Made by a program: the position numbers and the translations under genes
From: an uncultured Candidatus Peribacteria bacterium
Lineage (GTDB): Bacteria; Patescibacteriota; Gracilibacteria; UBA4473
Length of the DNA: 64,000 nucleotides
NCBI GenBank assembly: GCA_964344775.1
Contig: CAYFOO010000002.1
Location: forward strand, 15 to 64,014
Direction: 5' to 3'
The notes under the pieces: model-generated
The model's database searches: none
Told to the model about the DNA's origin: nothing
Seen by the model: the letters and a program-made list of their open reading frames with translations, nothing else
Part shown: piece after piece, positions 1 through 64,000 of the stretch
Numbering within the stretch: the first letter of the stretch is position 1
Layout of the letters: each line of letters opens with the position of its first letter

Positions 1-164
1 GCCTGAGCAAGTTCAAGTAATACTTTAGGTGATTCATTACCTTTCTGTCTGAATAACTCTACAACAGAGGCAAGGCTTTCATCTTCCTTTAGTAGTGCAT
101 CAAGCTTCTTTTGAGCTTCATCTCTTTTGTGCATCTCAAGTTTGGCTACTTCAAGTTCAATCAT
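1..164 (-). CDS. hypothetical protein, first 54 codons only (runs off left edge)
   Basis: ATG (rc) at 164-162 opens MIELEVAKLEMHKRDEAQKKLDALLKEDESLASVVELFRQKGNESPKVLLELAQ with no stop to position 1. Co-oriented, 60 nt downstream of the radical SAM gene. Absent from the ORF track because it is truncated. Confidence 0.4.
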   Translation of the reverse strand, partial: MIELEVAKLEMHKRDEAQKKLDALLKEDESLASVVELFRQKGNESPKVLLELAQ

Positions 165-223
165 AGTATTTAAAAATTAAAAACTTATTGCAATAGTATT
201 TATAAATTGGATTTTGTCAAGCT

Positions 224-1423
224 TTATTTTTGTAATTTTTCACACCTATCGCATTTAACCTCATAAATAAGCGATTCCAGAGAGAAAGTTTTTTCCAATA
301 ATCCCTTCCAACACTGCGGATCTCTCGCATACGGATCGTGCTTCATCGCCTCTGACATACACATCGCCCCCCCGAAACATCGATCCACCACCCGACAATT
401 TTGGCATTCTGGATCGGCTTTGGCCAGTTGAGTGAGTTCTTCGTATTTTGGCCCATTGAAGATGGATTCTAGAGACTCTTTCTTTAGATTTCCCAACACA
501 TGCTGTGGCAGCAACCGACAAGCCAGCACATCCAGATTGGGCAGGATCGTGAGCCCATTGTGCCAACGAACTCCACAGGACCTCACCTGGCCATCATAAT
601 CCAACGCCTCTATCCCACTCATGCAGTACGTCCGAAACATCTGAGTCAGATCATCGTATTCTCGACCAGCTCGACTCACCGTGTGCTGCAGATGATGTTT
701 TTGATTCATTTCTCGCACTTTTTGGTGGAATTTTTGGAGTTCTTTTGGGGGGACGATATTTTCGAGATCTTCTCGGCTCTGGCCGATCGGCACCAGCATG
801 CGTAAAAGGATTGGAATGTCATATACAATGAGTAGGTCCAATAAATTCCAAACTTCTTTGTAATTTTGCTTAGAGATCGTGCAGCCGAGATGGACCGAAA
901 TATTGTATTTTTTGAGTAAGGCAATCGCTCGCAAAATCGTATCAAAAGCTCCTTCGCCCCGAATCGCATCATTTTGTACTTGATCTCCTTCGATACTGAT
1001 CTGCATCCGCCGGATAGCACATTTTTTGGTCAGAAATTCGAGCATTTCATCCGTGAGCAGAGATCCGTTGGTCAAAATCCCCGTCCGAATCCGATCAGAA
1101 TGAGGAGCGATGTATTCTAGAAACGGTAAAATATCCGGATGCACAAATGGCTCCCCTCCGGTCAGTTTAAATCCTACTTTTTTTGACCCAAATCCCTGTT
1201 TTTTTCCCAAATCCAAATACTGATGAAAGATATCTTTCATAGTCTCCAGATCAGGTTGTTCTCCCTGATAAGTCTCGTGATAACAGTGCGTACACCGCCA
1301 ATTGCAATTATTCGTGATATGCCACTGGAGCCCCAATCCGCTTCGGTAATATTTTTGGTGCAGATCGAGTGCATTTTGAAACGCTTTTGATTTTTTGTTG
1401 TTGATAACTGGGAGGGCCATCAC
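224..1423 (-). CDS. radical SAM enzyme with C-terminal SPASM-type Cys cluster (peptide/protein maturase class)
   Basis: CxxxCxxC (NNCNWRCTHCYH), LTGGEPFVHPDI. C-terminal Cys cluster SCGVRW..LACRLL and CQNCRVVDRCFGGAMC, typical of auxiliary 4Fe-4S SPASM domains. Confidence 0.85.
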   Translation of the reverse strand: MMALPVINNKKSKAFQNALDLHQKYYRSGLGLQWHITNNCNWRCTHCYHETYQGEQPDLETMKDIFHQYLDLGKKQGFGSKKVGFKLTGGEPFVHPDILPFLEYIAPHSDRIRTGILTNGSLLTDEMLEFLTKKCAIRRMQISIEGDQVQNDAIRGEGAFDTILRAIALLKKYNISVHLGCTISKQNYKEVWNLLDLLIVYDIPILLRMLVPIGQSREDLENIVPPKELQKFHQKVREMNQKHHLQHTVSRAGREYDDLTQMFRTYCMSGIEALDYDGQVRSCGVRWHNGLTILPNLDVLACRLLPQHVLGNLKKESLESIFNGPKYEELTQLAKADPECQNCRVVDRCFGGAMCMSEAMKHDPYARDPQCWKGLLEKTFSLESLIYEVKCDRCEKLQK

Positions 1424-1497
1424 AAATCACCGTATCCTTTTTGTTGGAATTTTCAATTTTTCCAGCCTACGTTAGTTCAAAATTTCAGTTACAAACT

Positions 1498-2808
1498 TCA
1501 GCCCTCGTCAGTCTCGAGATTTAATTCCAGACTACGACTGACAGGTCGGTCGACAGGCAATTTTTCCAAAAGACATTCTAGCGTTTTATATCTTTCTCCG
1601 AGGGCCGTTTTTGCGTTTTTTAATAAAGCCTCTTGTGTCCACTGATTTGGATATTTCTCATTAAGACTTGTCTTTTTGTACAGCGGAGAAAGGGCGATTA
1701 AACAAAAAATATAAAAACAATCTTTTTCGCCTGAAAGATGATGGCTTCGCCAAACATCGGGTGGAACGCTTTCAAAATATTCCCACAGTACCTCGGATAT
1801 TTTTTTTAATTCCGTAGAAAAATTGCCGCCAAAATAAGCACTCAAAAAAGCATAAAGCGGATCTTGGCTTTTGAAGTCAGCCACTTCGTAGGGGGATTTT
1901 TCGATCAAAGAAGCCAGGTGGTGGAGAAACTTGTGCATGACACTGATCTGATCTCGCAAGATCTCTAAAGGCTGGATTTCTTTTTCGGTTGTTTTGAGAA
2001 ATCGAGAAGAATCCAAATCGGTAAAAACGACCTTTTGACTCCCAAGGCAGTAGTAGAAATTATCCAGCCCTCCGGAGTGTCGATAGATTCCGGATGATGA
2101 AAATTTGTATAACTCTTCTCCCACTTTTTGCATTAATTTTGCCAGTATTTCTGTTCTTTGCATTTTTGGCTCGGAAGTTTTAGAAACTTTTAAATCTTCG
2201 AACAGGGCTTCATAAAATTTTTGAAATTGCGGATTATTTTTTTCGGTTTGAAAAAGCACGCGATCGAGTCGATAGGGATTATTTTCTTCCACGAGAGAAA
2301 CCGCTACTCCCATCACCTTTCCTTCAAAAAGGTGATCCGGATATTCGGCTACCAAAAGAGGCGGAGTGACTGAAACCTTATTTTTATAAAGATGAAGTGC
2401 GGCTTCGTATTCTTGTAATGCTCGGCGGTGTTCGATGCCTCCAAAGGGAGAAATTTCACTGGTCAGCGTTCGAAAATCTCCCTGCCCTGAAAAACCAAAA
2501 TGTTTCACTTTTTGCCCCGTTTCGTATTTCTCAGAAGTTGGTGGATGGGGGGCATTGTAAATCTTTTTTTCGTACTGTCCGCGGAATTGATGTGCCGATT
2601 CTGGATTCCAGATTCCGATTCCTTTGAGCTTGAGAGCGGCAAAAGGTTTCCCAGAAACAGAGATGGGATTTTTAAGCACGTGCCAGGCCGTCCTGCCGGG
2701 AGCGAGAAACTGAGGCGGGGTTTCCCAGGATAGCAAATCATTGATTTCATCTTGCTGACCTTTGGACAAATCCACGAGTTCGGATTGATGGGTGATATTG
2801 AATTTCAT
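1498..2808 (-). CDS. hypothetical protein, possible protein-kinase-like fold
   Basis: ATG at 2808 overlaps the stop of the upstream gene (TAATG). Motifs by eye: AALKLKG (beta3 Lys-like), RRALQEYEAAL (alphaC-like), YRHSGGLDNF (catalytic-loop-like), VVFTDLDSS (DFG/DxD-like). The fold assignment is tentative. Confidence 0.6.
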   Translation of the reverse strand: MKFNITHQSELVDLSKGQQDEINDLLSWETPPQFLAPGRTAWHVLKNPISVSGKPFAALKLKGIGIWNPESAHQFRGQYEKKIYNAPHPPTSEKYETGQKVKHFGFSGQGDFRTLTSEISPFGGIEHRRALQEYEAALHLYKNKVSVTPPLLVAEYPDHLFEGKVMGVAVSLVEENNPYRLDRVLFQTEKNNPQFQKFYEALFEDLKVSKTSEPKMQRTEILAKLMQKVGEELYKFSSSGIYRHSGGLDNFYYCLGSQKVVFTDLDSSRFLKTTEKEIQPLEILRDQISVMHKFLHHLASLIEKSPYEVADFKSQDPLYAFLSAYFGGNFSTELKKISEVLWEYFESVPPDVWRSHHLSGEKDCFYIFCLIALSPLYKKTSLNEKYPNQWTQEALLKNAKTALGERYKTLECLLEKLPVDRPVSRSLELNLETDEG

Positions 2809-4322
2809 TATGAAAGATATTGGCAATGGGTGGTGTGCACTTGAAAATTAGACAAATCGATATCGTCAAAAAGTGATTTTGATTTTAAGATTTCAATTTC
2901 TTCCTCCATTTTTCGTTTTTCAAAATTATAAATCAGGATTGTCTTGTGTCCGACAATGAAAATGAATTTTCCATCGTCAGAAACTTCCAGAGCGATATAT
3001 TCGGCTGCATGTCCGGGGTGATGATAGTTGAGAAAGTCAGCCATGTCTTCCGCCCCAATATCGTCCAAAAAGTTTTTTCCAATGTCGTGATGAAATTCCA
3101 AAGACATATTTTCGGCATTGATAAAAAAGAGTCGATTGGGTTTTCCAATGGTGCAGATGTAGATTTTTCCTCCGAAAGAAAAAACCTTGTGCGAAGTAAA
3201 CCGGTATCCTCGTGTATCAGAAAAACTTTCTTTTTTTGTGAGTCCTTTTTCGGTTATTTCAAATTTATCAATGGCTGCTGGACCGAAAAAAGTACGCCCT
3301 CCTTCTAGTTTGGCAAAGTTGTGGCAAGAAACAAAAACGCATTTTCCGTCCGGATGAAGTTCAAAGTGGGCCGGAGTGGAATAGGTCGTGTGATATAGAG
3401 TTTGTTGATTTTTTGATAAATTTATGGTGTTGATGTTGCCTTCTACTGGTTTTACCAAAAATTCTTCCCGGGCATCACAGATTTCTCGGAAAGATTTTTC
3501 CCCAAAAAGAGATTGGACGTACAATTCAAAATCAGGTCGGAGGTCATAAGTTCCATTGAATTCATCAATCGAAATTGATTTTTGGAAATTTTCTTCTGAA
3601 AAATTTTCACTCATTTGTTCACAAAACTCTTGGAACAGAATTCGAAATACATACTTGTATAATTGAGCCCGATCAAAAATCTCCCCTGTTTTTTGCACCT
3701 GAAAACAAACATCAGAAAAATCAGAATTGAGTAAAAGATTCCCATGTTTTTTGGTCACATGCGGGCATCCCCGTCCTCGAGGGTCAGTGAAAATTTCTTC
3801 AATTTTTTTCAGATCGAGGGTCGATCGATAATATTTCACTACACCTTTGTCTTCAGAAGAATTTTGGTGCAGGGCTGAAAAATAAAAATAGTTCGGATCT
3901 TCATCATCCGGGAAAATGGTGGAAACAAATTGCGTGATATTTTCATTATCTGGAATCGGAAGATCTTTTCCGGTAAGTACTTTTAATTTTTTATTGGCCG
4001 GATCTACCAAATAAAAGTACGGACTGTTTTCTACAAAGTTGAGAAAGGCACCATTTGAATTAACGCATAAAGAAGAATGTGGTTTGAATATTTGAGGGCA
4101 CTGATAGGAGGTGTTTTTTATTGTTTCTAAATTTTCTAGAGAATAAGAAGTGAGATAGGTGCTTTCTCCTTTTCGGAAATCCAAAAGCACAAAAGAAACC
4201 AAAAAATTTCGCTTATCTTTTCGGTGCCGGAGATAAAACATTAACGGGGCATCAAAATTCTCAGCCACCTTTTCAGGAGCTTTGAATTTTTCGGTATTGA
4301 TGTGTAGATCAAGTCCAAGCAT
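2808..4322 (-). CDS. 504-aa hypothetical protein, paralog B (His/Cys-rich, no family recognised)
   Basis: Long ORF. Shares conserved blocks with 4443..5957: MLxLDL, DPxxKKxKVxTGxDL, EDPxxFYF, CPHxTK, PAHFE, SxHNF, FFGPAxIDK, FSDxRGYRFTSH, GKPNRLF, ALEVSxxGxF, HCQY tail. Confidence 0.8.
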   Translation of the reverse strand: MLGLDLHINTEKFKAPEKVAENFDAPLMFYLRHRKDKRNFLVSFVLLDFRKGESTYLTSYSLENLETIKNTSYQCPQIFKPHSSLCVNSNGAFLNFVENSPYFYLVDPANKKLKVLTGKDLPIPDNENITQFVSTIFPDDEDPNYFYFSALHQNSSEDKGVVKYYRSTLDLKKIEEIFTDPRGRGCPHVTKKHGNLLLNSDFSDVCFQVQKTGEIFDRAQLYKYVFRILFQEFCEQMSENFSEENFQKSISIDEFNGTYDLRPDFELYVQSLFGEKSFREICDAREEFLVKPVEGNINTINLSKNQQTLYHTTYSTPAHFELHPDGKCVFVSCHNFAKLEGGRTFFGPAAIDKFEITEKGLTKKESFSDTRGYRFTSHKVFSFGGKIYICTIGKPNRLFFINAENMSLEFHHDIGKNFLDDIGAEDMADFLNYHHPGHAAEYIALEVSDDGKFIFIVGHKTILIYNFEKRKMEEEIEILKSKSLFDDIDLSNFQVHTTHCQYLS

Positions 4323-4330
4323 TTGTATAA

Positions 4331-4410
4331 AAGGTGGGAAGTTGTAGGTTGTAAGTTGTAAGTTGCCCGGCCTTCGTATCCCGACGAGTCGGGAGGAGTA
4401 GGCTAAGGGG
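4331..4410. repeat. GTTGTARG-word repeat (family A) with nested mini-palindrome
   Basis: aaggtgggaagttgtaggttgtaagttgtaagttg + cccggccttcgtatcccgacgagtcgggaggagtaggc. Confidence 0.7.
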
Positions 4411-4442
4411 CTTATTCATTAATATTTATCCCTATTTTTTGG

Positions 4443-5957
4443 TCAAAAATATTGGCAATGAATGGACTTGCCGTAGCAATCCTGGAGTGCGGGGTGGTGA
4501 GACCTGATTGATTCATCAAGAAATGGGAGTTCGGCCACCACTTTTTTCTCCCGCATGCTATAAAAAACAGTCGAAAAGGTCCCAATCAAACAAATAAATT
4601 CACCGTTTTCCGAAACTTCCAACGCTACGTATTCCATCTGTTTTTGACGGAAATGGTTGAGGGCATCGGCTACTTTTTCTTCTGGAATATCTGACAAAAA
4701 ATCTGGACCAATATCGGTAAAATGATCCAGTTCCATCGTCTGAGCATCAATGATGAAAAGTCGATTTGGTTTCCCAATCGTGCAGACATACCCCTTGTCT
4801 TCAAATCGGAAAAATCGATGCGAGGTAAATCGATATCCTCGCGGATCAGAAAAGCACCCTTTGTGAATTAATTTTCCATCGGTTAATTGATATTTATCGA
4901 TCCCGGCCGGGCCGAAGAAAAATCGAGATTCAAAGGTGCAAAAATTATGAGAGGAAGTGTAAATACAATCTTCTTTTTCATCGATCTCGAAGTGGGCCGG
5001 AGCAGCAAAAGTGGTATCGATTGCTTGAAAATCTAAAGTTTCCAAGTCGAGCATGGTTATTTTCCCGGGTGCCAATTCAAACTGACATTCTGGGATCTGA
5101 TCACAGAGTTCTTTGAAGTTGCAATCGCCAAAGAAAGATTTGATATACAGATCAAAATCCGGATCAAGTTCGTACATTTGATTTTCACCGATAGTAAATG
5201 ATTTTTGATATGCTTCTTCTGCAAAATCTTTCCCAATCGCTTCACAATATTTCTGGTAAAGATGTCGGTAGGTCCGGTTCAGCAATTCTTTTTTTCGGAT
5301 AATTTTCCCATCTTTTTTGAGCTTAAAATCGATATTTTCAAAGTTAGAATTAAAAAGATAATGGTGATGACTTTTCGTCGTGTGCGGACATTTCCCTTTT
5401 TTTTCGGGGTGCGAAAAAATTTTTTCGATATTTTTTAACTGGGCATCGGTTTTATAATAATGAATCATAATTCCTTCCCCAGAACGATCCGTGTGAGCAC
5501 AAAAATAAAAATGATCGGGATCCTCCTCAATCCAATAAAAAGTAGAACCGAAACTCAAAATATCTTCTGCTTCTTCACAATTCAGATCTTCGCCCGTAAA
5601 AACTTTTATCTTTTTGGCTTCTGGATCCACAAAAAATAAAAATCGGCCGTTCTCGATAAAGTTGTAAAAACTATTTGTCCCTTTTATCCGGAGGGTGGAA
5701 TGAGGGCAGTGCGTGAGGGCTGTTTGGAGCCAGGATTCTCGATGATACGCATCCGTCTTTTTTTGGTTTTTTGGGGAAAAGCAAGAGTAGTAAGTCATTT
5801 CTTTTTTCTGAAAATCCATCACCACAAAGGTAGTAAAAAAGTTCCGCACGTCTTCTGTATGCCAGCAATAAAAAATTATGGGATTTGGAAATGCCTCACA
5901 AATAGCATCCTCCAATTTGAATTTTTCTTTGTGAATTTGTAAATCAAGTTCCAACAT
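4443..5957 (-). CDS. 504-aa hypothetical protein, paralog A
   Basis: Same length and same conserved blocks as 2808..4322. About 35-40% identity by eye. Confidence 0.8.
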   Translation of the reverse strand: MLELDLQIHKEKFKLEDAICEAFPNPIIFYCWHTEDVRNFFTTFVVMDFQKKEMTYYSCFSPKNQKKTDAYHRESWLQTALTHCPHSTLRIKGTNSFYNFIENGRFLFFVDPEAKKIKVFTGEDLNCEEAEDILSFGSTFYWIEEDPDHFYFCAHTDRSGEGIMIHYYKTDAQLKNIEKIFSHPEKKGKCPHTTKSHHHYLFNSNFENIDFKLKKDGKIIRKKELLNRTYRHLYQKYCEAIGKDFAEEAYQKSFTIGENQMYELDPDFDLYIKSFFGDCNFKELCDQIPECQFELAPGKITMLDLETLDFQAIDTTFAAPAHFEIDEKEDCIYTSSHNFCTFESRFFFGPAGIDKYQLTDGKLIHKGCFSDPRGYRFTSHRFFRFEDKGYVCTIGKPNRLFIIDAQTMELDHFTDIGPDFLSDIPEEKVADALNHFRQKQMEYVALEVSENGEFICLIGTFSTVFYSMREKKVVAELPFLDESIRSHHPALQDCYGKSIHCQYF

Positions 5958-6071
5958 CTTATAAGAAGGTTATACACCTTAATGTTAAAAATAAAAAATG
6001 AGGTATAATGCCGCAAGGTTTTATTACATTTTTATTTCCAAGCCTGTGCGGTATAATATATTTTCCGTAAA

Positions 6072-7109
6072 ATGAAAGACGATTCTCAAACCACAGATTA
6101 TCAAGAAAAATATTTGTTTCTCACTCGCAATCTCTCAAAAATATCTGTTTTGGAGAAGATAAAGGAGGCTTCAGAAGAAGTTCAAATTATCCGAATTTTT
6201 ATCGCGGGAGAAAGAAGATTTGTTGACCAATTTTCAGATCTAAAAAAAGAATTTCCGTGCATCTTTCTAGCCCATTCTATCAATGGTCCCCGACTTCCAA
6301 GTGTTTGTGTTCATACGGGAGAAGGAAATTTAAAATCTTTTCGGTATATTTCTCAACTTGCGTTAACCCACCAGTTAACTGGTGGGTTAAATACTAAGGA
6401 GATTGATGGAAGAAAAATCGGCACTATTTTTGAAACGGAAAACGAAAGACAACTCTATCTCTGTGGTTTTCAGGATTATGAATCGGTAGATGAAGTATTA
6501 AAATCTCAAAATTTTTCGCCTCAGGATCTGTTTCGTCATTGGAACTTTATCGAAGATATCAACCATAATTATGAGGGGTTCAACCAGTTGCGAGACGCTT
6601 ATTTTCAGAAGCATAAAATTACAGACTTCCCAGCCGCGACCGGAATCGAGGCGGATTTGGAGGGGCAAAAATTAAGTTTGAATTTCGAAGGAATTCAGAG
6701 CAACGAAGTGGAAATCAAAGATTTAAAAAGTGATTTACAACCAGATGCAAGCAGTTACGGCCCGAAATTTAGTCGCGGGAAAGTGCTTACTTTTTCTCAA
6801 TTTAAAAAAGTGTATATCTCCGGGACTTCTTCGGTGGATTGGGATGGAAAATCAATTTTTCAGGATGATCCGGAGAGAAATGTAGATTATGTTTTGGATT
6901 GTGTGGGGCATTTGCTACAGAAAGAAGGAACTGATTTTAATGACATCGTTTTTTCTATTGTGTATTGCAAAAATGAAAAGTACTTCGATATTTTTCTCCA
7001 GATTTATAAATCTAAAAATTGGCGGTTTCCGTTTATTCCGCTTTGTGTGAATATTTGTCGGGAGGATTTATTTTTTGAGATGGAGTGTGTTGCGATTAAA
7101 AATCACTAA
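6072..7109 (+). CDS. FkbO/Hyg5-type chorismatase-like protein (RidA/YjgF-fold C-terminus)
   Basis: Blocks RHWNFIEDIN..YEGFNQLRDAYF, FPAATGIE, SSYGPKFSRG, YISGTSSVD and ICREDLFFEMECVA match remembered chorismatase family blocks. Confidence 0.6.
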   Translation: MKDDSQTTDYQEKYLFLTRNLSKISVLEKIKEASEEVQIIRIFIAGERRFVDQFSDLKKEFPCIFLAHSINGPRLPSVCVHTGEGNLKSFRYISQLALTHQLTGGLNTKEIDGRKIGTIFETENERQLYLCGFQDYESVDEVLKSQNFSPQDLFRHWNFIEDINHNYEGFNQLRDAYFQKHKITDFPAATGIEADLEGQKLSLNFEGIQSNEVEIKDLKSDLQPDASSYGPKFSRGKVLTFSQFKKVYISGTSSVDWDGKSIFQDDPERNVDYVLDCVGHLLQKEGTDFNDIVFSIVYCKNEKYFDIFLQIYKSKNWRFPFIPLCVNICREDLFFEMECVAIKNH

Positions 7110-7231
7110 AAAATTTGGAAAGCGGAATGTAAAATTTAGGAATTGAATTTAGTTTTGGGAATAAAAAATGGTAAGTAGAAAAAGGAATATTTCTTGACGA
7201 ACATCGAATAAAAAATAATCTCAGGGCGGAA

Positions 7232-7492
7232 ATGACACCAGAAAAAATTGTTTTTTCAAAACATGTGGAGATACAGATGAAAGAAAGAGGGACCACGAAA
7301 GAAGAAATTCTTGAGACTATTAAAAAAGGGGAAAGTGTTCCTGCCAAAACGGGAAGAAAAGCTTTCAGAAAAAACTTTCCGTTTGAAAAAGAGTGGAATG
7401 GAAAATGGTATGGGATTAAGCAAGTGATGTCGGTTATAGAAAAGAGAAAAGAAAAAACAATTGTCATTACGGTTTATACTTTTTATTTCTAG
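7232..7492 (+). CDS. DUF4258-family protein (putative toxin)
   Basis: FSKHVEIQMKERGTTKEEILETIKKGE ... IVITVYTFY pattern. Followed after 6 nt by a DUF2283-like gene. Confidence 0.65.
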   Translation: MTPEKIVFSKHVEIQMKERGTTKEEILETIKKGESVPAKTGRKAFRKNFPFEKEWNGKWYGIKQVMSVIEKRKEKTIVITVYTFYF

Positions 7493-7498
7493 TTGACC

Positions 7499-7720
7499 AT
7501 GAAAATATCTTATGACGAAGAAGTTGATGCGGCTTATATCCGGTTTACGGAAAAACCGGCACAGGTGACGACGCAGAGAATTTCAGAGGACGTGGCGATT
7601 AATTTTGGTGAGGATAATGAGGTTGTGGGGATTGAAATTCTTTCGGCACACAAGCATCTTTTTCCGCAGCGAGAGAACTTGCATATTGAGATTGAGAATG
7701 CGGAGGTGGAAAAAGTGTAA
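7499..7720 (+). CDS. DUF2283-family protein (putative antitoxin)
   Basis: MKISYDEEVDAAYIRFTEK...NFGEDNEVVGIEILSA pattern. ATG at 7499 is preferred over the TTG at 7493. Confidence 0.65.
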   Translation: MKISYDEEVDAAYIRFTEKPAQVTTQRISEDVAINFGEDNEVVGIEILSAHKHLFPQRENLHIEIENAEVEKV

Positions 7721-7836
7721 ACAGCAAAGTGGCTCCACATGCAATATGGAGTCTGCATGAGGGGTGGGGGGAGACGAAAAATGGCAAATGGGAAAATGGA
7801 AATGTAAAAAACTCGAGATGTTTCTTAGTCTGTCTT

Positions 7837-7927
7837 CTGCAGGAGCAACTTTGTAAGTTGCTTCGGAATGTTTTTAGTGTTGCACAACCGAAACGTTTTG
7901 GTTCAATTTACAAAATTGAGCCTGCGG
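7837..7927 (+). ncRNA. candidate structured element, four-way junction, short copy (T)
   Basis: P1 ctgcagg/cctgcgg. P2 gcaact-ttgt-agttgc. P3 aatgttt/aaacgtt. P4 ggttcaattt/aaattgagcc. Homologous to 48358..48476, with compensatory changes in P1 and P2. Functional strand uncertain. Confidence 0.5.
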
Positions 7928-7977
7928 AGATCAAAAATTAATCATGAAATTATATCATGATTTAGAGGATTTTTCAA

Positions 7978-8024
7978 TTTCAAAATACACCTCCCCACTT
8001 TTCATCACCTTTTTTTAGCACCGG
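7978..8024 (-). pseudogene. degenerate copy of the last ~15 codons of recG
   Basis: ttcaaaatacacctccccacttttcatcacctttttttagcaccgga compared with 8525..8572 ttcaaaaatacacctccccactctccaccaccttcttcagcaccgga. About 6 mismatches plus compensating indels that break the frame. Confidence 0.7.
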
Positions 8025-8025
8025 A

Positions 8026-8409
8026 CTAAATCTTTCTCGGAGCTCTCCCCTTGTATACAATGCTATAAAAATGCTTGGCTTGATTCCCCGTTTGTCGAAC
8101 TACTACCTCCAAACAGTTTGATTTTATCACCACCTGAAAACTCCAAAACTGGTGTTCATTGCATCCTTTTTTCAAAACAGTGTGAGATTGAAAATAAGGC
8201 ATTTCTTTCAAAATTTGGGGGACCAAATGCAGATGTTTCACACGAAAGTAGGATTGTTTGAGTGTTCGGTCTTTCTTATTGATCAAATGTTCCCAGCCGA
8301 TCCGGGTAAGTAAAACGTTCGACTTCAAGCTCGGGCAGAATATTTTCTTGGGCAAAGAAAAATACAACTGCCGAGCTTCTGCGATTATCTTTTTGTAATC
8401 TGGGGTCAT
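8026..8409 (-). CDS. hypothetical protein (127 aa), cargo between the recG 3'-end copies
   Basis: ORF fills the segment flanked by the two recG-3' repeats. No family recognised. Confidence 0.5.
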   Translation of the reverse strand: MTPDYKKIIAEARQLYFSLPKKIFCPSLKSNVLLTRIGWEHLINKKDRTLKQSYFRVKHLHLVPQILKEMPYFQSHTVLKKGCNEHQFWSFQVVIKSNCLEVVVRQTGNQAKHFYSIVYKGRAPRKI

Positions 8410-8525
8410 AATAAAAAAGTCCTTGTCTCGCCACGCCTCATTTGCAGGCTGTCAGGACTGTATTGCTACAGATTCCTTCAAGGACAGATCGAGTGTAAGA
8501 ATGAACGAAGAAAAATGCAAGTTTT

Positions 8526-10547
8526 TCAAAAATACACCTCCCCACTCTCCACCACCTTCTTCAGCACCGGATATTTTTTGAGCCCCATGTCTTCCTTGAG
8601 AATTCGGATCGCCCAATCTCTCGCCTTACTGATCATCTCGACATCTGTCAGATCCGCACATTTCAGATCTGGGAAACCACTCTGTCTGACACCATACACT
8701 TCTCCCGCACCCCGCAATTTCAAATCCACCTCGGCCAGATACATCCCGTCATTGGATTTTTCCATCGCCTTGAGACGTTCTTTGTGTTTGTCTTCCGTTT
8801 TTCCCGTCATCAGGAAGCAGTAGCTTTGCATGGCATTCCGTCCGATCCTCCCTCGGAACTGATGCAATTGAGCAAGGCCAAATCGTTCGGAATTTTCAAT
8901 CACCATGGCCGTGGCATTCGGGATATCGACCCCGACTTCAATCACCGAAGTGGAAACCAAAATATCAAATTCATGATTGCGAAAGGATTCCATGATGGCC
9001 GATTTTTCTTTTGGTCGTAATTTCCCGTGAAGAAATTGCACTTTTCGATTTGGGAAAATGTCATTGGCGATCCGATCAAATTCTTCTTTTACGTTTTTGG
9101 CCTCGATTTTGTCCGACTCATCGATCAGCGGACAGATCCAGAAAATTTGTCTCCCTTTCTCGATCTGATCATCAATAAACCTGTTGCAAAGGGTTCGCGT
9201 TTTTTCGTCTGCGACCACGCGTGTAATGATCGGTTTTCTGCCGGGAGGCATTTCATCGATCACGGAGAGATCTTGATCCCCATAAATTGTTAACGCCAAG
9301 GTTCGTGGGATGGGAGTGGCAGTCATGGCAAGCACATGAGAATTATTCTCTGCCAAAGTGCTTCGTTGAGCCACTCCAAATCGATGCTGTTCATCAATCA
9401 CAGCTAAACCCAAATTTTGGAAAACCGTATCTTCGGTCAGGATAGCGTGCGTTCCGATGAGTACCTTGATCTGTCCGGTTCGGAGTTTGTTTTTGATTTC
9501 TTCTTTCTTTTTTGCCGTGACGGATCCCGTGAGCAATTCCACGGAGATTTCTGGACCAAAAAATTTCAGTGCTCCTGCAAAATGCTGTGTCGCCAAAATT
9601 TCAGTGGGAGCGAGAAAAGCCGCCTGAAATCCTTTTCTCACTACTTGCATGGCGGCGAGAAAAGCCACAATTGTTTTTCCACTCCCCACATCTCCTTGCA
9701 TGAGTCGGTGCATCGGCTTGGAGGCCTCGAGATCTTTCACGATGTGATGTAGACATTTTTTTTGGGCAGCGGTCAGCTCGAAAGGGACTTTTTTGAGATC
9801 TTCTTTTATTTGTTCCACTTCAAAAGGAATAATAAAAGTGTTTTTCTGATTTTTTTCTCGTGCTATTTTTTCTCGGATCACCCGCATTTGGATCGTAAAA
9901 ATTTCTTCAAATGCCAATCTCCTTTTGGCTTCGTTCCATTCTTTTATGTTTTTTGGATGATGAATCGCTCTGGTAGCCACCGGTTTTGAAAGTAAGTTTT
10001 CTGATTCCAATATTTGAGAAGGAATGGTTTCCGGGAATTCTAGAGCGAGTGGGAGGAGGGGGGTGATCTTGTCTCGAATCCATTTCGAAGTGATGGGGGG
10101 AGATTCTGGATAGATCGCTCGGAGTGCACCGACATGTACGCCTCGATCCAGATGTACTTCTGGATTGAGTATTTGTACCTGGCCATAGTTTCGATCCACT
10201 TTTCCCACCAAAAAAACACGAGCATCATCTCTCAAGTTTTTTAAAACATAAGGAATCTGAAACCACACCACCTCCAAAGAAGTTTGATCATCTAAAAGCA
10301 ACACGGCTTTCCCGAGCACTCTTCCACGAGGAGTTTTTTCTTTCCGAATATCCGTGAGAATTCCAGAAAAAGTATTTTTTTCTCCCAACCGAATACTTTG
10401 AAAATCCGGTACAATTTCTGTCGATTCGATGGCCCGAGGGAAAAATTCTAGGAAATCTTTTACCGAAAAGACGCCTAATTTTTCTATTTTTTTGAAGTGT
10501 GCGGAAGTTGATTTAATCGCGTTTTTAAGCGGCGAATTGAGAGACAT
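8526..10547 (-). CDS. recG: ATP-dependent DNA helicase RecG
   Basis: GDVGSGKT, DEQHRFG and MTATPIPRT helicase motifs, with an N-terminal wedge/OB region. 673 aa. Confidence 0.9.
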   Translation of the reverse strand: MSLNSPLKNAIKSTSAHFKKIEKLGVFSVKDFLEFFPRAIESTEIVPDFQSIRLGEKNTFSGILTDIRKEKTPRGRVLGKAVLLLDDQTSLEVVWFQIPYVLKNLRDDARVFLVGKVDRNYGQVQILNPEVHLDRGVHVGALRAIYPESPPITSKWIRDKITPLLPLALEFPETIPSQILESENLLSKPVATRAIHHPKNIKEWNEAKRRLAFEEIFTIQMRVIREKIAREKNQKNTFIIPFEVEQIKEDLKKVPFELTAAQKKCLHHIVKDLEASKPMHRLMQGDVGSGKTIVAFLAAMQVVRKGFQAAFLAPTEILATQHFAGALKFFGPEISVELLTGSVTAKKKEEIKNKLRTGQIKVLIGTHAILTEDTVFQNLGLAVIDEQHRFGVAQRSTLAENNSHVLAMTATPIPRTLALTIYGDQDLSVIDEMPPGRKPIITRVVADEKTRTLCNRFIDDQIEKGRQIFWICPLIDESDKIEAKNVKEEFDRIANDIFPNRKVQFLHGKLRPKEKSAIMESFRNHEFDILVSTSVIEVGVDIPNATAMVIENSERFGLAQLHQFRGRIGRNAMQSYCFLMTGKTEDKHKERLKAMEKSNDGMYLAEVDLKLRGAGEVYGVRQSGFPDLKCADLTDVEMISKARDWAIRILKEDMGLKKYPVLKKVVESGEVYF

Positions 10548-10690
10548 AGTTTTTTGCGGAAGGAGAAAAAGTAAAAAAAAACTTGCAAAGGTTTTGGTTT
10601 TCCACGAAAATTTACCTACTAGATTTCTTTGCCAAGTTTAATTTAATCATTTAAGCTCAAAGAAACAAAATAAAATTTATTTTTAAAAAA

Positions 10691-11092
10691 ATGAAAAAAT
10701 TCTTTGCTCCCGCTCTCGGAATTCTGGTGGCCGCCCTTTTCTTTGGTCTCGGTCCAGAAGTTATTTTTGCACAGACTCGTCTTATCGACGAAGGGGACAA
10801 CCCATCTGTAATCGGAGAAAGTACTGGTGCTTGGGGAGGATCTCTTCGGTCTGCTTTGCTCACCATCCTTAACTTCTTCCTATTCTTTTTGGGATTGGTA
10901 GCGACTGGATTTATTATCTATGGAGGATTTCTCTACATCACGGCTGCAGGAGACGATGGAAAAGTGGAAAACGCAAAAAAAATTCTCATGTACGCTGTAA
11001 TCGGGATTTTGGTCATCTTGCTCTCATTTGCTCTCGTCAATACTATTATTGGAGCCGGGGCAGGAGAACGTCCAGCTAGTACCGGAGGGTAG
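10691..11092 (+). CDS. TrbC/VirB2-like (T4SS-pilin-type) small membrane protein
   Basis: Signal peptide, then two hydrophobic helices separated by AAGDDGKVENAKK. This architecture is common in CPR pilin-like proteins. Confidence 0.5.
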   Translation: MKKFFAPALGILVAALFFGLGPEVIFAQTRLIDEGDNPSVIGESTGAWGGSLRSALLTILNFFLFFLGLVATGFIIYGGFLYITAAGDDGKVENAKKILMYAVIGILVILLSFALVNTIIGAGAGERPASTGG

Positions 11093-11154
11093 AAAGAAGA
11101 AAATTACAAAAAAACAAAAATACCCTGAACCTTCGGGGTATTTTTTTATAAAAA

Positions 11155-12243
11155 TTATTTTTCCATTGATTTTTGAATTTTTTCTAAAGAAAGCAATCCT
11201 ATCTGTGCTCCAAATTCCCGAGTTACACCTGAAGCATTTATTCCACCCCAGAGTAATTGTTCTTTTGGTTCTTTCCCATGCAAAAGGGCAGCCACCGCTC
11301 CTACAGAAAAAGCATCTCCTGCTCCCAATGTACAGACAGGGGGAATGTCTTGGGTGGGAACAAAGTAGTGTTCATTTTTACTAAAAAATTGTGCCCCCTT
11401 TCTTCCATCGGTAATGAAAACACTTTTAATTCCGGCCGCAATAAATTTTTCTCCAAGTGGCCTGACATCATAAAAGGTATTTGGTGTGTATTCCGAAAAA
11501 GGAACTGGTACTTTTTTGCCCAAAATTTCTGGAGGAGTTTTGTCCGCATCAATTTTTTTCGCAGAAATCCCTGTAAAGGCTTCTGCTTCTTCTCGATTGA
11601 GAATGAGACAATCAACATGTGGAAAAAGATCTTTGAATTTTTCAAAACCAGATTGAAATTGGGTAGATCCGGGATTCCAGGCACAAATTCCTTCGGTTCG
11701 CTCTTTCCAGTGAGGAATTTCAAAAAGTAACGGTTCAGCTGTTTTATATAAATGTCCCACATATATTGCCCGACTTTTCGGAGCATTTGCTAGTGTTTTT
11801 TTTCCAAAATTTTCAGCAATGGATCGCTGGTGAAGCACGGTTCTTTTTCCGCTCGTGGAAGTGAGAATCACAGAAAAACTACATTTCCCTTCTTGAGTAA
11901 TGAGAAAATCGGTAGTGATTTTATGTTTTTTAAAAGTTTCAAAAATAAGATGTGCATTTTCATCTGTCCCAACCACGCCAAAGGGGGCGGCTTCTAATCC
12001 CAGCTCAGAAAATCCTACAGCAGAATTTGCCGCACTCCCTCCGATAGATTGGATGGGGTTTTTTATTTGAATTTTTGCTTCAGCTGGAAGCGTAAAAAAT
12101 CGTTCCGTTTTTTTTTCAGAAACAGGAAGTTTTATTTCTGACATCTCTGGAATGTGCATAAAAAGATCCACCGTGATGGACCCAAAAGTGCAGATGTCGA
12201 AATTTGTAGTCATCGAGGGAAGTATTAAGTAGTAAGTATCCAC
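11155..12243 (-). CDS. PfkB-family carbohydrate kinase
   Basis: GGSAANSA near the N-terminus and TLGAGDAFSVG near the C-terminus. The start may be the internal Met at 12213. Confidence 0.8.
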   Translation of the reverse strand: MDTYYLILPSMTTNFDICTFGSITVDLFMHIPEMSEIKLPVSEKKTERFFTLPAEAKIQIKNPIQSIGGSAANSAVGFSELGLEAAPFGVVGTDENAHLIFETFKKHKITTDFLITQEGKCSFSVILTSTSGKRTVLHQRSIAENFGKKTLANAPKSRAIYVGHLYKTAEPLLFEIPHWKERTEGICAWNPGSTQFQSGFEKFKDLFPHVDCLILNREEAEAFTGISAKKIDADKTPPEILGKKVPVPFSEYTPNTFYDVRPLGEKFIAAGIKSVFITDGRKGAQFFSKNEHYFVPTQDIPPVCTLGAGDAFSVGAVAALLHGKEPKEQLLWGGINASGVTREFGAQIGLLSLEKIQKSMEK

Positions 12244-12719
12244 CTTCGTTTTTTTTTATAGAGTTATAATGGGAACTATGGCGGACAGGTCAAGGGTTTT
12301 TGGAGAAGGAAGAAGATTTTTTTCACAAGTTCAGAAAGATTTAATACAAATTACGATACAATTTTTACACAAAAAGGCAAGCGAAAATAGCATAAAAAAG
12401 GGCTAAATTCTGTAACAAATAGATGATTATTTTCGTTTTAGACAACGATATTTTATGGCTGGTTCCCAAAGGTTGACTTTGGGGGCTCGGACGATAAAGT
12501 ATCTTGGATCTTTTACATCACGGAAAAACCCCATAAAACAAACAACGGGAAATGGATCAAAGAATGGGAAGAAACATGAATTGTAAAATTTCAATCAGTA
12601 GCTTATCGCTACGAATTAGACATTGAGTTAATCAATTTCTCTATAACAAACAGCCACTGGCTGTTAAAAATTTGAAAATTTTTTATTTCTTAACTTTTAA
12701 GACTATGGAATCCATTAAA

Positions 12720-15700
12720 ATGATTCGAAAAGGTCTTGCTTCGCTCACTTTAGTAGCATTTGGAGTAGCTTTCTTGGCAGCTCCTGCTCAAGCGCAGCTT
12801 GACTTCACGGATGCTATGGAAATTCCTTCTTGGGCTGAAGAAGCTATTGAAGAGCTTATGGACCAAGGAGTTATCAGTGGGAACGATGATGGATCTTTTG
12901 CTCCAAACCGACAATTGAACCGAGCAGAAGTTTCAAAAATTATCGTTTTGTCTTCAGGTGTTGAATTAGATGACACAGGAGGACCTCACTTCCCAGACGT
13001 TGACCCAGGTGCTTGGTACTACGACTACATTGAAACAATGTACAACCAAGGATGGATTAACGGGTATCCAGACGGTTACTTCCGACCTGCTGTTGGAATT
13101 AACCGAGCAGAAATTGCTAAAATGGTTGTAAACGCTTTCGAAATTGACCAAGACCTTTTTGGTGCTCCTCACTTCGATGATGTAGGAGAATCAGACTGGT
13201 TCTACGGTTATGTAGAAACTGCTTACAATAACGGACTTATGCGAGGGTACGGAGATGGTTCTTTTGGACCAGCTAACGCTGTGACTCGTGCTGAGACCAC
13301 AAAAATTGTTTACGACTCTCAATTGGTTGTATCAGAACCAGAAGGACCAGCAGAAGGAACTCTTGAGGTAGTACTCTCTGATGACACTCCTCGAGGAACC
13401 AATGTTCCTTACAACGCTACTTCTGTTCCGTACACGACTGTTGAACTTACCGCTTCTGACGACAGTGACATCGAAGTTTCTTCTTTGACTTTCACTCGTC
13501 TTGGACTTGGTGACAATGACGATTTTGACAATGTTTGGCTTGAAATTGACGGATTTAAAATCGGAAACGATAAATCCATCAATAATGACGACGTTGTTGA
13601 GCTTCGATTTAACCCACCTATCGTAGTGCCAGCTGGACAAACTCTTGTGGCTGATGTAGTGACTTCTGCGAAGTACACATCAAGCGACAAAAACATCGGG
13701 CATCACAATCGATTGGCTGTAGTTTCTGCTGACGATCTTGTATCTACTGCAGCAAACATTGTGGGAGACTTCCCAATTGAAGGGGAAGAAATGGAAGTAG
13801 CTGACTACGAAGTTTCTAGTGTTCAATTCTCAATTTTGGGATCAGACACTACTGTTGATGTAGGAGATAATTTTATTGAGGTTGGTAAATTCCGATTGCT
13901 CAATCAATCAACTTCTAACAAAGACATCGAACTTCGAGCCATTACTTTCAAAAACACTGGTACAGCAGAAATTCAAGACAATCTTGAAAACGTAGCGGTC
14001 TATGTTTCTGGAGAACAAGTTTCTGCTGAAACTATCGTTGACGGAGATTACCTTACTTTCCGACTTGATAACGGAGTAACAGGAGGTTACATCCTAGAAG
14101 ACGGAGACTCAAAAATCTTCTCTATCCGAGCAGACGTTGTTTCTGCTGAAGCTTCTGACACACTTACTTTGAAAATCGACAACTTCGAAGACATCGTGGG
14201 TGTAGAAATTGGAACTTCATTTGGAATCAAAGCTCTCTATGGTTCTGGATCTAGTGACTCAAGCTGTACTTCAGGAACTTCTAATGCAGAAGATGCTTGT
14301 GCTACTTTAAAAACTTACACCATTGATTCAGGAGATTTGAACATTTCTCGAGACCCTGCGTCTCTTGGAAATCAAACTTATGCTCCAGGATCTAACGATG
14401 TAGTGTTCTTGACTGCACGAGTTGTAGTTGATCAACCATTGATTGTTGACGGACTACGTGTAGATGTGGCTACAGGTACCGATCTTACTGATGCAGACAC
14501 ACTTGCAGAGTTGAATCTTAATTTCGACAACTTCCGATTTTATCTCAACGATCGATTGATCGATGCAGAAAATGATTTCACTGACGGAGGAACTATGTTG
14601 ACTTCTTACTTGAACTTCAACACTACCTTCGAAATTGCTGGAACATCTATCATCAAAATCGTTGGTAACATTGCTGACGCAGCTTCTGCTGGCGACACAG
14701 TAAAACTAGAAATTATCGGAAATACTAGTACAGTTGATGCTTTTGCTTCACCAGAGTATATTTCTACTGGAGACTCTGTTTCTGACAGCGAAGTACTTGG
14801 TTCTGCTCAAGGATCATTTGTAGAAGTACAAGCTTCTACGCTTACTATCACCAAAACAGATGGTCTCTCTGACGGAGACAAAATCGTAGCTGGTGTGGAT
14901 GATGTAGAATTCTTGAAATTCGTACTCGACAACAATGATTCAGGAGACGTAAACATTACTTCTGCTACTATTGCTGCAGACACTGCGGTAAACACTAACA
15001 ATGCTGGTGTTGGAGTTTCTGGAAGTACTCGAACGTACACCAACTTCACTATGGCTATGTTCGTTGATGGAACACAACAAGGATCTGCGAAAAACTTATC
15101 TTCTACTGGAGGTGCAACTTTCAACGATCTTTCTGTGATCATCCCATCTGCTGGGCAAAAAGAATTCACAGTTGTAGTTGATACGATCGAAGCTTCTGCT
15201 ACGGCTATCTCTACTACTCCATTGGCTGGACAAAACGAAACAGCTCTTGGTAGTACCGCTGATGTGGATGTTGCTTCTACTACAGGAATGACTGTAGGAG
15301 ATTTGATCATTTGGGATAACTCTGGAACAGACATTGTTCGAGCCATTACAGCGGTTACTGATTCTGACTCTCTTGCTTTGGACTCAGATCTAGGAGCAAA
15401 TATAGCTGATGGATCATCAGTATCTATCCGACATCAGTTGAAACTGACCGTTACTGGAATAGATGCAGACAATGTAGAAAACGGACAAACTGTAACGGTA
15501 AACGAAGGTGGAGCTGCTCTTTCTACATCAAATGTACTTGCTGGTGTGAACTTCGAACTTGTTAGTTCTGGTAGTCTTACTACCTCTATCGGATCTACTG
15601 TTTACTCAGACATCTTGGTTGCTAACCAATCAAATGTGGAAGTAATGAAAATCCGATTCAACGGAGCTGATGACGAAGTACAAATCAAAGACATCTACCT

Positions 15701-16916
15701 CGAAAACGATGTAGATGGAAATGGTACAGCAGACAACACTTCTGCTGGAGATCGTTTGAGTTTCAAGCTTTACAACGAAGCTGGGCAACTCGTTCAAGAA
15801 AAACAAATGACTTCTGGATCAATCCAATTCGAACTAGCAAACCAAGATCGAATCCGTGTGCCAAAAGATGATTCTACTTACGTAACGGTTAAGGTTGATG
15901 TACGAGACATCACAAAAGCAAATCAAACTGGACAACGACTCTTACTTGCTCTCGATGCAGACAATACAACGCACCGAGGACTCGAGGCAGTAACTGCTGC
16001 TACTGGATCTGACATTTCTGTTCCAAGTGCTTCTCCATATTGGGGAGATGCTGTAGGGCAAAACTTTGTTGCCTACCGAACAGAAATGGCCTTCAAGCAC
16101 GCTACCAACCAACCATCATTCTCTGATCCATCTAGTGCTTCTCAAGAACTTTACCGATTTACTGTGACAGCCGACTCAGGTCGACAAGCAGAACTCGGAC
16201 GAGTAACTCTTGACGCAGCACTCTCTGGAATGCAGTTTTCACCAACTGGAATCACTGGATCTGGAGTATTGGTTAACGCTGGTAACACAGCTATTGGATC
16301 AACTGCACTTACAGTTGATACAGTGGATGCTACTACCGTACTCGGAGTAGGAGACCTTATCGCAATCGGATCTGACACCATTACTACGGTTACTGCCGTA
16401 GGAAGTGCCACTTCTGTGACGGTTACAGCGCTTACCACAGCAATTGCTGATAATGAGGAATATACAGTGCTTGTAGACGCAAGTAACGTGGCTAACGTGC
16501 CATTGATCAAACAAGTAAAATCTGACGGAACAATCGATGATTCTGCCGTAGTACTAGACCGAATGGTTCTAAGTGCTGGTTCAGAAACAGCCGTACGAAT
16601 CCTCGGAGACTTTACTGGTCAACAGCTTGCTGCTGGAGAATCTCGAACTTACGCACTCTTCTTGCCTGCGACAGCCCAATCAGGATCTGAAGCAGACGAT
16701 GATGCAGTGTCTATATCTTTCGTTCGTGATACTTCATACGCAGCAGCCGCTGCCCGAGATACGGATGGAGACAATACGTATGACAACGGATCAGATCAAA
16801 CTGGTAACATGATCTGGTCAGACGAATCTTCAACCGCTCACTCTGACACTACGTCAGACTGGCTAAACGGATATCTGCTTGACGTTGACACTACTGCCAA
16901 AGTTAACGCAGACTAG
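12720..16916 (+). CDS. large SLH-domain surface (S-layer-type) protein
   Basis: Signal peptide MIRKGLASLTLVAFGVAFLAAPAQA. Three SLH-like repeats (WAEEAIEELMDQGVISG, WYYDYIETMYNQGWINGY, WFYGYVETAYNNGLMRGY), then more than 1100 aa that are T/S/D/V/G-rich. The ORF is open from 12672 (TTG); alternative ATG at 12705. Confidence 0.85.
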   Translation: MIRKGLASLTLVAFGVAFLAAPAQAQLDFTDAMEIPSWAEEAIEELMDQGVISGNDDGSFAPNRQLNRAEVSKIIVLSSGVELDDTGGPHFPDVDPGAWYYDYIETMYNQGWINGYPDGYFRPAVGINRAEIAKMVVNAFEIDQDLFGAPHFDDVGESDWFYGYVETAYNNGLMRGYGDGSFGPANAVTRAETTKIVYDSQLVVSEPEGPAEGTLEVVLSDDTPRGTNVPYNATSVPYTTVELTASDDSDIEVSSLTFTRLGLGDNDDFDNVWLEIDGFKIGNDKSINNDDVVELRFNPPIVVPAGQTLVADVVTSAKYTSSDKNIGHHNRLAVVSADDLVSTAANIVGDFPIEGEEMEVADYEVSSVQFSILGSDTTVDVGDNFIEVGKFRLLNQSTSNKDIELRAITFKNTGTAEIQDNLENVAVYVSGEQVSAETIVDGDYLTFRLDNGVTGGYILEDGDSKIFSIRADVVSAEASDTLTLKIDNFEDIVGVEIGTSFGIKALYGSGSSDSSCTSGTSNAEDACATLKTYTIDSGDLNISRDPASLGNQTYAPGSNDVVFLTARVVVDQPLIVDGLRVDVATGTDLTDADTLAELNLNFDNFRFYLNDRLIDAENDFTDGGTMLTSYLNFNTTFEIAGTSIIKIVGNIADAASAGDTVKLEIIGNTSTVDAFASPEYISTGDSVSDSEVLGSAQGSFVEVQASTLTITKTDGLSDGDKIVAGVDDVEFLKFVLDNNDSGDVNITSATIAADTAVNTNNAGVGVSGSTRTYTNFTMAMFVDGTQQGSAKNLSSTGGATFNDLSVIIPSAGQKEFTVVVDTIEASATAISTTPLAGQNETALGSTADVDVASTTGMTVGDLIIWDNSGTDIVRAITAVTDSDSLALDSDLGANIADGSSVSIRHQLKLTVTGIDADNVENGQTVTVNEGGAALSTSNVLAGVNFELVSSGSLTTSIGSTVYSDILVANQSNVEVMKIRFNGADDEVQIKDIYLENDVDGNGTADNTSAGDRLSFKLYNEAGQLVQEKQMTSGSIQFELANQDRIRVPKDDSTYVTVKVDVRDITKANQTGQRLLLALDADNTTHRGLEAVTAATGSDISVPSASPYWGDAVGQNFVAYRTEMAFKHATNQPSFSDPSSASQELYRFTVTADSGRQAELGRVTLDAALSGMQFSPTGITGSGVLVNAGNTAIGSTALTVDTVDATTVLGVGDLIAIGSDTITTVTAVGSATSVTVTALTTAIADNEEYTVLVDASNVANVPLIKQVKSDGTIDDSAVVLDRMVLSAGSETAVRILGDFTGQQLAAGESRTYALFLPATAQSGSEADDDAVSISFVRDTSYAAAAARDTDGDNTYDNGSDQTGNMIWSDESSTAHSDTTSDWLNGYLLDVDTTAKVNAD

Positions 16917-16987
16917 TTAACAAATAAATCTCTCCTCTCGATATTTCGAGACTTGGGAGAACAAATAAGTTAACTTAAAGCGAAACT

Positions 16988-17016
16988 CCCACTGGATATT
17001 CCAGTGGGGGTTTTTG
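16988..17016 (+). terminator. rho-independent terminator after the S-layer gene
   Basis: cccactgg-atatt-ccagtggg followed by ggttttt. Confidence 0.75.
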
Positions 17017-17035
17017 CTATGATTACACCCCAGGG

Positions 17036-17055
17036 AGACGCAAAACCTTGCGTCT
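17036..17055. repeat. REP-like hairpin agacgcaaaaccttgcgtct
   Basis: Imperfect copy of the palindrome found inside the RAYT gene. Lies 34 nt upstream of the RAYT start. Confidence 0.6.
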
Positions 17056-17088
17056 TTACCTTTATCACAAAAGAGATACGATCCGGAT

Positions 17089-17700
17089 ATGTCAGGCGAA
17101 GAACCGTCATTATTTCGGAATAAATACAGAATCAAATCAGCCAAATGTCCTGATTGGGATTATTCTTCGGATGGGGCGTATTTTGTGACTATTTGCACCC
17201 AAGGTCGGGAGGAATTTTTTGGCGATATGGTGGATGGAAAAATGATGTTGTCAAAAATTGGACAGGTGGCCGATAAATTTTGGACACAAATTCCAGAACA
17301 TTTTCCATTTGTGGTTTTGGATGAATACATTGTTATGCCGAACCATGTGCATGGGATATTGTTTATTGAAAAAAACGATGTTGATTGTGGTCCGGTTGTA
17401 GAGACGCAAAATTTTGCGTCTCTACAAATGCAGGGAAAAACGCAGGGGATAAAAAATAAAAAATGGAAACCAAATAAATTTGGTCCACAATCAAAAAATC
17501 TGGCATCTATAATTCGTGGATTTAAGGTCGGGGTCAAAAAATACGCCACCACGAACGAAATTGATTTTTCCTGGCAACCACGATTTCACGATCGGATCGT
17601 CCGCGATGAAAATGAATTAAACAGAATTCGCCAATATATCATCGACAATCCAACAAATTGGCAAAAAGACAGAAACAATCTTGAAAATTTATTCCTGTAA
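17089..17700 (+). mobile_element. REP-associated tyrosine transposase (RAYT / IS200-like Y1 transposase family)
   Basis: HUH motif PNHVHGILFI. FGPQSKNLASIIRGFK..WQPRFHDRIVRDE..IRQYIIDNPTNW, typical of the family. No IS ends or second ORF seen. Confidence 0.75.
17398..17425. repeat. 28-nt perfect palindrome GTAGAGACGCAAAATTTTGCGTCTCTAC inside the RAYT CDS
   Basis: 14+14 nt perfect arms, read in frame as VETQNFASL. GTAG/CTAC termini as in classical REPs. Confidence 0.8.
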
Positions 17701-17716
17701 TTTAAGGTACGTCTCC

Positions 17717-18820
17717 ATGAATGATTCAAATTTAAAGTACATTTTAGCCCTTCATCGGGTAATGAATCTCACTTTCCTGCGATATACGAAACTGAAGCAT
17801 TTTTTTCAGGGAGATTGGAAAAAAGCTTTTCAAGCAAATATTTCAGACTTACAAGAAGCAGGAGTTGATGGGAAGGGCATTGAAAACTTTTTAACCGGGA
17901 AAGAAAAGATATCTCCAGATCAAGAATTGGAACAGATTGAAAAATATGAAGTGAAAGTTTTATTGTACGGAGAAAAAGGCTACCCAGCCCCCTTAGAAAA
18001 CATTTCTACCTCTCCAGCTATTTTATTTTGTCGTGGTGAAATAAAAGAAATAGACTTCCCCTCGATTTCTGTCGTTGGGTCTCGAAAAATGTCTTCGTAT
18101 GGACAGAGAGCAATCGAAAAAATTGTGGGCGAAATTGCTGAAGCAGGAATTACCATTGTTTCTGGATTGGCCATGGGGGTAGATGGAGAAGCACACAAAA
18201 TTGCTCTAAAAAAAGGAGCCAGAACTATTGCGGTACTAGGAAGTGCGATTGACGAGATCTATCCCCGGCAAAATTTCGCCTTGGCTGAAAAGATTTTAAT
18301 GGAAAATCAGGGAGCCATCATTTCAGAATATTTACCAGGAACTGAATCTCAGCCTGCCTTTTTTCCTATTCGCAATCGAATTATTGCCGGACTTTCCAAG
18401 GCCACCATTATTATCGAAGCGGCAGAAGAGTCTGGTAGCTTGATTACGGCCCAGATGGCCAATGACCAGGGGCGGGATGTTTTTGCGGTACCAGGAGAAA
18501 TATTCCTTCCCAATTCCGCCGGGACCAATCAGATTATCTTGGATGGAACCGCCAATCCGGCCCTGTCTGGTGTTCAGATCCTTGAAGATTTGGGAATGGG
18601 AGAGGTTTCAGCACAAAAACAGGCAAAATTAGAAATCCCAGAGATGGGGATTGAGGCAGAAATTCTCAAACTGTTTGCCGAAGGAGAAAAAGTTCATTTG
18701 GACGATTTGATGCGGACTTCAGAGTTGCCAAATGCGACCGTGAGTTCCAATATTTTGATTCTCGAGGTAAAAGGGTTGGTGAAAAATTTGGGGAATCAGG
18801 TGTATGCGAGAAATTATTGA
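17717..18820 (+). CDS. dprA: DNA-processing protein DprA (Smf)
   Basis: VVGSRKMSSYG, GLAMGVDGEAH and FPIRNRIIAGL motifs. ATG at 17717 preferred. Confidence 0.85.
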   Translation: MNDSNLKYILALHRVMNLTFLRYTKLKHFFQGDWKKAFQANISDLQEAGVDGKGIENFLTGKEKISPDQELEQIEKYEVKVLLYGEKGYPAPLENISTSPAILFCRGEIKEIDFPSISVVGSRKMSSYGQRAIEKIVGEIAEAGITIVSGLAMGVDGEAHKIALKKGARTIAVLGSAIDEIYPRQNFALAEKILMENQGAIISEYLPGTESQPAFFPIRNRIIAGLSKATIIIEAAEESGSLITAQMANDQGRDVFAVPGEIFLPNSAGTNQIILDGTANPALSGVQILEDLGMGEVSAQKQAKLEIPEMGIEAEILKLFAEGEKVHLDDLMRTSELPNATVSSNILILEVKGLVKNLGNQVYARNY

Positions 18821-18860
18821 TTTTTAGAACTTAGTTGGTAGAACTTAGAGCTTAGAAATA

Positions 18861-19295
18861 ATGAATAATAAAATAATATTTTTACTTTCTGTTGTGGGGG
18901 CAGCGATTTTTGGATTTTTGGCCGCAAAGATGCAGATTGAGCCGGAGGTGCAGATCATCGAAAAAGAAATCCAGCCGGAAATTTCTCTCGTGCAGATCAA
19001 AAAAATTATCGGCGACTCCCTGGATATCAACATTTCTGGTCCGGTCCGGATCCTCTGGGGGGAAGAAAATTTGGTCGAAAATGATGGGGATTATCAGATT
19101 CCCCTGCCTCAAATCCCCAATGAAAATGATTTATCTCTGACGGCTTTTCCTTTCACCGGGAACGCGAATACGGGGAAATTTTATCCCTCAAGTTCTCATT
19201 TCGCTCGATGTGTGGCGGTGGAGCATAGGAGAAGTTTTGATTCAAAGGAAGCAGCTATAACAGCAGGGTTTATTCCATCAAAAAGCGTGAAGTAA
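18861..19295 (+). CDS. membrane-anchored hypothetical protein with a degenerate Ada/sunset-like C-terminal motif
   Basis: N-terminal TM helix. C-terminus GKFYPSSSHFARC..SFDSKEAAITAGFIPSK resembles the Ada Zn-binding-derived domain but lacks most of its Cys residues. Confidence 0.45.
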   Translation: MNNKIIFLLSVVGAAIFGFLAAKMQIEPEVQIIEKEIQPEISLVQIKKIIGDSLDINISGPVRILWGEENLVENDGDYQIPLPQIPNENDLSLTAFPFTGNANTGKFYPSSSHFARCVAVEHRRSFDSKEAAITAGFIPSKSVK

Positions 19296-19502
19296 TTAAT
19301 CTTTTTCGCTCGGCCTTGAAGCTCTTGAAATTTTTTCACAAACCCATTTATAAACGCGTGACACAGGGTTTGATTTTTTTTCAGGAGGGTCTGGGTAACA
19401 GCCTATTTTTCTAAAGTGGCGTTCCTGTTTCTTTCTTTCAGCTTCTGTATTTTCATTACTTGGTAACCGGTAATCGTCAGGACTGCGGTCTCTCCATCCC
19501 AT
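19296..19502 (-). CDS. small hypothetical protein (68 aa)
   Basis: Only ORF filling this gap; basic composition. Weak support. Confidence 0.25.
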   Translation of the reverse strand: MGWRDRSPDDYRLPSNENTEAERKKQERHFRKIGCYPDPPEKKSNPVSRVYKWVCEKISRASRPSEKD

Positions 19503-19566
19503 TTGTTGTAATTTTAAAAAGATAAAGTATAAGTGTTGTATGCTCTGAATTGTTTATAGACAAAAA

Positions 19567-20739
19567 ATGATAAAAAGTCAATACTTATTCATTCTTGGTC
19601 GAAACCCAGAACTCTCTCGGGCAGAGTTGAAGAATTTTTGTGATGAGGTGTGGTATTCTCCCGAAAAATCCCTTTTTATTGGTGAGAATTTACGATTCGA
19701 AAATCCTCGGAATTTGCCGAAGACTTCAGAGCAAATTTTTCTGGATCGACTCGGAGGTGTTGTTCGGTTTGGAGAAATTTTGGGAGAATTTCGATCAGAA
19801 AAGGAAGTTCAGAAGGCTGTTTTGGAACAAGTTCAGAAGGAGGAGAAAGAAGGCAAAATTTATCTAGGAGCAACGGCTTATGGTTGTGGAAAGAAATTTT
19901 TGAAACCTTTTCTTATGGATCTCAAAACACAGGTTGGTGATTGTCGGATCGAAAATTATCCATTGGACGAAAACATGACTTCGGCTCGGATTTTTAATGC
20001 CAAACTACTCAAAAAAGGATTTGAATTTGTGGTGGTGAAAAACAAAGATTCTTTTTTATTGGCTCGAACAGTAGCAAATCAAAACTTGCGAAATTATGAA
20101 CTACGAGATCGGAAGAAAAATTTTCGAGACGCAAAAATGGGAATGTTGCCGCCAAAATTGGCTCAGATTTTGATTAATTTGGCGGATCCAGGTTTTGATG
20201 AAATAGTGATAGATCCTTTTTGTGGAAGTGGAACAATTGGGATTGAGGCAGCGATCATGGGATATCAGACGATTGGATCAGATTTGTCAGAAAAACACGT
20301 CCAAATGGCGAAAGAAAACTTTGCACAAATGGCAGAGAAGTTCCGCTACGAAAAAAGTAGTGGAGAGTTTTTTGCTTCTGATGTGATGAAATTTCCAAAG
20401 GAAAAATTAGAAGGGATTATTGTAACCGAGGGAACTCTGGGATTTAATTTCAAAAAAACACCAAACCGGACGGAAATTGATAAAAATGCTGAAGAAATTT
20501 TAAAGCTGTGGGGCGGTGTCTTTGAAAATTTAGAGAATTCAAAGATCCGAAAGGTAGTGTTTTGTTTACCGGCCTGGAATTTGAGGGGAAAAACAGTCTC
20601 TATTTCAGAAAATTTATTTGCCAAAATTGCAAAAAGTTCTTACACTCCGGTCGCTCTTTTTGACAATCAAAAGACTTTTCTTTATGCACGACCAGATGCT
20701 TTTGTAGCTCGTGAAATCTGTGTTTTGGAGAAAAGATAA
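19567..20739 (+). CDS. SAM-dependent methyltransferase (UPF0020/Trm11-RlmL-like, probable RNA methylase)
   Basis: LPPKLAQILINLA...IDPFCGSGTIGIEAA motif I. Confidence 0.55.
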   Translation: MIKSQYLFILGRNPELSRAELKNFCDEVWYSPEKSLFIGENLRFENPRNLPKTSEQIFLDRLGGVVRFGEILGEFRSEKEVQKAVLEQVQKEEKEGKIYLGATAYGCGKKFLKPFLMDLKTQVGDCRIENYPLDENMTSARIFNAKLLKKGFEFVVVKNKDSFLLARTVANQNLRNYELRDRKKNFRDAKMGMLPPKLAQILINLADPGFDEIVIDPFCGSGTIGIEAAIMGYQTIGSDLSEKHVQMAKENFAQMAEKFRYEKSSGEFFASDVMKFPKEKLEGIIVTEGTLGFNFKKTPNRTEIDKNAEEILKLWGGVFENLENSKIRKVVFCLPAWNLRGKTVSISENLFAKIAKSSYTPVALFDNQKTFLYARPDAFVAREICVLEKR

Positions 20740-20790
20740 AATCCAAAATTTTATCTACAAATTTAAACGTGTGTAGTCTTCCAGCGACGA

Positions 20791-20842
20791 TCCCGGGTAG
20801 CTCAGCGGTAGAGTCCCGAGCAGTCGGGATTAACCACTTGGC
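20791..20842 (+). repeat. tRNA-Asn 5' fragment; 5' strand of the anticodon stem and start of the loop replaced by a mini-palindrome
   Basis: tcccgggtagctcagcggtagag + tcccgagcagtcggga + ttaaccacttggc. The first and last parts are identical to the tRNA at 21200. Confidence 0.8.
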
Positions 20843-20870
20843 ACTTATCCCAAAAAAAGGTAGAAAAGAG

Positions 20871-21125
20871 ATGATGTATTGTGTATACATTCTTGAGAAT
20901 CAGAACGAGTCAATTTATATCGGTTCAACAGATAATTTAGAAAAGAGGCTTGAGAATCATAATGATCCAACACGGGTTGGATGGACACGTAAAAGGGGGC
21001 CATGGAAATTAATTTATAAGGAGGATTATGAAACACGATCAGAAGCAATGAGAAGAGAAAAGTTTTTAAAAAGCTTAAAAGCAGGACAGCGAATAAAAAA
21101 GATCTTAGGCATCGACGAGAAATGA
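20871..21125 (+). CDS. GIY-YIG nuclease-domain protein (84 aa)
   Basis: YCVYILENQNESIYIGSTDNLEKRLENHN..SEAMRREKFLK. ATG at 20871; the ORF-track start at 20769 reads through the tRNA fragment. Confidence 0.8.
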   Translation: MMYCVYILENQNESIYIGSTDNLEKRLENHNDPTRVGWTRKRGPWKLIYKEDYETRSEAMRREKFLKSLKAGQRIKKILGIDEK

Positions 21126-21150
21126 GATCCATTGGTAGATCTTCAAGAAA

Positions 21151-21199
21151 GCCTAGCGGTAGAGTCCTGAGTCCTCGGGATTAACCACTTGGCCGATAC
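21151..21199 (+). repeat. second tRNA-Asn fragment carrying the mini-palindrome
   Basis: gcctagcggtagag + tcctgagtcctcggga + ttaaccacttggcc, immediately 5' of the intact tRNA. Confidence 0.75.
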
Positions 21200-21274
21200 T
21201 CCCGGGTAGCTCAGCGGTAGAGCAAGTGGCTGTTAACCACTTGGCCGTCGGTTCAAATCCGACCCCGGGAGCCA
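21200..21274 (+). tRNA. tRNA-Asn (anticodon GTT), CCA encoded
   Basis: Acceptor tcccggg/cccggga. D arm gctc-agcggta-gagc. Anticodon arm agtgg-ctGTTaa-ccact. T arm gtcgg-ttcaaat-ccgac. Ends g-cca. Confidence 0.9.
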
Positions 21275-21278
21275 TCCT

Positions 21279-21308
21279 CGGAATAAACGAAGTTTATTCC
21301 GTTTTTTG
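21279..21308 (+). terminator. rho-independent terminator after tRNA-Asn
   Basis: cggaataaac-gaa-gtttattccg followed by tttttt. Confidence 0.8.
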
Positions 21309-21429
21309 TTTCACAAAAAAACTCCACTACTTCGTTATTCCTCGTCTCAAAATTTCATGCCCAATCGGACATAAAATTTTGGTAGAAAAATAAACTTGCC
21401 TTGTTTTTATAATTTTTTATTTTGAGAGC

Positions 21430-21756
21430 ATGAAAAAGGCTTTTTTGTTATTGATTCCGGTTTTCTTATTTGGTTGTGCGGCTGATTTTTCTGAGGAAAG
21501 GAGAGCCTGTATAGAGCAAAAAGGGGTTTGGAAATCCTGGAGTAACGATCGAAAAGGAGATCCGAGTTGTAACCTACCGACGGCTGATGTAGGGAAAGAG
21601 TGTACAGATTCTAGTCAGTGTGAAAGCTACTGTTGGGTAGCGGATCCTCAGCCAGAAATAGGAGCAGAAGCAATAGGGAAATGTTATAAATTTCAAAAAG
21701 CGATTTGTATGCGAGAGGTAAAAGAAGGGGTGGTGCAAGAGCAGTGGTGCCAGTGA
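21430..21756 (+). CDS. Cys-rich lipoprotein (hypothetical)
   Basis: Lipobox LLIPVFLFGC. 8 further Cys residues in 90 aa. Confidence 0.6.
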   Translation: MKKAFLLLIPVFLFGCAADFSEERRACIEQKGVWKSWSNDRKGDPSCNLPTADVGKECTDSSQCESYCWVADPQPEIGAEAIGKCYKFQKAICMREVKEGVVQEQWCQ

Positions 21757-21864
21757 ATTTGGTGTCAAGTATAAAGTATCAAGTATTAAGGGGGATGAAA
21801 TCATACTTGATACCTACAAAAAGATTTCTAATATGATTTTGTACCTTTTAAATCTTTTTTTCTC

Positions 21865-22518
21865 ATGCAATTTTTTCTCGATACAGCGGACATCGAAGCC
21901 ATCAAAAAATATGCTTCTTGGGGGATTGTAGATGGGATTACCACCAACCCGAGTTTGATCGCCAAAGAAGGTGTCGATCTCAAGACCCGAATTCTTGAAA
22001 TTACAAAAGTGGTCGATGGACCGATTTCTTCAGAGGTGGTTTCTACAGATGCGGAGGGGATGGTAAAAGAAGCTCAAAATATGGCGAAATGGCACAAAAA
22101 TATCTACGTCAAAATTCCGATGACCTCTGAAGGGCTGAAAGCTGTAAAAATCCTTTCTTCCGAGGGAATTAAAACCAATGTAACGTTGATTTTTTCCACT
22201 GCCCAAGCCGTGATGGCAGCCAAGGCTGGAGCGACCGTAGTTTCTCCTTTTCTTGGGCGGTTAGATGATATTGGGGTAGATGGGATTGCTCTGGTAGAAG
22301 AGATTGTGAATGTATTTGAAATGTATGATTTTCAAACCCAAGTAATTGCGGCATCCATTCGTCATCCACTTCACGTGGTTCAGGCAATGAAAGCTGGAGC
22401 TCATATTGCTACCATTCCGCCAAGCATCTTTGATAAGCTCGTCAAACATCCGCTCACGGACAAAGGAATCGAAGCATTTTTAGCAGATTGGGAGAAAGTG
22501 AAAAGCGTACAAAAATGA
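21865..22518 (+). CDS. tal: transaldolase / fructose-6-phosphate aldolase family (short type)
   Basis: [37 protein letters not shown]. Confidence 0.9.
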
Positions 22519-22555
22519 GTTTTACAAATTAAAAATTTAAAATGCAAAATGCAAA

Positions 22556-23845
22556 ATGAAAGAATTAGTTCAGATCGACTTTGGAAATATTTTTAAGATT
22601 TCATCTGAGCATGGAATTGTTGAAAGTGAATTTCAAAAAAGTGGAGATTTAATTCCTGATTTTTTAGCAAAGATTAAAGCAAGAGATCAGGGGTTTTATC
22701 AGATTTTGGATGATGAAAAAGCACTTGATGAAATTGAAGATTTTGCACAAAAATGTGAAGGGAAATATGATGACATTGTTGTCCTCGGAATTGGTGGGTC
22801 TGCCCTGGGGACTATCACTCTGCGAGATGCTTTTTCTCCGTTATTTGGTAAAACAAACCCCCATTTGCATGTGCTCGAAAATATAGACCCAGACATGATT
22901 TCAGAAATTTTGGATCCCCTTGATTTGTCGAGAACCTTGTTTCTCGCAATTTCAAAATCCGGAGGAACACCTGAAACCTTGTCTCAGTACATGTTTTTTC
23001 GAAAAGCAGTGGAGGATGCTGAATTGAAAGCACAAGATCATTTTGTTTTTATCACCGATCCTCAAGACAGTTTGTTGTTAGAAATTGGAAAAGCAGAAAA
23101 TATTTCTTTATTTTTTATTCCTTCAAATGTAGGAGGACGATTTTCTGTTTTGACATCAGTTGGACTTCTCCCGACAGCTTTAATTGGTATTGATATTCGA
23201 GCGTTGATGGAGGGGGCAAAAAATATGCGAGATCAATTTTCGTCTGAAAATTTTGAGAAAAATATCCCTTTCCAGTTGGCTACCGTTCAGCATTTGTGTG
23301 GTACAAAAGGAAAAACACAAAATGTTTTGATGCCCTATGCGACTAAGCTTCGAACTTTTGCAGGCTGGTTTGCTCAGCTTCTGGCGGAATCTACAGGGAA
23401 AATAAATAAAGAGGGAGTAAATGTAGGGCTTACCCCAGTCCCATCTCTCGGTGCTACTGACCAGCACTCACAACTTCAACTTTTTGCTGAGGGCCCAAAT
23501 GATAAATTGGTGATTTTTTTACGCGTAAATAATTTTGACTCTGATCCAGAAATCCCCGTGATTCTGGAAAATAGAAAAGTAGATTTTTTGAAAGGAGTGA
23601 AATTTTCTCAGCTCCTCAATACCGAACAAAAAGCCACCGCTGATGCCCTGACGGAAAACAACCGGCCAAATTGTACCATTGAAATTTCTGAAATTTCTGA
23701 AGAAGTTTTGGGGCAGCTCTTTTTGCTTTTTGAAGGAGCCACGGCATTTCTTGGAGAGTATTTGCAGATTGATGCATTTGACCAACCAGGAGTGGAGCGA
23801 TCGAAAATTTTGACGAAAGAATATTTGTCGGGGGAAAAGAAATAA
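22556..23845 (+). CDS. pgi: glucose-6-phosphate isomerase
   Basis: GIGGSALG, SKSGGTPET, GGRFSVL motifs. Confidence 0.85.
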   Translation: MKELVQIDFGNIFKISSEHGIVESEFQKSGDLIPDFLAKIKARDQGFYQILDDEKALDEIEDFAQKCEGKYDDIVVLGIGGSALGTITLRDAFSPLFGKTNPHLHVLENIDPDMISEILDPLDLSRTLFLAISKSGGTPETLSQYMFFRKAVEDAELKAQDHFVFITDPQDSLLLEIGKAENISLFFIPSNVGGRFSVLTSVGLLPTALIGIDIRALMEGAKNMRDQFSSENFEKNIPFQLATVQHLCGTKGKTQNVLMPYATKLRTFAGWFAQLLAESTGKINKEGVNVGLTPVPSLGATDQHSQLQLFAEGPNDKLVIFLRVNNFDSDPEIPVILENRKVDFLKGVKFSQLLNTEQKATADALTENNRPNCTIEISEISEEVLGQLFLLFEGATAFLGEYLQIDAFDQPGVERSKILTKEYLSGEKK

Positions 23846-23889
23846 GAAATAATGTGGGCACAAGTTTTTATTTCTTAATTTTAAATAAA

Positions 23890-24546
23890 ATGACAAAATC
23901 TGATCACACCTTCGATGAAGAACTGGCTATCGATGAATTTCGAGTGGCGATTTTTGGTTCTGCTCGAACCAAAAAAGACGAAGAAATTTATAAAAATGTA
24001 GCCGATCTAGCCAAATCTCTGGGAGAGAGAGATATTGATGTAGTTTCTGGCGGAGGTCCAGGGATGATGGAAGCAGCAAACTATGGTCACCAGTTAGCGA
24101 AAAATGGAAATGCTCATTCCATTGGACTAACAATTGAATTACCTTTTGAAGCAGAAGGCAACAAACATATGGATCTTAAAAAACATTTTAATAAATTTTC
24201 CAATCGATTGGATCACTTCATGATGCTCTCAAATGTAGTGGTGGTAGTACCGGGAGGAATTGGAACAGCACTGGAGCTTTTTTACACTTGGCAACTGACA
24301 CAGGTGAAGCACATGAAAAACATTCCCATCATTCTTCATGGGAAAATGTGGCACGAACTTATGGAATGGGTAAAGGATGAACCACTTAAAAGAGCATTGA
24401 TGGACAAAGAAGATTTCCAAAATATTTTTTGTGTTTCCAATAATGAAGAAGCTCTAGAAATTATCGATGATTGGCAAAAAAAATATAATGAAAAAGGAGA
24501 TGCTTTTTGTGCTAATTATCCGAAGTACAATGTGGAGGGAATTTAG
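23890..24546 (+). CDS. LOG/TIGR00730-family Rossmann-fold nucleotide-binding protein
   Basis: GGGPGMMEAANYG and PGGIGTALELF motifs. ATG at 23890 preferred over the GTG at 23854. Confidence 0.8.
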   Translation: MTKSDHTFDEELAIDEFRVAIFGSARTKKDEEIYKNVADLAKSLGERDIDVVSGGGPGMMEAANYGHQLAKNGNAHSIGLTIELPFEAEGNKHMDLKKHFNKFSNRLDHFMMLSNVVVVVPGGIGTALELFYTWQLTQVKHMKNIPIILHGKMWHELMEWVKDEPLKRALMDKEDFQNIFCVSNNEEALEIIDDWQKKYNEKGDAFCANYPKYNVEGI

Positions 24547-24685
24547 GAAAGGCAAAAAGATGAATGCAGAGTTTTTTCGTCAAGATTTTTGTTGTCATAG
24601 AAGCTTCGGTTAGGCAGGTAGAGGATTTTAAATTATTGAGATTTTTTTTCGTTTCTTTAGGCTCCAAAAACTAAGTTCTATTTTT

Positions 24686-24958
24686 ATGAAAAAAAATTTC
24701 ACGATTCGAGTTTTTGGAAAGGTTCAGGGGGTATGGTTTCGTGATTCCACTCAAAAAAAAGCAAAAGAGTTATCGATCTTTGGATGGGTAAAAAATGAAT
24801 CAGATGGTACGGTTTTGATCGAAGCAGAAGGAATCGAAGAAGATTTGAAACAGTTTTTTGCATGGTGTGAGGAAGGGCCAGAGATGGCGAAAGTTGGTCG
24901 AGTGGAAATTTCTGAAGGGGAAGTGCAAAATTTGGAAGATTTTAAAGTCATTTATTAA
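24686..24958 (+). CDS. acyP: acylphosphatase
   Basis: VFGKVQGVWFRDSTQKKAKELSIFGWVKNESDGTVLIEAEG. Confidence 0.85.
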   Translation: MKKNFTIRVFGKVQGVWFRDSTQKKAKELSIFGWVKNESDGTVLIEAEGIEEDLKQFFAWCEEGPEMAKVGRVEISEGEVQNLEDFKVIY

Positions 24959-25542
24959 TGAAAAAATATGAGCGACTTTTTCTCGCTATTCCAATCCCAA
25001 AGGAATTTGAAAAAAAATTGCTGCGTTTTCAGATCCAACATTCGGAACTGGAGAAAATAGAAAATATCCGTTGGACACCTGTGCAGAACCTACATGTAAC
25101 TTTATTTTTTTTGGGAGCAGTAGATTCTGGTGTTATTCCAGATTTAAAAAAAGAATTGTGTGAAATTTTTTCTTCTGCAAAACCATTTGAATTGAAATTA
25201 GAAAAAATCTGTTTTCAGCCAGCTCAAAATCCAAAAATGATCTGGGCTAGATTTTTTGAAAACGAAAATTTTACCAAACTTTCACGTCAAGTTGCTGATG
25301 TGTACCAGCGATTTCAAAAAGTATCAGAAACAAATTTTAAAAAACAAATTCCACACATAACGCTGGCTCGAATGAAAAATTTTTCTGGAGGAGAATTTTA
25401 TAAAAAACCCGGAAGGGAGGAAAAGATTTTGATATCAAGAGCAGAGCTTTGGCGGTCTGAGTTGCAAAAAGGAGGATCAAAATATACTTCTATTGCCACA
25501 TTTCATTTTGGCTTGTATACTTTTTCTAGAAACAAATGCTAA
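24958..25542 (+). CDS. thpR: RNA 2',3'-cyclic phosphodiesterase / 2'-5' RNA ligase family
   Basis: Two HxT motifs: HVTLFFLG and HITLAR. Confidence 0.8.
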   Translation: MKKYERLFLAIPIPKEFEKKLLRFQIQHSELEKIENIRWTPVQNLHVTLFFLGAVDSGVIPDLKKELCEIFSSAKPFELKLEKICFQPAQNPKMIWARFFENENFTKLSRQVADVYQRFQKVSETNFKKQIPHITLARMKNFSGGEFYKKPGREEKILISRAELWRSELQKGGSKYTSIATFHFGLYTFSRNKC

Positions 25543-26192
25543 TGCGAAAATTAAAATTGATTTCAGTTTTCTTGAGTATCTGTGGAGGACTCTTTTTTTT
25601 CGTAGTTCATGCTTCAGAAACCCAAACACAATTGAGCCTAGAAATCTTCCCGGGAGCATTGCGAGTAAATATTGTTGATGAGAATTATGTGCCTGTACCA
25701 GAGCCTTATGTTTTATTTAGTGAAATAGATTTTAGTTTTATGAACCAAGAGACGAATGCCATATTGGGGACACAAGCTCAGAACATTTGGGTTGAAAATC
25801 CTAGCAGTGATCCAACCTGGGAAGTGACTATTGCAGCGACAAAAGGGCCCACTGCTCTCTGGGTGGATGACGAAGGGAATGATCCATGGGATGGTACTTG
25901 TCCTTCTGTTTGTGTAGATTACAACAGCGGGACAGGAATTGGGCAGCTTACTATAGATCCGACAGATGGTTATATTTATCGAGAAGATTATGGAGATGTA
26001 GAAGGAATTGTGTTAGGGCCGAAAGCCTCCTTCATAGAGGGATCGGTAAATGACATCACCCTTTTTCGATCTACTTCTGGAGAGCCATACCATGCTTATA
26101 GTTTGACTGGGGTGAAACTCAAACAAACCATTCCCGGAGGGCAGCGAGCCAATAGAAGTTATACACTCGATATGACTTTGACAATTGCGTAG
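25536..26192 (+). CDS. secreted WxL-like surface protein 1
   Basis: Signal peptide. Shares LSLEIFPGALRVNIVD.., TWEVTIAATKGPTALW and the C-terminal YTLDMTLTIA with 26747 and 31376. Confidence 0.6.
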   Translation: MLMRKLKLISVFLSICGGLFFFVVHASETQTQLSLEIFPGALRVNIVDENYVPVPEPYVLFSEIDFSFMNQETNAILGTQAQNIWVENPSSDPTWEVTIAATKGPTALWVDDEGNDPWDGTCPSVCVDYNSGTGIGQLTIDPTDGYIYREDYGDVEGIVLGPKASFIEGSVNDITLFRSTSGEPYHAYSLTGVKLKQTIPGGQRANRSYTLDMTLTIA

Positions 26193-26449
26193 GGAAGGAA
26201 GTTGGAATGTGGAAGTTAGAAGTTAGAACGTAGAATGGTTTTTTTGAGTTATTTTGTCAAACGATGATATTTGTGCGGTGAATCTATAAAATTGTGTAAA
26301 AAATGTGGAAAACTGCTTTGTGGACAATTGTCTTATTCTTCGCGTAAATAAGCTAATTGTGTAAAAAAATAATGCTGTTTTTTGAATATATAAATACCAC
26401 AAAATTTTTTCAGCGAAAGCGAAAATTGAGGAAAAAATGTGAAAAAGGC

Positions 26450-26479
26450 TTGCATTGAAAATTGGTCTTTCAGTATAAT
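26450..26479 (+). promoter_or_regulatory. candidate sigma70-type promoter (TTGCAT-18-TATAAT)
   Basis: ttgcat at 26450-55, tataat at 26474-79. Confidence 0.4.
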
Positions 26480-26643
26480 ATGAGACGATGAAAAATATTG
26501 AGAAGGAGCTCAGCTTTCTAAAAACTCTATGCGTGCGGGGCATGGGGCAAGTCAGTTTGGCTTTTTCTTTTTGTTTGTCAGTTCTTTCGGGCGTGTTCTT
26601 ACGCCCCCCGATCGGCTCTACACGGGCGGACGAGAAAAAAGTT

Positions 26644-26672
26644 TTGACTTTCTTTTGTAATTATGTTACAAT
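26644..26672 (+). promoter_or_regulatory. candidate promoter (TTGACT-17-TACAAT) for the surface-protein gene at 26747
   Basis: ttgact at 26644-49, tacaat at 26667-72, about 75 nt upstream of the ATG. Confidence 0.55.
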
Positions 26673-26746
26673 ACTCGGAAAGCCAAAAATATGGACGTCC
26701 AAAAGAGCTTTCAAACTATTCTTTATTTCTTAACTTTTTTTTAAAA

Positions 26747-27502
26747 ATGAAAAAAGTAATTGCTATTGCGTTGGCACTTGGACTATTCTCAGGTGTATAC
26801 GCTGCAGACAACACCGACGTAACTATTACTGTTAACGAAGGTGAACTTACTATTGACATCACAGATGCTGATGGAAACACTGTAGCAACTCCAGGAGTTA
26901 CAATGAGTGCCGTAACTTCAGCGTTCTCTGATGCTACTTCTACTGGAACACTTGGGGAAGGAGCTGGGGGAACAAACGAACGGATTACAGCTTACAATCC
27001 ACGAACAAATGGTGCTTTCACTGTTTCTATCCAATCAAGCGACACTGAGTGGCTTGGTGCTACTGATGTAGGAGACAGCCCATGTATTGCTGGTCAAACA
27101 GAAGTTGTACTTGATGACTGTCGATACAACATGGGATTTGCTAATGGGGGACTTGGTACTGGAGCTACAGCTGCTGGTGTAGCTACTTTGACTGTAGATC
27201 CTTCAGGAGGAACAATGGAACAAGCGACTCCAGATCCAGACCAAACTCCAAATCCATGGAGTGGTTTGACTGCACGTGGAACAGCTGGTGCTCCAGATAA
27301 CGGACTTTCTCTTGGTGCTTCTACCGTTTTTGGAACTACAGCAGAGATTATCACTCTTTTTACTTCTACAGATGTAGTTGATGAAGGGAACGACCAAGCA
27401 ATTCTTACACTTACTGGTGTAGGGCTTACTCAAAATGTTCCAGCTGGACAAGCAGCTGATACAGGAGGTTACAGTATTAACCTTCTTCTAACAATTGCTT
27501 AA
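26747..27502 (+). CDS. secreted WxL-like surface protein 2
   Basis: Signal peptide MKKVIAIALALGLFSGVYA. DVTITVNEGELTIDITDADGNTVATPGV. C-terminal YSINLLLTIA. ATG at 26747. Confidence 0.7.
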   Translation: MKKVIAIALALGLFSGVYAADNTDVTITVNEGELTIDITDADGNTVATPGVTMSAVTSAFSDATSTGTLGEGAGGTNERITAYNPRTNGAFTVSIQSSDTEWLGATDVGDSPCIAGQTEVVLDDCRYNMGFANGGLGTGATAAGVATLTVDPSGGTMEQATPDPDQTPNPWSGLTARGTAGAPDNGLSLGASTVFGTTAEIITLFTSTDVVDEGNDQAILTLTGVGLTQNVPAGQAADTGGYSINLLLTIA

Positions 27503-27544
27503 TTCTAAGCAAAACTAGTTAGAAATTTACCCGCAAAAAAACGT

Positions 27545-27580
27545 CCCCCTCACCAAATCTTGGTGAGGGGGATTTGTTTA
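27545..27580 (+). terminator. terminator hairpin
   Basis: ccccctcacc-aaatctt-ggtgaggggg followed by atttgttt. Confidence 0.6.
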
Positions 27581-27660
27581 GGCTGACGAGATTAAACGGA
27601 GCTCGATTCCTGGAATTTTTCTATTTTAAACGTTCTTGCTTAAAAACAAAAGATTTTTAG

Positions 27661-27861
27661 TCATTCTGTAATTTCGCTCCACAAATCTACAAACAACGGA
27701 TTTCTTTCTTTTATTAATCCCAATTTTTCTTCTCGAGACATGTTTTTTAGCTGCTTTTCATAAATAATGGCAGACATTGGTGTTGTTCCTACTTCGTAAT
27801 AAAGTAATTTATTGAGTTTATATTTTTTGGTAAATTCACAGCCTTTCCCTTGTTTATCGTG
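27661..27861 (-). pseudogene. GIY-YIG-family gene remnant (C-terminal 66 codons only)
   Basis: rc reads HDKQGKGCEFTKKYKLNKLLYYEVGTTPMSAIIYEKQLKNMSREEKLGLIKERNPLFVDLWSEITE*. In-frame TAG and TAA codons lie immediately upstream. The N-terminal GIY-YIG part is missing and a hairpin gtcatcccggcttgaccgggatc sits in its place. Confidence 0.6.
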
Positions 27862-27924
27862 CTACTTTTACCAGATCCCGGTCAAGCCGGGATGACCAAG
27901 AAATAAAAAATTATTGAAAAGCAA

Positions 27925-27955
27925 AATAAAAACCCCACACCTGAAGGCATGGGGT
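27925..27955 (-). terminator. terminator after the 168-aa DUF916-like gene
   Basis: On the minus strand: ccccatgccttcaggtgtgggg followed by tttttatttt. Confidence 0.65.
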
Positions 27956-27998
27956 TTGTTTATAAGCCCTTCCGAGCAAAATAAGAGAATCAATCAGT

Positions 27999-28505
27999 TT
28001 ATTGGAACTCCGGGGGGAGAGCGGCTGGATTACCATATACTCGTACCGCCATTCGGGTGCTGAGTCGGACAAACCAGTATCCCCATCGTTTTCGGAGTGT
28101 TTTTTTTGCCACTACGATACCTCCGATCATATCTTCTGGTGCTACATCTTTTGGCACAGTCATTTTGAAAGGAATGACTACACTTTCTCCTGGTTTGAGG
28201 CGAACTTTGCTTTGAGCTAGTTGTACCCAAGATCCGAGACCAGTCATTTCAGCTGTTTCCAGCTTGAGGCCAAATCCTCCAATAGCTGAAGGAAAATAAT
28301 CTGCTGCGTAAATAGCTGCGTCAACTGGAGTAGTGTATCTATTTGTTACGGTAATAGAATCTTGGATACTATCCCCTGGCTGAAGATTGTAATTGAACCA
28401 GCCAGTGCTGTCTACTGGATTAGTTGGGCGTCCTCCGAGGTAAGCGAAGGTAGAGCTGACAAAAAGCATGCTCATGGTCATAAGAAGTACAAATAATTTT
28501 TTCAT
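27999..28505 (-). CDS. short DUF916-like secreted protein (N-terminal domain only)
   Basis: Signal peptide. GWFNYNLQPGDSIQDSITVTN..GGFGLKLETAEMTGLGSWVQL..LKPGESVVIPFKMTVPKD..IGGIVV is parallel to the N-terminal halves of 28926 and 30125. Confidence 0.7.
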   Translation of the reverse strand: MKKLFVLLMTMSMLFVSSTFAYLGGRPTNPVDSTGWFNYNLQPGDSIQDSITVTNRYTTPVDAAIYAADYFPSAIGGFGLKLETAEMTGLGSWVQLAQSKVRLKPGESVVIPFKMTVPKDVAPEDMIGGIVVAKKTLRKRWGYWFVRLSTRMAVRVYGNPAALPPEFQ

Positions 28506-28925
28506 GGTTAGAAAAGGATTAAAAAATAAATTTTAAAAAAATAAAAAAGTGATTGATATTTCTTTTTATTTTTTTGTTCTTGGAAGGCCTTTTTCCAAAT
28601 TTTGTAGTCCCGAGCTCGAATATTTTCGAGGGGAACCAAAGCTTGTGTACTGTTTATATACAAAATGGACACAAATGTCAAATCTTTTTTTGTTAATACT
28701 TGGTAAAAACCTTGTTTTTTGGCTTAAGAAAGAGGAAAAAATTGGTTGAAAAAAATCTAGTATCTTCAACCAAAAACCCCTCTATCCTATTTTTTCGACA
28801 AGTATCTCCCCCTGTCAGGGGAGAAGAAGCGGGAATAAAAAAACTTTTGCTTTTTTCCCTCTGGGGCCCTAAACTTGCTTTTGCACTTTTTGTGTATTTT
28901 CTTGTTTCTTTAACCAAAATTAAAA

Positions 28926-30074
28926 ATGAAAATGAAAAATCTGTTTCGTAGTGGGGTCGTATTATTGGGGATGTTTACTTTATTAGCTTCCCAGGTGTTT
29001 GCTTATGGAGGGGTAGGAGGAGCCCCACTCGTGTCGCTCGATCCGACCAAGAAAGGCTGGTTTGTCTATCAGCTTGGTCCAGGAGAGAGCTATGATGATA
29101 CATTTGTGGTGAGAAATACTTCAGATAAACCTTGGATTGCCGTGGTGTACCCGGCTGATCAATCTCCGGCTTCTGGAGGAGGATTTGCCCTGAAACAAAA
29201 AGGGGCAGAAATGACAGGAGTTGGAAGTTGGACCAAAATGGAAGGAGCAGATGAAAATGGGATTGTAGAAGTGTTATTGGAACCAGGAGAACAAAAACTT
29301 ATTCCTTTTACCATCACTATTCCCAATGATGCCGAAGTAGGAGAAATGGCGGGAGCTGTTATGGTAGAAAAAAAAGACCCGGCAACAGCAGAAAGTCCAA
29401 AGTTTAATTCTGGACGGGCAGGGGTGGTATTGAGCATGCGTACAGGGACTCGGATATACAATACCGTACCAGGGAATATTAACGAAGAATTAGTTGTGGT
29501 ATCGGGAGAGTTTCTTAAAAAGGGAGAATTAAATGGGATGACGCAGTATTTGTTATCTTATGATATCGAAAATAAAGGTTCAATTTCTACCAACGCAAAA
29601 ATGGTGACTACCGCAAAAAATGCTTGGCGGGGAGATGAGGTTTTTTATGATACCGCCGAGGAACCGCCAGAGTTTATAGTTTCTCCAGATACTACTTTTG
29701 ACTACAATGGACGAATTTTGATGCCAAAATTTGGAAAAATAGAAGTCGCTTCAAAAGTGTTTATGGTGGACCGAAAAGGAGAAGAAACACAAATTGCTGA
29801 AGAATATTTCTCTGTCATTATAATTCCTTGGAAAGAGGTTGGATTGGGGGTATTGGTGATTGCCCTTATTGTTCTTTTCTTCATTTGGAGAAAAAGAAAG
29901 TATAGTGGCAAGGGGTGGAATGGTTATACGATAAAAACCGGAGATACTATTACGGCATTAGCAGAACAACACGGGATTGATTGGAAATTTTTGGCCAAGG
30001 TAAATCGGATCAAAACTCCATATATTTTAAATAAAGGGGATAAAATTCTTGTCCCACCAAAAAAGAAAAAATAG
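28926..30074 (+). CDS. DUF916/DUF3324-like cell-surface protein with TM anchor and C-terminal LysM
   Basis: Signal peptide. GWFVYQLGPGESYDDTFVVRN..GGGFALKQKGAEMTGVGSW..LEPGEQKLIPFTITIPND..GEMAGAVMV. TM VGLGVLVIALIVLFFIW, then RKRKYSGK, then LysM (YTIKTGDTITALAEQHGIDWKFLAKVNRI..GDKILVP). Confidence 0.75.
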   Translation: MKMKNLFRSGVVLLGMFTLLASQVFAYGGVGGAPLVSLDPTKKGWFVYQLGPGESYDDTFVVRNTSDKPWIAVVYPADQSPASGGGFALKQKGAEMTGVGSWTKMEGADENGIVEVLLEPGEQKLIPFTITIPNDAEVGEMAGAVMVEKKDPATAESPKFNSGRAGVVLSMRTGTRIYNTVPGNINEELVVVSGEFLKKGELNGMTQYLLSYDIENKGSISTNAKMVTTAKNAWRGDEVFYDTAEEPPEFIVSPDTTFDYNGRILMPKFGKIEVASKVFMVDRKGEETQIAEEYFSVIIIPWKEVGLGVLVIALIVLFFIWRKRKYSGKGWNGYTIKTGDTITALAEQHGIDWKFLAKVNRIKTPYILNKGDKILVPPKKKK

Positions 30075-30124
30075 GCCCTTTGGTAAAACGTTTTTAGTTT
30101 TATCCTTGGACTACAAAGATAAAA

Positions 30125-31249
30125 ATGAAAAAAAATTATTTATTATTCAGTGTAGCAGTGGTTTCTTTTGGCTTTCTTTTTTCCACCGCTTTTGCTATTG
30201 GGGGGGTTGGTGGTGCACCATTGAAGCCTTTGGACCCCAACCATAGAGGATGGTTTATGTACGAATTGGGACCAGGAGCAACTTACAAGGATGTTTTGGT
30301 AGTAAAAAATACCACCAAAAAAGATTGGTTTGTGGATGTGTATCCGGCCGACCAGACCCCTTCTTCTAGTGGAGGGTTTGCCCTGAAACAAAAAGTTGAA
30401 GAAATGACCAGGATGGGAACTTGGATAAAACTTGCAAAAGATCGAGTGTTTGTGAAATCCGGAGGAAGCGTACAAGTTCCTTTTACCATTACTATTCCCA
30501 GAAATGTGGACGTAGGAGAAACGGCTGGGGGGATATTGATGGAAAAAGTTGACCCAAAAAGTCTTCAAAAATCAAGACAAGCCACTCAAGCAGGAGTCCG
30601 GATTTCACTTCGTACGGGGGTGAGAGTTTATAATATTGTTTCCGGAGATATCAAGGAAGAATTAGCAATGACGAAATCTTTTCTCAGGCCTAAAAAAGCT
30701 AGTGATTGGCAAAATGGGCCAATTTATTTCTTCTCACAATCTGTAGAAAATTTGGGAACGATCTCTACCACAGCAAAGTTTATAATCAAAGTGAAAGAAT
30801 TGTGGCAAGATGAAGTTATTTTTGATTCCAGTGAGGAACCAGGAACCTTTTTGATTTCTCCTCAGGATACATTTGATTATAACCAGGACTTACAGCTTCC
30901 GAAATTTGGAAAATTTGAAGTGACTTCAGAAGTTTCCATGATTGATCGGCAGGATGTAGAGAGTTTCATTAATTCAAAAACACATCAAATTATAGTGCTG
31001 CCACTGAAAGAAATAGCCGTGGGAGTAGCGATTATTTTTGTTGTTACTATTTTTATTATTTTGCACCATCGAAAATATAGTGGAAAAGGGTGGGTCGGTT
31101 ATACGGTCAAAGCAAATGATACCATTGCCAGCATTGCTGCTGGGCATGGGATTGATTGGGAGTTTTTGGCTAAGGTAAATCGAATAAAATCTCCTTATAT
31201 ACTTGAAAAGGGTGGTAAAATAGTTGTTCCTCCAAAAAAGAAAAAATAA
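30125..31249 (+). CDS. DUF916/DUF3324-like cell-surface protein with TM anchor and C-terminal LysM (paralog)
   Basis: Same architecture as 28926. The tail after the TM helix is about 75% identical by eye. Confidence 0.75.
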   Translation: MKKNYLLFSVAVVSFGFLFSTAFAIGGVGGAPLKPLDPNHRGWFMYELGPGATYKDVLVVKNTTKKDWFVDVYPADQTPSSSGGFALKQKVEEMTRMGTWIKLAKDRVFVKSGGSVQVPFTITIPRNVDVGETAGGILMEKVDPKSLQKSRQATQAGVRISLRTGVRVYNIVSGDIKEELAMTKSFLRPKKASDWQNGPIYFFSQSVENLGTISTTAKFIIKVKELWQDEVIFDSSEEPGTFLISPQDTFDYNQDLQLPKFGKFEVTSEVSMIDRQDVESFINSKTHQIIVLPLKEIAVGVAIIFVVTIFIILHHRKYSGKGWVGYTVKANDTIASIAAGHGIDWEFLAKVNRIKSPYILEKGGKIVVPPKKKK

Positions 31250-31375
31250 CAAAAAACAATAAAATATTTTTTTATCATCCGAAAAATACAGAAAAAGATT
31301 TGTGTTCGAAAAAATGAGGTGTTAAAATTCAGTTGTTCAACATAGTTTCCTTTATCCTTTTAAAATTATTGAAAA

Positions 31376-32062
31376 ATGAAAAACTTCAAAAAGTTACTGG
31401 CCGCGGCTTCTGTTACTACTCTTTCATTGGGGCTTCTGGCTGGTGTTTATGCTAGCGATCAGACAGAGCTATCAATTACAGTTAATGAAGGAATCCTTAC
31501 GGTTTCCATTGTAGATAATGATGGAAACGTGGTAGCGAGTCCGACTGTTCCTTTTGGTGCTGTAACGACTCAGTTTATTGATCAGGAAACAACTGCTTCT
31601 CTTGGGACGCCGACGGATACATTGGCTTCTGTGACACAGCAAATTCTTTTGGCAAATCCAACCGATACGGAGGCTTGGACCGTGGCTATGGCGGCTACAG
31701 GTGGGCCGACAGCAGAATGGAGTGAGGGGACATTTACCATGGACTTCAATGGTGCAGCTGGGGCAAGTGAAGGGAGATTAACAGTAAACCCACAACACGC
31801 TGATGTAAGAATCCGACAAGCAGAATTTGATCCGACAACAGCAGCTATTACTGGTGAAAACACCAATACTACTGGGATTAGTGCTGGTACGGAAGATACT
31901 TATGATCAAGCAGGAGGGACAAACAGTATTACCCTCTTTAGCTCTACTACCGGAGATGATTATAATGGATATCTGATTCGGGGGATTGAGCTTCGACAAA
32001 ACGTTCCAGCACAACAGGAAGCAGGGAACTACACATTGGATATGACTATCACCGCTACCTAA
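31376..32062 (+). CDS. secreted WxL-like surface protein 3
   Basis: Signal peptide. ELSITVNEGILTVSIVDNDGNVVASPTV, EAWTVAMAATGGPTAEW. C-terminal GNYTLDMTITAT. Confidence 0.7.
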   Translation: MKNFKKLLAAASVTTLSLGLLAGVYASDQTELSITVNEGILTVSIVDNDGNVVASPTVPFGAVTTQFIDQETTASLGTPTDTLASVTQQILLANPTDTEAWTVAMAATGGPTAEWSEGTFTMDFNGAAGASEGRLTVNPQHADVRIRQAEFDPTTAAITGENTNTTGISAGTEDTYDQAGGTNSITLFSSTTGDDYNGYLIRGIELRQNVPAQQEAGNYTLDMTITAT

Positions 32063-32091
32063 GCAGGATAAATTAAAGAAAAAATTGAAAA

Positions 32092-32117
32092 GTCTCGCAT
32101 AGCGGGGCTTTTTTTTA
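32092..32117 (+). terminator. terminator hairpin after the surface locus
   Basis: gtctcgc-ata-gcggggc followed by tttttttt. Confidence 0.6.
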
Positions 32118-32141
32118 TTTAATTTTTGTTATAATGATTTT

Positions 32142-34214
32142 ATGAGTGATTTGAACTCCTTTTTTTCTCCCAAAAACATAGCCGTGGTTGGAGTTTCCAA
32201 TTCTTTATCAAAGCTAGGAACTATTATTTTGAAAAATATTCAAGAAGGAGGATTTAGAGGAGATATTTTTGCAGTGAATCCAAAGTATGCAGGAGAAGCT
32301 CTTTTTGGTGTTTCTTGCGAAGGACAGGTTTCTGACTTCTCCAATTCAATAGACTTGGTAGTGATTGTGGTTCCAGCTAGATTTGTTTCTGCCGTGGTAG
32401 ATGATTGTATACAAAATAAAACCAAGAACATTATTATTATTTCTTCTGGATTTGCTGAGATTGGTGAAACGAAGCTAGAAAAGGAGATTGTTAACAAATG
32501 TCAGCAAAATAAAATTAATCTTCTTGGACCAAATTGTTTGGGAGCGATATTTCCACATGCAAAGATTAACACCAGCTTTTCTGATGGCTTTCCTCTGAAA
32601 GGGAACATTGCGTTTATTTCACAATCTGGAGCGTTTTGTACAGCCATATTAGATTGGGCAGCTCAAAAAGGAATTGGATTTTCTCATTTCATTTCTCTGG
32701 GGAATAAGGCTGGTTTGTCTGAGATTGAGTTCCTAGAAGCTCTGGCTGATGATCCAAAGGTAAAAATTTTTGCTTTGTATCTCGAATCATTGCGAGATGG
32801 GCGGAAATTACTCGATTGTCTCTGTAAAATTACTGAGAAGAAGCCGGTAGTGATCCTAGAACCAGGAAAGAGTGAAAAAGCCAAGACGGCTATGACATCT
32901 CATACAGGTGCCATGACACCGGATTTTCAGGTAGCGAAATCGGCTTTTCGAACTTCTGGAGCAATTCAAGTTTTTTCTATGCGAGCTATGTTTGGAGTTC
33001 TTGAACTTCTACAATTTACTTCCAAGAAAAATCACGGAAAAAATGTAGCAATTTTGACCAATGCGGGAGGGGTGGGGGTTTTGACCACGGATTTATTGAA
33101 AGAAAATAATCTTCTACTTGCTAATTTTTCTACAAAAACAGAAGCACAACTAAAAAAGGTGCTAACTCCCGAAGCCAGTGTAGAAAATCCAGTAGATATC
33201 GTGGGAGATGCCGACGCTGCAAGATATCAAAAAGCCTTAGAGGTTCTTTTGTCTGAAAAAGGGGTGGATCAGATTTTGGTTCTTTTGACCCCTCAGCGGA
33301 CTACCGAGATTGAAAAAACAGCTTTTTTATTAACACGATACGCCAGACGAACAGACAAAAATATTGTCGCTAGTTTTATTGGAGGAGAAAGTGTTAGTTT
33401 TGAAAAAACCATGTTAGAGGCAGGCAAGGTTCCTGTTTTTGATTTTCCGGCGGATGCGATCAAGGTAATGGGGTTTGTCGCTAACTATCGAGAACACCAG
33501 AGTTGTAGTAGGAAACCAAAATTAAAACGAACAAAATCTTTGGAAGCTTTATTTAACCTGGCCAAAAAAGAAAAAACCAAAGTTTTGCCCCAAGAAATGG
33601 TGGATCAGATTGTGGGTTTTTATGGTTTTGATGTTTCAAAATCAGCTCATTTTACAGATTTTCAAAAGGCGAAACAATTTATTGAAAAAATATTTCCGGG
33701 AAAAGCGGTACTTAAAATCAGCTCCCCTCAAGCACTTCACAAGACGGAGATGAAGGGGGTATTTCTCAATATTAATTCAACCGAAAAATTTGAGCATGCC
33801 TGGCAAAGTTTAGAAAAATCGATCCAGTTTTATAAATTGAAAAATGCTCAAATTCAGATTCAAAAGCAAATCGAGGCGGGCACAGAAGTAATTTTGGGCA
33901 TCAATACAGATCCAAACTTTGGGAAAGTGATGCTGTTTGGTTCGGGGGGAATTTATACAGAGATTTATGCAGACACGACCTTGGGCGTATTACCGGTTCA
34001 GAATTTCCAGAAAATGATAGAGACCACCAAGGTTGCTCAAGTTTTAGCTGGAGCACGAGATGATAAACCAAAGGCGGTGAAACAATTAATTCAGACGATG
34101 GAGAAGCTACAGCAGTTGGTTTTAGATTTTCCAGAAATCGATTCGATCGATATGAATCCAGTGATCGTGACGGAAGATCGAGCGGTGTGTGTGGATTTTA
34201 AAGTTCTTTTGTGA
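32142..34214 (+). CDS. acetate--CoA ligase (ADP-forming), fused alpha/beta
   Basis: CoA-binding N-terminus NIAVVGVS, GPNCLG, SQSGA. C-terminal ATP-grasp half. 690 aa. Confidence 0.85.
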   Translation: MSDLNSFFSPKNIAVVGVSNSLSKLGTIILKNIQEGGFRGDIFAVNPKYAGEALFGVSCEGQVSDFSNSIDLVVIVVPARFVSAVVDDCIQNKTKNIIIISSGFAEIGETKLEKEIVNKCQQNKINLLGPNCLGAIFPHAKINTSFSDGFPLKGNIAFISQSGAFCTAILDWAAQKGIGFSHFISLGNKAGLSEIEFLEALADDPKVKIFALYLESLRDGRKLLDCLCKITEKKPVVILEPGKSEKAKTAMTSHTGAMTPDFQVAKSAFRTSGAIQVFSMRAMFGVLELLQFTSKKNHGKNVAILTNAGGVGVLTTDLLKENNLLLANFSTKTEAQLKKVLTPEASVENPVDIVGDADAARYQKALEVLLSEKGVDQILVLLTPQRTTEIEKTAFLLTRYARRTDKNIVASFIGGESVSFEKTMLEAGKVPVFDFPADAIKVMGFVANYREHQSCSRKPKLKRTKSLEALFNLAKKEKTKVLPQEMVDQIVGFYGFDVSKSAHFTDFQKAKQFIEKIFPGKAVLKISSPQALHKTEMKGVFLNINSTEKFEHAWQSLEKSIQFYKLKNAQIQIQKQIEAGTEVILGINTDPNFGKVMLFGSGGIYTEIYADTTLGVLPVQNFQKMIETTKVAQVLAGARDDKPKAVKQLIQTMEKLQQLVLDFPEIDSIDMNPVIVTEDRAVCVDFKVLL

Positions 34215-34312
34215 GTATTTAGTATATGGTATATGGTATGTGGGGATTTGTTTAAAAAGTTTTTAAGAAGATCAATCTTTCCCCATATACGAAATACTAA
34301 ATACCATATACT

Positions 34313-34783
34313 ATGATTATATTAGGTATCGATCCTGGATATGAGCGATGTGGATTTGCAGTTCTGGAGAAGTCCGGCTCACAACTTTCACTGCTGAATT
34401 TTGGGATTATCAAAACCTCTGCTCAAAAAGATTTCAGCAATCGGTTGTTGGAGATTTCTGAGGATTTTCAATCGCTTCTCGATAAATACAAACCGCAGGT
34501 GGTATCGATTGAGGACATCTTTTTCGTTCAAAATGTAACGACGGGGATCAAGGTGGCAGAGGTGCGGGGAGCACTTATTTATCTTGCAAAAAAGCAAGGA
34601 TGCCAGCTTTGTGAACCAAAACCAGTAGAAGTAAAATCTGCTTTCACGGGAAACGGAAAAGCCAGCAAACCAGAGATGCAAAAGATGGCCCAGATGACGT
34701 TTCAGCTTGATCAGACGCCAAAACTTGATGATGCAGCGGATGCGATTGCGGTAGGATTTTGGGCGGTTCAAAACTTTCAGTAA
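34313..34783 (+). CDS. ruvC: crossover junction endodeoxyribonuclease RuvC
   Basis: MIILGIDPGYERCGFAVLE ... DAADAIAVG. Confidence 0.9.
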   Translation: MIILGIDPGYERCGFAVLEKSGSQLSLLNFGIIKTSAQKDFSNRLLEISEDFQSLLDKYKPQVVSIEDIFFVQNVTTGIKVAEVRGALIYLAKKQGCQLCEPKPVEVKSAFTGNGKASKPEMQKMAQMTFQLDQTPKLDDAADAIAVGFWAVQNFQ

Positions 34784-34854
34784 ACAACTAACAACAAACA
34801 ACAATCAGTGAAAGTAATTTGAATTTTAAGTTTTTTGGAGTACATATCTGATTG

Positions 34855-35517
34855 ATGTGGCAATCATTTCTTCAGCTTTTTTATTTTCCTTCGGACATTG
34901 CCGCGGCTTTTCGTGGAGATCCGGCACTGCGGGGCAAAGTCTTTGGCTTTATCGAAGTGTGTATGTATCAGGGGGTGTGGGCGATATTTTTTCATCGGGT
35001 GGCCCATTTTCTTTTTGCCTTTTACATTCCGGTGATTCCGCGGTTTATTTCTCAGGTGAGTCGATTTTTGACTGGGATTGAGATTCATCCAGGGGCACGA
35101 ATTGGTCCTGGATTTTTTATCGATCATGGGATGGGGGTGGTGATCGGAGAGACGGCCGAAATTGGAAAGAATGCTTTGATTTATCACCAGGTCACCCTTG
35201 GAGGAACCAGTTTAAAAGCCGAAAAACGGCATCCCACCCTGGGGAATAATGTATTGATTGGAGCCGGAGCGAAGCTCTTTGGGCCGATCAAGATTGGGAA
35301 TAATACGCAGATCGGAGGGAGTTCTGTGGTGACGAAGGATGTGCCGGCCAATTGTGTCGTGGTGGGGAACCCTGGGCGGATTATCAAACGAAATGGGAAA
35401 AAACTAGTGACCGAAGAACTCGATCAGGTAAATCTTCCAGATCCGATTTTGGAAGAATTGAAGAAAATTGAAGAACGTTTGATCCAACAGTATCATCATC
35501 AAAGTCCGAGGAAGTAG
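34855..35517 (+). CDS. cysE: serine O-acetyltransferase
   Basis: [28 protein letters not shown] hexapeptide-repeat core. Confidence 0.85.
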
Positions 35518-35530
35518 GGATAAAATAAAA

Positions 35531-36703
35531 CTAGCTTTTTTGGGGCACACATTTTTTTTGTGTTTGCTCAAAGACACGATGGCAAATGGCTCGAATTTGT
35601 TTTTTTGTAACTATTTCAAAAACTAATTCATAATTTATTTTTTGCTCAGCCAAAGTCGTTTTATCCACGGTTGTATTAGCAATAGATTTTCTCGTTTTTC
35701 TTATTTGATTAAGCCCCTCGAGCACTTTTTTTGCAATTGTTGAACGAATATATAGTGCACATTGGCGGCCAAGAGAAGAATCAATTGAAAAAGAGATGGT
35801 ATTTTTCTTTTCATATTTATGCTTATGAACTGCATCTACAGAATCTGTTACATAACCTGCTACTTCGGGGAATAAATCCAAGGAGGTCCCCAAAGCAATA
35901 TTTTCCAAATACTCTTCGGGAGAAGCATCTTTATCAAGTATTTTTTCTGGAAAAAAATGTTGTGGTTCTTCCATCATCCATCTTCCGACTCGAGCAAGAC
36001 TCTTTTTTTCTAGTTCTGGAAGATCGGTGAAACTATCAGGATTAGGATTTCTTCCACTCAAAACCAGAGCTCTGTTCAAGGTATCAATAATTGTTTTTTT
36101 GCCCCAGTAGGGTCGGAATTGAAAAAGTGCTTCATAATGTGGAGCGGTGGTAGTTCTTTTTTCAGGGGGAGTTTGTTGCCATTCGTATTGATGTAGACAG
36201 AATCTTCCTAGCTCTGCAGCTGGGCCAATAAATTTGTCTAAATCAAATTCTCGTACATCCTCTAGATTTATAGGATCATGCACATGTTTTTTCACTCGTT
36301 TATTCCAGATTTCTCCAACATTGCTATCAAAAACATTAAGTTCCCAGATTTTTATTTGTTCTGGTGAAAGCCAGTCTTTTAATTTAGTTAAAAAATATCT
36401 GTCCAAATGTACTTTTAAAACACGAACCGCATAGGCATTACTTTGATCAAAACTTAACCCGAGTTTTAATCGAAGAAAGAAGCGTTGTAAATTTCTATCA
36501 GAGGTTGAGGGCAAATTTTCTGGTAATAAATTATTTTCTTTTTGTCTTTCAATAATTTTATCGTCCAAACAGACAGGGCTGGATAAAAATACTCCTACAT
36601 CTCTATTTGTTTTTTCCTGTGCTGCAACTACACGATCATCCTTCCAAGTGAGAGAAGGAAGTTTTTCTGGAGGTCGCAGATCTAAATCAAGCTGCTCAGT
36701 CAT
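35531..36703 (-). CDS. hypothetical protein (390 aa)
   Basis: Long ORF, no family recognised. Confidence 0.6.
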   Translation of the reverse strand: MTEQLDLDLRPPEKLPSLTWKDDRVVAAQEKTNRDVGVFLSSPVCLDDKIIERQKENNLLPENLPSTSDRNLQRFFLRLKLGLSFDQSNAYAVRVLKVHLDRYFLTKLKDWLSPEQIKIWELNVFDSNVGEIWNKRVKKHVHDPINLEDVREFDLDKFIGPAAELGRFCLHQYEWQQTPPEKRTTTAPHYEALFQFRPYWGKKTIIDTLNRALVLSGRNPNPDSFTDLPELEKKSLARVGRWMMEEPQHFFPEKILDKDASPEEYLENIALGTSLDLFPEVAGYVTDSVDAVHKHKYEKKNTISFSIDSSLGRQCALYIRSTIAKKVLEGLNQIRKTRKSIANTTVDKTTLAEQKINYELVFEIVTKKQIRAICHRVFEQTQKKCVPQKS

Positions 36704-36792
36704 TTTAATAAAATAATTATAATTAAAAATCTAATTATGTCAATTTTATTCATTGGCCATATCCTCCATTAATACTAAAATCTCAAAAGGCG

Positions 36793-37857
36793 ATGAATTT
36801 TGAATTTTTTGAATTTTCCGAGAAAGAAAAAGGTGCGTGGGATGATTTTGTCATTCATCATCCATACGGCTCTGTGCATCAGATTTCCGATTGGAAATCT
36901 TTCCAAGAAAAAATACCAGGACGGGAGCAAGTTTTTGGATTTGGAGTTCGAGATACAGATTCTGGGGCAATTTTGGCGACCACATTTGCCGTTCGGATGG
37001 AGATGGGCGTACTGGGGAAGTTTTGGTTTTATTCTGCTCGTGGGCCGGTTTTTGATCCAGATCAAAGTCTGGAAGCAGGGATTTTTTTGATCGAACAAGT
37101 TTCCAAAAAACTAAAAGAAGCAGGGGGAGTTTTTTGGCGAATTGATCCGTATTTTTCGGAAAATGATTATCATTTACTTTCAAAAGCGAGATTGGGAAAT
37201 CTCGCTTTCCGGTTTCTTCCTGCCACGCAAAATTATCAACCGGAAAATACCCTGGAGATCGATCTTTCCAAATCTGATGATGAAATTATGGCCGGGATGA
37301 AAAGAAAAGGACGATACAACATTAATTTAGCACGAAAAAAGGGAGTAAAAATAAAAGCGATTTCCGGAAACGAAGTAACCGAAAAAGATATCAACGATTT
37401 TTGGAAGTTGAATAATGAAACCACTACTCGTGACAAATTTGCGAGTCACGGAAAAGATTATTATCAAAACTTTTGTCAGCTGCTTTCCGATTATTCAATT
37501 TTGTTTTTTGCAGAAGCGGAGGATGGCACTCGAATCGCTTCCGCGATTTCTACTTTTTGTGGCAAAAAAGCCATTTATTATTTCGGAGCCTCGACTTCAG
37601 ATCCAGATTATCGAAACTTGATGGCTCCCTACCTGCTCCAGTGGGAGATGATGCAGTACGCCAAAACAAAAGGTTGTACGTCTTATGACTTTCTCGGGAT
37701 TGCTCCAGAAAATGAGCCCAATCATCCGTACGCAGGAATTTCAGAATTCAAATGGAAATTTGGTGGAGAGAGGAAGGTGTATGCTTCAGGGAGAGAGATT
37801 GTTTTTTCATCCTTGTGGTACAATATTTATAAGCTGGCAAAGAGAATTAAAAATTAA
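36793..37857 (+). CDS. FemAB-family peptidoglycan interpeptide-bridge aminoacyltransferase
   Basis: FWRIDPY, MKRKGRYNINLARKKGV, APYLLQWEMMQYAK..YDFLGI. Confidence 0.8.
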   Translation: MNFEFFEFSEKEKGAWDDFVIHHPYGSVHQISDWKSFQEKIPGREQVFGFGVRDTDSGAILATTFAVRMEMGVLGKFWFYSARGPVFDPDQSLEAGIFLIEQVSKKLKEAGGVFWRIDPYFSENDYHLLSKARLGNLAFRFLPATQNYQPENTLEIDLSKSDDEIMAGMKRKGRYNINLARKKGVKIKAISGNEVTEKDINDFWKLNNETTTRDKFASHGKDYYQNFCQLLSDYSILFFAEAEDGTRIASAISTFCGKKAIYYFGASTSDPDYRNLMAPYLLQWEMMQYAKTKGCTSYDFLGIAPENEPNHPYAGISEFKWKFGGERKVYASGREIVFSSLWYNIYKLAKRIKN

Positions 37858-37956
37858 AAGCAAGGGATTTTTACTTTTTTGAAATTTATTTTTATTTGAC
37901 AATTAATAAGTTCTGTGGTACAAATTCTCTGAATTTATTTTTAAGCTTTCCTAAAC

Positions 37957-38739
37957 ATGAAAAGTACTACTGAAAAATTGTTTTTGGATCTTGTTGACGA
38001 ACGAGAGCAAGCGAAAATAGAAAGACGTGAATCCCTGCGAAACAAATGCCTTTATGGGACATTTGAAACTTTTTTGAGTGTCGTAGTATTGATAGAAAAA
38101 ATGAGGACAAAAATTCCAAAAGAGTTTTTGATTATTGCCGAAAAAGCAGAACCATTAGAAGAAGAGATAAAAGCTATTTTTGGTAATAGCATAGGTTTTC
38201 TTATCGAGAAAATGATGGATCGACAAGAAGACAAACAAAAATTTAAAAGTTATCAATACAGAAAATGGAAAGAATTAGTACCAGAAAAAGCAAAAGATAG
38301 AGTTGGGAATGAATGGGCAGGGCATTTTTTTGTGAAAAAAGTAGGCCTTAATTTTTTGCTTTCATGTGGAGTCATAGCTCCTTTCGTAGTTAAAATTTGC
38401 GAAGAAGCAAACCTTGATCAAGATACAACCAATGGAATTGGATTGGCTACTGCATTTTTTACCTTTATGGGAGTTATGGCTTCTGGATTTGCTGATGGTG
38501 CAAAGTTTGAAAAAAAAGCCGTTCAAAAAGCCGCTGAGATAAGATTTGAACTGGGACAAGATTTCGAGTGGCTGCAAGGTTTAATTAAAGAATGGGAAAA
38601 AGGAATTTATGGTTTTGAAACTATGCCAGAAGCCTTCAAAAGAATGGAGAAATTACTAGAAGAAGCTGAACAAAAAGCCAATGTGGATGATTTTAGAACT
38701 GGAGTAGAAGCAGTTAAAAAAGAAGTAGGAATAATTTAA
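37957..38739 (+). CDS. hypothetical membrane protein (260 aa)
   Basis: Two central hydrophobic helices (LNFLLSCGVIAPFVV, GLATAFFTFMGVMASGF) flanked by charged helical regions. Confidence 0.55.
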   Translation: MKSTTEKLFLDLVDEREQAKIERRESLRNKCLYGTFETFLSVVVLIEKMRTKIPKEFLIIAEKAEPLEEEIKAIFGNSIGFLIEKMMDRQEDKQKFKSYQYRKWKELVPEKAKDRVGNEWAGHFFVKKVGLNFLLSCGVIAPFVVKICEEANLDQDTTNGIGLATAFFTFMGVMASGFADGAKFEKKAVQKAAEIRFELGQDFEWLQGLIKEWEKGIYGFETMPEAFKRMEKLLEEAEQKANVDDFRTGVEAVKKEVGII

Positions 38740-38884
38740 TAGAAACTCTTTTCCCGCTCTGATTCTTCTTCTGGGACATTTGATCTTCGCTGGTTTTTCT
38801 CCAAGCTTAGAGAAAAACCTTCCGAGGCAATATCCAAATTAGTAGCTGAATTATCTCGAGAGGAAAAGAGTTTCAAAATAGAAT

Positions 38885-39244
38885 ATGCGTACGGAAGTCC
38901 TAGAATGCGTTCGAGAGCTTAGGAAAAACTCAACTCCTGCTGAAAAAATCTTTTGGGAAATGGTTCGGGCAAAAAGATTTTTTGGGAAAAAATTTGTAAG
39001 ACAGCAGGCTTTTATTTTTGATTATGAAGGAGAAAAAAGGTTTTTTGTAGCTGATTTTTATTGTGCAGAAAAGAAATTGATTATAGAAATTGATGGGAAA
39101 ATTCACGAATCACAAAAAGAAAAAGATCTGATACGAACTGAAATTCTTAATTTATTGGGCTTGAAAGTGGTTCGTTTTACTAATGAAGAAGTATATAATG
39201 ATCTAGAAATGGTTAAATTGCAGTTGGCAACATTAGTTCAATAA
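38885..39244 (+). CDS. DUF559 (Vsr-like endonuclease fold) protein
   Basis: LRKNSTPAEKIFWEMVR...VADFYCAEKKLIIEIDG..H...D..R...L...GLKVVRFTNEEV. Confidence 0.8.
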   Translation: MRTEVLECVRELRKNSTPAEKIFWEMVRAKRFFGKKFVRQQAFIFDYEGEKRFFVADFYCAEKKLIIEIDGKIHESQKEKDLIRTEILNLLGLKVVRFTNEEVYNDLEMVKLQLATLVQ

Positions 39245-39265
39245 AATTTCATTTTTAATTTTAGC

Positions 39266-39718
39266 ATGAACACACTCTTTGATAACATGGACTCGAAAGC
39301 TTCTAAAAAAACTACACGTGTAGGAAAACTTTTCTGCGACGGAGGAAGTCGTGGAAATCCCGGGATTGCTGGTGGAGGAGCGGTGCTTTATGACGAAAAA
39401 AATAAAGAAATTGGCCGAGATGGCGTTTTTTGCGGTATCACCACCAACAATGTGGCGGAATATTCTGGAATGATCTGTGGGATGAATTTAGCTTTGGAAA
39501 AGGGGATCACCGATTTGGAAGTATTTCTCGATTCCAAATTAGCCGTAGAACAAATGAACGGACAGTGGAAAGTAAAAAATGCCGGACTCAAACCACTTTT
39601 TGAAAAAGCCAAAATAACCGCTGATAAATTCCAAAAAATCACTTTTAAACACGTTCCCAGAGCCAAAAATGAAGTCGCCGATGCGATTGCAAACAAGGTG
39701 ATGGACGAAAATTCATAA
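39266..39718 (+). CDS. rnhA: ribonuclease HI-family protein
   Basis: CDGGSRGNPGIAGGGAVL, NNVAEYSG, DSKL..Q..G.WKVKN, NEVADAIAN. Confidence 0.8.
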   Translation: MNTLFDNMDSKASKKTTRVGKLFCDGGSRGNPGIAGGGAVLYDEKNKEIGRDGVFCGITTNNVAEYSGMICGMNLALEKGITDLEVFLDSKLAVEQMNGQWKVKNAGLKPLFEKAKITADKFQKITFKHVPRAKNEVADAIANKVMDENS

Positions 39719-39735
39719 AATTCACAGTAAAACGC

Positions 39736-39763
39736 TTGACACGCCGACCCGAATAGATAGAAT
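39736..39763 (+). promoter_or_regulatory. rRNA promoter TTGACA-16-TAGAAT
   Basis: ttgaca at 39736-41, tagaat at 39758-63, about 150 nt upstream of the 23S 5' end. Confidence 0.7.
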
Positions 39764-39911
39764 CGGCCAGCTCTGCCCACTGAATAAGTGGCAGGAGCGG
39801 TGATCTTTTACATGTCGTTTGTGTTTAAAATTAGTAAAATAGTAAAGTAAAGACTTCTAAATATGTTTTCTGTGATTTACTCACTGAAGCATAATCAAGT
39901 CTGAGTATTGA

Positions 39912-42915
<3,004 letters not shown>

Positions 42916-43020
42916 TTTCAATCATTCAAGCTTGATTTTGTTTCGGTGGGTAATTTTCAGAAAACAGTTTAGTTTTTACAGACACAAACGATGTAGATAA
43001 CGCTCAACCAAAGAAGGTTT

Positions 43021-43138
43021 GGCGTTGGCATTTATAGCGAAGGGGGTACACCTGATTCCATTCCGAACTCAGCCGTTAAGCCCTTCAGCACTGATGATAC
43101 TTGGGGTTACCCTGGGAAAGTAGGACGATGCCAACGTT
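43021..43138 (+). rRNA. rrf: 5S rRNA
   Basis: Helix I gttggca/tgccaac. ccgaactcag..gttaag and gggaaagtagg core. Confidence 0.85.
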
Positions 43139-43384
43139 GAGCCTTTTTTTATGTCGTCCTACTTTCCCAAAAAGGGGCCCCCGGACCTCGTCCGATTAGG
43201 CGAGGTTCGGGGAAAGGAGGAATAAACGAAATAAGTGAAGTCTTGAGCTTGTCGAAAGACGAAACGCATGTAGTTTATGACGACGCAGGATGATGCCAAC
43301 GTTAAGCTTTTTTTTTACAATCATTATATATGAATCTTATATGATTTATATATGGTTCTTATATATAAAATTATCAGATTTTTC

Positions 43385-43418
43385 GGCGAGGTTGGGGAAC
43401 CTCGCCTACGGTTTTTTT
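43385..43418 (+). terminator. terminator downstream of the rRNA unit
   Basis: ggcgaggtt-gggg-aacctcgcc, then tacggttttttt. Confidence 0.65.
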
Positions 43419-43595
43419 CAAAACAAATACCCGTCATCCCAACTTGTTCGGGATCAGATTGGGATTTTATTGTAGGCTTAATCAATATTAAATTTTTCGT
43501 AGTGCAAAAATTTTAATTTCTAATATTTAGAAAATAATTGCATAAGCGAAAAGATTCCGGGCAGGCCGGAATGACACAAATTTTTTTTTGGTACT

Positions 43596-45419
43596 TTAAC
43601 TCTCCATCAACTTTTCAATATCCGCATTGGACACCCGCCGTGGCATAGAGTTTTTTCGAATATTGGAGGCCTTCCTGAGGCGGAGGTATTTCCACCATTG
43701 TCCGAGTGTTTCTGACTCGAAGAAGAGGAGGTAGAAGAAAACTTTGAAGTTGTACCAGAAAGTTGCACCCCGGACGTCAAAAGAAAAATCTGAAGAAAAG
43801 TTTTTTTGTAATAAAATTTGGTGATTGAGATAGGAAATCTGATTGACCTTGCTGTCTTTTTGCAAACGATTTCGAATGACATCCACCACCTTCCTTCCAA
43901 TCGCTTTCGCCGTCCGATCATGGAATCCTACGGCGAGGGGGGAGAACCGACATTTCCAGCCAGCCCATTGTAACCGATAGGCCAGATCCACATCTTCCTT
44001 GTACATAAACATTGTCTCATCGAAGTATTCCTTCCGTTCATCCGCATTGGTAAAAGCAATATCTTCCAGTGCTTTCCTCCGATACAAAGCTCCGGCCCCT
44101 GAAGCTCCAAAAATATCTCGTTCATGATCATACTGACCATAGTCCACTTCAGCTTGTCCGATATCCTCAAATCGATGTGATTTCAAAATTTTTATCCCCG
44201 CAGAATCAATGAAATTTGTTTTTCCCATATCTCGGACTGCTCCTGGGTCGCTTTCATAAGCGTCAAATTCCCATCGTTTCAGCTTCCCACCAGCACTTCC
44301 GTAGACTGGTTTTTCTGAGATAGCTTTGACCAGCTCAGAAATGAAATTCGGCTCAAAAATCATATCAATGTTCAAGCAGGCATAAAAATCTCCCTCTGAA
44401 TTTCGAAGAATTTCATTATGTCCTCGGCCAAATCCCAGATTTTTTGGAGATTTTATGACCTGAACTTGTGGAAATTCTTGTTCGATTTTTTCCACCGTTC
44501 CATCGGTAGAGTGGTTATCTAGCACAATTATTTCTAAGTTTTCATAATCTTGAGCCATGAGAGAGTTTAGACAGGGAGTGACGTATTTTTCAGAATTATA
44601 AGTGAGCAAACCCACAGTTACCGTAGGAGAACGACTTTCAATGGTAGTGACTGGCACGGTCCCTTCATTTTTTATCGATTTTTGTTGGCGTCGGAGTTTT
44701 ACTTTTTCCGGATTGAAGGCTTCCTGAGCGAGCAAGCTTGCTTCCAGCAAGGAATCATGTGTTCCCGCATCAACCCACATGCCGCTGATGGCAGAGGCCC
44801 GAACATGTTTTCTCTGGAGATAAATTTTATTTACGTCGGTGATTTCTAATTCCCCTCTCTTCGAAGGTTGAATCTGTCGAATAAAATCAAAAACTTGGTT
44901 GTCATAGAGAAAGAATCCTGTTTGTGCAAAATCAGATTTTGGGAAAGCCGGCTTCTCCTCAATAGAACGGACCGTTCCATCCTCTCGGATTTCCACTATT
45001 CCGAACCGTGAAGGATCTTCTACTTTTTTTACAAAAATTTGAGCTCCTTTTTGAAAATAAAAAACTTCATCAGAAAAATCTTCTTCAAAAATATTATCAG
45101 ACAGGATAACCGCTACTGATTCCCCACTTGAAAAATCTTCTGCCAAACTCAAAGCCTGAGCAATCCCTCCAGCACCATCTTGGATTTTGTAAGTAAAATT
45201 TACATCAAAATCCATTCCTGATCCCAGAAGCTGCATAAAATCTCCCGCATGCTCGGGGCTCGAGATAATAAGAATGTCCCGGATACCAGAGTTTTTCAAT
45301 GTCTGGATAGGATAATAAATCATTGGTTGATCGAAGACAGGCAAAAGGTGCTTGTTCGTCACCTTTGTGTTCGGAAAAAGTCTAGATCCAGTGCCGCCTG
45401 CCAAAATAATTCCTTTCAT
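43596..45419 (-). CDS. fusion protein: sugar-1-phosphate nucleotidyltransferase (RmlA-like) + family-2 glycosyltransferase
   Basis: N-terminus MKGIILAGGTGSRLFP..TNKHLLPV. C-terminal half VTVGLLTYNSEKYV..LIIVLDNHSTDGT..(DxD-type GT2). ATG at 45419 preferred. Confidence 0.8.
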   Translation of the reverse strand: MKGIILAGGTGSRLFPNTKVTNKHLLPVFDQPMIYYPIQTLKNSGIRDILIISSPEHAGDFMQLLGSGMDFDVNFTYKIQDGAGGIAQALSLAEDFSSGESVAVILSDNIFEEDFSDEVFYFQKGAQIFVKKVEDPSRFGIVEIREDGTVRSIEEKPAFPKSDFAQTGFFLYDNQVFDFIRQIQPSKRGELEITDVNKIYLQRKHVRASAISGMWVDAGTHDSLLEASLLAQEAFNPEKVKLRRQQKSIKNEGTVPVTTIESRSPTVTVGLLTYNSEKYVTPCLNSLMAQDYENLEIIVLDNHSTDGTVEKIEQEFPQVQVIKSPKNLGFGRGHNEILRNSEGDFYACLNIDMIFEPNFISELVKAISEKPVYGSAGGKLKRWEFDAYESDPGAVRDMGKTNFIDSAGIKILKSHRFEDIGQAEVDYGQYDHERDIFGASGAGALYRRKALEDIAFTNADERKEYFDETMFMYKEDVDLAYRLQWAGWKCRFSPLAVGFHDRTAKAIGRKVVDVIRNRLQKDSKVNQISYLNHQILLQKNFSSDFSFDVRGATFWYNFKVFFYLLFFESETLGQWWKYLRLRKASNIRKNSMPRRVSNADIEKLMES

Positions 45420-45468
45420 TTTTTCGTCCAGTATTTTGAAATGATTCGTCCGAGAAAGCAAACTTTTA

Positions 45469-46269
45469 TTAGTCTGTTATTTGCCCATCCAGAGTCCCTT
45501 CGAGCCGGTTCCCCTTCCAGCTACGTTTATTCGTGATTACACGAGGTGTTCTTTTCTTTTTTATTTTTGTTCTTCTATCGAGTGGACTTTTCCAGTACGG
45601 TGAACTACCACCAACATTTCTTTCGCGAAAACGATTTTTTGTATTTTTGGTCCATTTTGTTTTTGAAAGATTTCCTACTCTTTTTCCAGTAGTTCGTGAT
45701 CGGCTAATCGTAGCGGGTCTTCGTTGTCCCCATTTTTTCCATTTTTTGACCCGTTTTTGGTATTTTTCATTATTGGTCAATTCTCCTTCTTGTTTGTAAC
45801 TCGCTTTTTGGCGATTTCTGCTTTTGTATTTGTTGAGAGCATTCCTAGTAAATCTTTTCTTTGTAAACGTGTTTCGAGCAGAAGTATCCACTCTTTTAAT
45901 TTTTTGAGCCCGTACAGCGTTCGTTTTCGGTTTAGTTGACCTGGTATAACTTCCTGCTCCAAACCGTGATTTGGGAGCATTTGCTCTTGTATTTCGACTC
46001 CTATTTCTCAATTTTGACCAGTTTTTTCTGCTCAGTCTTTTGGTTGTTGCAGATCGTTTTTTCTTTTGGGCTATTACTTTTTTTACCGCCTCACAAGAAG
46101 AAACATTTTTCCAGCCATTTGGGACATCACAGGGGGTATCAAATTCTTCACAAACCCCATTTGAGTTTATCGCTGGTTGAATTACTTGTGCACAGAATTT
46201 CGATTCCGCGGAAACGTTAAACGGAATAAATAATATCAGTACTGGCAATAGAAAAATAAATTTTTTCAT
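45469..46269 (-). CDS. secreted, extremely basic low-complexity protein
   Basis: Signal peptide, then a 4-Cys module (CAQV..CEEFDTPCDV..SSC), then about 200 aa of K/R/T/N/S-rich sequence. Confidence 0.6.
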   Translation of the reverse strand: MKKFIFLLPVLILFIPFNVSAESKFCAQVIQPAINSNGVCEEFDTPCDVPNGWKNVSSCEAVKKVIAQKKKRSATTKRLSRKNWSKLRNRSRNTRANAPKSRFGAGSYTRSTKPKTNAVRAQKIKRVDTSARNTFTKKRFTRNALNKYKSRNRQKASYKQEGELTNNEKYQKRVKKWKKWGQRRPATISRSRTTGKRVGNLSKTKWTKNTKNRFRERNVGGSSPYWKSPLDRRTKIKKKRTPRVITNKRSWKGNRLEGTLDGQITD

Positions 46270-46278
46270 TTCTTGGAT

Positions 46279-47502
46279 TTATCGGCGATAAGCACTTTTT
46301 TTGTAAGCATCCATGAAGTTGGAATAACTCCTTTTTCTTTTTCTGGTTGTGGTTTTTTTTGTACTACTTGTTCTAGAAGAACGGCGAGAACTTTTCTTTC
46401 TCAATTTTGCCTGAAGTGATCGTAGTTCTTTTTGTAGTCGTTTGATTTCTTTTTTCACTTCGGCGATTTTTTTATTAATTGCCGCTTTTGAAGCAGAAGA
46501 AGATACGGAAGTATTTATCGTAGAAGTAGTACTACCTGAAGAAGAACTACTTTTTGTACTAGTAGAGCTTCCAGAAGAGGAAGAAGTATCTTCTGAGGTG
46601 GTGCTGGTAGTATCTGAGTTAGAATCATCAGCACTTGTCGTACTGTTTGTAGTTGGTTCTCCCGCATCCACAGACTTGAGTGATTTTCTTTCAATTTTCT
46701 TAATATTTCGAGAAGCACGAGTACTTTTAGTTCGATCGATAGCTTTGATGGTTTTAACTGGTTTCATTGTTCCTCCACCAAATCTTTGTGTTTCTCCGGC
46801 TCGATTTTTGAAGAAGTAACCTTTGGCATAATATTGAGTACCAGGCGTGAGGCCGGTTATTCTTCCGGCATAAGTAGATCTTTCTGTTTCTAATATAGCT
46901 ACTGGGTCTGAGAGATCACTATTTTTTGAGAGTACAATATGAAAACCATGATAGTCACTGCTGGTTAATTTTCTTGCTCGTGACCAACGAAAATCAATAA
47001 AATTATCATAACGACTGGTCCTTAGAGCTGTAAATGTATCGGTTGTTCCAGAAGAGGAAGAATTACTAGATGACGAAGGGGTAGGGTCATTTGGTTCTAT
47101 TTCTGAACTTTCTACGGTTCCATCTGTTTTCCACTGCCATTTGATAATTTTGGATCCATTGGTGAGGATCCTTCTTCGCCCTTCTTTTTGATAGGTGTAG
47201 ATCCGGAAGTAATAATCTTTATTCCTTTCAAATCCTCCAGCACGAAGAACTAAATCTTGTCGGCCAGCCCTGAGCCATTGATTGGCGAGTTTATCTGTCC
47301 TCATGTTTGTTTCATAAATACTCCATTGGATTGCATAACCGTTTGTCTGAGAAGCGACTTCAGCCGCAACGGGATCCCATTTTATATGAAGACTTTTTTC
47401 ATCAGCTGTAGGAGTGACAGAAAATCCGGTAATTCCTGCAGCAAAAGCTTGAGAGCATAATCCCAAGACACCGAGAGCGAGAAAAAGAAGTAATTTTTTC
47501 AT
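46279..47502 (-). CDS. secreted protein with FN3-like repeats, S/T-rich linker and basic tail
   Basis: Signal peptide. Two W..Y.I.W-type beta-sandwich-like segments, a long S/T run, a coiled-coil segment (KKIAEVKKEIKRLQKELRSLQAKL), then an RKKSSRRSSRTSSTKK tail. Confidence 0.6.
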   Translation of the reverse strand: MKKLLLFLALGVLGLCSQAFAAGITGFSVTPTADEKSLHIKWDPVAAEVASQTNGYAIQWSIYETNMRTDKLANQWLRAGRQDLVLRAGGFERNKDYYFRIYTYQKEGRRRILTNGSKIIKWQWKTDGTVESSEIEPNDPTPSSSSNSSSSGTTDTFTALRTSRYDNFIDFRWSRARKLTSSDYHGFHIVLSKNSDLSDPVAILETERSTYAGRITGLTPGTQYYAKGYFFKNRAGETQRFGGGTMKPVKTIKAIDRTKSTRASRNIKKIERKSLKSVDAGEPTTNSTTSADDSNSDTTSTTSEDTSSSSGSSTSTKSSSSSGSTTSTINTSVSSSASKAAINKKIAEVKKEIKRLQKELRSLQAKLRKKSSRRSSRTSSTKKTTTRKRKRSYSNFMDAYKKSAYRR

Positions 47503-47533
47503 TTTTTTGAGGGGTTAGAAGATAGTTTTTTTT

Positions 47534-47597
47534 GGTTGTAAGTGGGAGGTTGTAGGGAATAAATATCCTTACAACTTATAACTTACAACTTCTCACC
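47534..47597. repeat. family A hairpin
   Basis: ggttgtaagtgggaggttgtaggg-aataaata-tccttacaacttataacttacaacttctcacc. Confidence 0.7.
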
Positions 47598-47605
47598 TGT
47601 CTTTT

Positions 47606-48250
47606 TTATTGTTCGTTTAGGGTTTCGTCAAGTGGATTTGTAAGCATTCTGACTTTCCAAGCTGGCCAAAGTACAAATTCTGCCTTTCCACGTATGTTTT
47701 CTTTAGCCAAAAAGGGAGAATGTTTCCCATCACAACCGGAAGTAGAAAAACATTGTCGAGAATCTAGACTTTGTGCTCGATTATCCCCAAAAACTAAATA
47801 AAAATCTTCTGGAACGATGAATTTTGTTTTTCCATCCGTTCTAGTTCGTCCTTCGTTTCGCGGAGAAAGGTAGGATTCTGGAATTTCATAATCCATAATT
47901 TCTTCTGCTTCATTCGTTAGATAAACTTTTCCATCTTTTATTTCCACTGTATCCCCGGGGATACCGACTACTCTTTTGATATAAGAGATTTTTTTGTCTG
48001 GTGCTTTGAAGACAATTACTTCGCCTCTTTTTGGTTCTCGGATGAAGTGGTAGAGAAATTCATTCACAAAGATAAATTCTCCTTTCCCCTGGATACAATT
48101 ATCGTTGAGCACGTTTAGCGTCGGGCACATGGATGGTCCAGATACACGAAAGAGTTGAAAAATATAAAATCGGATAAAAAGCACGAGGGCAATAAGGATG
48201 ATAATTTCTAGTAGGAACCCCCACCAGCTTTGGTTTTCTTCTTTGAACAT
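47606..48250 (-). CDS. lepB: signal peptidase I
   Basis: GPSMCPTL, KRVVGIPGD, GDNRAQSLDSR. Confidence 0.9.
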   Translation of the reverse strand: MFKEENQSWWGFLLEIIILIALVLFIRFYIFQLFRVSGPSMCPTLNVLNDNCIQGKGEFIFVNEFLYHFIREPKRGEVIVFKAPDKKISYIKRVVGIPGDTVEIKDGKVYLTNEAEEIMDYEIPESYLSPRNEGRTRTDGKTKFIVPEDFYLVFGDNRAQSLDSRQCFSTSGCDGKHSPFLAKENIRGKAEFVLWPAWKVRMLTNPLDETLNEQ

Positions 48251-48352
48251 AGTGGAGAAATTGTAGGAATTTTTTAGTAAAAGACAAACAGAAAGTAGTT
48301 GTTAGTTCTTAGTTTTTAGAGCTTAGATTTCGAGATTTGTAATTTAGGAGAA

Positions 48353-48607
48353 TTTAAGGCTGGAGCGGATTTGTAATCCGGTTCGCAACGTTTTGGAAGT
48401 GCACAACGGAAAACGTTTAGGTTCAATTTACCATCCTACGTTAAAACTCTGGATGACAGGCAAAATTGAACCAGCCGTCTTTTTTTCCAGATCGTTCAAT
48501 TCGCTTCGCGACCGAGCAATGAATTACTCGGTTAACAGCTTCTTGCATAGTTGCTTGTTGATAGTTTTTTACTGCTAGTTCTCAAGTATCTTCCCCAATT
48601 CCTGCTT
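48353..48607. repeat. 255-bp direct repeat, copy 1 (includes a 33-bp nrdR 3'-end fragment at 48575-48607)
   Basis: Identical by eye to 48896..49150 (offset 543 bp). Confidence 0.85.
48358..48476 (+). ncRNA. candidate structured element, four-way junction, long copy R1
   Basis: P1 ggctgg/ccagcc. P2 cggat-ttgta-atccg. P3 aacgtttt/aaaacgtt with the loop ggaagtgcacaacgg. P4 ggttcaattt/aaattgaacc with the inner hairpin catcc/ggatg. Followed by gtcttttttt. Confidence 0.5.
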
Positions 48608-48895
48608 TACTTCTTCTTCTTTGGTGTATAATGAGCAGATTTATTATTTTTTAATCAAAAATAAAATGCCAAAATCAAAACCGTCATCGGCTCCAGAGGG
48701 AAAAGAAAAAGCGACTCAAAAGCCTCAAACTTCAGAAGAACGTGAAGCAGGGCAAAGAGCTTCTGAAAAAATGTTAGGTGTTGAAAAAAGAGAAGATTTT
48801 CGGAAAGAAAGAAATAAACTTGGGTTTATTAAGAAAAAAACACCAGAGCAACTACAAAGATATCATTATTTGAATGCTCGACAAGAAGGAGTTAG

Positions 48896-49150
48896 TTTAA
48901 GGCTGGAGCGGATTTGTAATCCGGTTCGCAACGTTTTGGAAGTGCACAACGGAAAACGTTTAGGTTCAATTTACCATCCTACGTTAAAACTCTGGATGAC
49001 AGGCAAAATTGAACCAGCCGTCTTTTTTTCCAGATCGTTCAATTCGCTTCGCGACCGAGCAATGAATTACTCGGTTAACAGCTTCTTGCATAGTTGCTTG
49101 TTGATAGTTTTTTACTGCTAGTTCTCAAGTATCTTCCCCAATTCCTGCTT
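48896..49150. repeat. 255-bp direct repeat, copy 2 (overlaps the true nrdR 3' end)
   Basis: See copy 1. Confidence 0.85.
48901..49019 (+). ncRNA. candidate structured element, long copy R2
   Basis: Identical to R1. Confidence 0.5.
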
Positions 49151-49564
49151 AAACGTCTCCACATCTTTGAATTGTCGATAAACCGAAGCAAATCGGATGT
49201 AGGCGATTTCATCTAATTCTTTCAGCATGTTCATCACATCTTCCCCTATTTTTGAGGAGGCGACCACTTTTTCTTTTCCCCATTTTTCTTCCAGTGCAGA
49301 GAGATTTTCTCGGAGTTGTTCGATAGAGATGGGCCTTTTCCCGCAAGCGGTTAGGATCCCTTCTTCCAATTTTTCTCTGTCGTAGGGTTCAGAAGTTTTG
49401 TCTTTTTTCTCCACCATCAGGTTGGTCGTCTGAGGTCGTTCAAAAGTGGTGAACCGAAATTCACATTTTTCACATTCTCGTCTTCTCCGGATAGAACTTC
49501 CTGTGTCAGAGACACGCGAATCTATCACTTTTGTATCTTCGAAGCCGCAACTGGGACACTTCAT
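49118..49564 (-). CDS. nrdR: transcriptional repressor NrdR
   Basis: MKCPSCGFEDTKVIDSR...RRRRECEKCEFRFTTFE zinc ribbon plus ATP-cone. Confidence 0.9.
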   Translation of the reverse strand: MKCPSCGFEDTKVIDSRVSDTGSSIRRRRECEKCEFRFTTFERPQTTNLMVEKKDKTSEPYDREKLEEGILTACGKRPISIEQLRENLSALEEKWGKEKVVASSKIGEDVMNMLKELDEIAYIRFASVYRQFKDVETFKQELGKILEN

Positions 49565-49570
49565 TTTAAA

Positions 49571-49658
49571 AGGTTGTAGGTGGGAGGTTGTAAGTTGTAA
49601 GGATTTTTTTAATTTTTAGTTCCAAACTTTGGCGGACAGGTCGAACTTAGAACTTAGA
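49571..49658. repeat. family A left arm + 'aacttaga' tail
   Basis: ggttgtaggtgggaggttgtaagttgtaagg..aatttttagttccaaactttggcggacaggtcgaacttagaacttagag. Homologous to 53069..53190. Confidence 0.7.
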
Positions 49659-49668
49659 GAAAAAAAAT

Positions 49669-50118
49669 TCAAATTTTGTTGTTAAATTCTTTTAATGTTT
49701 TACGAGCCTCCTTTTCTGCAGCTCTGTTCTTTAGTACCTGTCGTTTTTCATGTTTTTTCTTTCCTCGGACGAGTGCGATTTCGCATTTTAGAGTCCTGCT
49801 TTTCTGATAAATTTTTAACGGTACGACCGAGAGGCCTTTTTCATTCAGCTTTGATTCGAGACGATGAATCTCTTTTTTTGTGAGGAGAAGTTTTTTTTCT
49901 CGATTTTTTGGTTGTTCGAGGCTGGAATATTTCCACGGAGAAATCTGGAAGTTTTCTAGAAGTACTTCTCCATTTTTTATCTTTACCCAAGCAGCCCTCA
50001 TGTTTGCGGTACGTGCTCGAATTGATTTTGCTTCCCACCCATGCAGGACCATTCCGGCTTCAAATCGTTCCAGAACTTCATATTCATGCAGGGCTCGTCG
50101 ATTCTCTAAAAATACCAT
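49669..50118 (-). CDS. smpB: SsrA-binding protein SmpB
   Basis: ENRRALHEYEVLERFEAGMVLHGWEAKSIR. Internal ATG at 50118 preferred. Confidence 0.85.
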   Translation of the reverse strand: MVFLENRRALHEYEVLERFEAGMVLHGWEAKSIRARTANMRAAWVKIKNGEVLLENFQISPWKYSSLEQPKNREKKLLLTKKEIHRLESKLNEKGLSVVPLKIYQKSRTLKCEIALVRGKKKHEKRQVLKNRAAEKEARKTLKEFNNKI

Positions 50119-50195
50119 TAATTTGATTATCAACAAAAAAACCAAAATTAAAAATGCAAAACACAAAGTTTTAGAAAATTCTGAAAACTAATGGT

Positions 50196-50597
50196 TTATC
50201 GTTTTGACCACTGTGGTGCACGACGAGCTCTTTTGAGTCCTGGTTTTTTTCGTTCTTTTTCACGAGCGTCTCGAGTAAGCAATCCTTCAGATTTCAACTG
50301 AGGACGAGTTTCCATATCTTTTTTGACCAAAGCTCGGGAAATTCCAAGTCGAATGGCCTCTGCTTGTGCCTTTTGTCCTCCACCAGAGGTTCGTATTTTT
50401 AGATCAATGTCTTTTCTCAGGCCCAAAAGATCAATCGGCTGCATAATTTTGAAAATCATTTCATCATCATTTGCCCAATTTCTTAAAGATTTTTCATTAA
50501 CGGAAATGTCTCCTTTTCCATCCAGGTACAGACGGACGGTTGCCCGAGAAGTTTTTCTTTTTCCGTTTGCATAAAAGTATGATCTGTTATCAGTCAT
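50196..50597 (-). CDS. rpsI: 30S ribosomal protein S9
   Basis: GGGQKAQAEAIRLGISRAL...DAREKERKKPGLKRARRAPQWSKR. Confidence 0.9.
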   Translation of the reverse strand: MTDNRSYFYANGKRKTSRATVRLYLDGKGDISVNEKSLRNWANDDEMIFKIMQPIDLLGLRKDIDLKIRTSGGGQKAQAEAIRLGISRALVKKDMETRPQLKSEGLLTRDAREKERKKPGLKRARRAPQWSKR

Positions 50598-50602
50598 TTT
50601 GA

Positions 50603-51037
50603 TTAAATATTTAATGTTTCAGGTTTTTGAGCTGTATAAGGATGCTCACTCCCTACCATCAAGAAAAGTCTTCTGAGTTGGTTTTTTCGATGTTTGGTTT
50701 TTGGAAGCATCCCAGCTATGGCTTCTTTTAAGATCCGTGTTGGATCTTTTTCTCGTACGGTTTTCAGGCTTTCTGTTTTTAGATGTCCGAGATAACCAGA
50801 ATGCCTATAATATTCTTTTTGTTCCTCTTTATTTCCACTTACAGCAATTTTTTCCGAATTAAGCACTACAATATAATCCCCTCCATCAACGTGAGGGGTA
50901 AAATCTACTCGATTTTTTCCACGCAATGCTTTTGCCACTGTCACGGAAATTTGCCCCAAAGGCTTATCTTCTGCATCAATGACAAACCATTTTCGGTCTG
51001 CATTTGTTACGTTCTGTCTGAGTGAAGTTTTTTTCAT
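50603..51037 (-). CDS. rplM: 50S ribosomal protein L13
   Basis: RKWFVIDAEDKPLGQISVTVAKALRGKN. Confidence 0.9.
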   Translation of the reverse strand: MKKTSLRQNVTNADRKWFVIDAEDKPLGQISVTVAKALRGKNRVDFTPHVDGGDYIVVLNSEKIAVSGNKEEQKEYYRHSGYLGHLKTESLKTVREKDPTRILKEAIAGMLPKTKHRKNQLRRLFLMVGSEHPYTAQKPETLNI

Positions 51038-51041
51038 CTTT

Positions 51042-51392
51042 TTAAATTAATTCAACCTGGATAAGTAGAGCATTATCGCCATCTCGCAACCCAATTTTTG
51101 CTGAACGAGTAAAACCAGAATCTTTTTTTGTTTGTTTAGTAATATATTCCAGAGCTTTTTTCGAGGATTCTTTTGTAAAAATAACTTTCTTCAATTCTCG
51201 TACAGCATTGGCAGCATCTTTTGATTTTACTTTGGTTATCAATTTATTTGCTTCCGAAGTTAAAACTCGTGCTTTTGGTTCTGTAGTTTTTACTTTTCCA
51301 TAAAGGAAAAGAGAAGTTAATAGATTTCTTACCACAGCTTTTCGATGAGCTGCGGGACGGTTGAGTGAGATTTTTGTATTTCTGTGTCGCAT
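51042..51392 (-). CDS. rplQ: 50S ribosomal protein L17
   Basis: MRHRNTKISLNRPAAHRKAVVRNL..L...G...TT..KA. Confidence 0.85.
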   Translation of the reverse strand: MRHRNTKISLNRPAAHRKAVVRNLLTSLFLYGKVKTTEPKARVLTSEANKLITKVKSKDAANAVRELKKVIFTKESSKKALEYITKQTKKDSGFTRSAKIGLRDGDNALLIQVELI

Positions 51393-51395
51393 TTT

Positions 51396-52397
51396 TTACT
51401 TTTTACCAATACTTGCATGTTGAGGAAGGTCGTATCCTCTTTCTGCGAGAACACGATCTAGTTCTGCTTTTGCTTTTTGACCGAAACCACGAAGCTGAGA
51501 GAGTTGTGACATGGAAGTTTCAAGTAGTTGTTCTACGGAAGTAACTTGACCATTTACCAATGCATTAAGCGTTCTCTGGGAAAGTCCCAAAATATCAATG
51601 GGAGTAAAAGGTTCATCTGAGATAGCAGCAGTTGCCATTTGTGCTTCTGCTTTTTCTTTCACGAGAGCGAAATTTGTAGTGAAATCTTCATCTCGATAAG
51701 CTTCTTCTTCATTAAAGAGAGCAAAATAACTTTCAAGAACTGAAGCACCTAATTTTAAAGCTTTTTCTGGGTCAATAGCTCCATTGGTTTCAATTTCCAT
51801 CTTTAATTGATCCAAATCAATTTGCTCCCCTACACGTGCTGGCCCCACTTCATACTTCACCCGGATGATAGGAGAGAAATTTGCATCAATCAGAATATAT
51901 TCAGGATCTTCTTCGCTCGCGTGGTCTTGATTGGATACAATTCGGAAACCAATATTTTTTTCTATCCGTAATTTCATCTTTCGTTTTGGATCGGCATTGT
52001 CGCAAGTAGCAATAATTTGAGAAGGATCAAGAATTTCAACATCATTGGATACATTGATATCTTTTGCGGTAATTTTCCCTTTCTTTACAAAAGCAATTTC
52101 TGCTTCTTCAACCCCTTTAGAATGTTTTTTTAAACGTAATTTTCGAAGATTCAAAGTAATATCAAGCACAGACTCTTTTACTCCTGGGATAGTGGTATAT
52201 TCGTGAGCAACTCCATCTATTTTTATACCAGAGACAGCAGTTCCTGGCAGACTAGATAACAAAACTCGTCTAAGAGCATTTCCAATAGTCATCCCATATC
52301 CGGAGGGGAGTGGGCTCATTGTCAGAGCAATAACATTCTTTTCCTTTTGTTCGACTTTCAGCTTAGGAATGCCGATGACTTCATGGAGGATGTGCAT
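51396..52397 (-). CDS. rpoA: DNA-directed RNA polymerase subunit alpha
   Basis: GNALRRVLLSSLPG, plus a C-terminal domain (LGLSQRTLNAL). Position between rpsD and rplQ. Confidence 0.9.
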   Translation of the reverse strand: MHILHEVIGIPKLKVEQKEKNVIALTMSPLPSGYGMTIGNALRRVLLSSLPGTAVSGIKIDGVAHEYTTIPGVKESVLDITLNLRKLRLKKHSKGVEEAEIAFVKKGKITAKDINVSNDVEILDPSQIIATCDNADPKRKMKLRIEKNIGFRIVSNQDHASEEDPEYILIDANFSPIIRVKYEVGPARVGEQIDLDQLKMEIETNGAIDPEKALKLGASVLESYFALFNEEEAYRDEDFTTNFALVKEKAEAQMATAAISDEPFTPIDILGLSQRTLNALVNGQVTSVEQLLETSMSQLSQLRGFGQKAKAELDRVLAERGYDLPQHASIGKK

Positions 52398-52430
52398 TTT
52401 AAAAAGGGTTTAAATATAAAAACAGATTTA

Positions 52431-53045
52431 TTATCGAGAATAGAACTCTACGATTAATCGAGGCTCTATAACTCTTTCAAAATCTTCTACAGAAGGAAGG
52501 TCTACAATTTCTATTTCCAACTTTTTATCGTCTGCTTTTAACCATTTCGGAGAAACATAATCTGCCAACTCTTCTTTATTTCTCTTAAAAACCGAAAGAT
52601 CCTTTTTGGAAGGTTTAATTTCTATTTTATCTCCAACTTTTACCTCAGCAGAAGGAATATCAATTCGACGTCCATTCAAAAGAAATAGTCCGTGTGATAC
52701 AAACTGTCGTGCCTGCATTCTGGTGAGAGCAAATCCGGCCCGAAAAAGCACATTATCCAATCGTCTTTCCAAAAAGTGAAGGAGCATGTCCCCCGTTACC
52801 CCTTTTGAACGAGCGGCTTGATCAAAACTTCTTCGAAATTGTTTTTCTGACAATCCAAATATACGTTTTGCTTTCTGTTTCTCTCTTAATTGTTTTCCAT
52901 ATTCCGTTATTTTTGCCATTCGTTTTCCTCCATGCATACCAGGAATATTTTGGTTTCGTTGCAAGAGTTTTTGGTATTTCGGTGACCCGAAGAGGTTGAT
53001 TCCTTCTCTCCTACATAGTCGTGACTTTGGTCCAGTATATCTCAT
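52431..53045 (-). CDS. rpsD: 30S ribosomal protein S4
   Basis: MRYTGPKSRLCRREG..., RLDNVLFRAGFALTRMQARQFVSHG. Confidence 0.9.
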   Translation of the reverse strand: MRYTGPKSRLCRREGINLFGSPKYQKLLQRNQNIPGMHGGKRMAKITEYGKQLREKQKAKRIFGLSEKQFRRSFDQAARSKGVTGDMLLHFLERRLDNVLFRAGFALTRMQARQFVSHGLFLLNGRRIDIPSAEVKVGDKIEIKPSKKDLSVFKRNKEELADYVSPKWLKADDKKLEIEIVDLPSVEDFERVIEPRLIVEFYSR

Positions 53046-53068
53046 AATTTAGTTGTTAGTTTTTAAAA

Positions 53069-53190
53069 GGTTGTAGGTGGCCCGACCTTCGTCCCGAGGA
53101 CTCGGGACTTCGGTGGGGGGACGAGGTGGTAAGTTGTAAGGAATTTTTAATTTTTAGTTACAAATTTCGGCCGACACGTAGAACTTAGAA
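53069..53190. repeat. family A element interrupted by a 44-nt nested insertion
   Basis: ggttgtaggtgg [cccgaccttcgtcccgaggactcgggacttcggtggggggacga] ggtggtaagttgtaagg..aatttttagttacaaatttcggccgacacgtagaacttaga. Confidence 0.7.
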
Positions 53191-53195
53191 AATAT

Positions 53196-53573
53196 TTAAA
53201 CTTTACGAACTTTTTTTGGTCGGCAGCCCCCATGAGGGACTCGTGTTTTATCTACGATAGAGCTTATTTCCAATCCACCGTTTGTAAGTCCTCGAATGGT
53301 TTGATCTCTTCCGGGTCCCATACCTTTTACGTAGATATCTACTGATTTTATACCGAAGCTCGCTGCTTTTTCTGCTACGGACTCTGCGGATATTTGTCCA
53401 GCGTAGGGAGTTGATTGTCGAGCTCCTTTGAACCGATTTGCTCCTGGAGAACTCCAGCCCAATACATTTCCTTCGGGATCAGTGAGCGTTACAATAGTAT
53501 TATTGTAGTTTGCCCGGATATAAACTCGTCCAGTTTCAAATGATTTTCGTACTCGTTTTTTTGCTACAGCCAT
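53196..53573 (-). CDS. rpsK: 30S ribosomal protein S11
   Basis: GRVYIRANYNNTIVTLTDPEGNVL.WSS.G...FKGARQSTPYA. Confidence 0.9.
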   Translation of the reverse strand: MAVAKKRVRKSFETGRVYIRANYNNTIVTLTDPEGNVLGWSSPGANRFKGARQSTPYAGQISAESVAEKAASFGIKSVDIYVKGMGPGRDQTIRGLTNGGLEISSIVDKTRVPHGGCRPKKVRKV

Positions 53574-53578
53574 ATTAA

Positions 53579-53950
53579 TTATTTAGTGACTTGCTTTTTA
53601 TTAGCAACAGTAGATCTTTTTCCTCGTTTTGTTCGAGCATTGGTCTTGGTATTTTGTCCACGGGTTGGTAATTTTCGACGATGACGAAAGCCACGATAAG
53701 AACCAATTTCTTGCAAACGACGAATGTTTTGAGTTGTTTCTCGACGAAGATCTGATTCCAACATAAAACCTTCTGTCGCTGCCCTCAGAGCATCTTCTTG
53801 GTCTGAAGTGAGATCTTTTGTTCTGATGTTTTCTTTGATTTTTGCTTTTTTGCAGATTTCTTCCGCTTTTTTCGGTCCCACTCCATATACGTATTGGAGA
53901 GAGATGATAATTCTCTTTTCTGCAGGGATGTTTACACCAGCGATTCTCAT
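53579..53950 (-). CDS. rpsM: 30S ribosomal protein S13
   Basis: [25 protein letters not shown]...[23 protein letters not shown]. Confidence 0.9.
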
Positions 53951-53975
53951 AGATTTTAATTATTAGCTTTTAAAG

Positions 53976-54047
53976 GGTTGTAAGTGGGAGGTGGTAGGTT
54001 GTAGGGAATAAATTTACTTACAACCTACAACTTATAACCTTTAACCT
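53976..54047. repeat. family A hairpin
   Basis: ggttgtaagtgggaggtggtaggttgtaggg-aataaattta-cttacaacctacaacttataacc. Confidence 0.7.
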
Positions 54048-54049
54048 TT

Positions 54050-54175
54050 TCATCCTTGTCGTTGTTTATGTTTTCCTCTTGTAGATGGGGCACCACAGAC
54101 CACTCGCACAGATCCTTTTCTTCGGATAACTCTGCAACTTTTACACATTGGTTTCACTGAGGCTCGTACTTTCAT
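54050..54175 (-). CDS. rpmJ: 50S ribosomal protein L36
   Basis: rc reads [41 protein letters not shown]. Not in the ORF track (under 60 aa). The ATG overlaps the infA stop (TAATG). Confidence 0.9.
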
Positions 54176-54405
54176 TATTTGAAGCGGTAAGTGATTCGTC
54201 CTTCTTCCAGATTGTAAGGCGAAAGAATTAGACGAACATGGTCTCCTGGGACAATTTTTATGAAATGGACACGCATTTTGCCAGAAACTCTGGCTTTTAC
54301 CTGATGGGATTCAAATCCTTCTGTGGTCAGTTCAACGAGAAACCGAGAGCCCGGAAGCAACTCTAAGACCACTCCTTCGACTTCAAAATCTTCATCATTT
54401 GCCAT
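54175..54405 (-). CDS. infA: translation initiation factor IF-1
   Basis: [32 protein letters not shown]...I.I.PGD.V. Confidence 0.9.
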
Positions 54406-54429
54406 GAAATTGCTCAGAAAAGCCGACGG

Positions 54430-54457
54430 ATTATAGAAAACAGCCTCTTCTTGTCAA
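54430..54457 (-). promoter_or_regulatory. promoter TTGACA-16-TATAAT for the infA-rpmJ-rps operon
   Basis: rc reads ttgacaagaagaggctgttttctataat. The -10 element ends about 24 nt upstream of the infA ATG. Confidence 0.75.
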
Positions 54458-54595
54458 ATTTTTTATAAAAATAGTGAAAAAGCTTTATTTCCCCGCATAA
54501 AAACAAGAAATGGTATTGAAATTTTACCTGAAAAAAATATATTCTTTTTACTTAAAAATCTTTAAAAAACAAAAAACTAAGAAGTATGATCATGA

Positions 54596-54757
54596 TTAGC
54601 TCTGGATATATGAAAAAACTAAAAAGAAAGATCTTCGCCAATAAAGGCGATTTTCCCGAGGTTTCGTTCGCTAACACTCACTTCAACCTCGTGAATCGCC
54701 AAAAAGTTTTCCCATGTTTTTATTTTTTAGTATGTTTTATAGGAGTTTTTTATTTTT
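54596..54757. repeat. intergenic repeat family B, copy 1
   Basis: ttagctctgg...gaaagatcttcgccaataaaggcgattttcccgagg...cctcgtgaatcgccaaaaa...ggagttttttattttt. Homologous to 61915..62094. Confidence 0.7.
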
Positions 54758-54778
54758 AATAATTAAATATTTTGAGCT

Positions 54779-56218
54779 ATGAAGATCAGCATTAGCCCCA
54801 AAATTACCAAGACGGATGCCATTTTTATCCTACTTCCAGAGAAAAATTGGCAAAAACAATTTGAAAGCAATTTAGAAAAAAATTTAGCTACCCAAATTGC
54901 TTTGCATTTCAAAAACAAAAATTTTAAAGGAAAATTGGGAGAGATTCTTCAGATTTTCCCTTCTTACAAATTAGCCAAAAAGATATTTTTGGTTGGAGCT
55001 GGGGAATTAAAAGAAAAAATTGATATTCGAAAAACTGCTAGTTTGGCCATCCGTGAAGCAAAAAAGATTAAAACAGGAAATGTGGCTCTTTTGTGTCCAA
55101 AAGATTTTGACGTTGAGCGGGTTGTTTCTGGGATTTTGCTTGGGGATTATGAATTCAAAATTGGAGATCGGAGTGAGCAGTTTACTCCCAAGTCAGCAAC
55201 AATTATTTCGTCACAAAAAATATCTAAAAAAGAGTTAGATTCTGAAATCGCCCTTTCTGAGGCTACTAACTTTGTTCGAGAATTAACCAACTTGCCGCCA
55301 AATATGATGACTCCAAAGATTTTGGCCACCTCTGCCAAAAAGGAAATAAAAACCAGTCCAAAAATGAAGGTTAAAGTTATGGGCGAGAAAGAAATCCAAA
55401 AGCTCAAAATGGGCAACCTTTTCGGTGTAGGACAGGGATCACACGAGGAATCACAATTAATTGTTTTTGAGTATTCCGGAGGGAAAAAGGGAGAAAAACC
55501 TTTGGCGATTGTGGGGAAAGGGGTTTGTTTTGATGCAGGAGGATATAATCTGAAGCCTACCAATCATATCGAGGATATGAAATGTGATATGGCTGGGGCG
55601 GCAACAGTGCTTGGAATTTTTAAATGGATTTCTGAGGTACAGCCAAAGAAAAACATAGTAGGAGTGGTGGGAGCAGTAGAAAATCTTGTTTCTGGAAATG
55701 CTTTCAAGCCAGGAGATATCCTTACTTCTATGAATGGCAAGACGATGGAAATCACAAATACTGATGCGGAAGGGCGGTTAGTTTTAGCCGACTGTTTGTA
55801 CTACGCGGCAACCAAGCTGAAACCAGCTCAAATGATTGATCTAGCCACTTTGACGGGGGCTTGTATTGCGGCACTGGGACATGAGATTACCGCCATCATG
55901 GGAAATAATAAAAAACTCCTTGATTCGATCGAAAAAGCAGCCAAAGGAGCCGATGAGCCGGTGTGGGAGTTGCCGATCACGGATCATTTCCGAGAAAAGG
56001 TAAAAGGTGATATTTCGGATCTCAAAAACTGGACAGCGGGAGTTTCTGCAGGTTCTTCCATGGGAGGAGCTTTTCTCGAATATTTTGTCGAAAAAATTCC
56101 GTGGGCCCATCTGGATATTGCCGGGACAGCTTTTCATGGGAAAGCTGGAGATGAACTTAGCCCCAAGGGGGGGACAGGAGTGATGATACGGACTTTGGCG
56201 GGGATGATTGGGAAATAA
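54779..56218 (+). CDS. pepA: leucyl aminopeptidase (M17)
   Basis: VGKGVCFDAGGYNLKP, NTDAEGRLVLAD. Confidence 0.9.
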   Translation: MKISISPKITKTDAIFILLPEKNWQKQFESNLEKNLATQIALHFKNKNFKGKLGEILQIFPSYKLAKKIFLVGAGELKEKIDIRKTASLAIREAKKIKTGNVALLCPKDFDVERVVSGILLGDYEFKIGDRSEQFTPKSATIISSQKISKKELDSEIALSEATNFVRELTNLPPNMMTPKILATSAKKEIKTSPKMKVKVMGEKEIQKLKMGNLFGVGQGSHEESQLIVFEYSGGKKGEKPLAIVGKGVCFDAGGYNLKPTNHIEDMKCDMAGAATVLGIFKWISEVQPKKNIVGVVGAVENLVSGNAFKPGDILTSMNGKTMEITNTDAEGRLVLADCLYYAATKLKPAQMIDLATLTGACIAALGHEITAIMGNNKKLLDSIEKAAKGADEPVWELPITDHFREKVKGDISDLKNWTAGVSAGSSMGGAFLEYFVEKIPWAHLDIAGTAFHGKAGDELSPKGGTGVMIRTLAGMIGK

Positions 56219-56271
56219 GAAATCCTTCTTACGAAGGACTTCATTATTTTTAAGGAGTATTTCCAAGGTTT

Positions 56272-56505
56272 TTATTTTTCGTACCGTACAGCAGGGAGCA
56301 ATCCCATAACTCGGGCCTTTTTGATCGCAGATGCGAGTTGTTTTTGCATTTTTAGCGACACTCCAGTGTGGTATCGACTTTGGATAGATCGATAATAGGT
56401 GATGTAGTTTGAGAGCAATCGTGGATCTTTATAATCAATGTATTTGATCCCTGATTGAGCAAACGGACAGATATATTTTTTGGGTCGTGGAGGCATGGCA
56501 ATCAA
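56272..56505 (-). CDS. rpsR: 30S ribosomal protein S18
   Basis: IDYKDPRLLSNYIT....I..R..TG.S.K.Q..L..AIK.AR.MGLLP. Confidence 0.85.
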   Translation of the reverse strand: MIAMPPRPKKYICPFAQSGIKYIDYKDPRLLSNYITYYRSIQSRYHTGVSLKMQKQLASAIKKARVMGLLPAVRYEK

Positions 56506-56533
56506 TTAAAAATTAAAAATGCAAAATTTAAAA

Positions 56534-57115
56534 TTAGAGGTCGAGGGAAGAATCGTTGATGATGTCGTCGAGTTTTTTGTCTACGTCATCTTTTTTAGCT
56601 ACTGCTTCCTTTTCTTTCGACTCTTCTTTTTTGGCTACAGCTTTTGGTGCTGGTGTTTCCTTTTTTTCAGAAGCTTTTGTCTCAGTTTTTTCTTCGGTAA
56701 CAGTACTTAGTTTTTTTCGAGATGGAGCTTCTTTTTTCTCTTCTTTGATTTCCTCTTTCTTAGCCTTTTCATCATTCGCTTTGTAGGTAGCTTCTAATTC
56801 ACTATATTTTTTTGGTGCTGGTGCTTTGGGATCGACCAATGAAATTAAAAATCGAAGAATTTTATTATCTAGGTTCCAGTCACTTTTGAGTTCGGTGATT
56901 TTATCCGCTTCTGCTTCAAACTGAGCTACAAAATAGTATCCCCATTTTTGTTTCTTGATAACATAAGCAAAACCACGAGCCCCCCAAAAATCTTCGAAGG
57001 TGATATTCCCTCCGGCAGATTTAATCTTTTTCTTGATAGATGTGTCGATTTGTTTTTCCACTTCAGCCTCTTTCAACTCGTTTGTGAAGATGGCCATTAC
57101 TTCGTATTTCTTCAT
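56534..57115 (-). CDS. rpsF: 30S ribosomal protein S6 with K/E-rich C-terminal extension
   Basis: MKKYEVMAIF...FEDFWGARGFAYVIKKQKWGYYFVAQFEAE, followed by an approximately 90-aa charged tail. Confidence 0.85.
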   Translation of the reverse strand: MKKYEVMAIFTNELKEAEVEKQIDTSIKKKIKSAGGNITFEDFWGARGFAYVIKKQKWGYYFVAQFEAEADKITELKSDWNLDNKILRFLISLVDPKAPAPKKYSELEATYKANDEKAKKEEIKEEKKEAPSRKKLSTVTEEKTETKASEKKETPAPKAVAKKEESKEKEAVAKKDDVDKKLDDIINDSSLDL

Positions 57116-57129
57116 GTAGGGGCGGAAAA

Positions 57130-57159
57130 ATTTAAAAATTTATAAATAAATGCTGTCAA
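57130..57159 (-). promoter_or_regulatory. candidate promoter TTGACA-18-TTAAAT upstream of rpsF
   Basis: rc reads ttgacagcatttatttataaattttTTAAAT. Would leave a very short leader. Confidence 0.35.
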
Positions 57160-57386
57160 AAGCCTTGGGACTGTAATAAAAAAAATGGGTTTGGCAAGTT
57201 TTTTTCAGGAATTCAAATTTTCTTTGAAAAATTTTGTAATTTTTAATTTCTAATTTTGTAAATAATTTTTTAAATTTTAATTTTTAAACAGTTTAAAAAT
57301 TCTGTTTATTTAGAATTTAAAAATTGGTGCTTATTTAAAAATTCAAAAATTATAAAATTAAAAATTTAGAAATTTATGAGAAATTT

Positions 57387-60300
57387 TTATACTTTTTTTA
57401 ATAAAACCACTTCTTTCAGCAGATCTTCATACCAACTGACCGGAAGTTTTTCTACTGCTAGTTTTATCGCTGTGGCGGTGATGGTCCATTTTTTTGTAGA
57501 ATTTTTTATCAGTCCAAAAACCTGATCCGGTTTAAAATTGATCCCCATGCGGAGTACGATTTCATGACTTTTGTGTGAGGTTTTGTGAATTCGAACCCCC
57601 GAAATATTGGCTTCTCGCAGCAGCATTTTTAGTTTGATCACCTTACAGAGATTTTCAACTTCCACCGGGAGATGTCCGTAGTCTTCGAGTAGATCGTGCC
57701 GGATTTCTTCCAGATGTTTGGGATTTTCGGCCGAGGCAAGTTCTTTGTACACCTGGATTTTTTCGTTCGCATTGGGAATGAAGCTTGGAGGGATGTAGGC
57801 CGAGAGAGGAATTTCTACGGTAATAGTCTCTTCTTCTTCAATTTCTGAGGAGATTTCTCCAGACTTCATTTCTTCCACCGTTTTATTGAGCATTCGCATG
57901 AAGTGAGAGACCCCCACATTTTTCATCGCTCCAGACTGTGAAGCACCCAAGATTTCTCCGGCTCCTCGGATTTCCAGATCCCGCATGGCGATTTGAAAAC
58001 CGGATCCCAGCTCAGAAGCTTCTACGATGGCACGAAGCCTTTTTTTGGCTTCTAGTTCCAACTTTTGTCCATGGTACAAAAAGAAAGCGTATGCTTGGGT
58101 TCGACTTCGCCCAACTCGTCCTCGCAATTGATAGAGTTGAGAAAGTCCAAATTTTTCTGCTCGATTTACGAGCAGCGTGTTTGCATTTGGTAAGTCGATT
58201 CCATTTTCAATTATGGTGGAAGCGACGAGTACATCAGCTTCTTTGTTTTTAAATTTTTTGATCCTTTCTTCTAGATCTGAGGTAGAGAGTTGCCCGTGGG
58301 CTACGATAAATTTAACTTCTGGAATCAATTTTCTAAACTGTTCGGTCTGAGCTTCAATTGTCTGTACTTGATTGTGCAAAAAGTACACTTGTCCACCTCG
58401 TTTAACTTCCAATAAAATCCGTTCTCGGATGAGATTGAGATTATATTTTCGCACTTCTGTGACAACGGGAAGCCGACCAGGAGGGGGAGTAGCAATCGTA
58501 GAAATATCTTTCAGTCGATTCAGGCTCATGTTGAGCGTCCTCGGGATGGGAGTAGCTGTCATTGTGAGGATGTTGGCCGCGGTTCGGAGTTTTTTTAATT
58601 TTTCTTTTTGTTGTACCCCAAATCTCTGCTCTTCATCAATAACGATCAGGTTGAGATTTTTAAACTTTACATCTTCTGAAAGCAACCGATGGGTTCCGAT
58701 GACTACATCAACCAATCCTAGCTCTATGTCTTTCAGAATCTTTTTTTGTTCTCCTGGGGATTGAAATCTGGAAAGTAATCGCACTTCTATCCCATATTTT
58801 TTATCTTTTATTCGTTTCAAAAAACTCTGATAGTGTTGCTCTGCCAGGATCGTGATGGGAGCCAAAATAGCACTTTGTACACCTGATCGAAAAGATTTGA
58901 ACGCGGCTCGCATGGCGATTTCTGTTTTTCCAAATCCTACGTCTCCACAGACCATTCGATCCATTGGCCGATCTCGTTCAAGATCTTGTCGAACTTCTTC
59001 CCAGGCCTGTGCTTGTCCAGGGGTTAATTCATAGGGGAAGCTTGCACAAAATTCTTCCAGCATTTCATCATCTGGTTGAAACTTTTTTCCTTTTACTAAT
59101 TCCCGACTGGCATAGAGTTTGAGTAATTCTTTTGCGATTCGTTCTGCTTCTTTTTTTAATTTACTCTGGGATTGTTTCCAATCGGCGGCTCCTAATTTGG
59201 TCGGACTTGGCTCTTCTTCTCCAATAAATTTTGTAATTTTTTCTGCGGATTCTACCGGGACAAAAAGTTTATCATTTCCGGCGTAACAAAGTTTTAGATA
59301 TTCTCGAGTTCCGAAGTGCTCACCGAGATCCCGTCGGACGATCCCTTCAAATTTTGCCACCCCATGATCCAGATGAATTACAAAGTCTCCAGATTTTAAA
59401 CTCGTCATCAGGTCGAGATTGATCCCAGATACCGCTTTTTTTTGTCGTGATGTTCGAGCAAATTGAAAAATCTCCCGATCGGTCAAAAAGAGGAGTTTTT
59501 TATCATTGTTTTGAAAAGAATGCGGAACAAAATCTTCTTTATTCAACTTAATAATTTGTACGGTTGAAGGATTTTCTTCTTCCGGATTTTCCGTAAACAT
59601 AATCTCGTTTTCCTTGAAGATTGAAATTATTTCATCGAATTTTTTTGTAGCCACGACCACTTTGAATTCTCGTCGGAAACGCTCTTTTATTTCCATTGTA
59701 AAATCTGGAATGGTATAAAAGGGGAGGACCGAAAAGAAATTTAGATGAAAAAAGGTTTCACTTTCTTTTGGGAAGGTGGTGAATTTGAGCTTAAAAAAGT
59801 TCCCATTTGGACAAATGTCCTCATCCAAATCATCAGAAATAAAAAGAGATTTTTCTGATCCAGAAATAAGATCCAAAAAATTTCCAGAAACATTTTCAAA
59901 TTGTGCCGGGAATACTTCCAGTGTTTTCAATTTCTTTTTTTCTACTTTTTCTTCTGTGTTTTGAGTAAAGGGCTCAATACTTTCTATTTCATCTCCGAAG
60001 AGAGAAATTCTCACACAGTGATTTTCATTGAGTGGAAAAATAAAAAGATTTTCTCCTTTTCTCAAAAATTCTCCTGGCTGCAAAACTTCATCTTCAGCCG
60101 AAACATAACCAATAGATTCTAATTTTCCAAAAAATTCGAACATTTTTATCGAGTCTTTTGGGGCGAGTTTTATTTTTTCTGCTTCGATTTCTGCGGGACT
60201 GGGGATAGCTTGAGACAAAACATGAGCCAGGTCTTCAAACAAAAATAGATTTTGTTCTTCTGATTTTATATTTTCGGCAAGCTGATAAAAATCTCGAAAA

Positions 60301-60545
60301 GTTAATTCACTGGGGATGAGTCGAATTTTTCCATCAAAAAAGAACTCGGCAGAAGGGAAAAGGTTGTCGGCTCTTTCTTCTGTGGAGGCCCAAAAAACAT
60401 TTCTGAAATCACTATTTTTTAAAGCCTGATCGATCAAAAAAGATTTTGCCGTAGAGTTTCCCAAATTTACTAAAGTTAAACTTTTCTTTTCTTTAAGAGC
60501 TTTGAGTTCGGCAGATAGATCAAGAGAAAAAGGAAGCTGAAACAT
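57387..60545 (-). CDS. mfd: transcription-repair coupling factor Mfd
   Basis: GDVGFGKTE, DEEQRFG, MTATPIPRT, plus a CarD-like segment (DFVIHLDHGVAKFEGI). ATG at 60545 preferred over 60617. Confidence 0.9.
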   Translation of the reverse strand: MFQLPFSLDLSAELKALKEKKSLTLVNLGNSTAKSFLIDQALKNSDFRNVFWASTEERADNLFPSAEFFFDGKIRLIPSELTFRDFYQLAENIKSEEQNLFLFEDLAHVLSQAIPSPAEIEAEKIKLAPKDSIKMFEFFGKLESIGYVSAEDEVLQPGEFLRKGENLFIFPLNENHCVRISLFGDEIESIEPFTQNTEEKVEKKKLKTLEVFPAQFENVSGNFLDLISGSEKSLFISDDLDEDICPNGNFFKLKFTTFPKESETFFHLNFFSVLPFYTIPDFTMEIKERFRREFKVVVATKKFDEIISIFKENEIMFTENPEEENPSTVQIIKLNKEDFVPHSFQNNDKKLLFLTDREIFQFARTSRQKKAVSGINLDLMTSLKSGDFVIHLDHGVAKFEGIVRRDLGEHFGTREYLKLCYAGNDKLFVPVESAEKITKFIGEEEPSPTKLGAADWKQSQSKLKKEAERIAKELLKLYASRELVKGKKFQPDDEMLEEFCASFPYELTPGQAQAWEEVRQDLERDRPMDRMVCGDVGFGKTEIAMRAAFKSFRSGVQSAILAPITILAEQHYQSFLKRIKDKKYGIEVRLLSRFQSPGEQKKILKDIELGLVDVVIGTHRLLSEDVKFKNLNLIVIDEEQRFGVQQKEKLKKLRTAANILTMTATPIPRTLNMSLNRLKDISTIATPPPGRLPVVTEVRKYNLNLIRERILLEVKRGGQVYFLHNQVQTIEAQTEQFRKLIPEVKFIVAHGQLSTSDLEERIKKFKNKEADVLVASTIIENGIDLPNANTLLVNRAEKFGLSQLYQLRGRVGRSRTQAYAFFLYHGQKLELEAKKRLRAIVEASELGSGFQIAMRDLEIRGAGEILGASQSGAMKNVGVSHFMRMLNKTVEEMKSGEISSEIEEEETITVEIPLSAYIPPSFIPNANEKIQVYKELASAENPKHLEEIRHDLLEDYGHLPVEVENLCKVIKLKMLLREANISGVRIHKTSHKSHEIVLRMGINFKPDQVFGLIKNSTKKWTITATAIKLAVEKLPVSWYEDLLKEVVLLKKV

Positions 60546-60677
60546 TTCGTTTTTAGTTTGGTGGTTTTTGCTTAGTAAAAAATAATGAATGCTATGGCAC
60601 AAAAACACCTTATTCAAAAGTAGAATTCATAATTTCTACCATCGAACAGATAGATTCCAAGTATTGCTACCTAGAAC

Positions 60678-60725
60678 GCAAAAATTCCCGTTTGACCTTA
60701 AGGGGGAGGGAGTCAAACGGGAATT
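60678..60725 (-). terminator. terminator after dnaN
   Basis: Minus strand: aattcccgtttgac-(15-nt loop)-gtcaaacgggaatt followed by tttttg. Confidence 0.7.
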
Positions 60726-60726
60726 C

Positions 60727-61830
60727 CTACATTTTAAGCGGCATGACCAGGTGGACAAAATCATTTGCTTTTTCTTTTTTGATGACCGCGGGAGTCATTT
60801 TCCCTTCAAGTTCAATTCTGACTTTCTTTTCACCCGGGATGGCACTGAGGATATCGAGTACATAGTCTGCATTGAGAGCAATAGTATTTGGTTCTCCTTC
60901 CAATTTCACTGAGACGGTATTTCTGCCTTCTCCAATCTGTGTTGAGTCTGTAGAAACTACGAGTGTATTATCACTTAGAACTTCCCATTTCATATGTTGA
61001 TTGTTTTCTTTGGCAAAAATAGAAACTCGTCGGACGGCCATGGCCAGATCTTCTCGATCTACTTCTACTAGGGTGGTGTGAGATTTTGGGATGATTTGTG
61101 TGTAGTCAGGGAATTGTCCCTCAATAAGGCGAGAAATAAGTTCGGTGCCATCCACAGAAAACATCACTTGGTTCTCTGCAATGGTGACTGAAATTTCTTT
61201 CCCTAGTGTTGCGAGACGATCCGCCTCAAAAACAGCTCTCACGGGAATAGCACAGGTTACTTCCTCTACAGCAGTTTTTAATTTGATTACTTTTTCGCTT
61301 AATCGGTAAGAATCTGTTGCGGCAACTTTCAGCTCAGATTTCTTCGCCGCAAAATAAACACCAGAAAGAATCGGTCGTGAAGAATTTTCTTGAGAAGCAA
61401 AAGCCACTTCGTGGACCATTTCTCGGAAATTTTCACTTGGGATGTCCAGTTTCACTCCACCTTTGACTTCAGCAATCTGTGGGAATTCATCTGGAGCAAT
61501 TCCTTTAATTTTGGTTTTTGAGCTTTTTGATTCTACTTGAAGCGTGGTACCATCTACTACATTCAGAGACACGTCTTCCTTCTTGTCCAAGAGGGAAGTG
61601 TAGGAAGTCAAAATTTTTGCAGGAACAGTAATAGCTCCTTCATTTTTTACCGTGGCCTCGGTCGAAGTAGAGATAGAGATCTCCAAATTGGTAGCGGAAA
61701 GGTAGAGCTTTTTCCCTTCTGCTTTTATCAAAATATTCCCCAGCACAGCTAGGGTGTTTTGGCTTGATACCGCCCGGGAAACAATTTTTAGACTTTCCAA
61801 AAGTGCCTCCTGAGAAATAACTACTTTCAT
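60727..61830 (-). CDS. dnaN: DNA polymerase III subunit beta
   Basis: 367 aa with three-domain clamp-like periodicity. ...NALNADYVLDIL..., C-terminal MPLKM. Confidence 0.85.
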   Translation of the reverse strand: MKVVISQEALLESLKIVSRAVSSQNTLAVLGNILIKAEGKKLYLSATNLEISISTSTEATVKNEGAITVPAKILTSYTSLLDKKEDVSLNVVDGTTLQVESKSSKTKIKGIAPDEFPQIAEVKGGVKLDIPSENFREMVHEVAFASQENSSRPILSGVYFAAKKSELKVAATDSYRLSEKVIKLKTAVEEVTCAIPVRAVFEADRLATLGKEISVTIAENQVMFSVDGTELISRLIEGQFPDYTQIIPKSHTTLVEVDREDLAMAVRRVSIFAKENNQHMKWEVLSDNTLVVSTDSTQIGEGRNTVSVKLEGEPNTIALNADYVLDILSAIPGEKKVRIELEGKMTPAVIKKEKANDFVHLVMPLKM

Positions 61831-61914
61831 AGGGCACTTAGGTTGCCTGAAAAAGGGATAAATGTCAAAAGATTTTTGGGATTTTTGCGGAGACTAACAA
61901 AGATTTGATAATGT

Positions 61915-62094
61915 TTAGCTCTGGCAGGGTGAAAATCAAGGGAGAAAGATATTCGCTAAAAAAGGCGATTTTCCCGAGGGCTCTCCCGATAAATCGGGAT
62001 CACCCTCGCTTGGCCGCCGAAACGTAGTGAAGGGGGGTGAATCGCCAAAAATTACTCCCGTGTTTTGGTGTTATTTGGGAGTTTTTTATTTTTT
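61915..62094. repeat. intergenic repeat family B, copy 2 (with nested insertion)
   Basis: Same ends and stem ggcgatt/aatcgcc as copy 1. The interior is expanded and contains the mini-palindrome tcccgataaatcggga (61984-61999). Its 3' part, actccc-N17-gggagt + tttttatttttt, is terminator-like. Confidence 0.7.
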
Positions 62095-62149
62095 AAAAAG
62101 GTGCGGGACCGTGAGCCGCAAAAAGGAACAGTTTGGAAATAAATGATTT

Positions 62150-62467
62150 TTAGTGATCTTTTGGTCGGGAGATGTTTTTCACAATTCGAATTTCGGTAAT
62201 TTTTTCTGGGAAATCATAAGTAGCAAAAATTTCTAGTAATTCATTGGTCCTGAGAAAAAGTTCTGAGCTAGCAGCGGCATTTTTACAGGCGATGGTGAGA
62301 ATGCCGTTTTCAAATTTTTGTGGGTTCCAAAGATCCGCAAATTGTCTGTAATTTTCCTTAAAAATATTTCGGATTCGTTCTCGGATGATAGAGGCGGTTA
62401 CCTGATCACCAAGTTTATATTTTTTTGCTGCTAGGAGGAGGAAGTTACCAGCTTTGTCGAAAGACAT
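62150..62467 (-). CDS. DUF721 (DciA-like) protein
   Basis: Small protein next to dnaN. ..WNPQKFENGILTIACKNAAASSELFLRTNELL.. matches the DUF721 pattern. Confidence 0.65.
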   Translation of the reverse strand: MSFDKAGNFLLLAAKKYKLGDQVTASIIRERIRNIFKENYRQFADLWNPQKFENGILTIACKNAAASSELFLRTNELLEIFATYDFPEKITEIRIVKNISRPKDH

Positions 62468-62534
62468 TTGAAAAACAAGATTACGAGACTACGAGATTAC
62501 AAGATAACGAGTTGGAATCAAGTGATTTTTAGGG

Positions 62535-62562
62535 ATAAAAAAAGAGAACCTTGCGGCCCTCT
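62535..62562 (-). terminator. terminator after tuf
   Basis: Minus strand: agagggcc-gcaa-ggttctct followed by ttttttt. Confidence 0.8.
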
Positions 62563-62598
62563 TTTTCATGAAAAAACAAAACAATTTCTTGTTTCGTA

Positions 62599-63795
62599 CT
62601 ATTTTAAGATCTTAGTAACCACTCCGGCACCTACGGTTCGTCCTCCTTCTCGAATAGCGAATCGAGTTTGTTCATTGAGTGCGATAGCTGCTCCGAGCGT
62701 TACTTTGAATTTTGCGTTATCACCAGGCATTACCATTTCTACTCCATCAGGAAGGATGATTTCTCCAGTCACATCTGTGGTTCGGATGAAAAATTGAGGT
62801 TTGTATCCTTTGAAAAAAGGTGTGTGTCGTCCTCCCTCTTCTTTTGTCAAAATATAAACTTCTGCTTCGAATTCTGTATGTGGAGTAATAGTCCCTGGTT
62901 TTGCGATTACTTGTCCTCGTTCAATATCTTCTCGTTCAATACCTCGGAGGAGGATACCTACGTTGTCTCCAGCTCGTCCTTCATCAAGCATCTTTTTGAA
63001 CATTTCTACACCAGTCACGGTTGTTTTTTGTGTGTCTCGAATTCCTACGATTTCTACTTCTTCTCCTACTTTTACGATTCCTGACTCTACACGTCCGGTA
63101 GCTACGGTTCCTCGTCCTTTGATAGAGAAAACATCCTCTACTGACATAAGCATATCTTTGTCTACTGGTCGTTCTGGTTCTGGGATTTCTGAGTCCAGAG
63201 CAGCCATGAGGTCCATGATTTTTGTTCCCCAATCTCCTGCTGGATCTTCGAGTGCCTTAAGTGCGGATCCTCGAATGATTTTTGCGTTGTCTCCGTCGTA
63301 TTCTCGTTTACTCAATTCTTCTCGAACCTCCATTTCTACGAGGTCGAGCATTTCTTCATCGTCCACCATGTCACATTTGTTCAAGAAAACGACAATATTA
63401 TCCACTCCCACTTGTCGAGCAAGAAGGATGTGTTCTTTTGTCTGAGGCATTGGTCCATCGGTAGCAGCTACTACGAGGATAGCTCCGTCCATTTGGGCGG
63501 CACCAGTAATCATGTTTTTTACGTAGTCAGCATGCCCAGGACAATCCACATGAGCGTAGTGTCGAGCTTCTGTTTCGTACTCTTGGTGTGAAGTTGCGAT
63601 CGTGATACCTCGAGCTTTTTCTTCCGGAGCGTTATCGATCTGATCGAATGCTACCGTTTTGTTAGCTGGGAGATCTCCCAATCGGTTTGCTAGGGTTGCC
63701 GTGATAGCGGCGGTGAGGGTGGTCTTTCCATGATCCACGTGACCAATAGTTCCCACGTTTACGTGTGGTTTGTTACGGACAAATGCGTCAGCCAT
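62599..63795 (-). CDS. tuf: elongation factor Tu
   Basis: [22 protein letters not shown]. The ATG at 63795 ([11 protein letters not shown]) lies downstream of the promoter; the ORF-track start at 63831 overlaps the -10 element. Confidence 0.95.
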
Positions 63796-63829
63796 TTTTT
63801 CTAAAGTTAAGAAATAGAAAAGCTGGGGC

Positions 63830-63857
63830 ATTGTAGAAAGGTGAAAGGGGATGTCAA
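63830..63857 (-). promoter_or_regulatory. promoter TTGACA-16-TACAAT for tuf
   Basis: rc reads ttgacatcccctttcacctttctacaat. Confidence 0.7.
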
Positions 63858-64000
63858 ATTTTTTTTTAGATAAGGAGGGAATCTATTGCACTCGCCCCTC
63901 TGTTCGCCGAAACCTTCTTGTTTTCTAAAATTTTAATGTGGGGGGAAGCGTAATTTGAAGACTACTCACTCTTTTTTTTAGCTACAATCTAGAGTCCGAA

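Follow-up and report, generated by a model that had tools for sequence, protein, structure and literature searches.

Background

Integron gene cassettes end in attC sites, which are bulged hairpins with extrahelical bases and an unpaired central spacer, found next to intI/attI in arrays whose cassettes mostly lack promoters, and recombined by IntI as the folded bottom strand. Folded single-stranded DNA sites also occur elsewhere, including the forked hairpin of CTX-phi attP(+) and the end hairpins of IS200/IS605. Other integrative elements insert into and replace gene ends, as SXT/R391 does at the 5' end of prfC and phage 21/e14 at the 3' end of icd, with integrase-less CIMEs accreting beside them. 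Finally, the Correia, ERIC, BOX and RUP families are structured intergenic repeats or MITEs with RNA-level effects.

Here, we describe a branched, non-coding element of ~95-160 nt detected in a 64-kb stretch of DNA from an uncultured Candidatus Peribacteria bacterium (hereafter the window, meaning the whole stretch that was analysed). The 3' end of this element, at the foot of its closing stem P1, is a junction of mobile DNA in four independent contexts, and the element fits no described RNA or recombination-site family. We tentatively propose, with a probability of about 40%, that it is a single-strand-folding recombination or end site of small integrase-less mobile cassettes, attC-like in its working while not belonging to the attC family.

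Origin and setting of the sequences

All copies of the element come from two related and co-occurring organisms (NrdR 84% identical) of a single study, in the PRJEB17505 samples. Besides the window, three contigs carry them: L078, from the same metagenome as the window, L005, from the Candidatus Peribacteria MAG GCA_964344165.1 representing the second species, and L098, another contig of that MAG. The species assignment of L098 is that of MAG binning, on which any claim of transfer between species depends.

The window is a low-G+C chromosome segment whose genes are of the usual housekeeping kind, among them recG, dprA, ruvC, ribosomal protein genes, rpoA, dnaN, tuf and 23S/5S rRNA. No recombinase, integrase, transposase or HUH gene was found in the 64 kb or beside any copy. 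The 23S and 5S rRNA genes occupy 39910-43136, with a 23S match spanning 3012 nt against a 2925-position model, and no 16S gene lies in the window; a DUF559 endonuclease-like gene and an RNase H-like gene stand just upstream (38885-39718). Tandem 504-aa paralogues without Pfam match (minus strand, 2808-4322 and 4443-5957), with similar 5' ends (4281-4335 / 5916-5970), adjoin a radical-SAM/SPASM gene (224-1423). The motif AGGTGGGAGGTTGTAAGTTGTAAGG, which reads on the mRNA as a CCTTACAACTTACAACCTCCCACC leader, directly precedes several minus-strand genes (4328-4362, 49567-49601 and 53971-54005 on the plus strand; 47561-47598 and 54016-54042 on the minus strand), and a second upstream repeat, with GGCGGACAGGTCGAACTTAGAA, lies nearby (49606-49652 / 53144-53190).

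Copies of the element

Eight copies with six distinct sequences were recovered in total, three in the window and five in related contigs. Their coordinates, with the helices of copy A according to the fold model, are as follows.

Window 7837..7929, plus strand: copy A, short form; covariance model 113 bits; near-identity to copies F and G bounded at 7835/7837 and 7929
Window 7837-7841 with 7923-7927, plus strand: P1 of copy A
Window 7842-7850 with 7856-7864, plus strand: P2 of copy A, loop TTGTA
Window 7867-7873 with 7891-7897, plus strand: P3 of copy A, its loop carrying GCACAAC at 7882-7888
Window 7900-7909 with 7913-7922, plus strand: P4 of copy A
Window 7928-7929, plus strand: conserved AG tail of copy A
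Window 48358..48476, plus strand: copy B, long form; 142 bits; then GTCTTTTTTT
Window 48901..49019, plus strand: copy C, identical to B; 142 bits; downstream of the small plus-strand ORF of segment U
L005 3094-3186: copy D, short form
L005 ~2437-2597: copy E, with extra hairpins in P2 (loop) and P4 (tip)
L078 10124-10216: copy F, 1 nt different from A
L098 3606-3698: copy G

Copies A, F and G, on three different contigs, are 1-2 nt apart over 93 nt, with flanks that are unrelated or just ~50% alike. An initial annotation of the window had reported its three copies, giving A as 7837-7927 (extended here by 2 nt) and B as identical to C, and all its statements on the sequence were confirmed. The P2 exchange of caact/agttg for cggat/atccg around the loop TTGTA, the a-t/t-a swap and wobble changes in P1, the extra catcc/ggatg hairpin inside P4 of the long copies, their gtcttttttt tail and the reading of GCACAAC in shifted frames between the two versions are all present, and gene ends lie within the stated range, a displaced recG 3' end at 54 nt and those of nrdR at 98 nt.

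Copies D and E were recovered by an exact-pattern scan of one genome per species, which gave five hits, L005 alone being genuine; an exact-pattern scan of metagenome contigs returned 69 matches, all due to chance after motif filtering. The ORF lying over copy F was recovered by a word-seeded protein search with the translation of the element, and copy G by looking up the DUF4258 toxin of the window. Scans of viral contigs gave no matches or unrelated hairpins only, and blastn against phage and plasmid collections gave no element match. Full-sensitivity cmsearch on the window and ~270 kb of loci retrieved the known copies only, two marginal matches (window 54805 and L005 5911) being rejected on inspection. 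Literature searches on the element likewise found nothing relevant. The initial annotation would have been contradicted by a lack of homologs or by homologs with broken stems; instead, five further copies keep the stems.

The element folds into a four-way junction

Unguided RNAalifold predicted an almost perfect four-way junction on the plus strand, composed of P1 (5 bp), P2 (9 bp, GGAGnnnnn/nnnnnCTTC), an irregular P3 and P4 (10 bp, GGTTCAATTT/AAATTGAACC). This better-supported partition differs slightly from the 7/5/8 partition given earlier, where two C residues are claimed by both P1 and P4. The same junction is the single-sequence minimum-energy fold of B, D and E, and RNA folding z-scores of the plus strand are -6.8 (A), -3.8 (D), -2.7 (B) and -3.1 (E). 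In the alignment of seven copies, which was fitted to the model and is thus biased towards the four-way-junction structure, 95.7% of cells pair, versus 30-54% after shifting the partners by 1-3 columns. Six pairs (three in P1, three in P2) change on both sides with pairing kept, and none of 500 shuffles reached the observed covariation score (seven copies; a four-sequence MAFFT alignment was also analysed). Folding z-scores, RNAalifold and covariation shuffles put the fold beyond chance expectation and support the four-way junction with compensatory changes that had been proposed from the window alone.

Conservation is unevenly distributed along this fold. The GCACAAC word of the P3 loop is invariant in all copies and P3 itself varies by wobble changes only, while P4 is invariant apart from one U-A to U-G change. 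Length variation is limited to the hairpin tips of P2 and P4, with insertions of 30 nt in P4 of B (the catcc...ggatg hairpin, then GACAGGC), of ~40 nt in P4 of E and of ~30 nt in the P2 loop of E. The palindrome CCCGAGTACTCGGG is nested in the P4 insertion of E, within a small hairpin repeat (..CCTGTC..CCCGAGTACTCGGG..GAAG, L005 2550-2565), solitary copies of which flank nrdR in the MAG that carries E (L084 9914-9927 and 10495-10508); its GACAGGC edge is common to the P4 insertion of B.

These features bear on an alternative that we regard as possible and only somewhat less probable than a recombination site, namely that the element is a structured RNA serving as cassette cargo or 3' end (3'-UTR, terminator, stabiliser, processing signal or small RNA gene), made from the plus strand with or just after the cassette genes, its mobility being that of the cassette. 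Covarying stems and hairpin tips of variable length are typical of structured RNAs, yet the longest helix, P4, shows no covariation. The plus strand outperforms the minus strand by 5-13 kcal/mol in every copy because many of the pairs are G-U, but this asymmetry cannot separate RNA from single-stranded DNA since the cassette genes are also encoded in plus-strand sense. In copy D, three of six P1 pairs are G-U, and P1 forms with RNA but not with DNA parameters, favouring RNA. In A, F and G, P2 is complementary to P4, so that one long hairpin is an alternative fold; for copy A, this hairpin reaches -37.4 kcal/mol versus -32.7 for the junction as RNA, whereas with DNA parameters the junction is the minimum-energy fold.

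Signals of transcription are not consistent between copies. U-rich tails, which in an intrinsic terminator come directly behind a G+C-rich hairpin, follow B/C (T7, GUCUUUUUUU), D (T5, GGUUUUU) and E (a T-rich stretch), as a structured RNA would lead one to expect, but A, F and G are devoid of such a tract, no terminator was called at B/C by the terminator scan and no plus-strand promoter was found ahead of B by the promoter scan. The P3 loop of A, F and G might also pair with the upstream island (7733-7746), a hint too weak to count.

The element is neither coding nor a known or resident RNA gene

The frames open through A, F and B/C (ORFs 7729-7941 and 48621-49121 in the window), the in-frame length of the 30-nt insertion in B and the 3-nt difference between A and F in the spacing from the upstream island to the element would suit the C-terminal part of a small protein-coding gene. 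This reading is effectively refuted by D and E: the element is not protein-coding because both carry stop codons in all six frames, in line with the earlier argument against protein-level selection. Moreover, the P4 insertion of E shifts the reading frame, the compensatory changes in P2 recode the peptide completely, no Pfam match was obtained for ORFs over the element, and a word-seeded search of 5.8 billion proteins returned the near-identical ORF of copy F alone for the plus frame and nothing for the minus frame.

Against the covariance models of Rfam 15 at gathering threshold, which cover tRNA, tmRNA, SRP, RNase P, 6S, riboswitches and self-cleaving ribozymes including twister-sister and hairpin, the window yielded 23S rRNA, 5S rRNA and one tRNA only, and the element none; ARAGORN called no tRNA or tmRNA at its copies. 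Even at E<=10, matches around the copies were limited to chance miRNA/snoRNA hits of 12-22 bits, which speaks against a structured RNA and agrees with the lack of an initial match to tRNA, tmRNA, SRP RNA, RNase P and 6S RNA.

Four lineages with NrdR 80-82% identical retain the smpB-nrdR-lepB-fn3 gene order, with nrdR-lepB spacers of 81, 145 and 207 nt devoid of the element (L087-L090, L094-L096), compared with 867 nt in the window. The element is also absent from the surroundings of nrdR in L084 and L091. Since it is missing from the orthologous nrdR-lepB spacer in four lineages, it is not a resident syntenic RNA gene. The initial suggestion of a structured RNA or recombination site thus survives on both counts, except for an RNA gene resident at this locus.

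The 3' end of the element is a junction of mobile DNA

The two loci of the window that carry the element are organised as follows.

Window 7163..7836, plus strand: body of the toxin-antitoxin (TA) cassette ending in copy A; ~99.5% identical to L098, in a different context
Window 7163-7186: diverged PM motif of this cassette, which then has a TTGACG promoter-like box
Window 7232-7492: DUF4258 gene of the TA pair
Window 7493-7720: DUF2283 gene of the TA pair
Window 7731-7747: 17-nt island of the linker, 16/17 identical between the flanks of A and F
Window 7776-7799: second PM of the linker
Window 7970..8025, minus strand: displaced, decayed recG 3' end, ~88% identical to the functional end (8522-8571), with 1-nt indels
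Window 8026..8521, minus strand: element-less cassette, ORF127 (8026-8409, 127 aa) and its upstream region, between the two recG-end copies
Window 48353..48607: repeat R copy 1, 255-nt perfect direct repeat, displaced nrdR end
Window 48608..48895, plus strand: segment U, 288-nt unique insert between the R copies, without similarity elsewhere or family match
Window 48896..49150: repeat R copy 2, contiguous with functional nrdR (49118-49564, minus strand)

A unit of ~760 nt made of promoter, DUF4258/DUF2283 pair, linker and element is ~99.5% identical in the second Peribacteria MAG (window ~7205-7929 versus L098 2962-3698), with a further 40-60 nt at ~80% on the left. Its contexts differ, namely a 345-aa gene and recG in the window versus mutS, a ParE-type pair and a 264-aa gene in L098, and the two sequences diverge right behind ...CCTGCGGAG, exactly at the 3' end of the element. 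There, copy A abuts the native downstream region of recG, and the displaced recG end begins 42-54 nt further 3' depending on the repeat start taken (7970 or 7982; core 7982-8014). On the minus strand, a near-consensus promoter-like TTGAAA-17-TGTATAAT (7949-7977) points from the recG side into copy A; it is more simply read as a hairpin, ATCATGA-TATAATT-TCATGAT, downstream of the displaced recG end. For ORF127, domain searches gave a weak LPD3 match only.

In L098, copy G abuts the purine-rich PM motif GAAAAATGGCAAATGGAAAAATGA, which also flanks the left side of the cassette. Four direct-orientation copies of PM, one per cassette boundary, occur on this contig, at 2409 (before the ParE pair), 2932 (before the DUF4258 pair), 3545 (37 nt before the element) and 3700 (directly after it). 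In L005, the order is the proC 5' end (2345-2379), a PM-like stretch, E, a promoter, ORF129, D and the displaced proC 5' end (3185-3240), which the 3' end of D abuts with 0 nt between. In L078, the displaced start of a cytidylyltransferase-like gene, with its RBS, GTG and 28 codons (10227-10300; 97% identity to 10580-10653), begins within a few nt 3' of copy F; next come a promoter, a 75-nt tRNA and the functional gene, which now begins with a new ATG. The 3' end of the element, i.e. the P1 foot, is therefore a mobile-DNA junction in these four independent contexts. An apparent microhomology of ...GCGGAG with target starts was too weak to count.

The rule initially put forward, that copies always lie near the 3' end of a minus-strand gene, turns out to be a special case, the neighbour being elsewhere a duplicated 5' end (proC, cytidylyltransferase-like gene) or a purine-rich repeat; the general rule is the 3' end of the element as a junction of mobile cassette DNA. 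Look-ups of empty sites (345-aa gene, ORF127, lepB, nrdR) returned the same arrangement or contigs broken in repeats only.

At nrdR, the two R copies are 100% identical at a spacing of 543 and comprise the element, the 98-nt spacer downstream of nrdR and the last 33 nt of nrdR (final 10 sense codons and stop); B and C are identical because both lie inside this perfect repeat. Other assemblies of the same samples break inside R, and contig breaks inside A and inside R are as expected of real repeats. Segment U contains a -10 box of the TGTATAAT type; its small ORF (ATG 48666), rich in lysine and glutamate, continues into copy C, and a database look-up of the product returned no record. The R spacer carries a hairpin at 48512-48531, just 3' of nrdR (also 49055-49074, minus sense), and a similar one stands just 3' of clpB (L078 9931-9954); their 12-nt loop region GTAATTCATTGC is identical while their stems covary (CCGAG/CTCGG versus CGGGG/CCCCG), and they could represent a conserved terminator-like or repeat motif.

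Cassettes and target duplications

With or without the element, all inserts at these loci show a target - insert - target organisation. The duplications measure 24-38 nt (PM), ~35 nt (proC), ~50 nt (recG), 74 nt (cytidylyltransferase-like gene) and 131-255 nt (nrdR), with 88-100% identity, and the inserts, of 0.28-0.85 kb, often supply an in-frame gene start or end and a promoter. Three cassettes devoid of the element, ORF127 (recG), the tRNA cassette (L078) and the ParE pair (L098), show the same long duplications, and the element is therefore unneeded in cis for this kind of insertion. This dispensability agrees with a structured RNA as mere cargo and weighs against a recombination site.

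The cargo identified in these cassettes consists of ORF127, a tRNA, ORF129 and two toxin-antitoxin pairs (window 7970-8571; L078 10227-10653; L005 2345-3240; L098 2400-3730). The L078 tRNA (10461-10535, 75 nt, anticodon UGA) is assigned to Ser by ARAGORN and scores 56 bits against the Rfam tRNA model, but lacks the long variable arm that a tRNA-Ser should have; with a promoter of its own (TTGACT-17-CATAAT), it lies inside a 279-nt insert in the 5' end of the cytidylyltransferase-like gene. A 79-aa ORF between proA and the displaced proC start (L005 3237-3681) looks N-terminally truncated or frameshifted, as its match to the 23S rRNA-intervening-sequence protein family is confined to positions 35-105.

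Cassettes carry their own promoter-like boxes (TTGAC(A/G/T)), and elements bracket them in direct orientation, as E-ORF129-D in L005 and B-U-C in the window. In four cases (A, C, D and G), the element follows a co-oriented cassette ORF at 27-116 nt, a position suited to a structured RNA at the end of a transcript; B and E, in contrast, are in no co-oriented 3' UTR, because they stand upstream of cassette promoters and next to divergent genes. The element of L098, alone between two PM repeats, may just as well be the only cargo of a mini-cassette, like the tRNA gene of the L078 cassette, which again favours RNA over a recombination site. Nevertheless, a structured RNA leaves without reason the junctions located 0-2 nt from the 3' end of the structure in four contexts.

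The element is built of two halves that form imperfect inverted repeats (in A 26/40; arms 23-27/40 across copies), near-identical copies occupy unrelated loci, relatives lack the element, and a second small palindrome (CCCGAGTACTCGGG) is nested in a P4 tip and also stands alone. All this would suit a selfish MITE- or REP-like palindromic repeat mobilised by a transposase in trans, without role in the cassettes and surviving at the few non-essential spots of a compact genome, cassette junctions being one example. We nonetheless consider this improbable. No short target-site duplication was found beside any copy, nor any flanking duplication longer than chance words, and arms this weakly alike do not make a MITE; terminal repeats bound by a transposase would not be expected to show compensatory changes inside one arm, as seen in P2. 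The copy number is low, with three copies per 64 kb in the window and none further there or in ~200 kb of related contigs, and at 93-155 nt and branched, the element differs from the 20-40 nt palindromes in high copy that define REP/BIME. Furthermore, it travels together with toxin-antitoxin genes, and F shares a diverged upstream module with A and is hence not a solo 93-nt insertion. Correia, ERIC, BOX and RUP repeats are similar in length (~100-150 nt), imperfect inverted-repeat build, intergenic location, multiple copies and foldability in transcripts, but differ in the features just listed, the element being low copy, without target-site duplication, covarying within one arm and linked to cassettes rather than dispersed.

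Comparison with folded and gene-end integration systems

The element resembles attC sites in its location at the 3' end of small gene cassettes and its co-orientation with their genes, in the direct-orientation copies that bracket cassettes, in a structure kept while some stem sequences drift and a variable terminal structure is tolerated, in a cassette boundary set at the 3' foot of the structure and in toxin-antitoxin cassettes as typical cargo. None of the attC hallmarks that were looked for was nevertheless found. The attC R'' (RYYYAAC) and R' (GTTRRRY) boxes are absent inside or <=15 nt from the element in 7/7 copies tested; its fold is a four-way junction instead of a bulged hairpin, and only A, F and G can also fold as one long hairpin. 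In addition, its cassettes have their own promoters and long (24-255 nt) flanking target duplications, and its copies are scattered at the ends of housekeeping genes, with no tyrosine recombinase, integron integrase or attI-type array in the window or beside them.

Gene-end integrative elements share with these inserts the flanking imperfect direct repeats of a gene 5' or 3' end and the supply of a new in-frame start or end with a promoter (L078, L005 and the recG site). They differ from the inserts described here, which are of 0.28-0.85 kb and integrase-less, with repeats of 24-255 nt and a four-way element at one end of some of them. The comparison with CTX-phi attP(+) and IS200/IS605 rests on strand-specific folding, two similar hairpins per site and a junction a few nt outside the hairpin foot; the element, however, has no XerCD/dif-like 28-bp core or Y1 transposase gene, and the TA cassette has one structured end only. 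As for IS200/IS605 or PATE, whose Y1 HUH transposase acts on hairpins at both ends and which insert 3' of a fixed tetra- or pentanucleotide, no Y1_Tnp or transposase domain was found in cargo or neighbours, and the 5' flanks share a T-rich dinucleotide only.

A putative end site for mobile cassettes

In the recombination or end site that we propose, a cassette would be composed of a promoter, one or two small genes (e.g. the DUF4258/DUF2283 TA pair) and the element as its terminal module, whose cassette-sense (plus) strand, once single-stranded, would fold into the nearly perfect four-way junction. A recombinase encoded elsewhere would read the 10-bp P4 stem and the GCACAAC loop of P3, P1 and P2 being required only to pair, and strand exchange would take place at the 3' foot of P1 (...CCTGCGGAG|). 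A circular form of the cassette may then be opened at the P1 foot and joined to a chromosomal target. DNA rather than RNA as the acting form, cleavage at the P1 foot, a circular intermediate and a trans-acting enzyme are parts that we infer.

The invariance of P4 and of the P3 loop alongside covarying P1 and P2 fits recognition of a folded stem. The P4 palindrome can take hairpins of 30-40 nt at its centre, as can the P2 loop, which would not be expected of a binding site for dimers on duplex DNA. The TA cassette of the window has PM on its left and the element on its right, and the element of L098 joins PM directly, which would fit a circle opened at an element|PM junction. Against this recombination site stand, besides the P1 of copy D, the insertion of element-less cassettes and the mini-cassette of L098, the lack of a recombinase gene in the window or beside the copies and the small size of the set, i.e. 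eight copies (six distinct) from two organisms of one study and a single environment.

Conclusions

More broadly, it is conceivable, although we hold it to be unlikely as a whole, that CPR (Peribacteria) host an undescribed gene-cassette system, in which promoter-bearing mini-cassettes of 0.3-0.9 kb (TA pairs, small ORFs, a tRNA) would move within and between species into the ends of housekeeping genes with long target duplications, a four-way-junction DNA mimicking a Holliday junction being the end site for a trans-acting enzyme.

CPR genomes are tiny and integrase-poor, and their horizontal gene exchange is poorly understood; the element provides a concrete case, with a 760-nt TA cassette near-identical in two co-occurring Peribacteria and an end set to the nucleotide by a folded element. 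As a recombination site, it would point to a new mechanism of cassette mobility and to a recombinase that awaits discovery; as an RNA, it would represent a new class of structured RNA travelling with mobile cassettes. Either way, its covariance model offers a handle to map hotspots of accessory genes in Peribacteria genomes.

Follow-up and report, generated by a model that had tools for sequence, protein, structure and literature searches.

A diverged gene cluster in a Candidatus Peribacteria genome with features of a WxL/WxLIP cell-surface locus

Introduction

Do CPR bacteria possess a version of the WxL/WxLIP cell-surface system of Firmicutes? This question is raised by a locus in the genome of an uncultured Candidatus Peribacteria bacterium, for which an initial annotation, made from the DNA letters alone, proposed a distant branch of that system. 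In CPR bacteria (Patescibacteria), work on host attachment and surface display has so far centred on type IV pili. WxL clusters have been described in Lactobacillales and Bacillales, and include the csc clusters of Lactiplantibacillus plantarum, loci A-C of Enterococcus faecium and the elr operon of E. faecalis. Each of them combines a small WxL protein, a large WxL protein and a WxL-interacting protein (WxLIP; DUF916-DUF3324-TM), and structures have been solved (PDB 9i1y, 9i25). In published Pfam-based counts, Firmicutes hold >91% of the WxL sequences (PMC9772566), and our literature search found no paper connecting WxL with Patescibacteria.

Results

Gene content of the locus

The locus was analysed within a 64-kb stretch of contig CAYFOO010000002.1 (hereafter, the window). 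It comprises six real genes, which belong to two paralogous families, A and B, with three members each within 6.5 kb (Table 1). All six open reading frames lie at the coordinates given by the initial annotation, and its distinction between two kinds of secreted protein was confirmed by the two families and by signal-peptide-like N-termini in all six proteins. Hidden Markov models (HMMs) built from relatives matched only these six proteins in the window, with E-values of about 1e-39 to 1e-57 for A1-A3 and of 1e-47 to 1e-161 for B0, B1 and B2. Judged by these scores, the family similarity of the A and B proteins is far beyond chance.

Table 1. Positions of genes, protein domains and terminator-like hairpins at the A/B locus, numbered from the first letter of the window
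Feature	Position	Strand	Description
A1	25536-26192	+	218 aa, signal peptide and one A domain (WxL-like)
A2	26747-27502	+	251 aa, small secreted A-domain protein
Terminator-like hairpin after A2	27543-27573	.	bidirectional, 13-14 bp stem; pattern match only
Terminator-like hairpin downstream of B0	27930-27957	-	pattern match only
B0	27999-28505	-	168 aa, first WxLIP domain only (PGBD/DUF916)
B1	28926-30074	+	382 aa, signal peptide, PGBD, second beta-sandwich, TM helix, LysM
B1 TM helix	aa 302-320	+	hydrophobic segment with flanking charges
B1 LysM domain (aa 334-377)	29925-30056	+	Pfam E 3.5e-10
B2	30125-31249	+	374 aa, full-length WxLIP-like protein
B2 first domain (aa 41-140), PGBD/DUF916	30245-30544	+	PF06030 and AlphaFold2 model
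B2 second beta-sandwich (aa 163-291), DUF3324/HBD position	30611-30997	+	AlphaFold2 strands
B2 transmembrane helix (aa 294-317)	31004-31075	+	helix in AlphaFold2 model and hydrophobic segment
B2 LysM domain (aa 326-369)	31100-31231	+	PF01476, E 1.4e-9; cytoplasmic side predicted
A3	31376-32062	+	228 aa, small secreted A-domain protein
Terminator-like hairpin after A3	32087-32113	+	12 bp stem and T run; pattern match only

Pairwise identity among A1-A3 was 30-37%. The N-terminal, central and C-terminal blocks described earlier are common to the three proteins, with the exception, also recorded at that time, that the 'AAT.GPTA' part of the central block is missing from A2. The A-domain HMM covered residues 33-219 of A1 (E 1.3e-56) and matched A3 with a similar score (E 9e-55); A2, which contains inserts, is the most diverged copy (E 3e-39). 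The open reading frame of A2 opens upstream at ATG 26663, the start that includes a signal peptide is at 26747, and a promoter-like site at 26644-26672 is compatible with the latter. B1, B2 and A3 likely form an operon, with A3 as its last gene. Unlike WxL clusters, the window contains neither an LPxTG protein nor, according to the HMM search, an open reading frame for a large protein with a terminal A domain that could take the place of the large WxL protein.

B proteins and WxLIP

B1 and B2 share 51% identity, and both are full-length proteins with a TM helix. In contrast, B0 is a short, inverted copy that aligns to the first ~165 residues only (43% identity; B HMM positions 12-174, E 2e-47), without the second domain, TM helix or LysM domain; the division into full-length and short forms had been correctly recognised. 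A similarly short form is known from E. faecium (EfmWxLIP2, 181 aa; PMC10599100).

The Pfam model PF06030 (DUF916/WxLIP_PGBD) has a gathering score of 27.3 bits, which was exceeded by B0 (27.7 bits) and B2 (30.8 bits) and missed by B1 by 0.2 bits (27.1 bits). Among B-family relatives, the model matched 27 of 27 members, with a best E-value of 4.2e-15. Hence, the earlier assignment of these proteins to DUF916 was correct. Profile-profile comparison (hhalign) of the B family with four canonical Firmicute WxLIPs gave a probability of 98.6% (E 1.3e-15) over 221 columns, which extend into the second domain.

The structural comparison suggested by the initial annotation yielded the same result on the B side. 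We obtained an AlphaFold2 model of B2 with a pLDDT of 87.1, and its best Foldseek matches in the PDB were the E. faecium WxLIP chains 9i25_C and 9i1y (E 3.7e-15). The alignment with EfmWxLIP1 spanned 278 columns and both Ig-like domains, with a target-normalised TM-score of 0.60. The B sequence profile also found 9i25_C (E 0.0012, chain residues 37-230), which is entitled 'WxLIP from E. faecium locus A bound to long WxL'. These results show that the B proteins are homologues of WxLIP.

The middle region of B had been called DUF3324-like, which holds for its position and fold. The call was not borne out by Pfam, since PF11797 (WxLIP_HBD/DUF3324) matched 0 of 27 B-family members at E<=1, nor by hhalign with the middle domain alone, where the score was marginal (19.9, against 10.6 +/- 2.4 with a maximum of 17.3 for shuffled profiles).

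Transmembrane helix and LysM domain

In B1 and B2 the TM helix is followed by a LysM domain (PF01476, model positions 1-43 of 43), which the earlier annotation had missed. Across the B family, the LysM domain was retained in 22 of 27 members and a hydrophobic segment was present in 24 of 27. The net charge after this segment was +3 in B2 and ranged from +2 to +5 across all members in which a helix could be detected, while the net charge before it was mostly zero or negative. Because of this positive-inside charge bias across the family, the LysM domain following the helix is predicted to reside on the cytoplasmic side. In Parcubacteria and Moraniibacteriota, the B proteins additionally have another TM helix and a LytR_C domain; in the Parcubacteria variants LysM lies between the two TM helices, flanked by PGBD and LytR_C, which are extracytoplasmic types. 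A cytoplasmic LysM domain has no place in the canonical WxL model.

LysM domains are typically extracytoplasmic peptidoglycan binders. This property and the widespread retention of the domain would also fit a different topology, in which B is a LysM-anchored wall protein with its C-terminus outside, its LysM domain on the cell's own or the host's peptidoglycan, and a helix that is no stop-transfer anchor. Hassan et al. argue against a location of the WxLIP TM helix in the bacterial membrane, and this topology follows the published suggestion that the helix inserts into a host membrane (PMC10599100). However, a cleavable N-terminal signal peptide combined with one further hydrophobic helix predicts that the C-terminus is inside, and both the charge bias and the arrangement in the Parcubacteria variants point in the same direction. 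We give hardly any credence to the outside topology, and prefer the cytoplasmic position. The LysM domain behind the helix and the two-helix LytR_C variants are relevant to the question of the position of the WxLIP helix in the membrane.

The A domain

The A domain is a domain of ~190 aa, and its family comprises 688 representative clusters at 50% identity. It is found alone or behind large passenger regions; the 154 best hits consisted of 63 small and 91 larger proteins, and in 149 of these 154 hits the domain reaches the last residue. It is, in other words, a C-terminal module. Passenger regions include IG_AIR9, Big_13, Laminin_G_3, Peptidase_S8 and Calx-beta, and among the larger proteins, those with Ig-like, laminin-G, Calx-beta or subtilisin modules include examples of 500 to 3400 aa.

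Known family models did not recognise the domain. A1-A3 matched no model of Pfam or NCBIfam, including the WxL model PF13731 (E<=1). The PF13731 search that the initial annotation had recommended left the wider family unmatched as well (none of 59 members at a cut-off as permissive as E<=10), and no match anywhere in the window was found with an HMM of 62 canonical WxL proteins.

In contrast, a comparison of profiles detected a relationship. We aligned the 154 A domains with 62 PF13731-positive small WxL proteins, from which signal peptides had been removed, and obtained an hhalign probability of 95.3% (E 2.2e-8, score 57.1) over 158 columns, from end to end. Controls scored much lower, at 12.4 for the reversed profile, 11.3 +/- 2.1 (maximum 19.2) for column shuffles, 15.5 +/- 3.2 (maximum 25.1) for block shuffles and 14-17 for decoy beta-sandwich families. 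In every split into subsets, the alignment again ran over the full length and scored 35-63; the probability fell to 64% against the Bacillus-type WxL subset. Among the shared motifs, I-R-V-x-N...W(94%)-[TS]-[LV]-x-I-A-A faces L-x-[VI]-x-D...G-[YW]-x-[VI]-x-V-x-A. The first WxL-type motif is retained in the A family (W in 94%, then [TS], then L in 52% or V in 34%). An invariant Tyr in the last strand is also common to both families. The second Trp-x-Leu motif is not retained; a last-strand Leu (70%) aligns with the canonical Trp/Tyr. Many A-family members contain W-D-L, away from the position of the canonical motif. It is from this profile comparison, with its 95.3% probability well above shuffled profiles, that the earlier reading of the small proteins as degenerate WxL proteins draws its support, and we infer from it that the A domain may be remotely homologous to the WxL domain.

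The AlphaFold2 model of A3 is all-beta (pLDDT 90.4). Foldseek found nothing in the PDB at E<=0.001, and the solved WxL chain 9i25_A was absent among the 50 matches listed; on the A side, the WxL reading was not confirmed by fold. Small WxL and long WxL domains are said to differ (PMC9772566). The absence of 9i25_A, the failure of the Pfam and canonical WxL models, the lost second Trp and the lower probability against the Bacillus-type subset would all be expected if the A domain were an independent C-terminal anchor with a DUF916-type partner, whose likeness to WxL reflects convergence of beta-rich domains of similar size. Against such convergence stand an alignment that is collinear throughout the domain and keeps the two conserved motifs in register, a score of 57 versus a null maximum of 25 that was stable in every split, a partner that is a clear WxLIP homologue, and a gene order as in canonical clusters. 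We therefore regard an independent origin as unlikely and remote homology to WxL as the better explanation.

The listed A3 matches were largely chaperone-usher pilins (CfaB, PapE, Caf1, CsuA/B, FimA), with E-values of 2e-3 to 0.1 among the top-ranked and probabilities up to 0.92. The B2 matches that followed WxLIP included two-domain pilus chaperones (CfaA, PapD, Caf1M, CsuC; E 3e-9 to 3e-7, target-normalised TM-score up to 0.58). Small A proteins could thus be subunits of a surface fibre and B a PapD-type chaperone that donates a strand and hands the subunits over for polymerisation, as a monoderm counterpart of chaperone-usher pili, which would agree with the several small A paralogues per locus and with the strand insertion from WxLIP to WxL that has been predicted (PMC10599100). 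Yet the pilin matches are weak (TM-score <=0.34, high rmsd), neither an usher-like gene nor a sortase gene turned up at the locus, and B is membrane-anchored rather than soluble. Moreover, a domain that mostly serves as the C-terminal tag of large proteins is better suited to an anchor than to a polymer subunit. We consider a fibre very improbable, and retain a WxL-like anchor as our interpretation of the A domain.

Related loci in CPR genomes

The initial annotation had described the genome as CPR-like and proposed a survey of CPR genomes. All named relatives were indeed found in metagenome-assembled genomes of Peribacteria, Moraniibacteriota, Parcubacteria, Patescibacteria or Dojkabacteria, and several CPR lineages shared this set of genes. 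An A gene adjoined a B gene in 18 of 19 non-redundant related loci, and this linkage is conserved. A large A-domain protein was encoded in 13 of the 19 loci, and in 13 a large A gene came first, followed by one or two small A genes and then B, as in the layout of canonical WxL clusters (as defined in PMC10599100). With its three A and three B genes, the locus in the window falls under the definition that Hassan, Chaudhuri and Williamson (2023) give for a WxL cluster, but only on condition that the A domain is taken to be homologous to WxL. A B gene, an A gene and a gene for an ADP-forming acetyl-CoA synthetase followed each other in the same order in three loci (L003, L004, L012), and the closest Peribacteria contig carried a short inverted B0-like copy at the same place (L011, 1734-2384, minus strand).

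Discussion

Our analysis indicates that the locus is quite likely a diverged CPR version of the Firmicute WxL/WxLIP cell-surface cluster, and that its probable role is to retain adhesins and enzymes at the cell surface. The initial annotation was essentially right in recognising a variant of a known system, with its function assigned by inference.

We propose that A1-A3 are secreted proteins that consist solely of the ~190-aa domain with its putative remote homology to WxL. B1 and B2, after removal of the signal peptide, would expose two Ig-like domains outward and span the cell's own membrane with the C-terminal TM helix. By analogy with the solved WxLIP-WxL complex of E. faecium and with the published model of strand insertion, the first B domain may bind the A domain by completing its beta-sandwich. 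Non-covalent binding of this kind would keep A-domain proteins on the surface. Elsewhere in CPR bacteria, the same domain ends large proteins with Ig-like, laminin-G, Calx-beta or subtilisin-type modules, and such proteins are probably also encoded elsewhere in this genome. The A/B system may thereby provide a general platform for displaying adhesins and enzymes. The A and B proteins are expected at the cell surface, where they might take part in attachment to a host.

The resemblance to WxL clusters extends from protein to gene level. B proteins share the signal peptide, PF06030 domain, second Ig-like domain and TM helix of WxLIP, and B0 matches EfmWxLIP2 as a short, PGBD-only paralogue. Small A proteins are single, all-beta secreted domains, the A domain also caps large multidomain surface proteins, and it retains both the first strand motif (W-x-[LV]) and the last strand with its Tyr. 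Genes are tightly linked, with related CPR loci in the order large, small, small, WxLIP. Several features differ, however. The A domain lies below detection by PF13731 and NCBIfam and has Leu or Met in place of the second Trp, PF11797 does not recognise the middle domain of B, and the hosts are CPR bacteria instead of Firmicutes. A LysM domain behind the TM helix, predicted to be cytoplasmic, and the loss of the second Trp are new features of the CPR variant, which in Parcubacteria and Moraniibacteriota also has a second TM helix and LytR_C.

Chaperone-usher pili are similar in combining a two-Ig-domain partner with a small subunit resembling an incomplete sandwich, for which strand complementation is proposed, and the folds of PapD-like chaperones and pilins are secondary Foldseek matches. 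In contrast to these pili, no usher is seen among the locus genes, an outer membrane is absent and B is anchored in the membrane; a relationship in sequence was not detected. Sortase-free retention of surface proteins is shared with the SLH, LysM, GW and CWB2 wall modules of monoderms. Unlike these modules, the A domain has no repeat structure and depends on a dedicated membrane partner, or at least is always found together with one, and the LysM domain is located on this partner, apparently in the cytoplasm, and not on the displayed protein.

A more far-reaching scenario joins a CPR-wide WxL-like tether for large adhesins and proteases with cytoplasmic coupling through the LysM domain of B and polymerisation of A on B. 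The intracellular LysM domain might then sense or bind cell-wall precursors, for example, and strand exchange of A on B would amount to a monoderm chaperone-pilin system for contact between episymbiont and host. We find this combination rather improbable. If true, a domain family without a Pfam or NCBIfam match would be the main CPR tether for large adhesins and proteases.

A diverged WxL-like system, our preferred reading, would form a deep, unannotated branch, spread over several CPR lineages, of a system that has been regarded as nearly restricted to Firmicutes. With the A-domain HMM as a simple marker, CPR genomes can be screened for candidate adhesins and enzymes displayed on the surface. 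A 1414-aa SLH protein is also encoded in the window, and its presence beside the A/B locus suggests an organism with several display systems.

Gene content and layout of the locus

The six genes that the initial annotation had placed at 25536-32062, and had read as a diverged WxL/DUF916-like surface-complex locus, were all present as described; their coordinates are listed in the table, together with those of other features mentioned in the text. All six proteins have signal-peptide-like N-termini. The small proteins A1-A3 share 30-37% pairwise identity, and sequence alignment recovered the conserved blocks reported as common to them. The partner proteins B1 and B2 are 51% identical, while B0 could be aligned to only the first ~165 residues of B1 and B2. 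Across the 64-kb window, HMMs built from relatives detected exactly these three A and three B genes, with no further copies. Terminator-like hairpins, identified as pattern matches only, were found 3' of A2, B0 and A3. Their positions suggest that B1-B2-A3 may form a single transcription unit.

Coordinates of features in the window and in comparison loci (L-numbers) from other records
Feature	Record	Position	Strand	Description
504-aa ORF	window	2808-4322	-	no Pfam match
504-aa ORF	window	4443-5957	-	no Pfam match
SLH ORF	window	12672-16916	+	1414 aa, three S-layer homology (SLH) repeats, E 1.6e-37
A1	window	25536-26192	+	ORF, 218 aa
A2	window	26747-27502	+	ORF, 251 aa
B0	window	27999-28505	-	ORF, 168 aa
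B1	window	28926-30074	+	ORF, 382 aa
LysM of B1	window	29925-30056		after TM helix, beside strongly basic stretch
B2	window	30125-31249	+	ORF, 374 aa
LysM of B2	window	31100-31231		after TM helix, beside strongly basic stretch
A3	window	31376-32062	+	ORF, 228 aa
390-aa ORF	window	35531-36703	-	no Pfam match
23S and 5S rRNA genes	window	39910-43136
WxL-like candidate	L006, Clavibacter phaseoli plasmid pCCh	5119-5745		208-aa 'hypothetical protein' adjoining a DUF916 gene
A/B gene group	L011, closest Peribacteria contig	211-6134		three full-length B, short inverted B0-like gene, one A within contig
Large A protein	L019	3957-8330		1457 aa, terminal A domain
Long B homologue	L019	9929-12199
Long B homologue	L026	9968-11941

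The flanking genes are of a housekeeping type (transaldolase, glucose-6-phosphate isomerase, LigT, ADP-forming acetyl-CoA synthetase and RuvC). These flanks, together with the order B-A-acetyl-CoA synthetase common to other Peribacteria contigs, led us to reject a mobile-element or horizontal-transfer context. B0 is a first-domain-only form, and a comparable 181-aa form is the EfmWxLIP2 of E. faecium (PMC10599100). The possibility that B0 is a pseudogene remnant was rejected, as its ORF is intact and L011, the closest relative, retains a short inverted copy at the corresponding place.

The B proteins are WxLIP homologues

The DUF916-like domain noted in the B proteins was recovered by the profile PF06030 (WxLIP_PGBD, formerly DUF916), which scored 27.7 bits for B0, 27.1 for B1 and 30.8 for B2; with a gathering score of 27.3 bits, B1 falls just under it. 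A homologue search yielded 28 relatives. All 27 aligned members matched PF06030 (best E 4.2e-15), and 22 of the 27 contain a LysM. We compared the B family with four WxLIP proteins from canonical WxL clusters, which were drawn from annotated plasmids of Paenibacillus, Companilactobacillus, Bacillus thuringiensis and B. mycoides. The hhalign comparison gave 98.6% (E 1.3e-15) over 221 columns, spanning the first domain and extending into the second.

In the AlphaFold2 model of B2 (pLDDT 87.1), residues 28-142 form one beta-sandwich and residues 163-291 a second; these are followed by a helix (294-317) and a LysM fold (324-368). Comparison with solved structures led to Enterococcus WxLIP: the best Foldseek PDB matches were 9i25_C, entitled 'WxLIP from Enterococcus faecium locus A bound to long WxL', and 9i1y (E 3.7e-15, 278 columns, TM 0.60). 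The B sequence profile also reached 9i25_C (E 0.0012). Hence, the B proteins are homologues of WxLIP. The middle region had been called DUF3324-like, which held for position and fold but not for sequence. None of the 27 aligned B members matched PF11797 (DUF3324), in which the second domain departs from canonical WxLIP, and the middle domain alone gave a marginal hhalign score of 19.9 against four canonical HBD sequences, compared with 10.6 +/- 2.4 for shuffles. The label is therefore based on position and fold.

The A proteins define a large C-terminal domain family

Searches of A1-A3 against Pfam and NCBIfam returned nothing meaningful, and a word-indexed homologue search with A3 found two relatives only. 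When 1.84 billion representative proteins were searched exhaustively with a profile, 688 clusters were retrieved at E<=0.001, including 550 at E<=1e-10. Among the best 154 of these 688 clusters, the A domain reached the last residue in 149. Small proteins comprising a signal peptide and an A domain made up 63 of the 154, whereas 91 were larger, up to 3401 aa, with passenger modules that include IG_AIR9, Big_13, PKD-like, Laminin_G_3, Calx-beta and Peptidase_S8. The A proteins thus represent a C-terminal domain family that is large and unannotated. In its terminal position and its occurrence in small and large proteins it resembles the WxL domain, which is always C-terminal and has small and large forms (PMC9772566). 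Within the large A protein of L019, a stretch of roughly 560 aa, starting 'LSQFSPTDYFYNAS...', appears to be duplicated exactly; the duplication is either very recent or an assembly artefact.

Relation of the A domain to the WxL domain

The initial annotation interpreted the small proteins as degenerate WxL proteins, and profile-profile comparison favours this reading. After removal of signal peptides, hhalign of 154 A domains with 62 PF13731-positive proteins gave 95.3% (E 2.2e-8, score 57.1); the 158 aligned columns extend from the first strand through the last residue. The reversed alignment scored 12.4, column shuffles 11.3 +/- 2.1 (maximum 19.2), eight-column block shuffles 15.5 +/- 3.2 (maximum 25.1) and decoy beta-sandwich families 14-17. 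Every subset split produced a full-length alignment, with hhalign values of 96% for small A proteins only, 84% for large A proteins only, 91% for the window paralogues plus two relatives, 93% for Lactobacillales-type WxL proteins only and 64% for Bacillus-type WxL proteins only. The A-family motif, I-R-V-x-N(100%)...W(94%)-[TS]-[L52/V34]-x-I-A-A-T, was in register with that of the canonical set, L-x-[VI]-x-D(95%)...G-[Y61/W38]-x-[VI]-x-V-x-A, and a last-strand Tyr is present in 99% and 95%, respectively. At the position of the canonical second Trp/Tyr, the A family has Leu (70%), so that the 'dual WxL' signature is half lost.

Other searches did not bear out the WxL reading and would suit a rival that we consider less likely, an analogous non-WxL anchor. 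A Pfam scan for a bridging match found PF13731 in none of 59 small A-family members, even at E<=10, which sets the A domain apart from canonical WxL, and an HMM from 62 canonical small WxL proteins had no match in the window. The all-beta model of A3 (pLDDT 90.4, pTM 0.83) had no Foldseek match in the PDB at E<=0.001, and the solved WxL chain 9i25_A was absent among the 50 matches listed. These were largely weak matches to chaperone-usher pilins and CanA (TM <=0.34), as might be expected of a chaperone-pilin-like fibre, a rival reading that we consider improbable. Published models indicate that topology differs between small and long WxL domains (PMC9772566). Searched against PDB sequences, neither the A profile nor that of canonical small WxL gave anything but noise, and 9i25_A was reached solely with a Bacillus large-WxL C-terminus (E 0.03). 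Large-WxL C-termini showed no significant link to the A profile, although they could be aligned with the canonical WxL profile. On balance, we consider it quite likely, judging from sequence profiles, that the A domain is homologous to the WxL domain.

The Clavibacter phaseoli protein had no Pfam match and no significant link to the A profile; it aligned with the canonical WxL profile (hhalign 82%, over 112 columns), so that Pfam-invisible WxL-like partners occur in Actinomycetota too.

Distribution and gene linkage in CPR genomes

Using the 16 closer B sequences as queries against one genome per species, we found 17 loci with B relatives. CPR lineages are named for 15 of these; the records of L015 and L025 give no phylum. 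Candidatus Peribacteria relatives were 66, 48 and 43% identical to B2, with a further partial match at 49%, and the other lineages were Moraniibacteriota, Parcubacteria group, Patescibacteria group and Dojkabacteria. Addition of contigs recovered via individual proteins gave 19 non-redundant loci. An A-domain gene adjoins the B gene in 18 of them, the exception being a 6-kb contig fragment, and 13 of the loci additionally encode a large A-domain protein. As a rule, a large A gene comes first, followed by one or two small A genes and then by B, a layout with the same logic as the canonical cluster, in which one or more WxLIP are joined by two or more WxL proteins (PMC10599100). The window differs from the canonical cluster in that it contains no large A-domain gene, according to the A-domain HMM, and no LPxTG protein.

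In three comparison loci (L003, L004 and L012), one B and one A gene come before an ADP-forming acetyl-CoA synthetase gene that also follows the locus in the window. It therefore appears that an ancestral B-A pair was locally expanded to give the window locus. The different make-up of L011 implies that A and B copy numbers shift quickly between close relatives. No names for A- or B-family proteins were found in the sources searched, nor any literature linking WxL to Patescibacteria in the searchable library. The initial interpretation was supported, with the caveats described: the locus appears to be a variant of a known system, whose CPR distribution and extra modules (LysM, LytR_C) appear undescribed.

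Membrane topology and proposed mechanism

B1 and B2 differ from canonical WxLIP in carrying a complete LysM C-terminal to the TM helix. A cleavable signal peptide plus a single additional helix would place this LysM in the cytoplasm, and the adjacent strongly basic stretch leads to the same prediction. In every B-family member with a detectable helix, the net charge of the 12 residues after it was +2 to +5, while that before it was mostly zero or negative. Cytoplasmic placement is unusual for a peptidoglycan-binding module such as LysM, and an extracellular LysM is a rival reading, which we consider unlikely; E. coli Kbp/YgaU is a precedent for a cytoplasmic one. The B homologues of Parcubacteria and Moraniibacteriota (L019, L026) are longer (650-790 aa): PGBD and the second domain are followed by a TM, LysM, an acidic low-complexity linker, another TM and LytR_C (PF13399, E 8e-13). 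In these two-TM variants the LysM is enclosed by the two helices, which are flanked on their outer sides by domains of extracytoplasmic type.

In the reading with most support, B1 and B2 would be anchored in the membrane of the cell that makes them, with their two Ig-like domains exposed on the outer side, and would retain A-domain proteins at the surface through non-covalent beta-strand completion. Such completion has been predicted for WxLIP-WxL (PMC10599100) and is implied by the solved complex 9i25. In related genomes, the A domain would anchor large adhesin-like and protease-like proteins, and a role as scaffold or adaptor subunits may fall to the small A proteins. A-B binding and surface location are inferred, as is any part that the locus may play in attachment to a host. 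The locus is chiefly of value for marking CPR surface proteins and for what it adds on the membrane topology of WxLIP.

Other features of the window

The two adjacent 504-aa ORFs are of equal length and may be tandem paralogues. The 390-aa ORF lies between serine acetyltransferase-like and FemAB-family genes. No 16S rRNA gene was found anywhere in the 64-kb window, and the rRNA operon appears to be unlinked. The 1414-aa SLH protein is likely an S-layer or wall-anchored protein, which would give the organism a second surface-display system. Together with the FemAB-family enzyme, it is consistent with a peptidoglycan-containing monoderm envelope.
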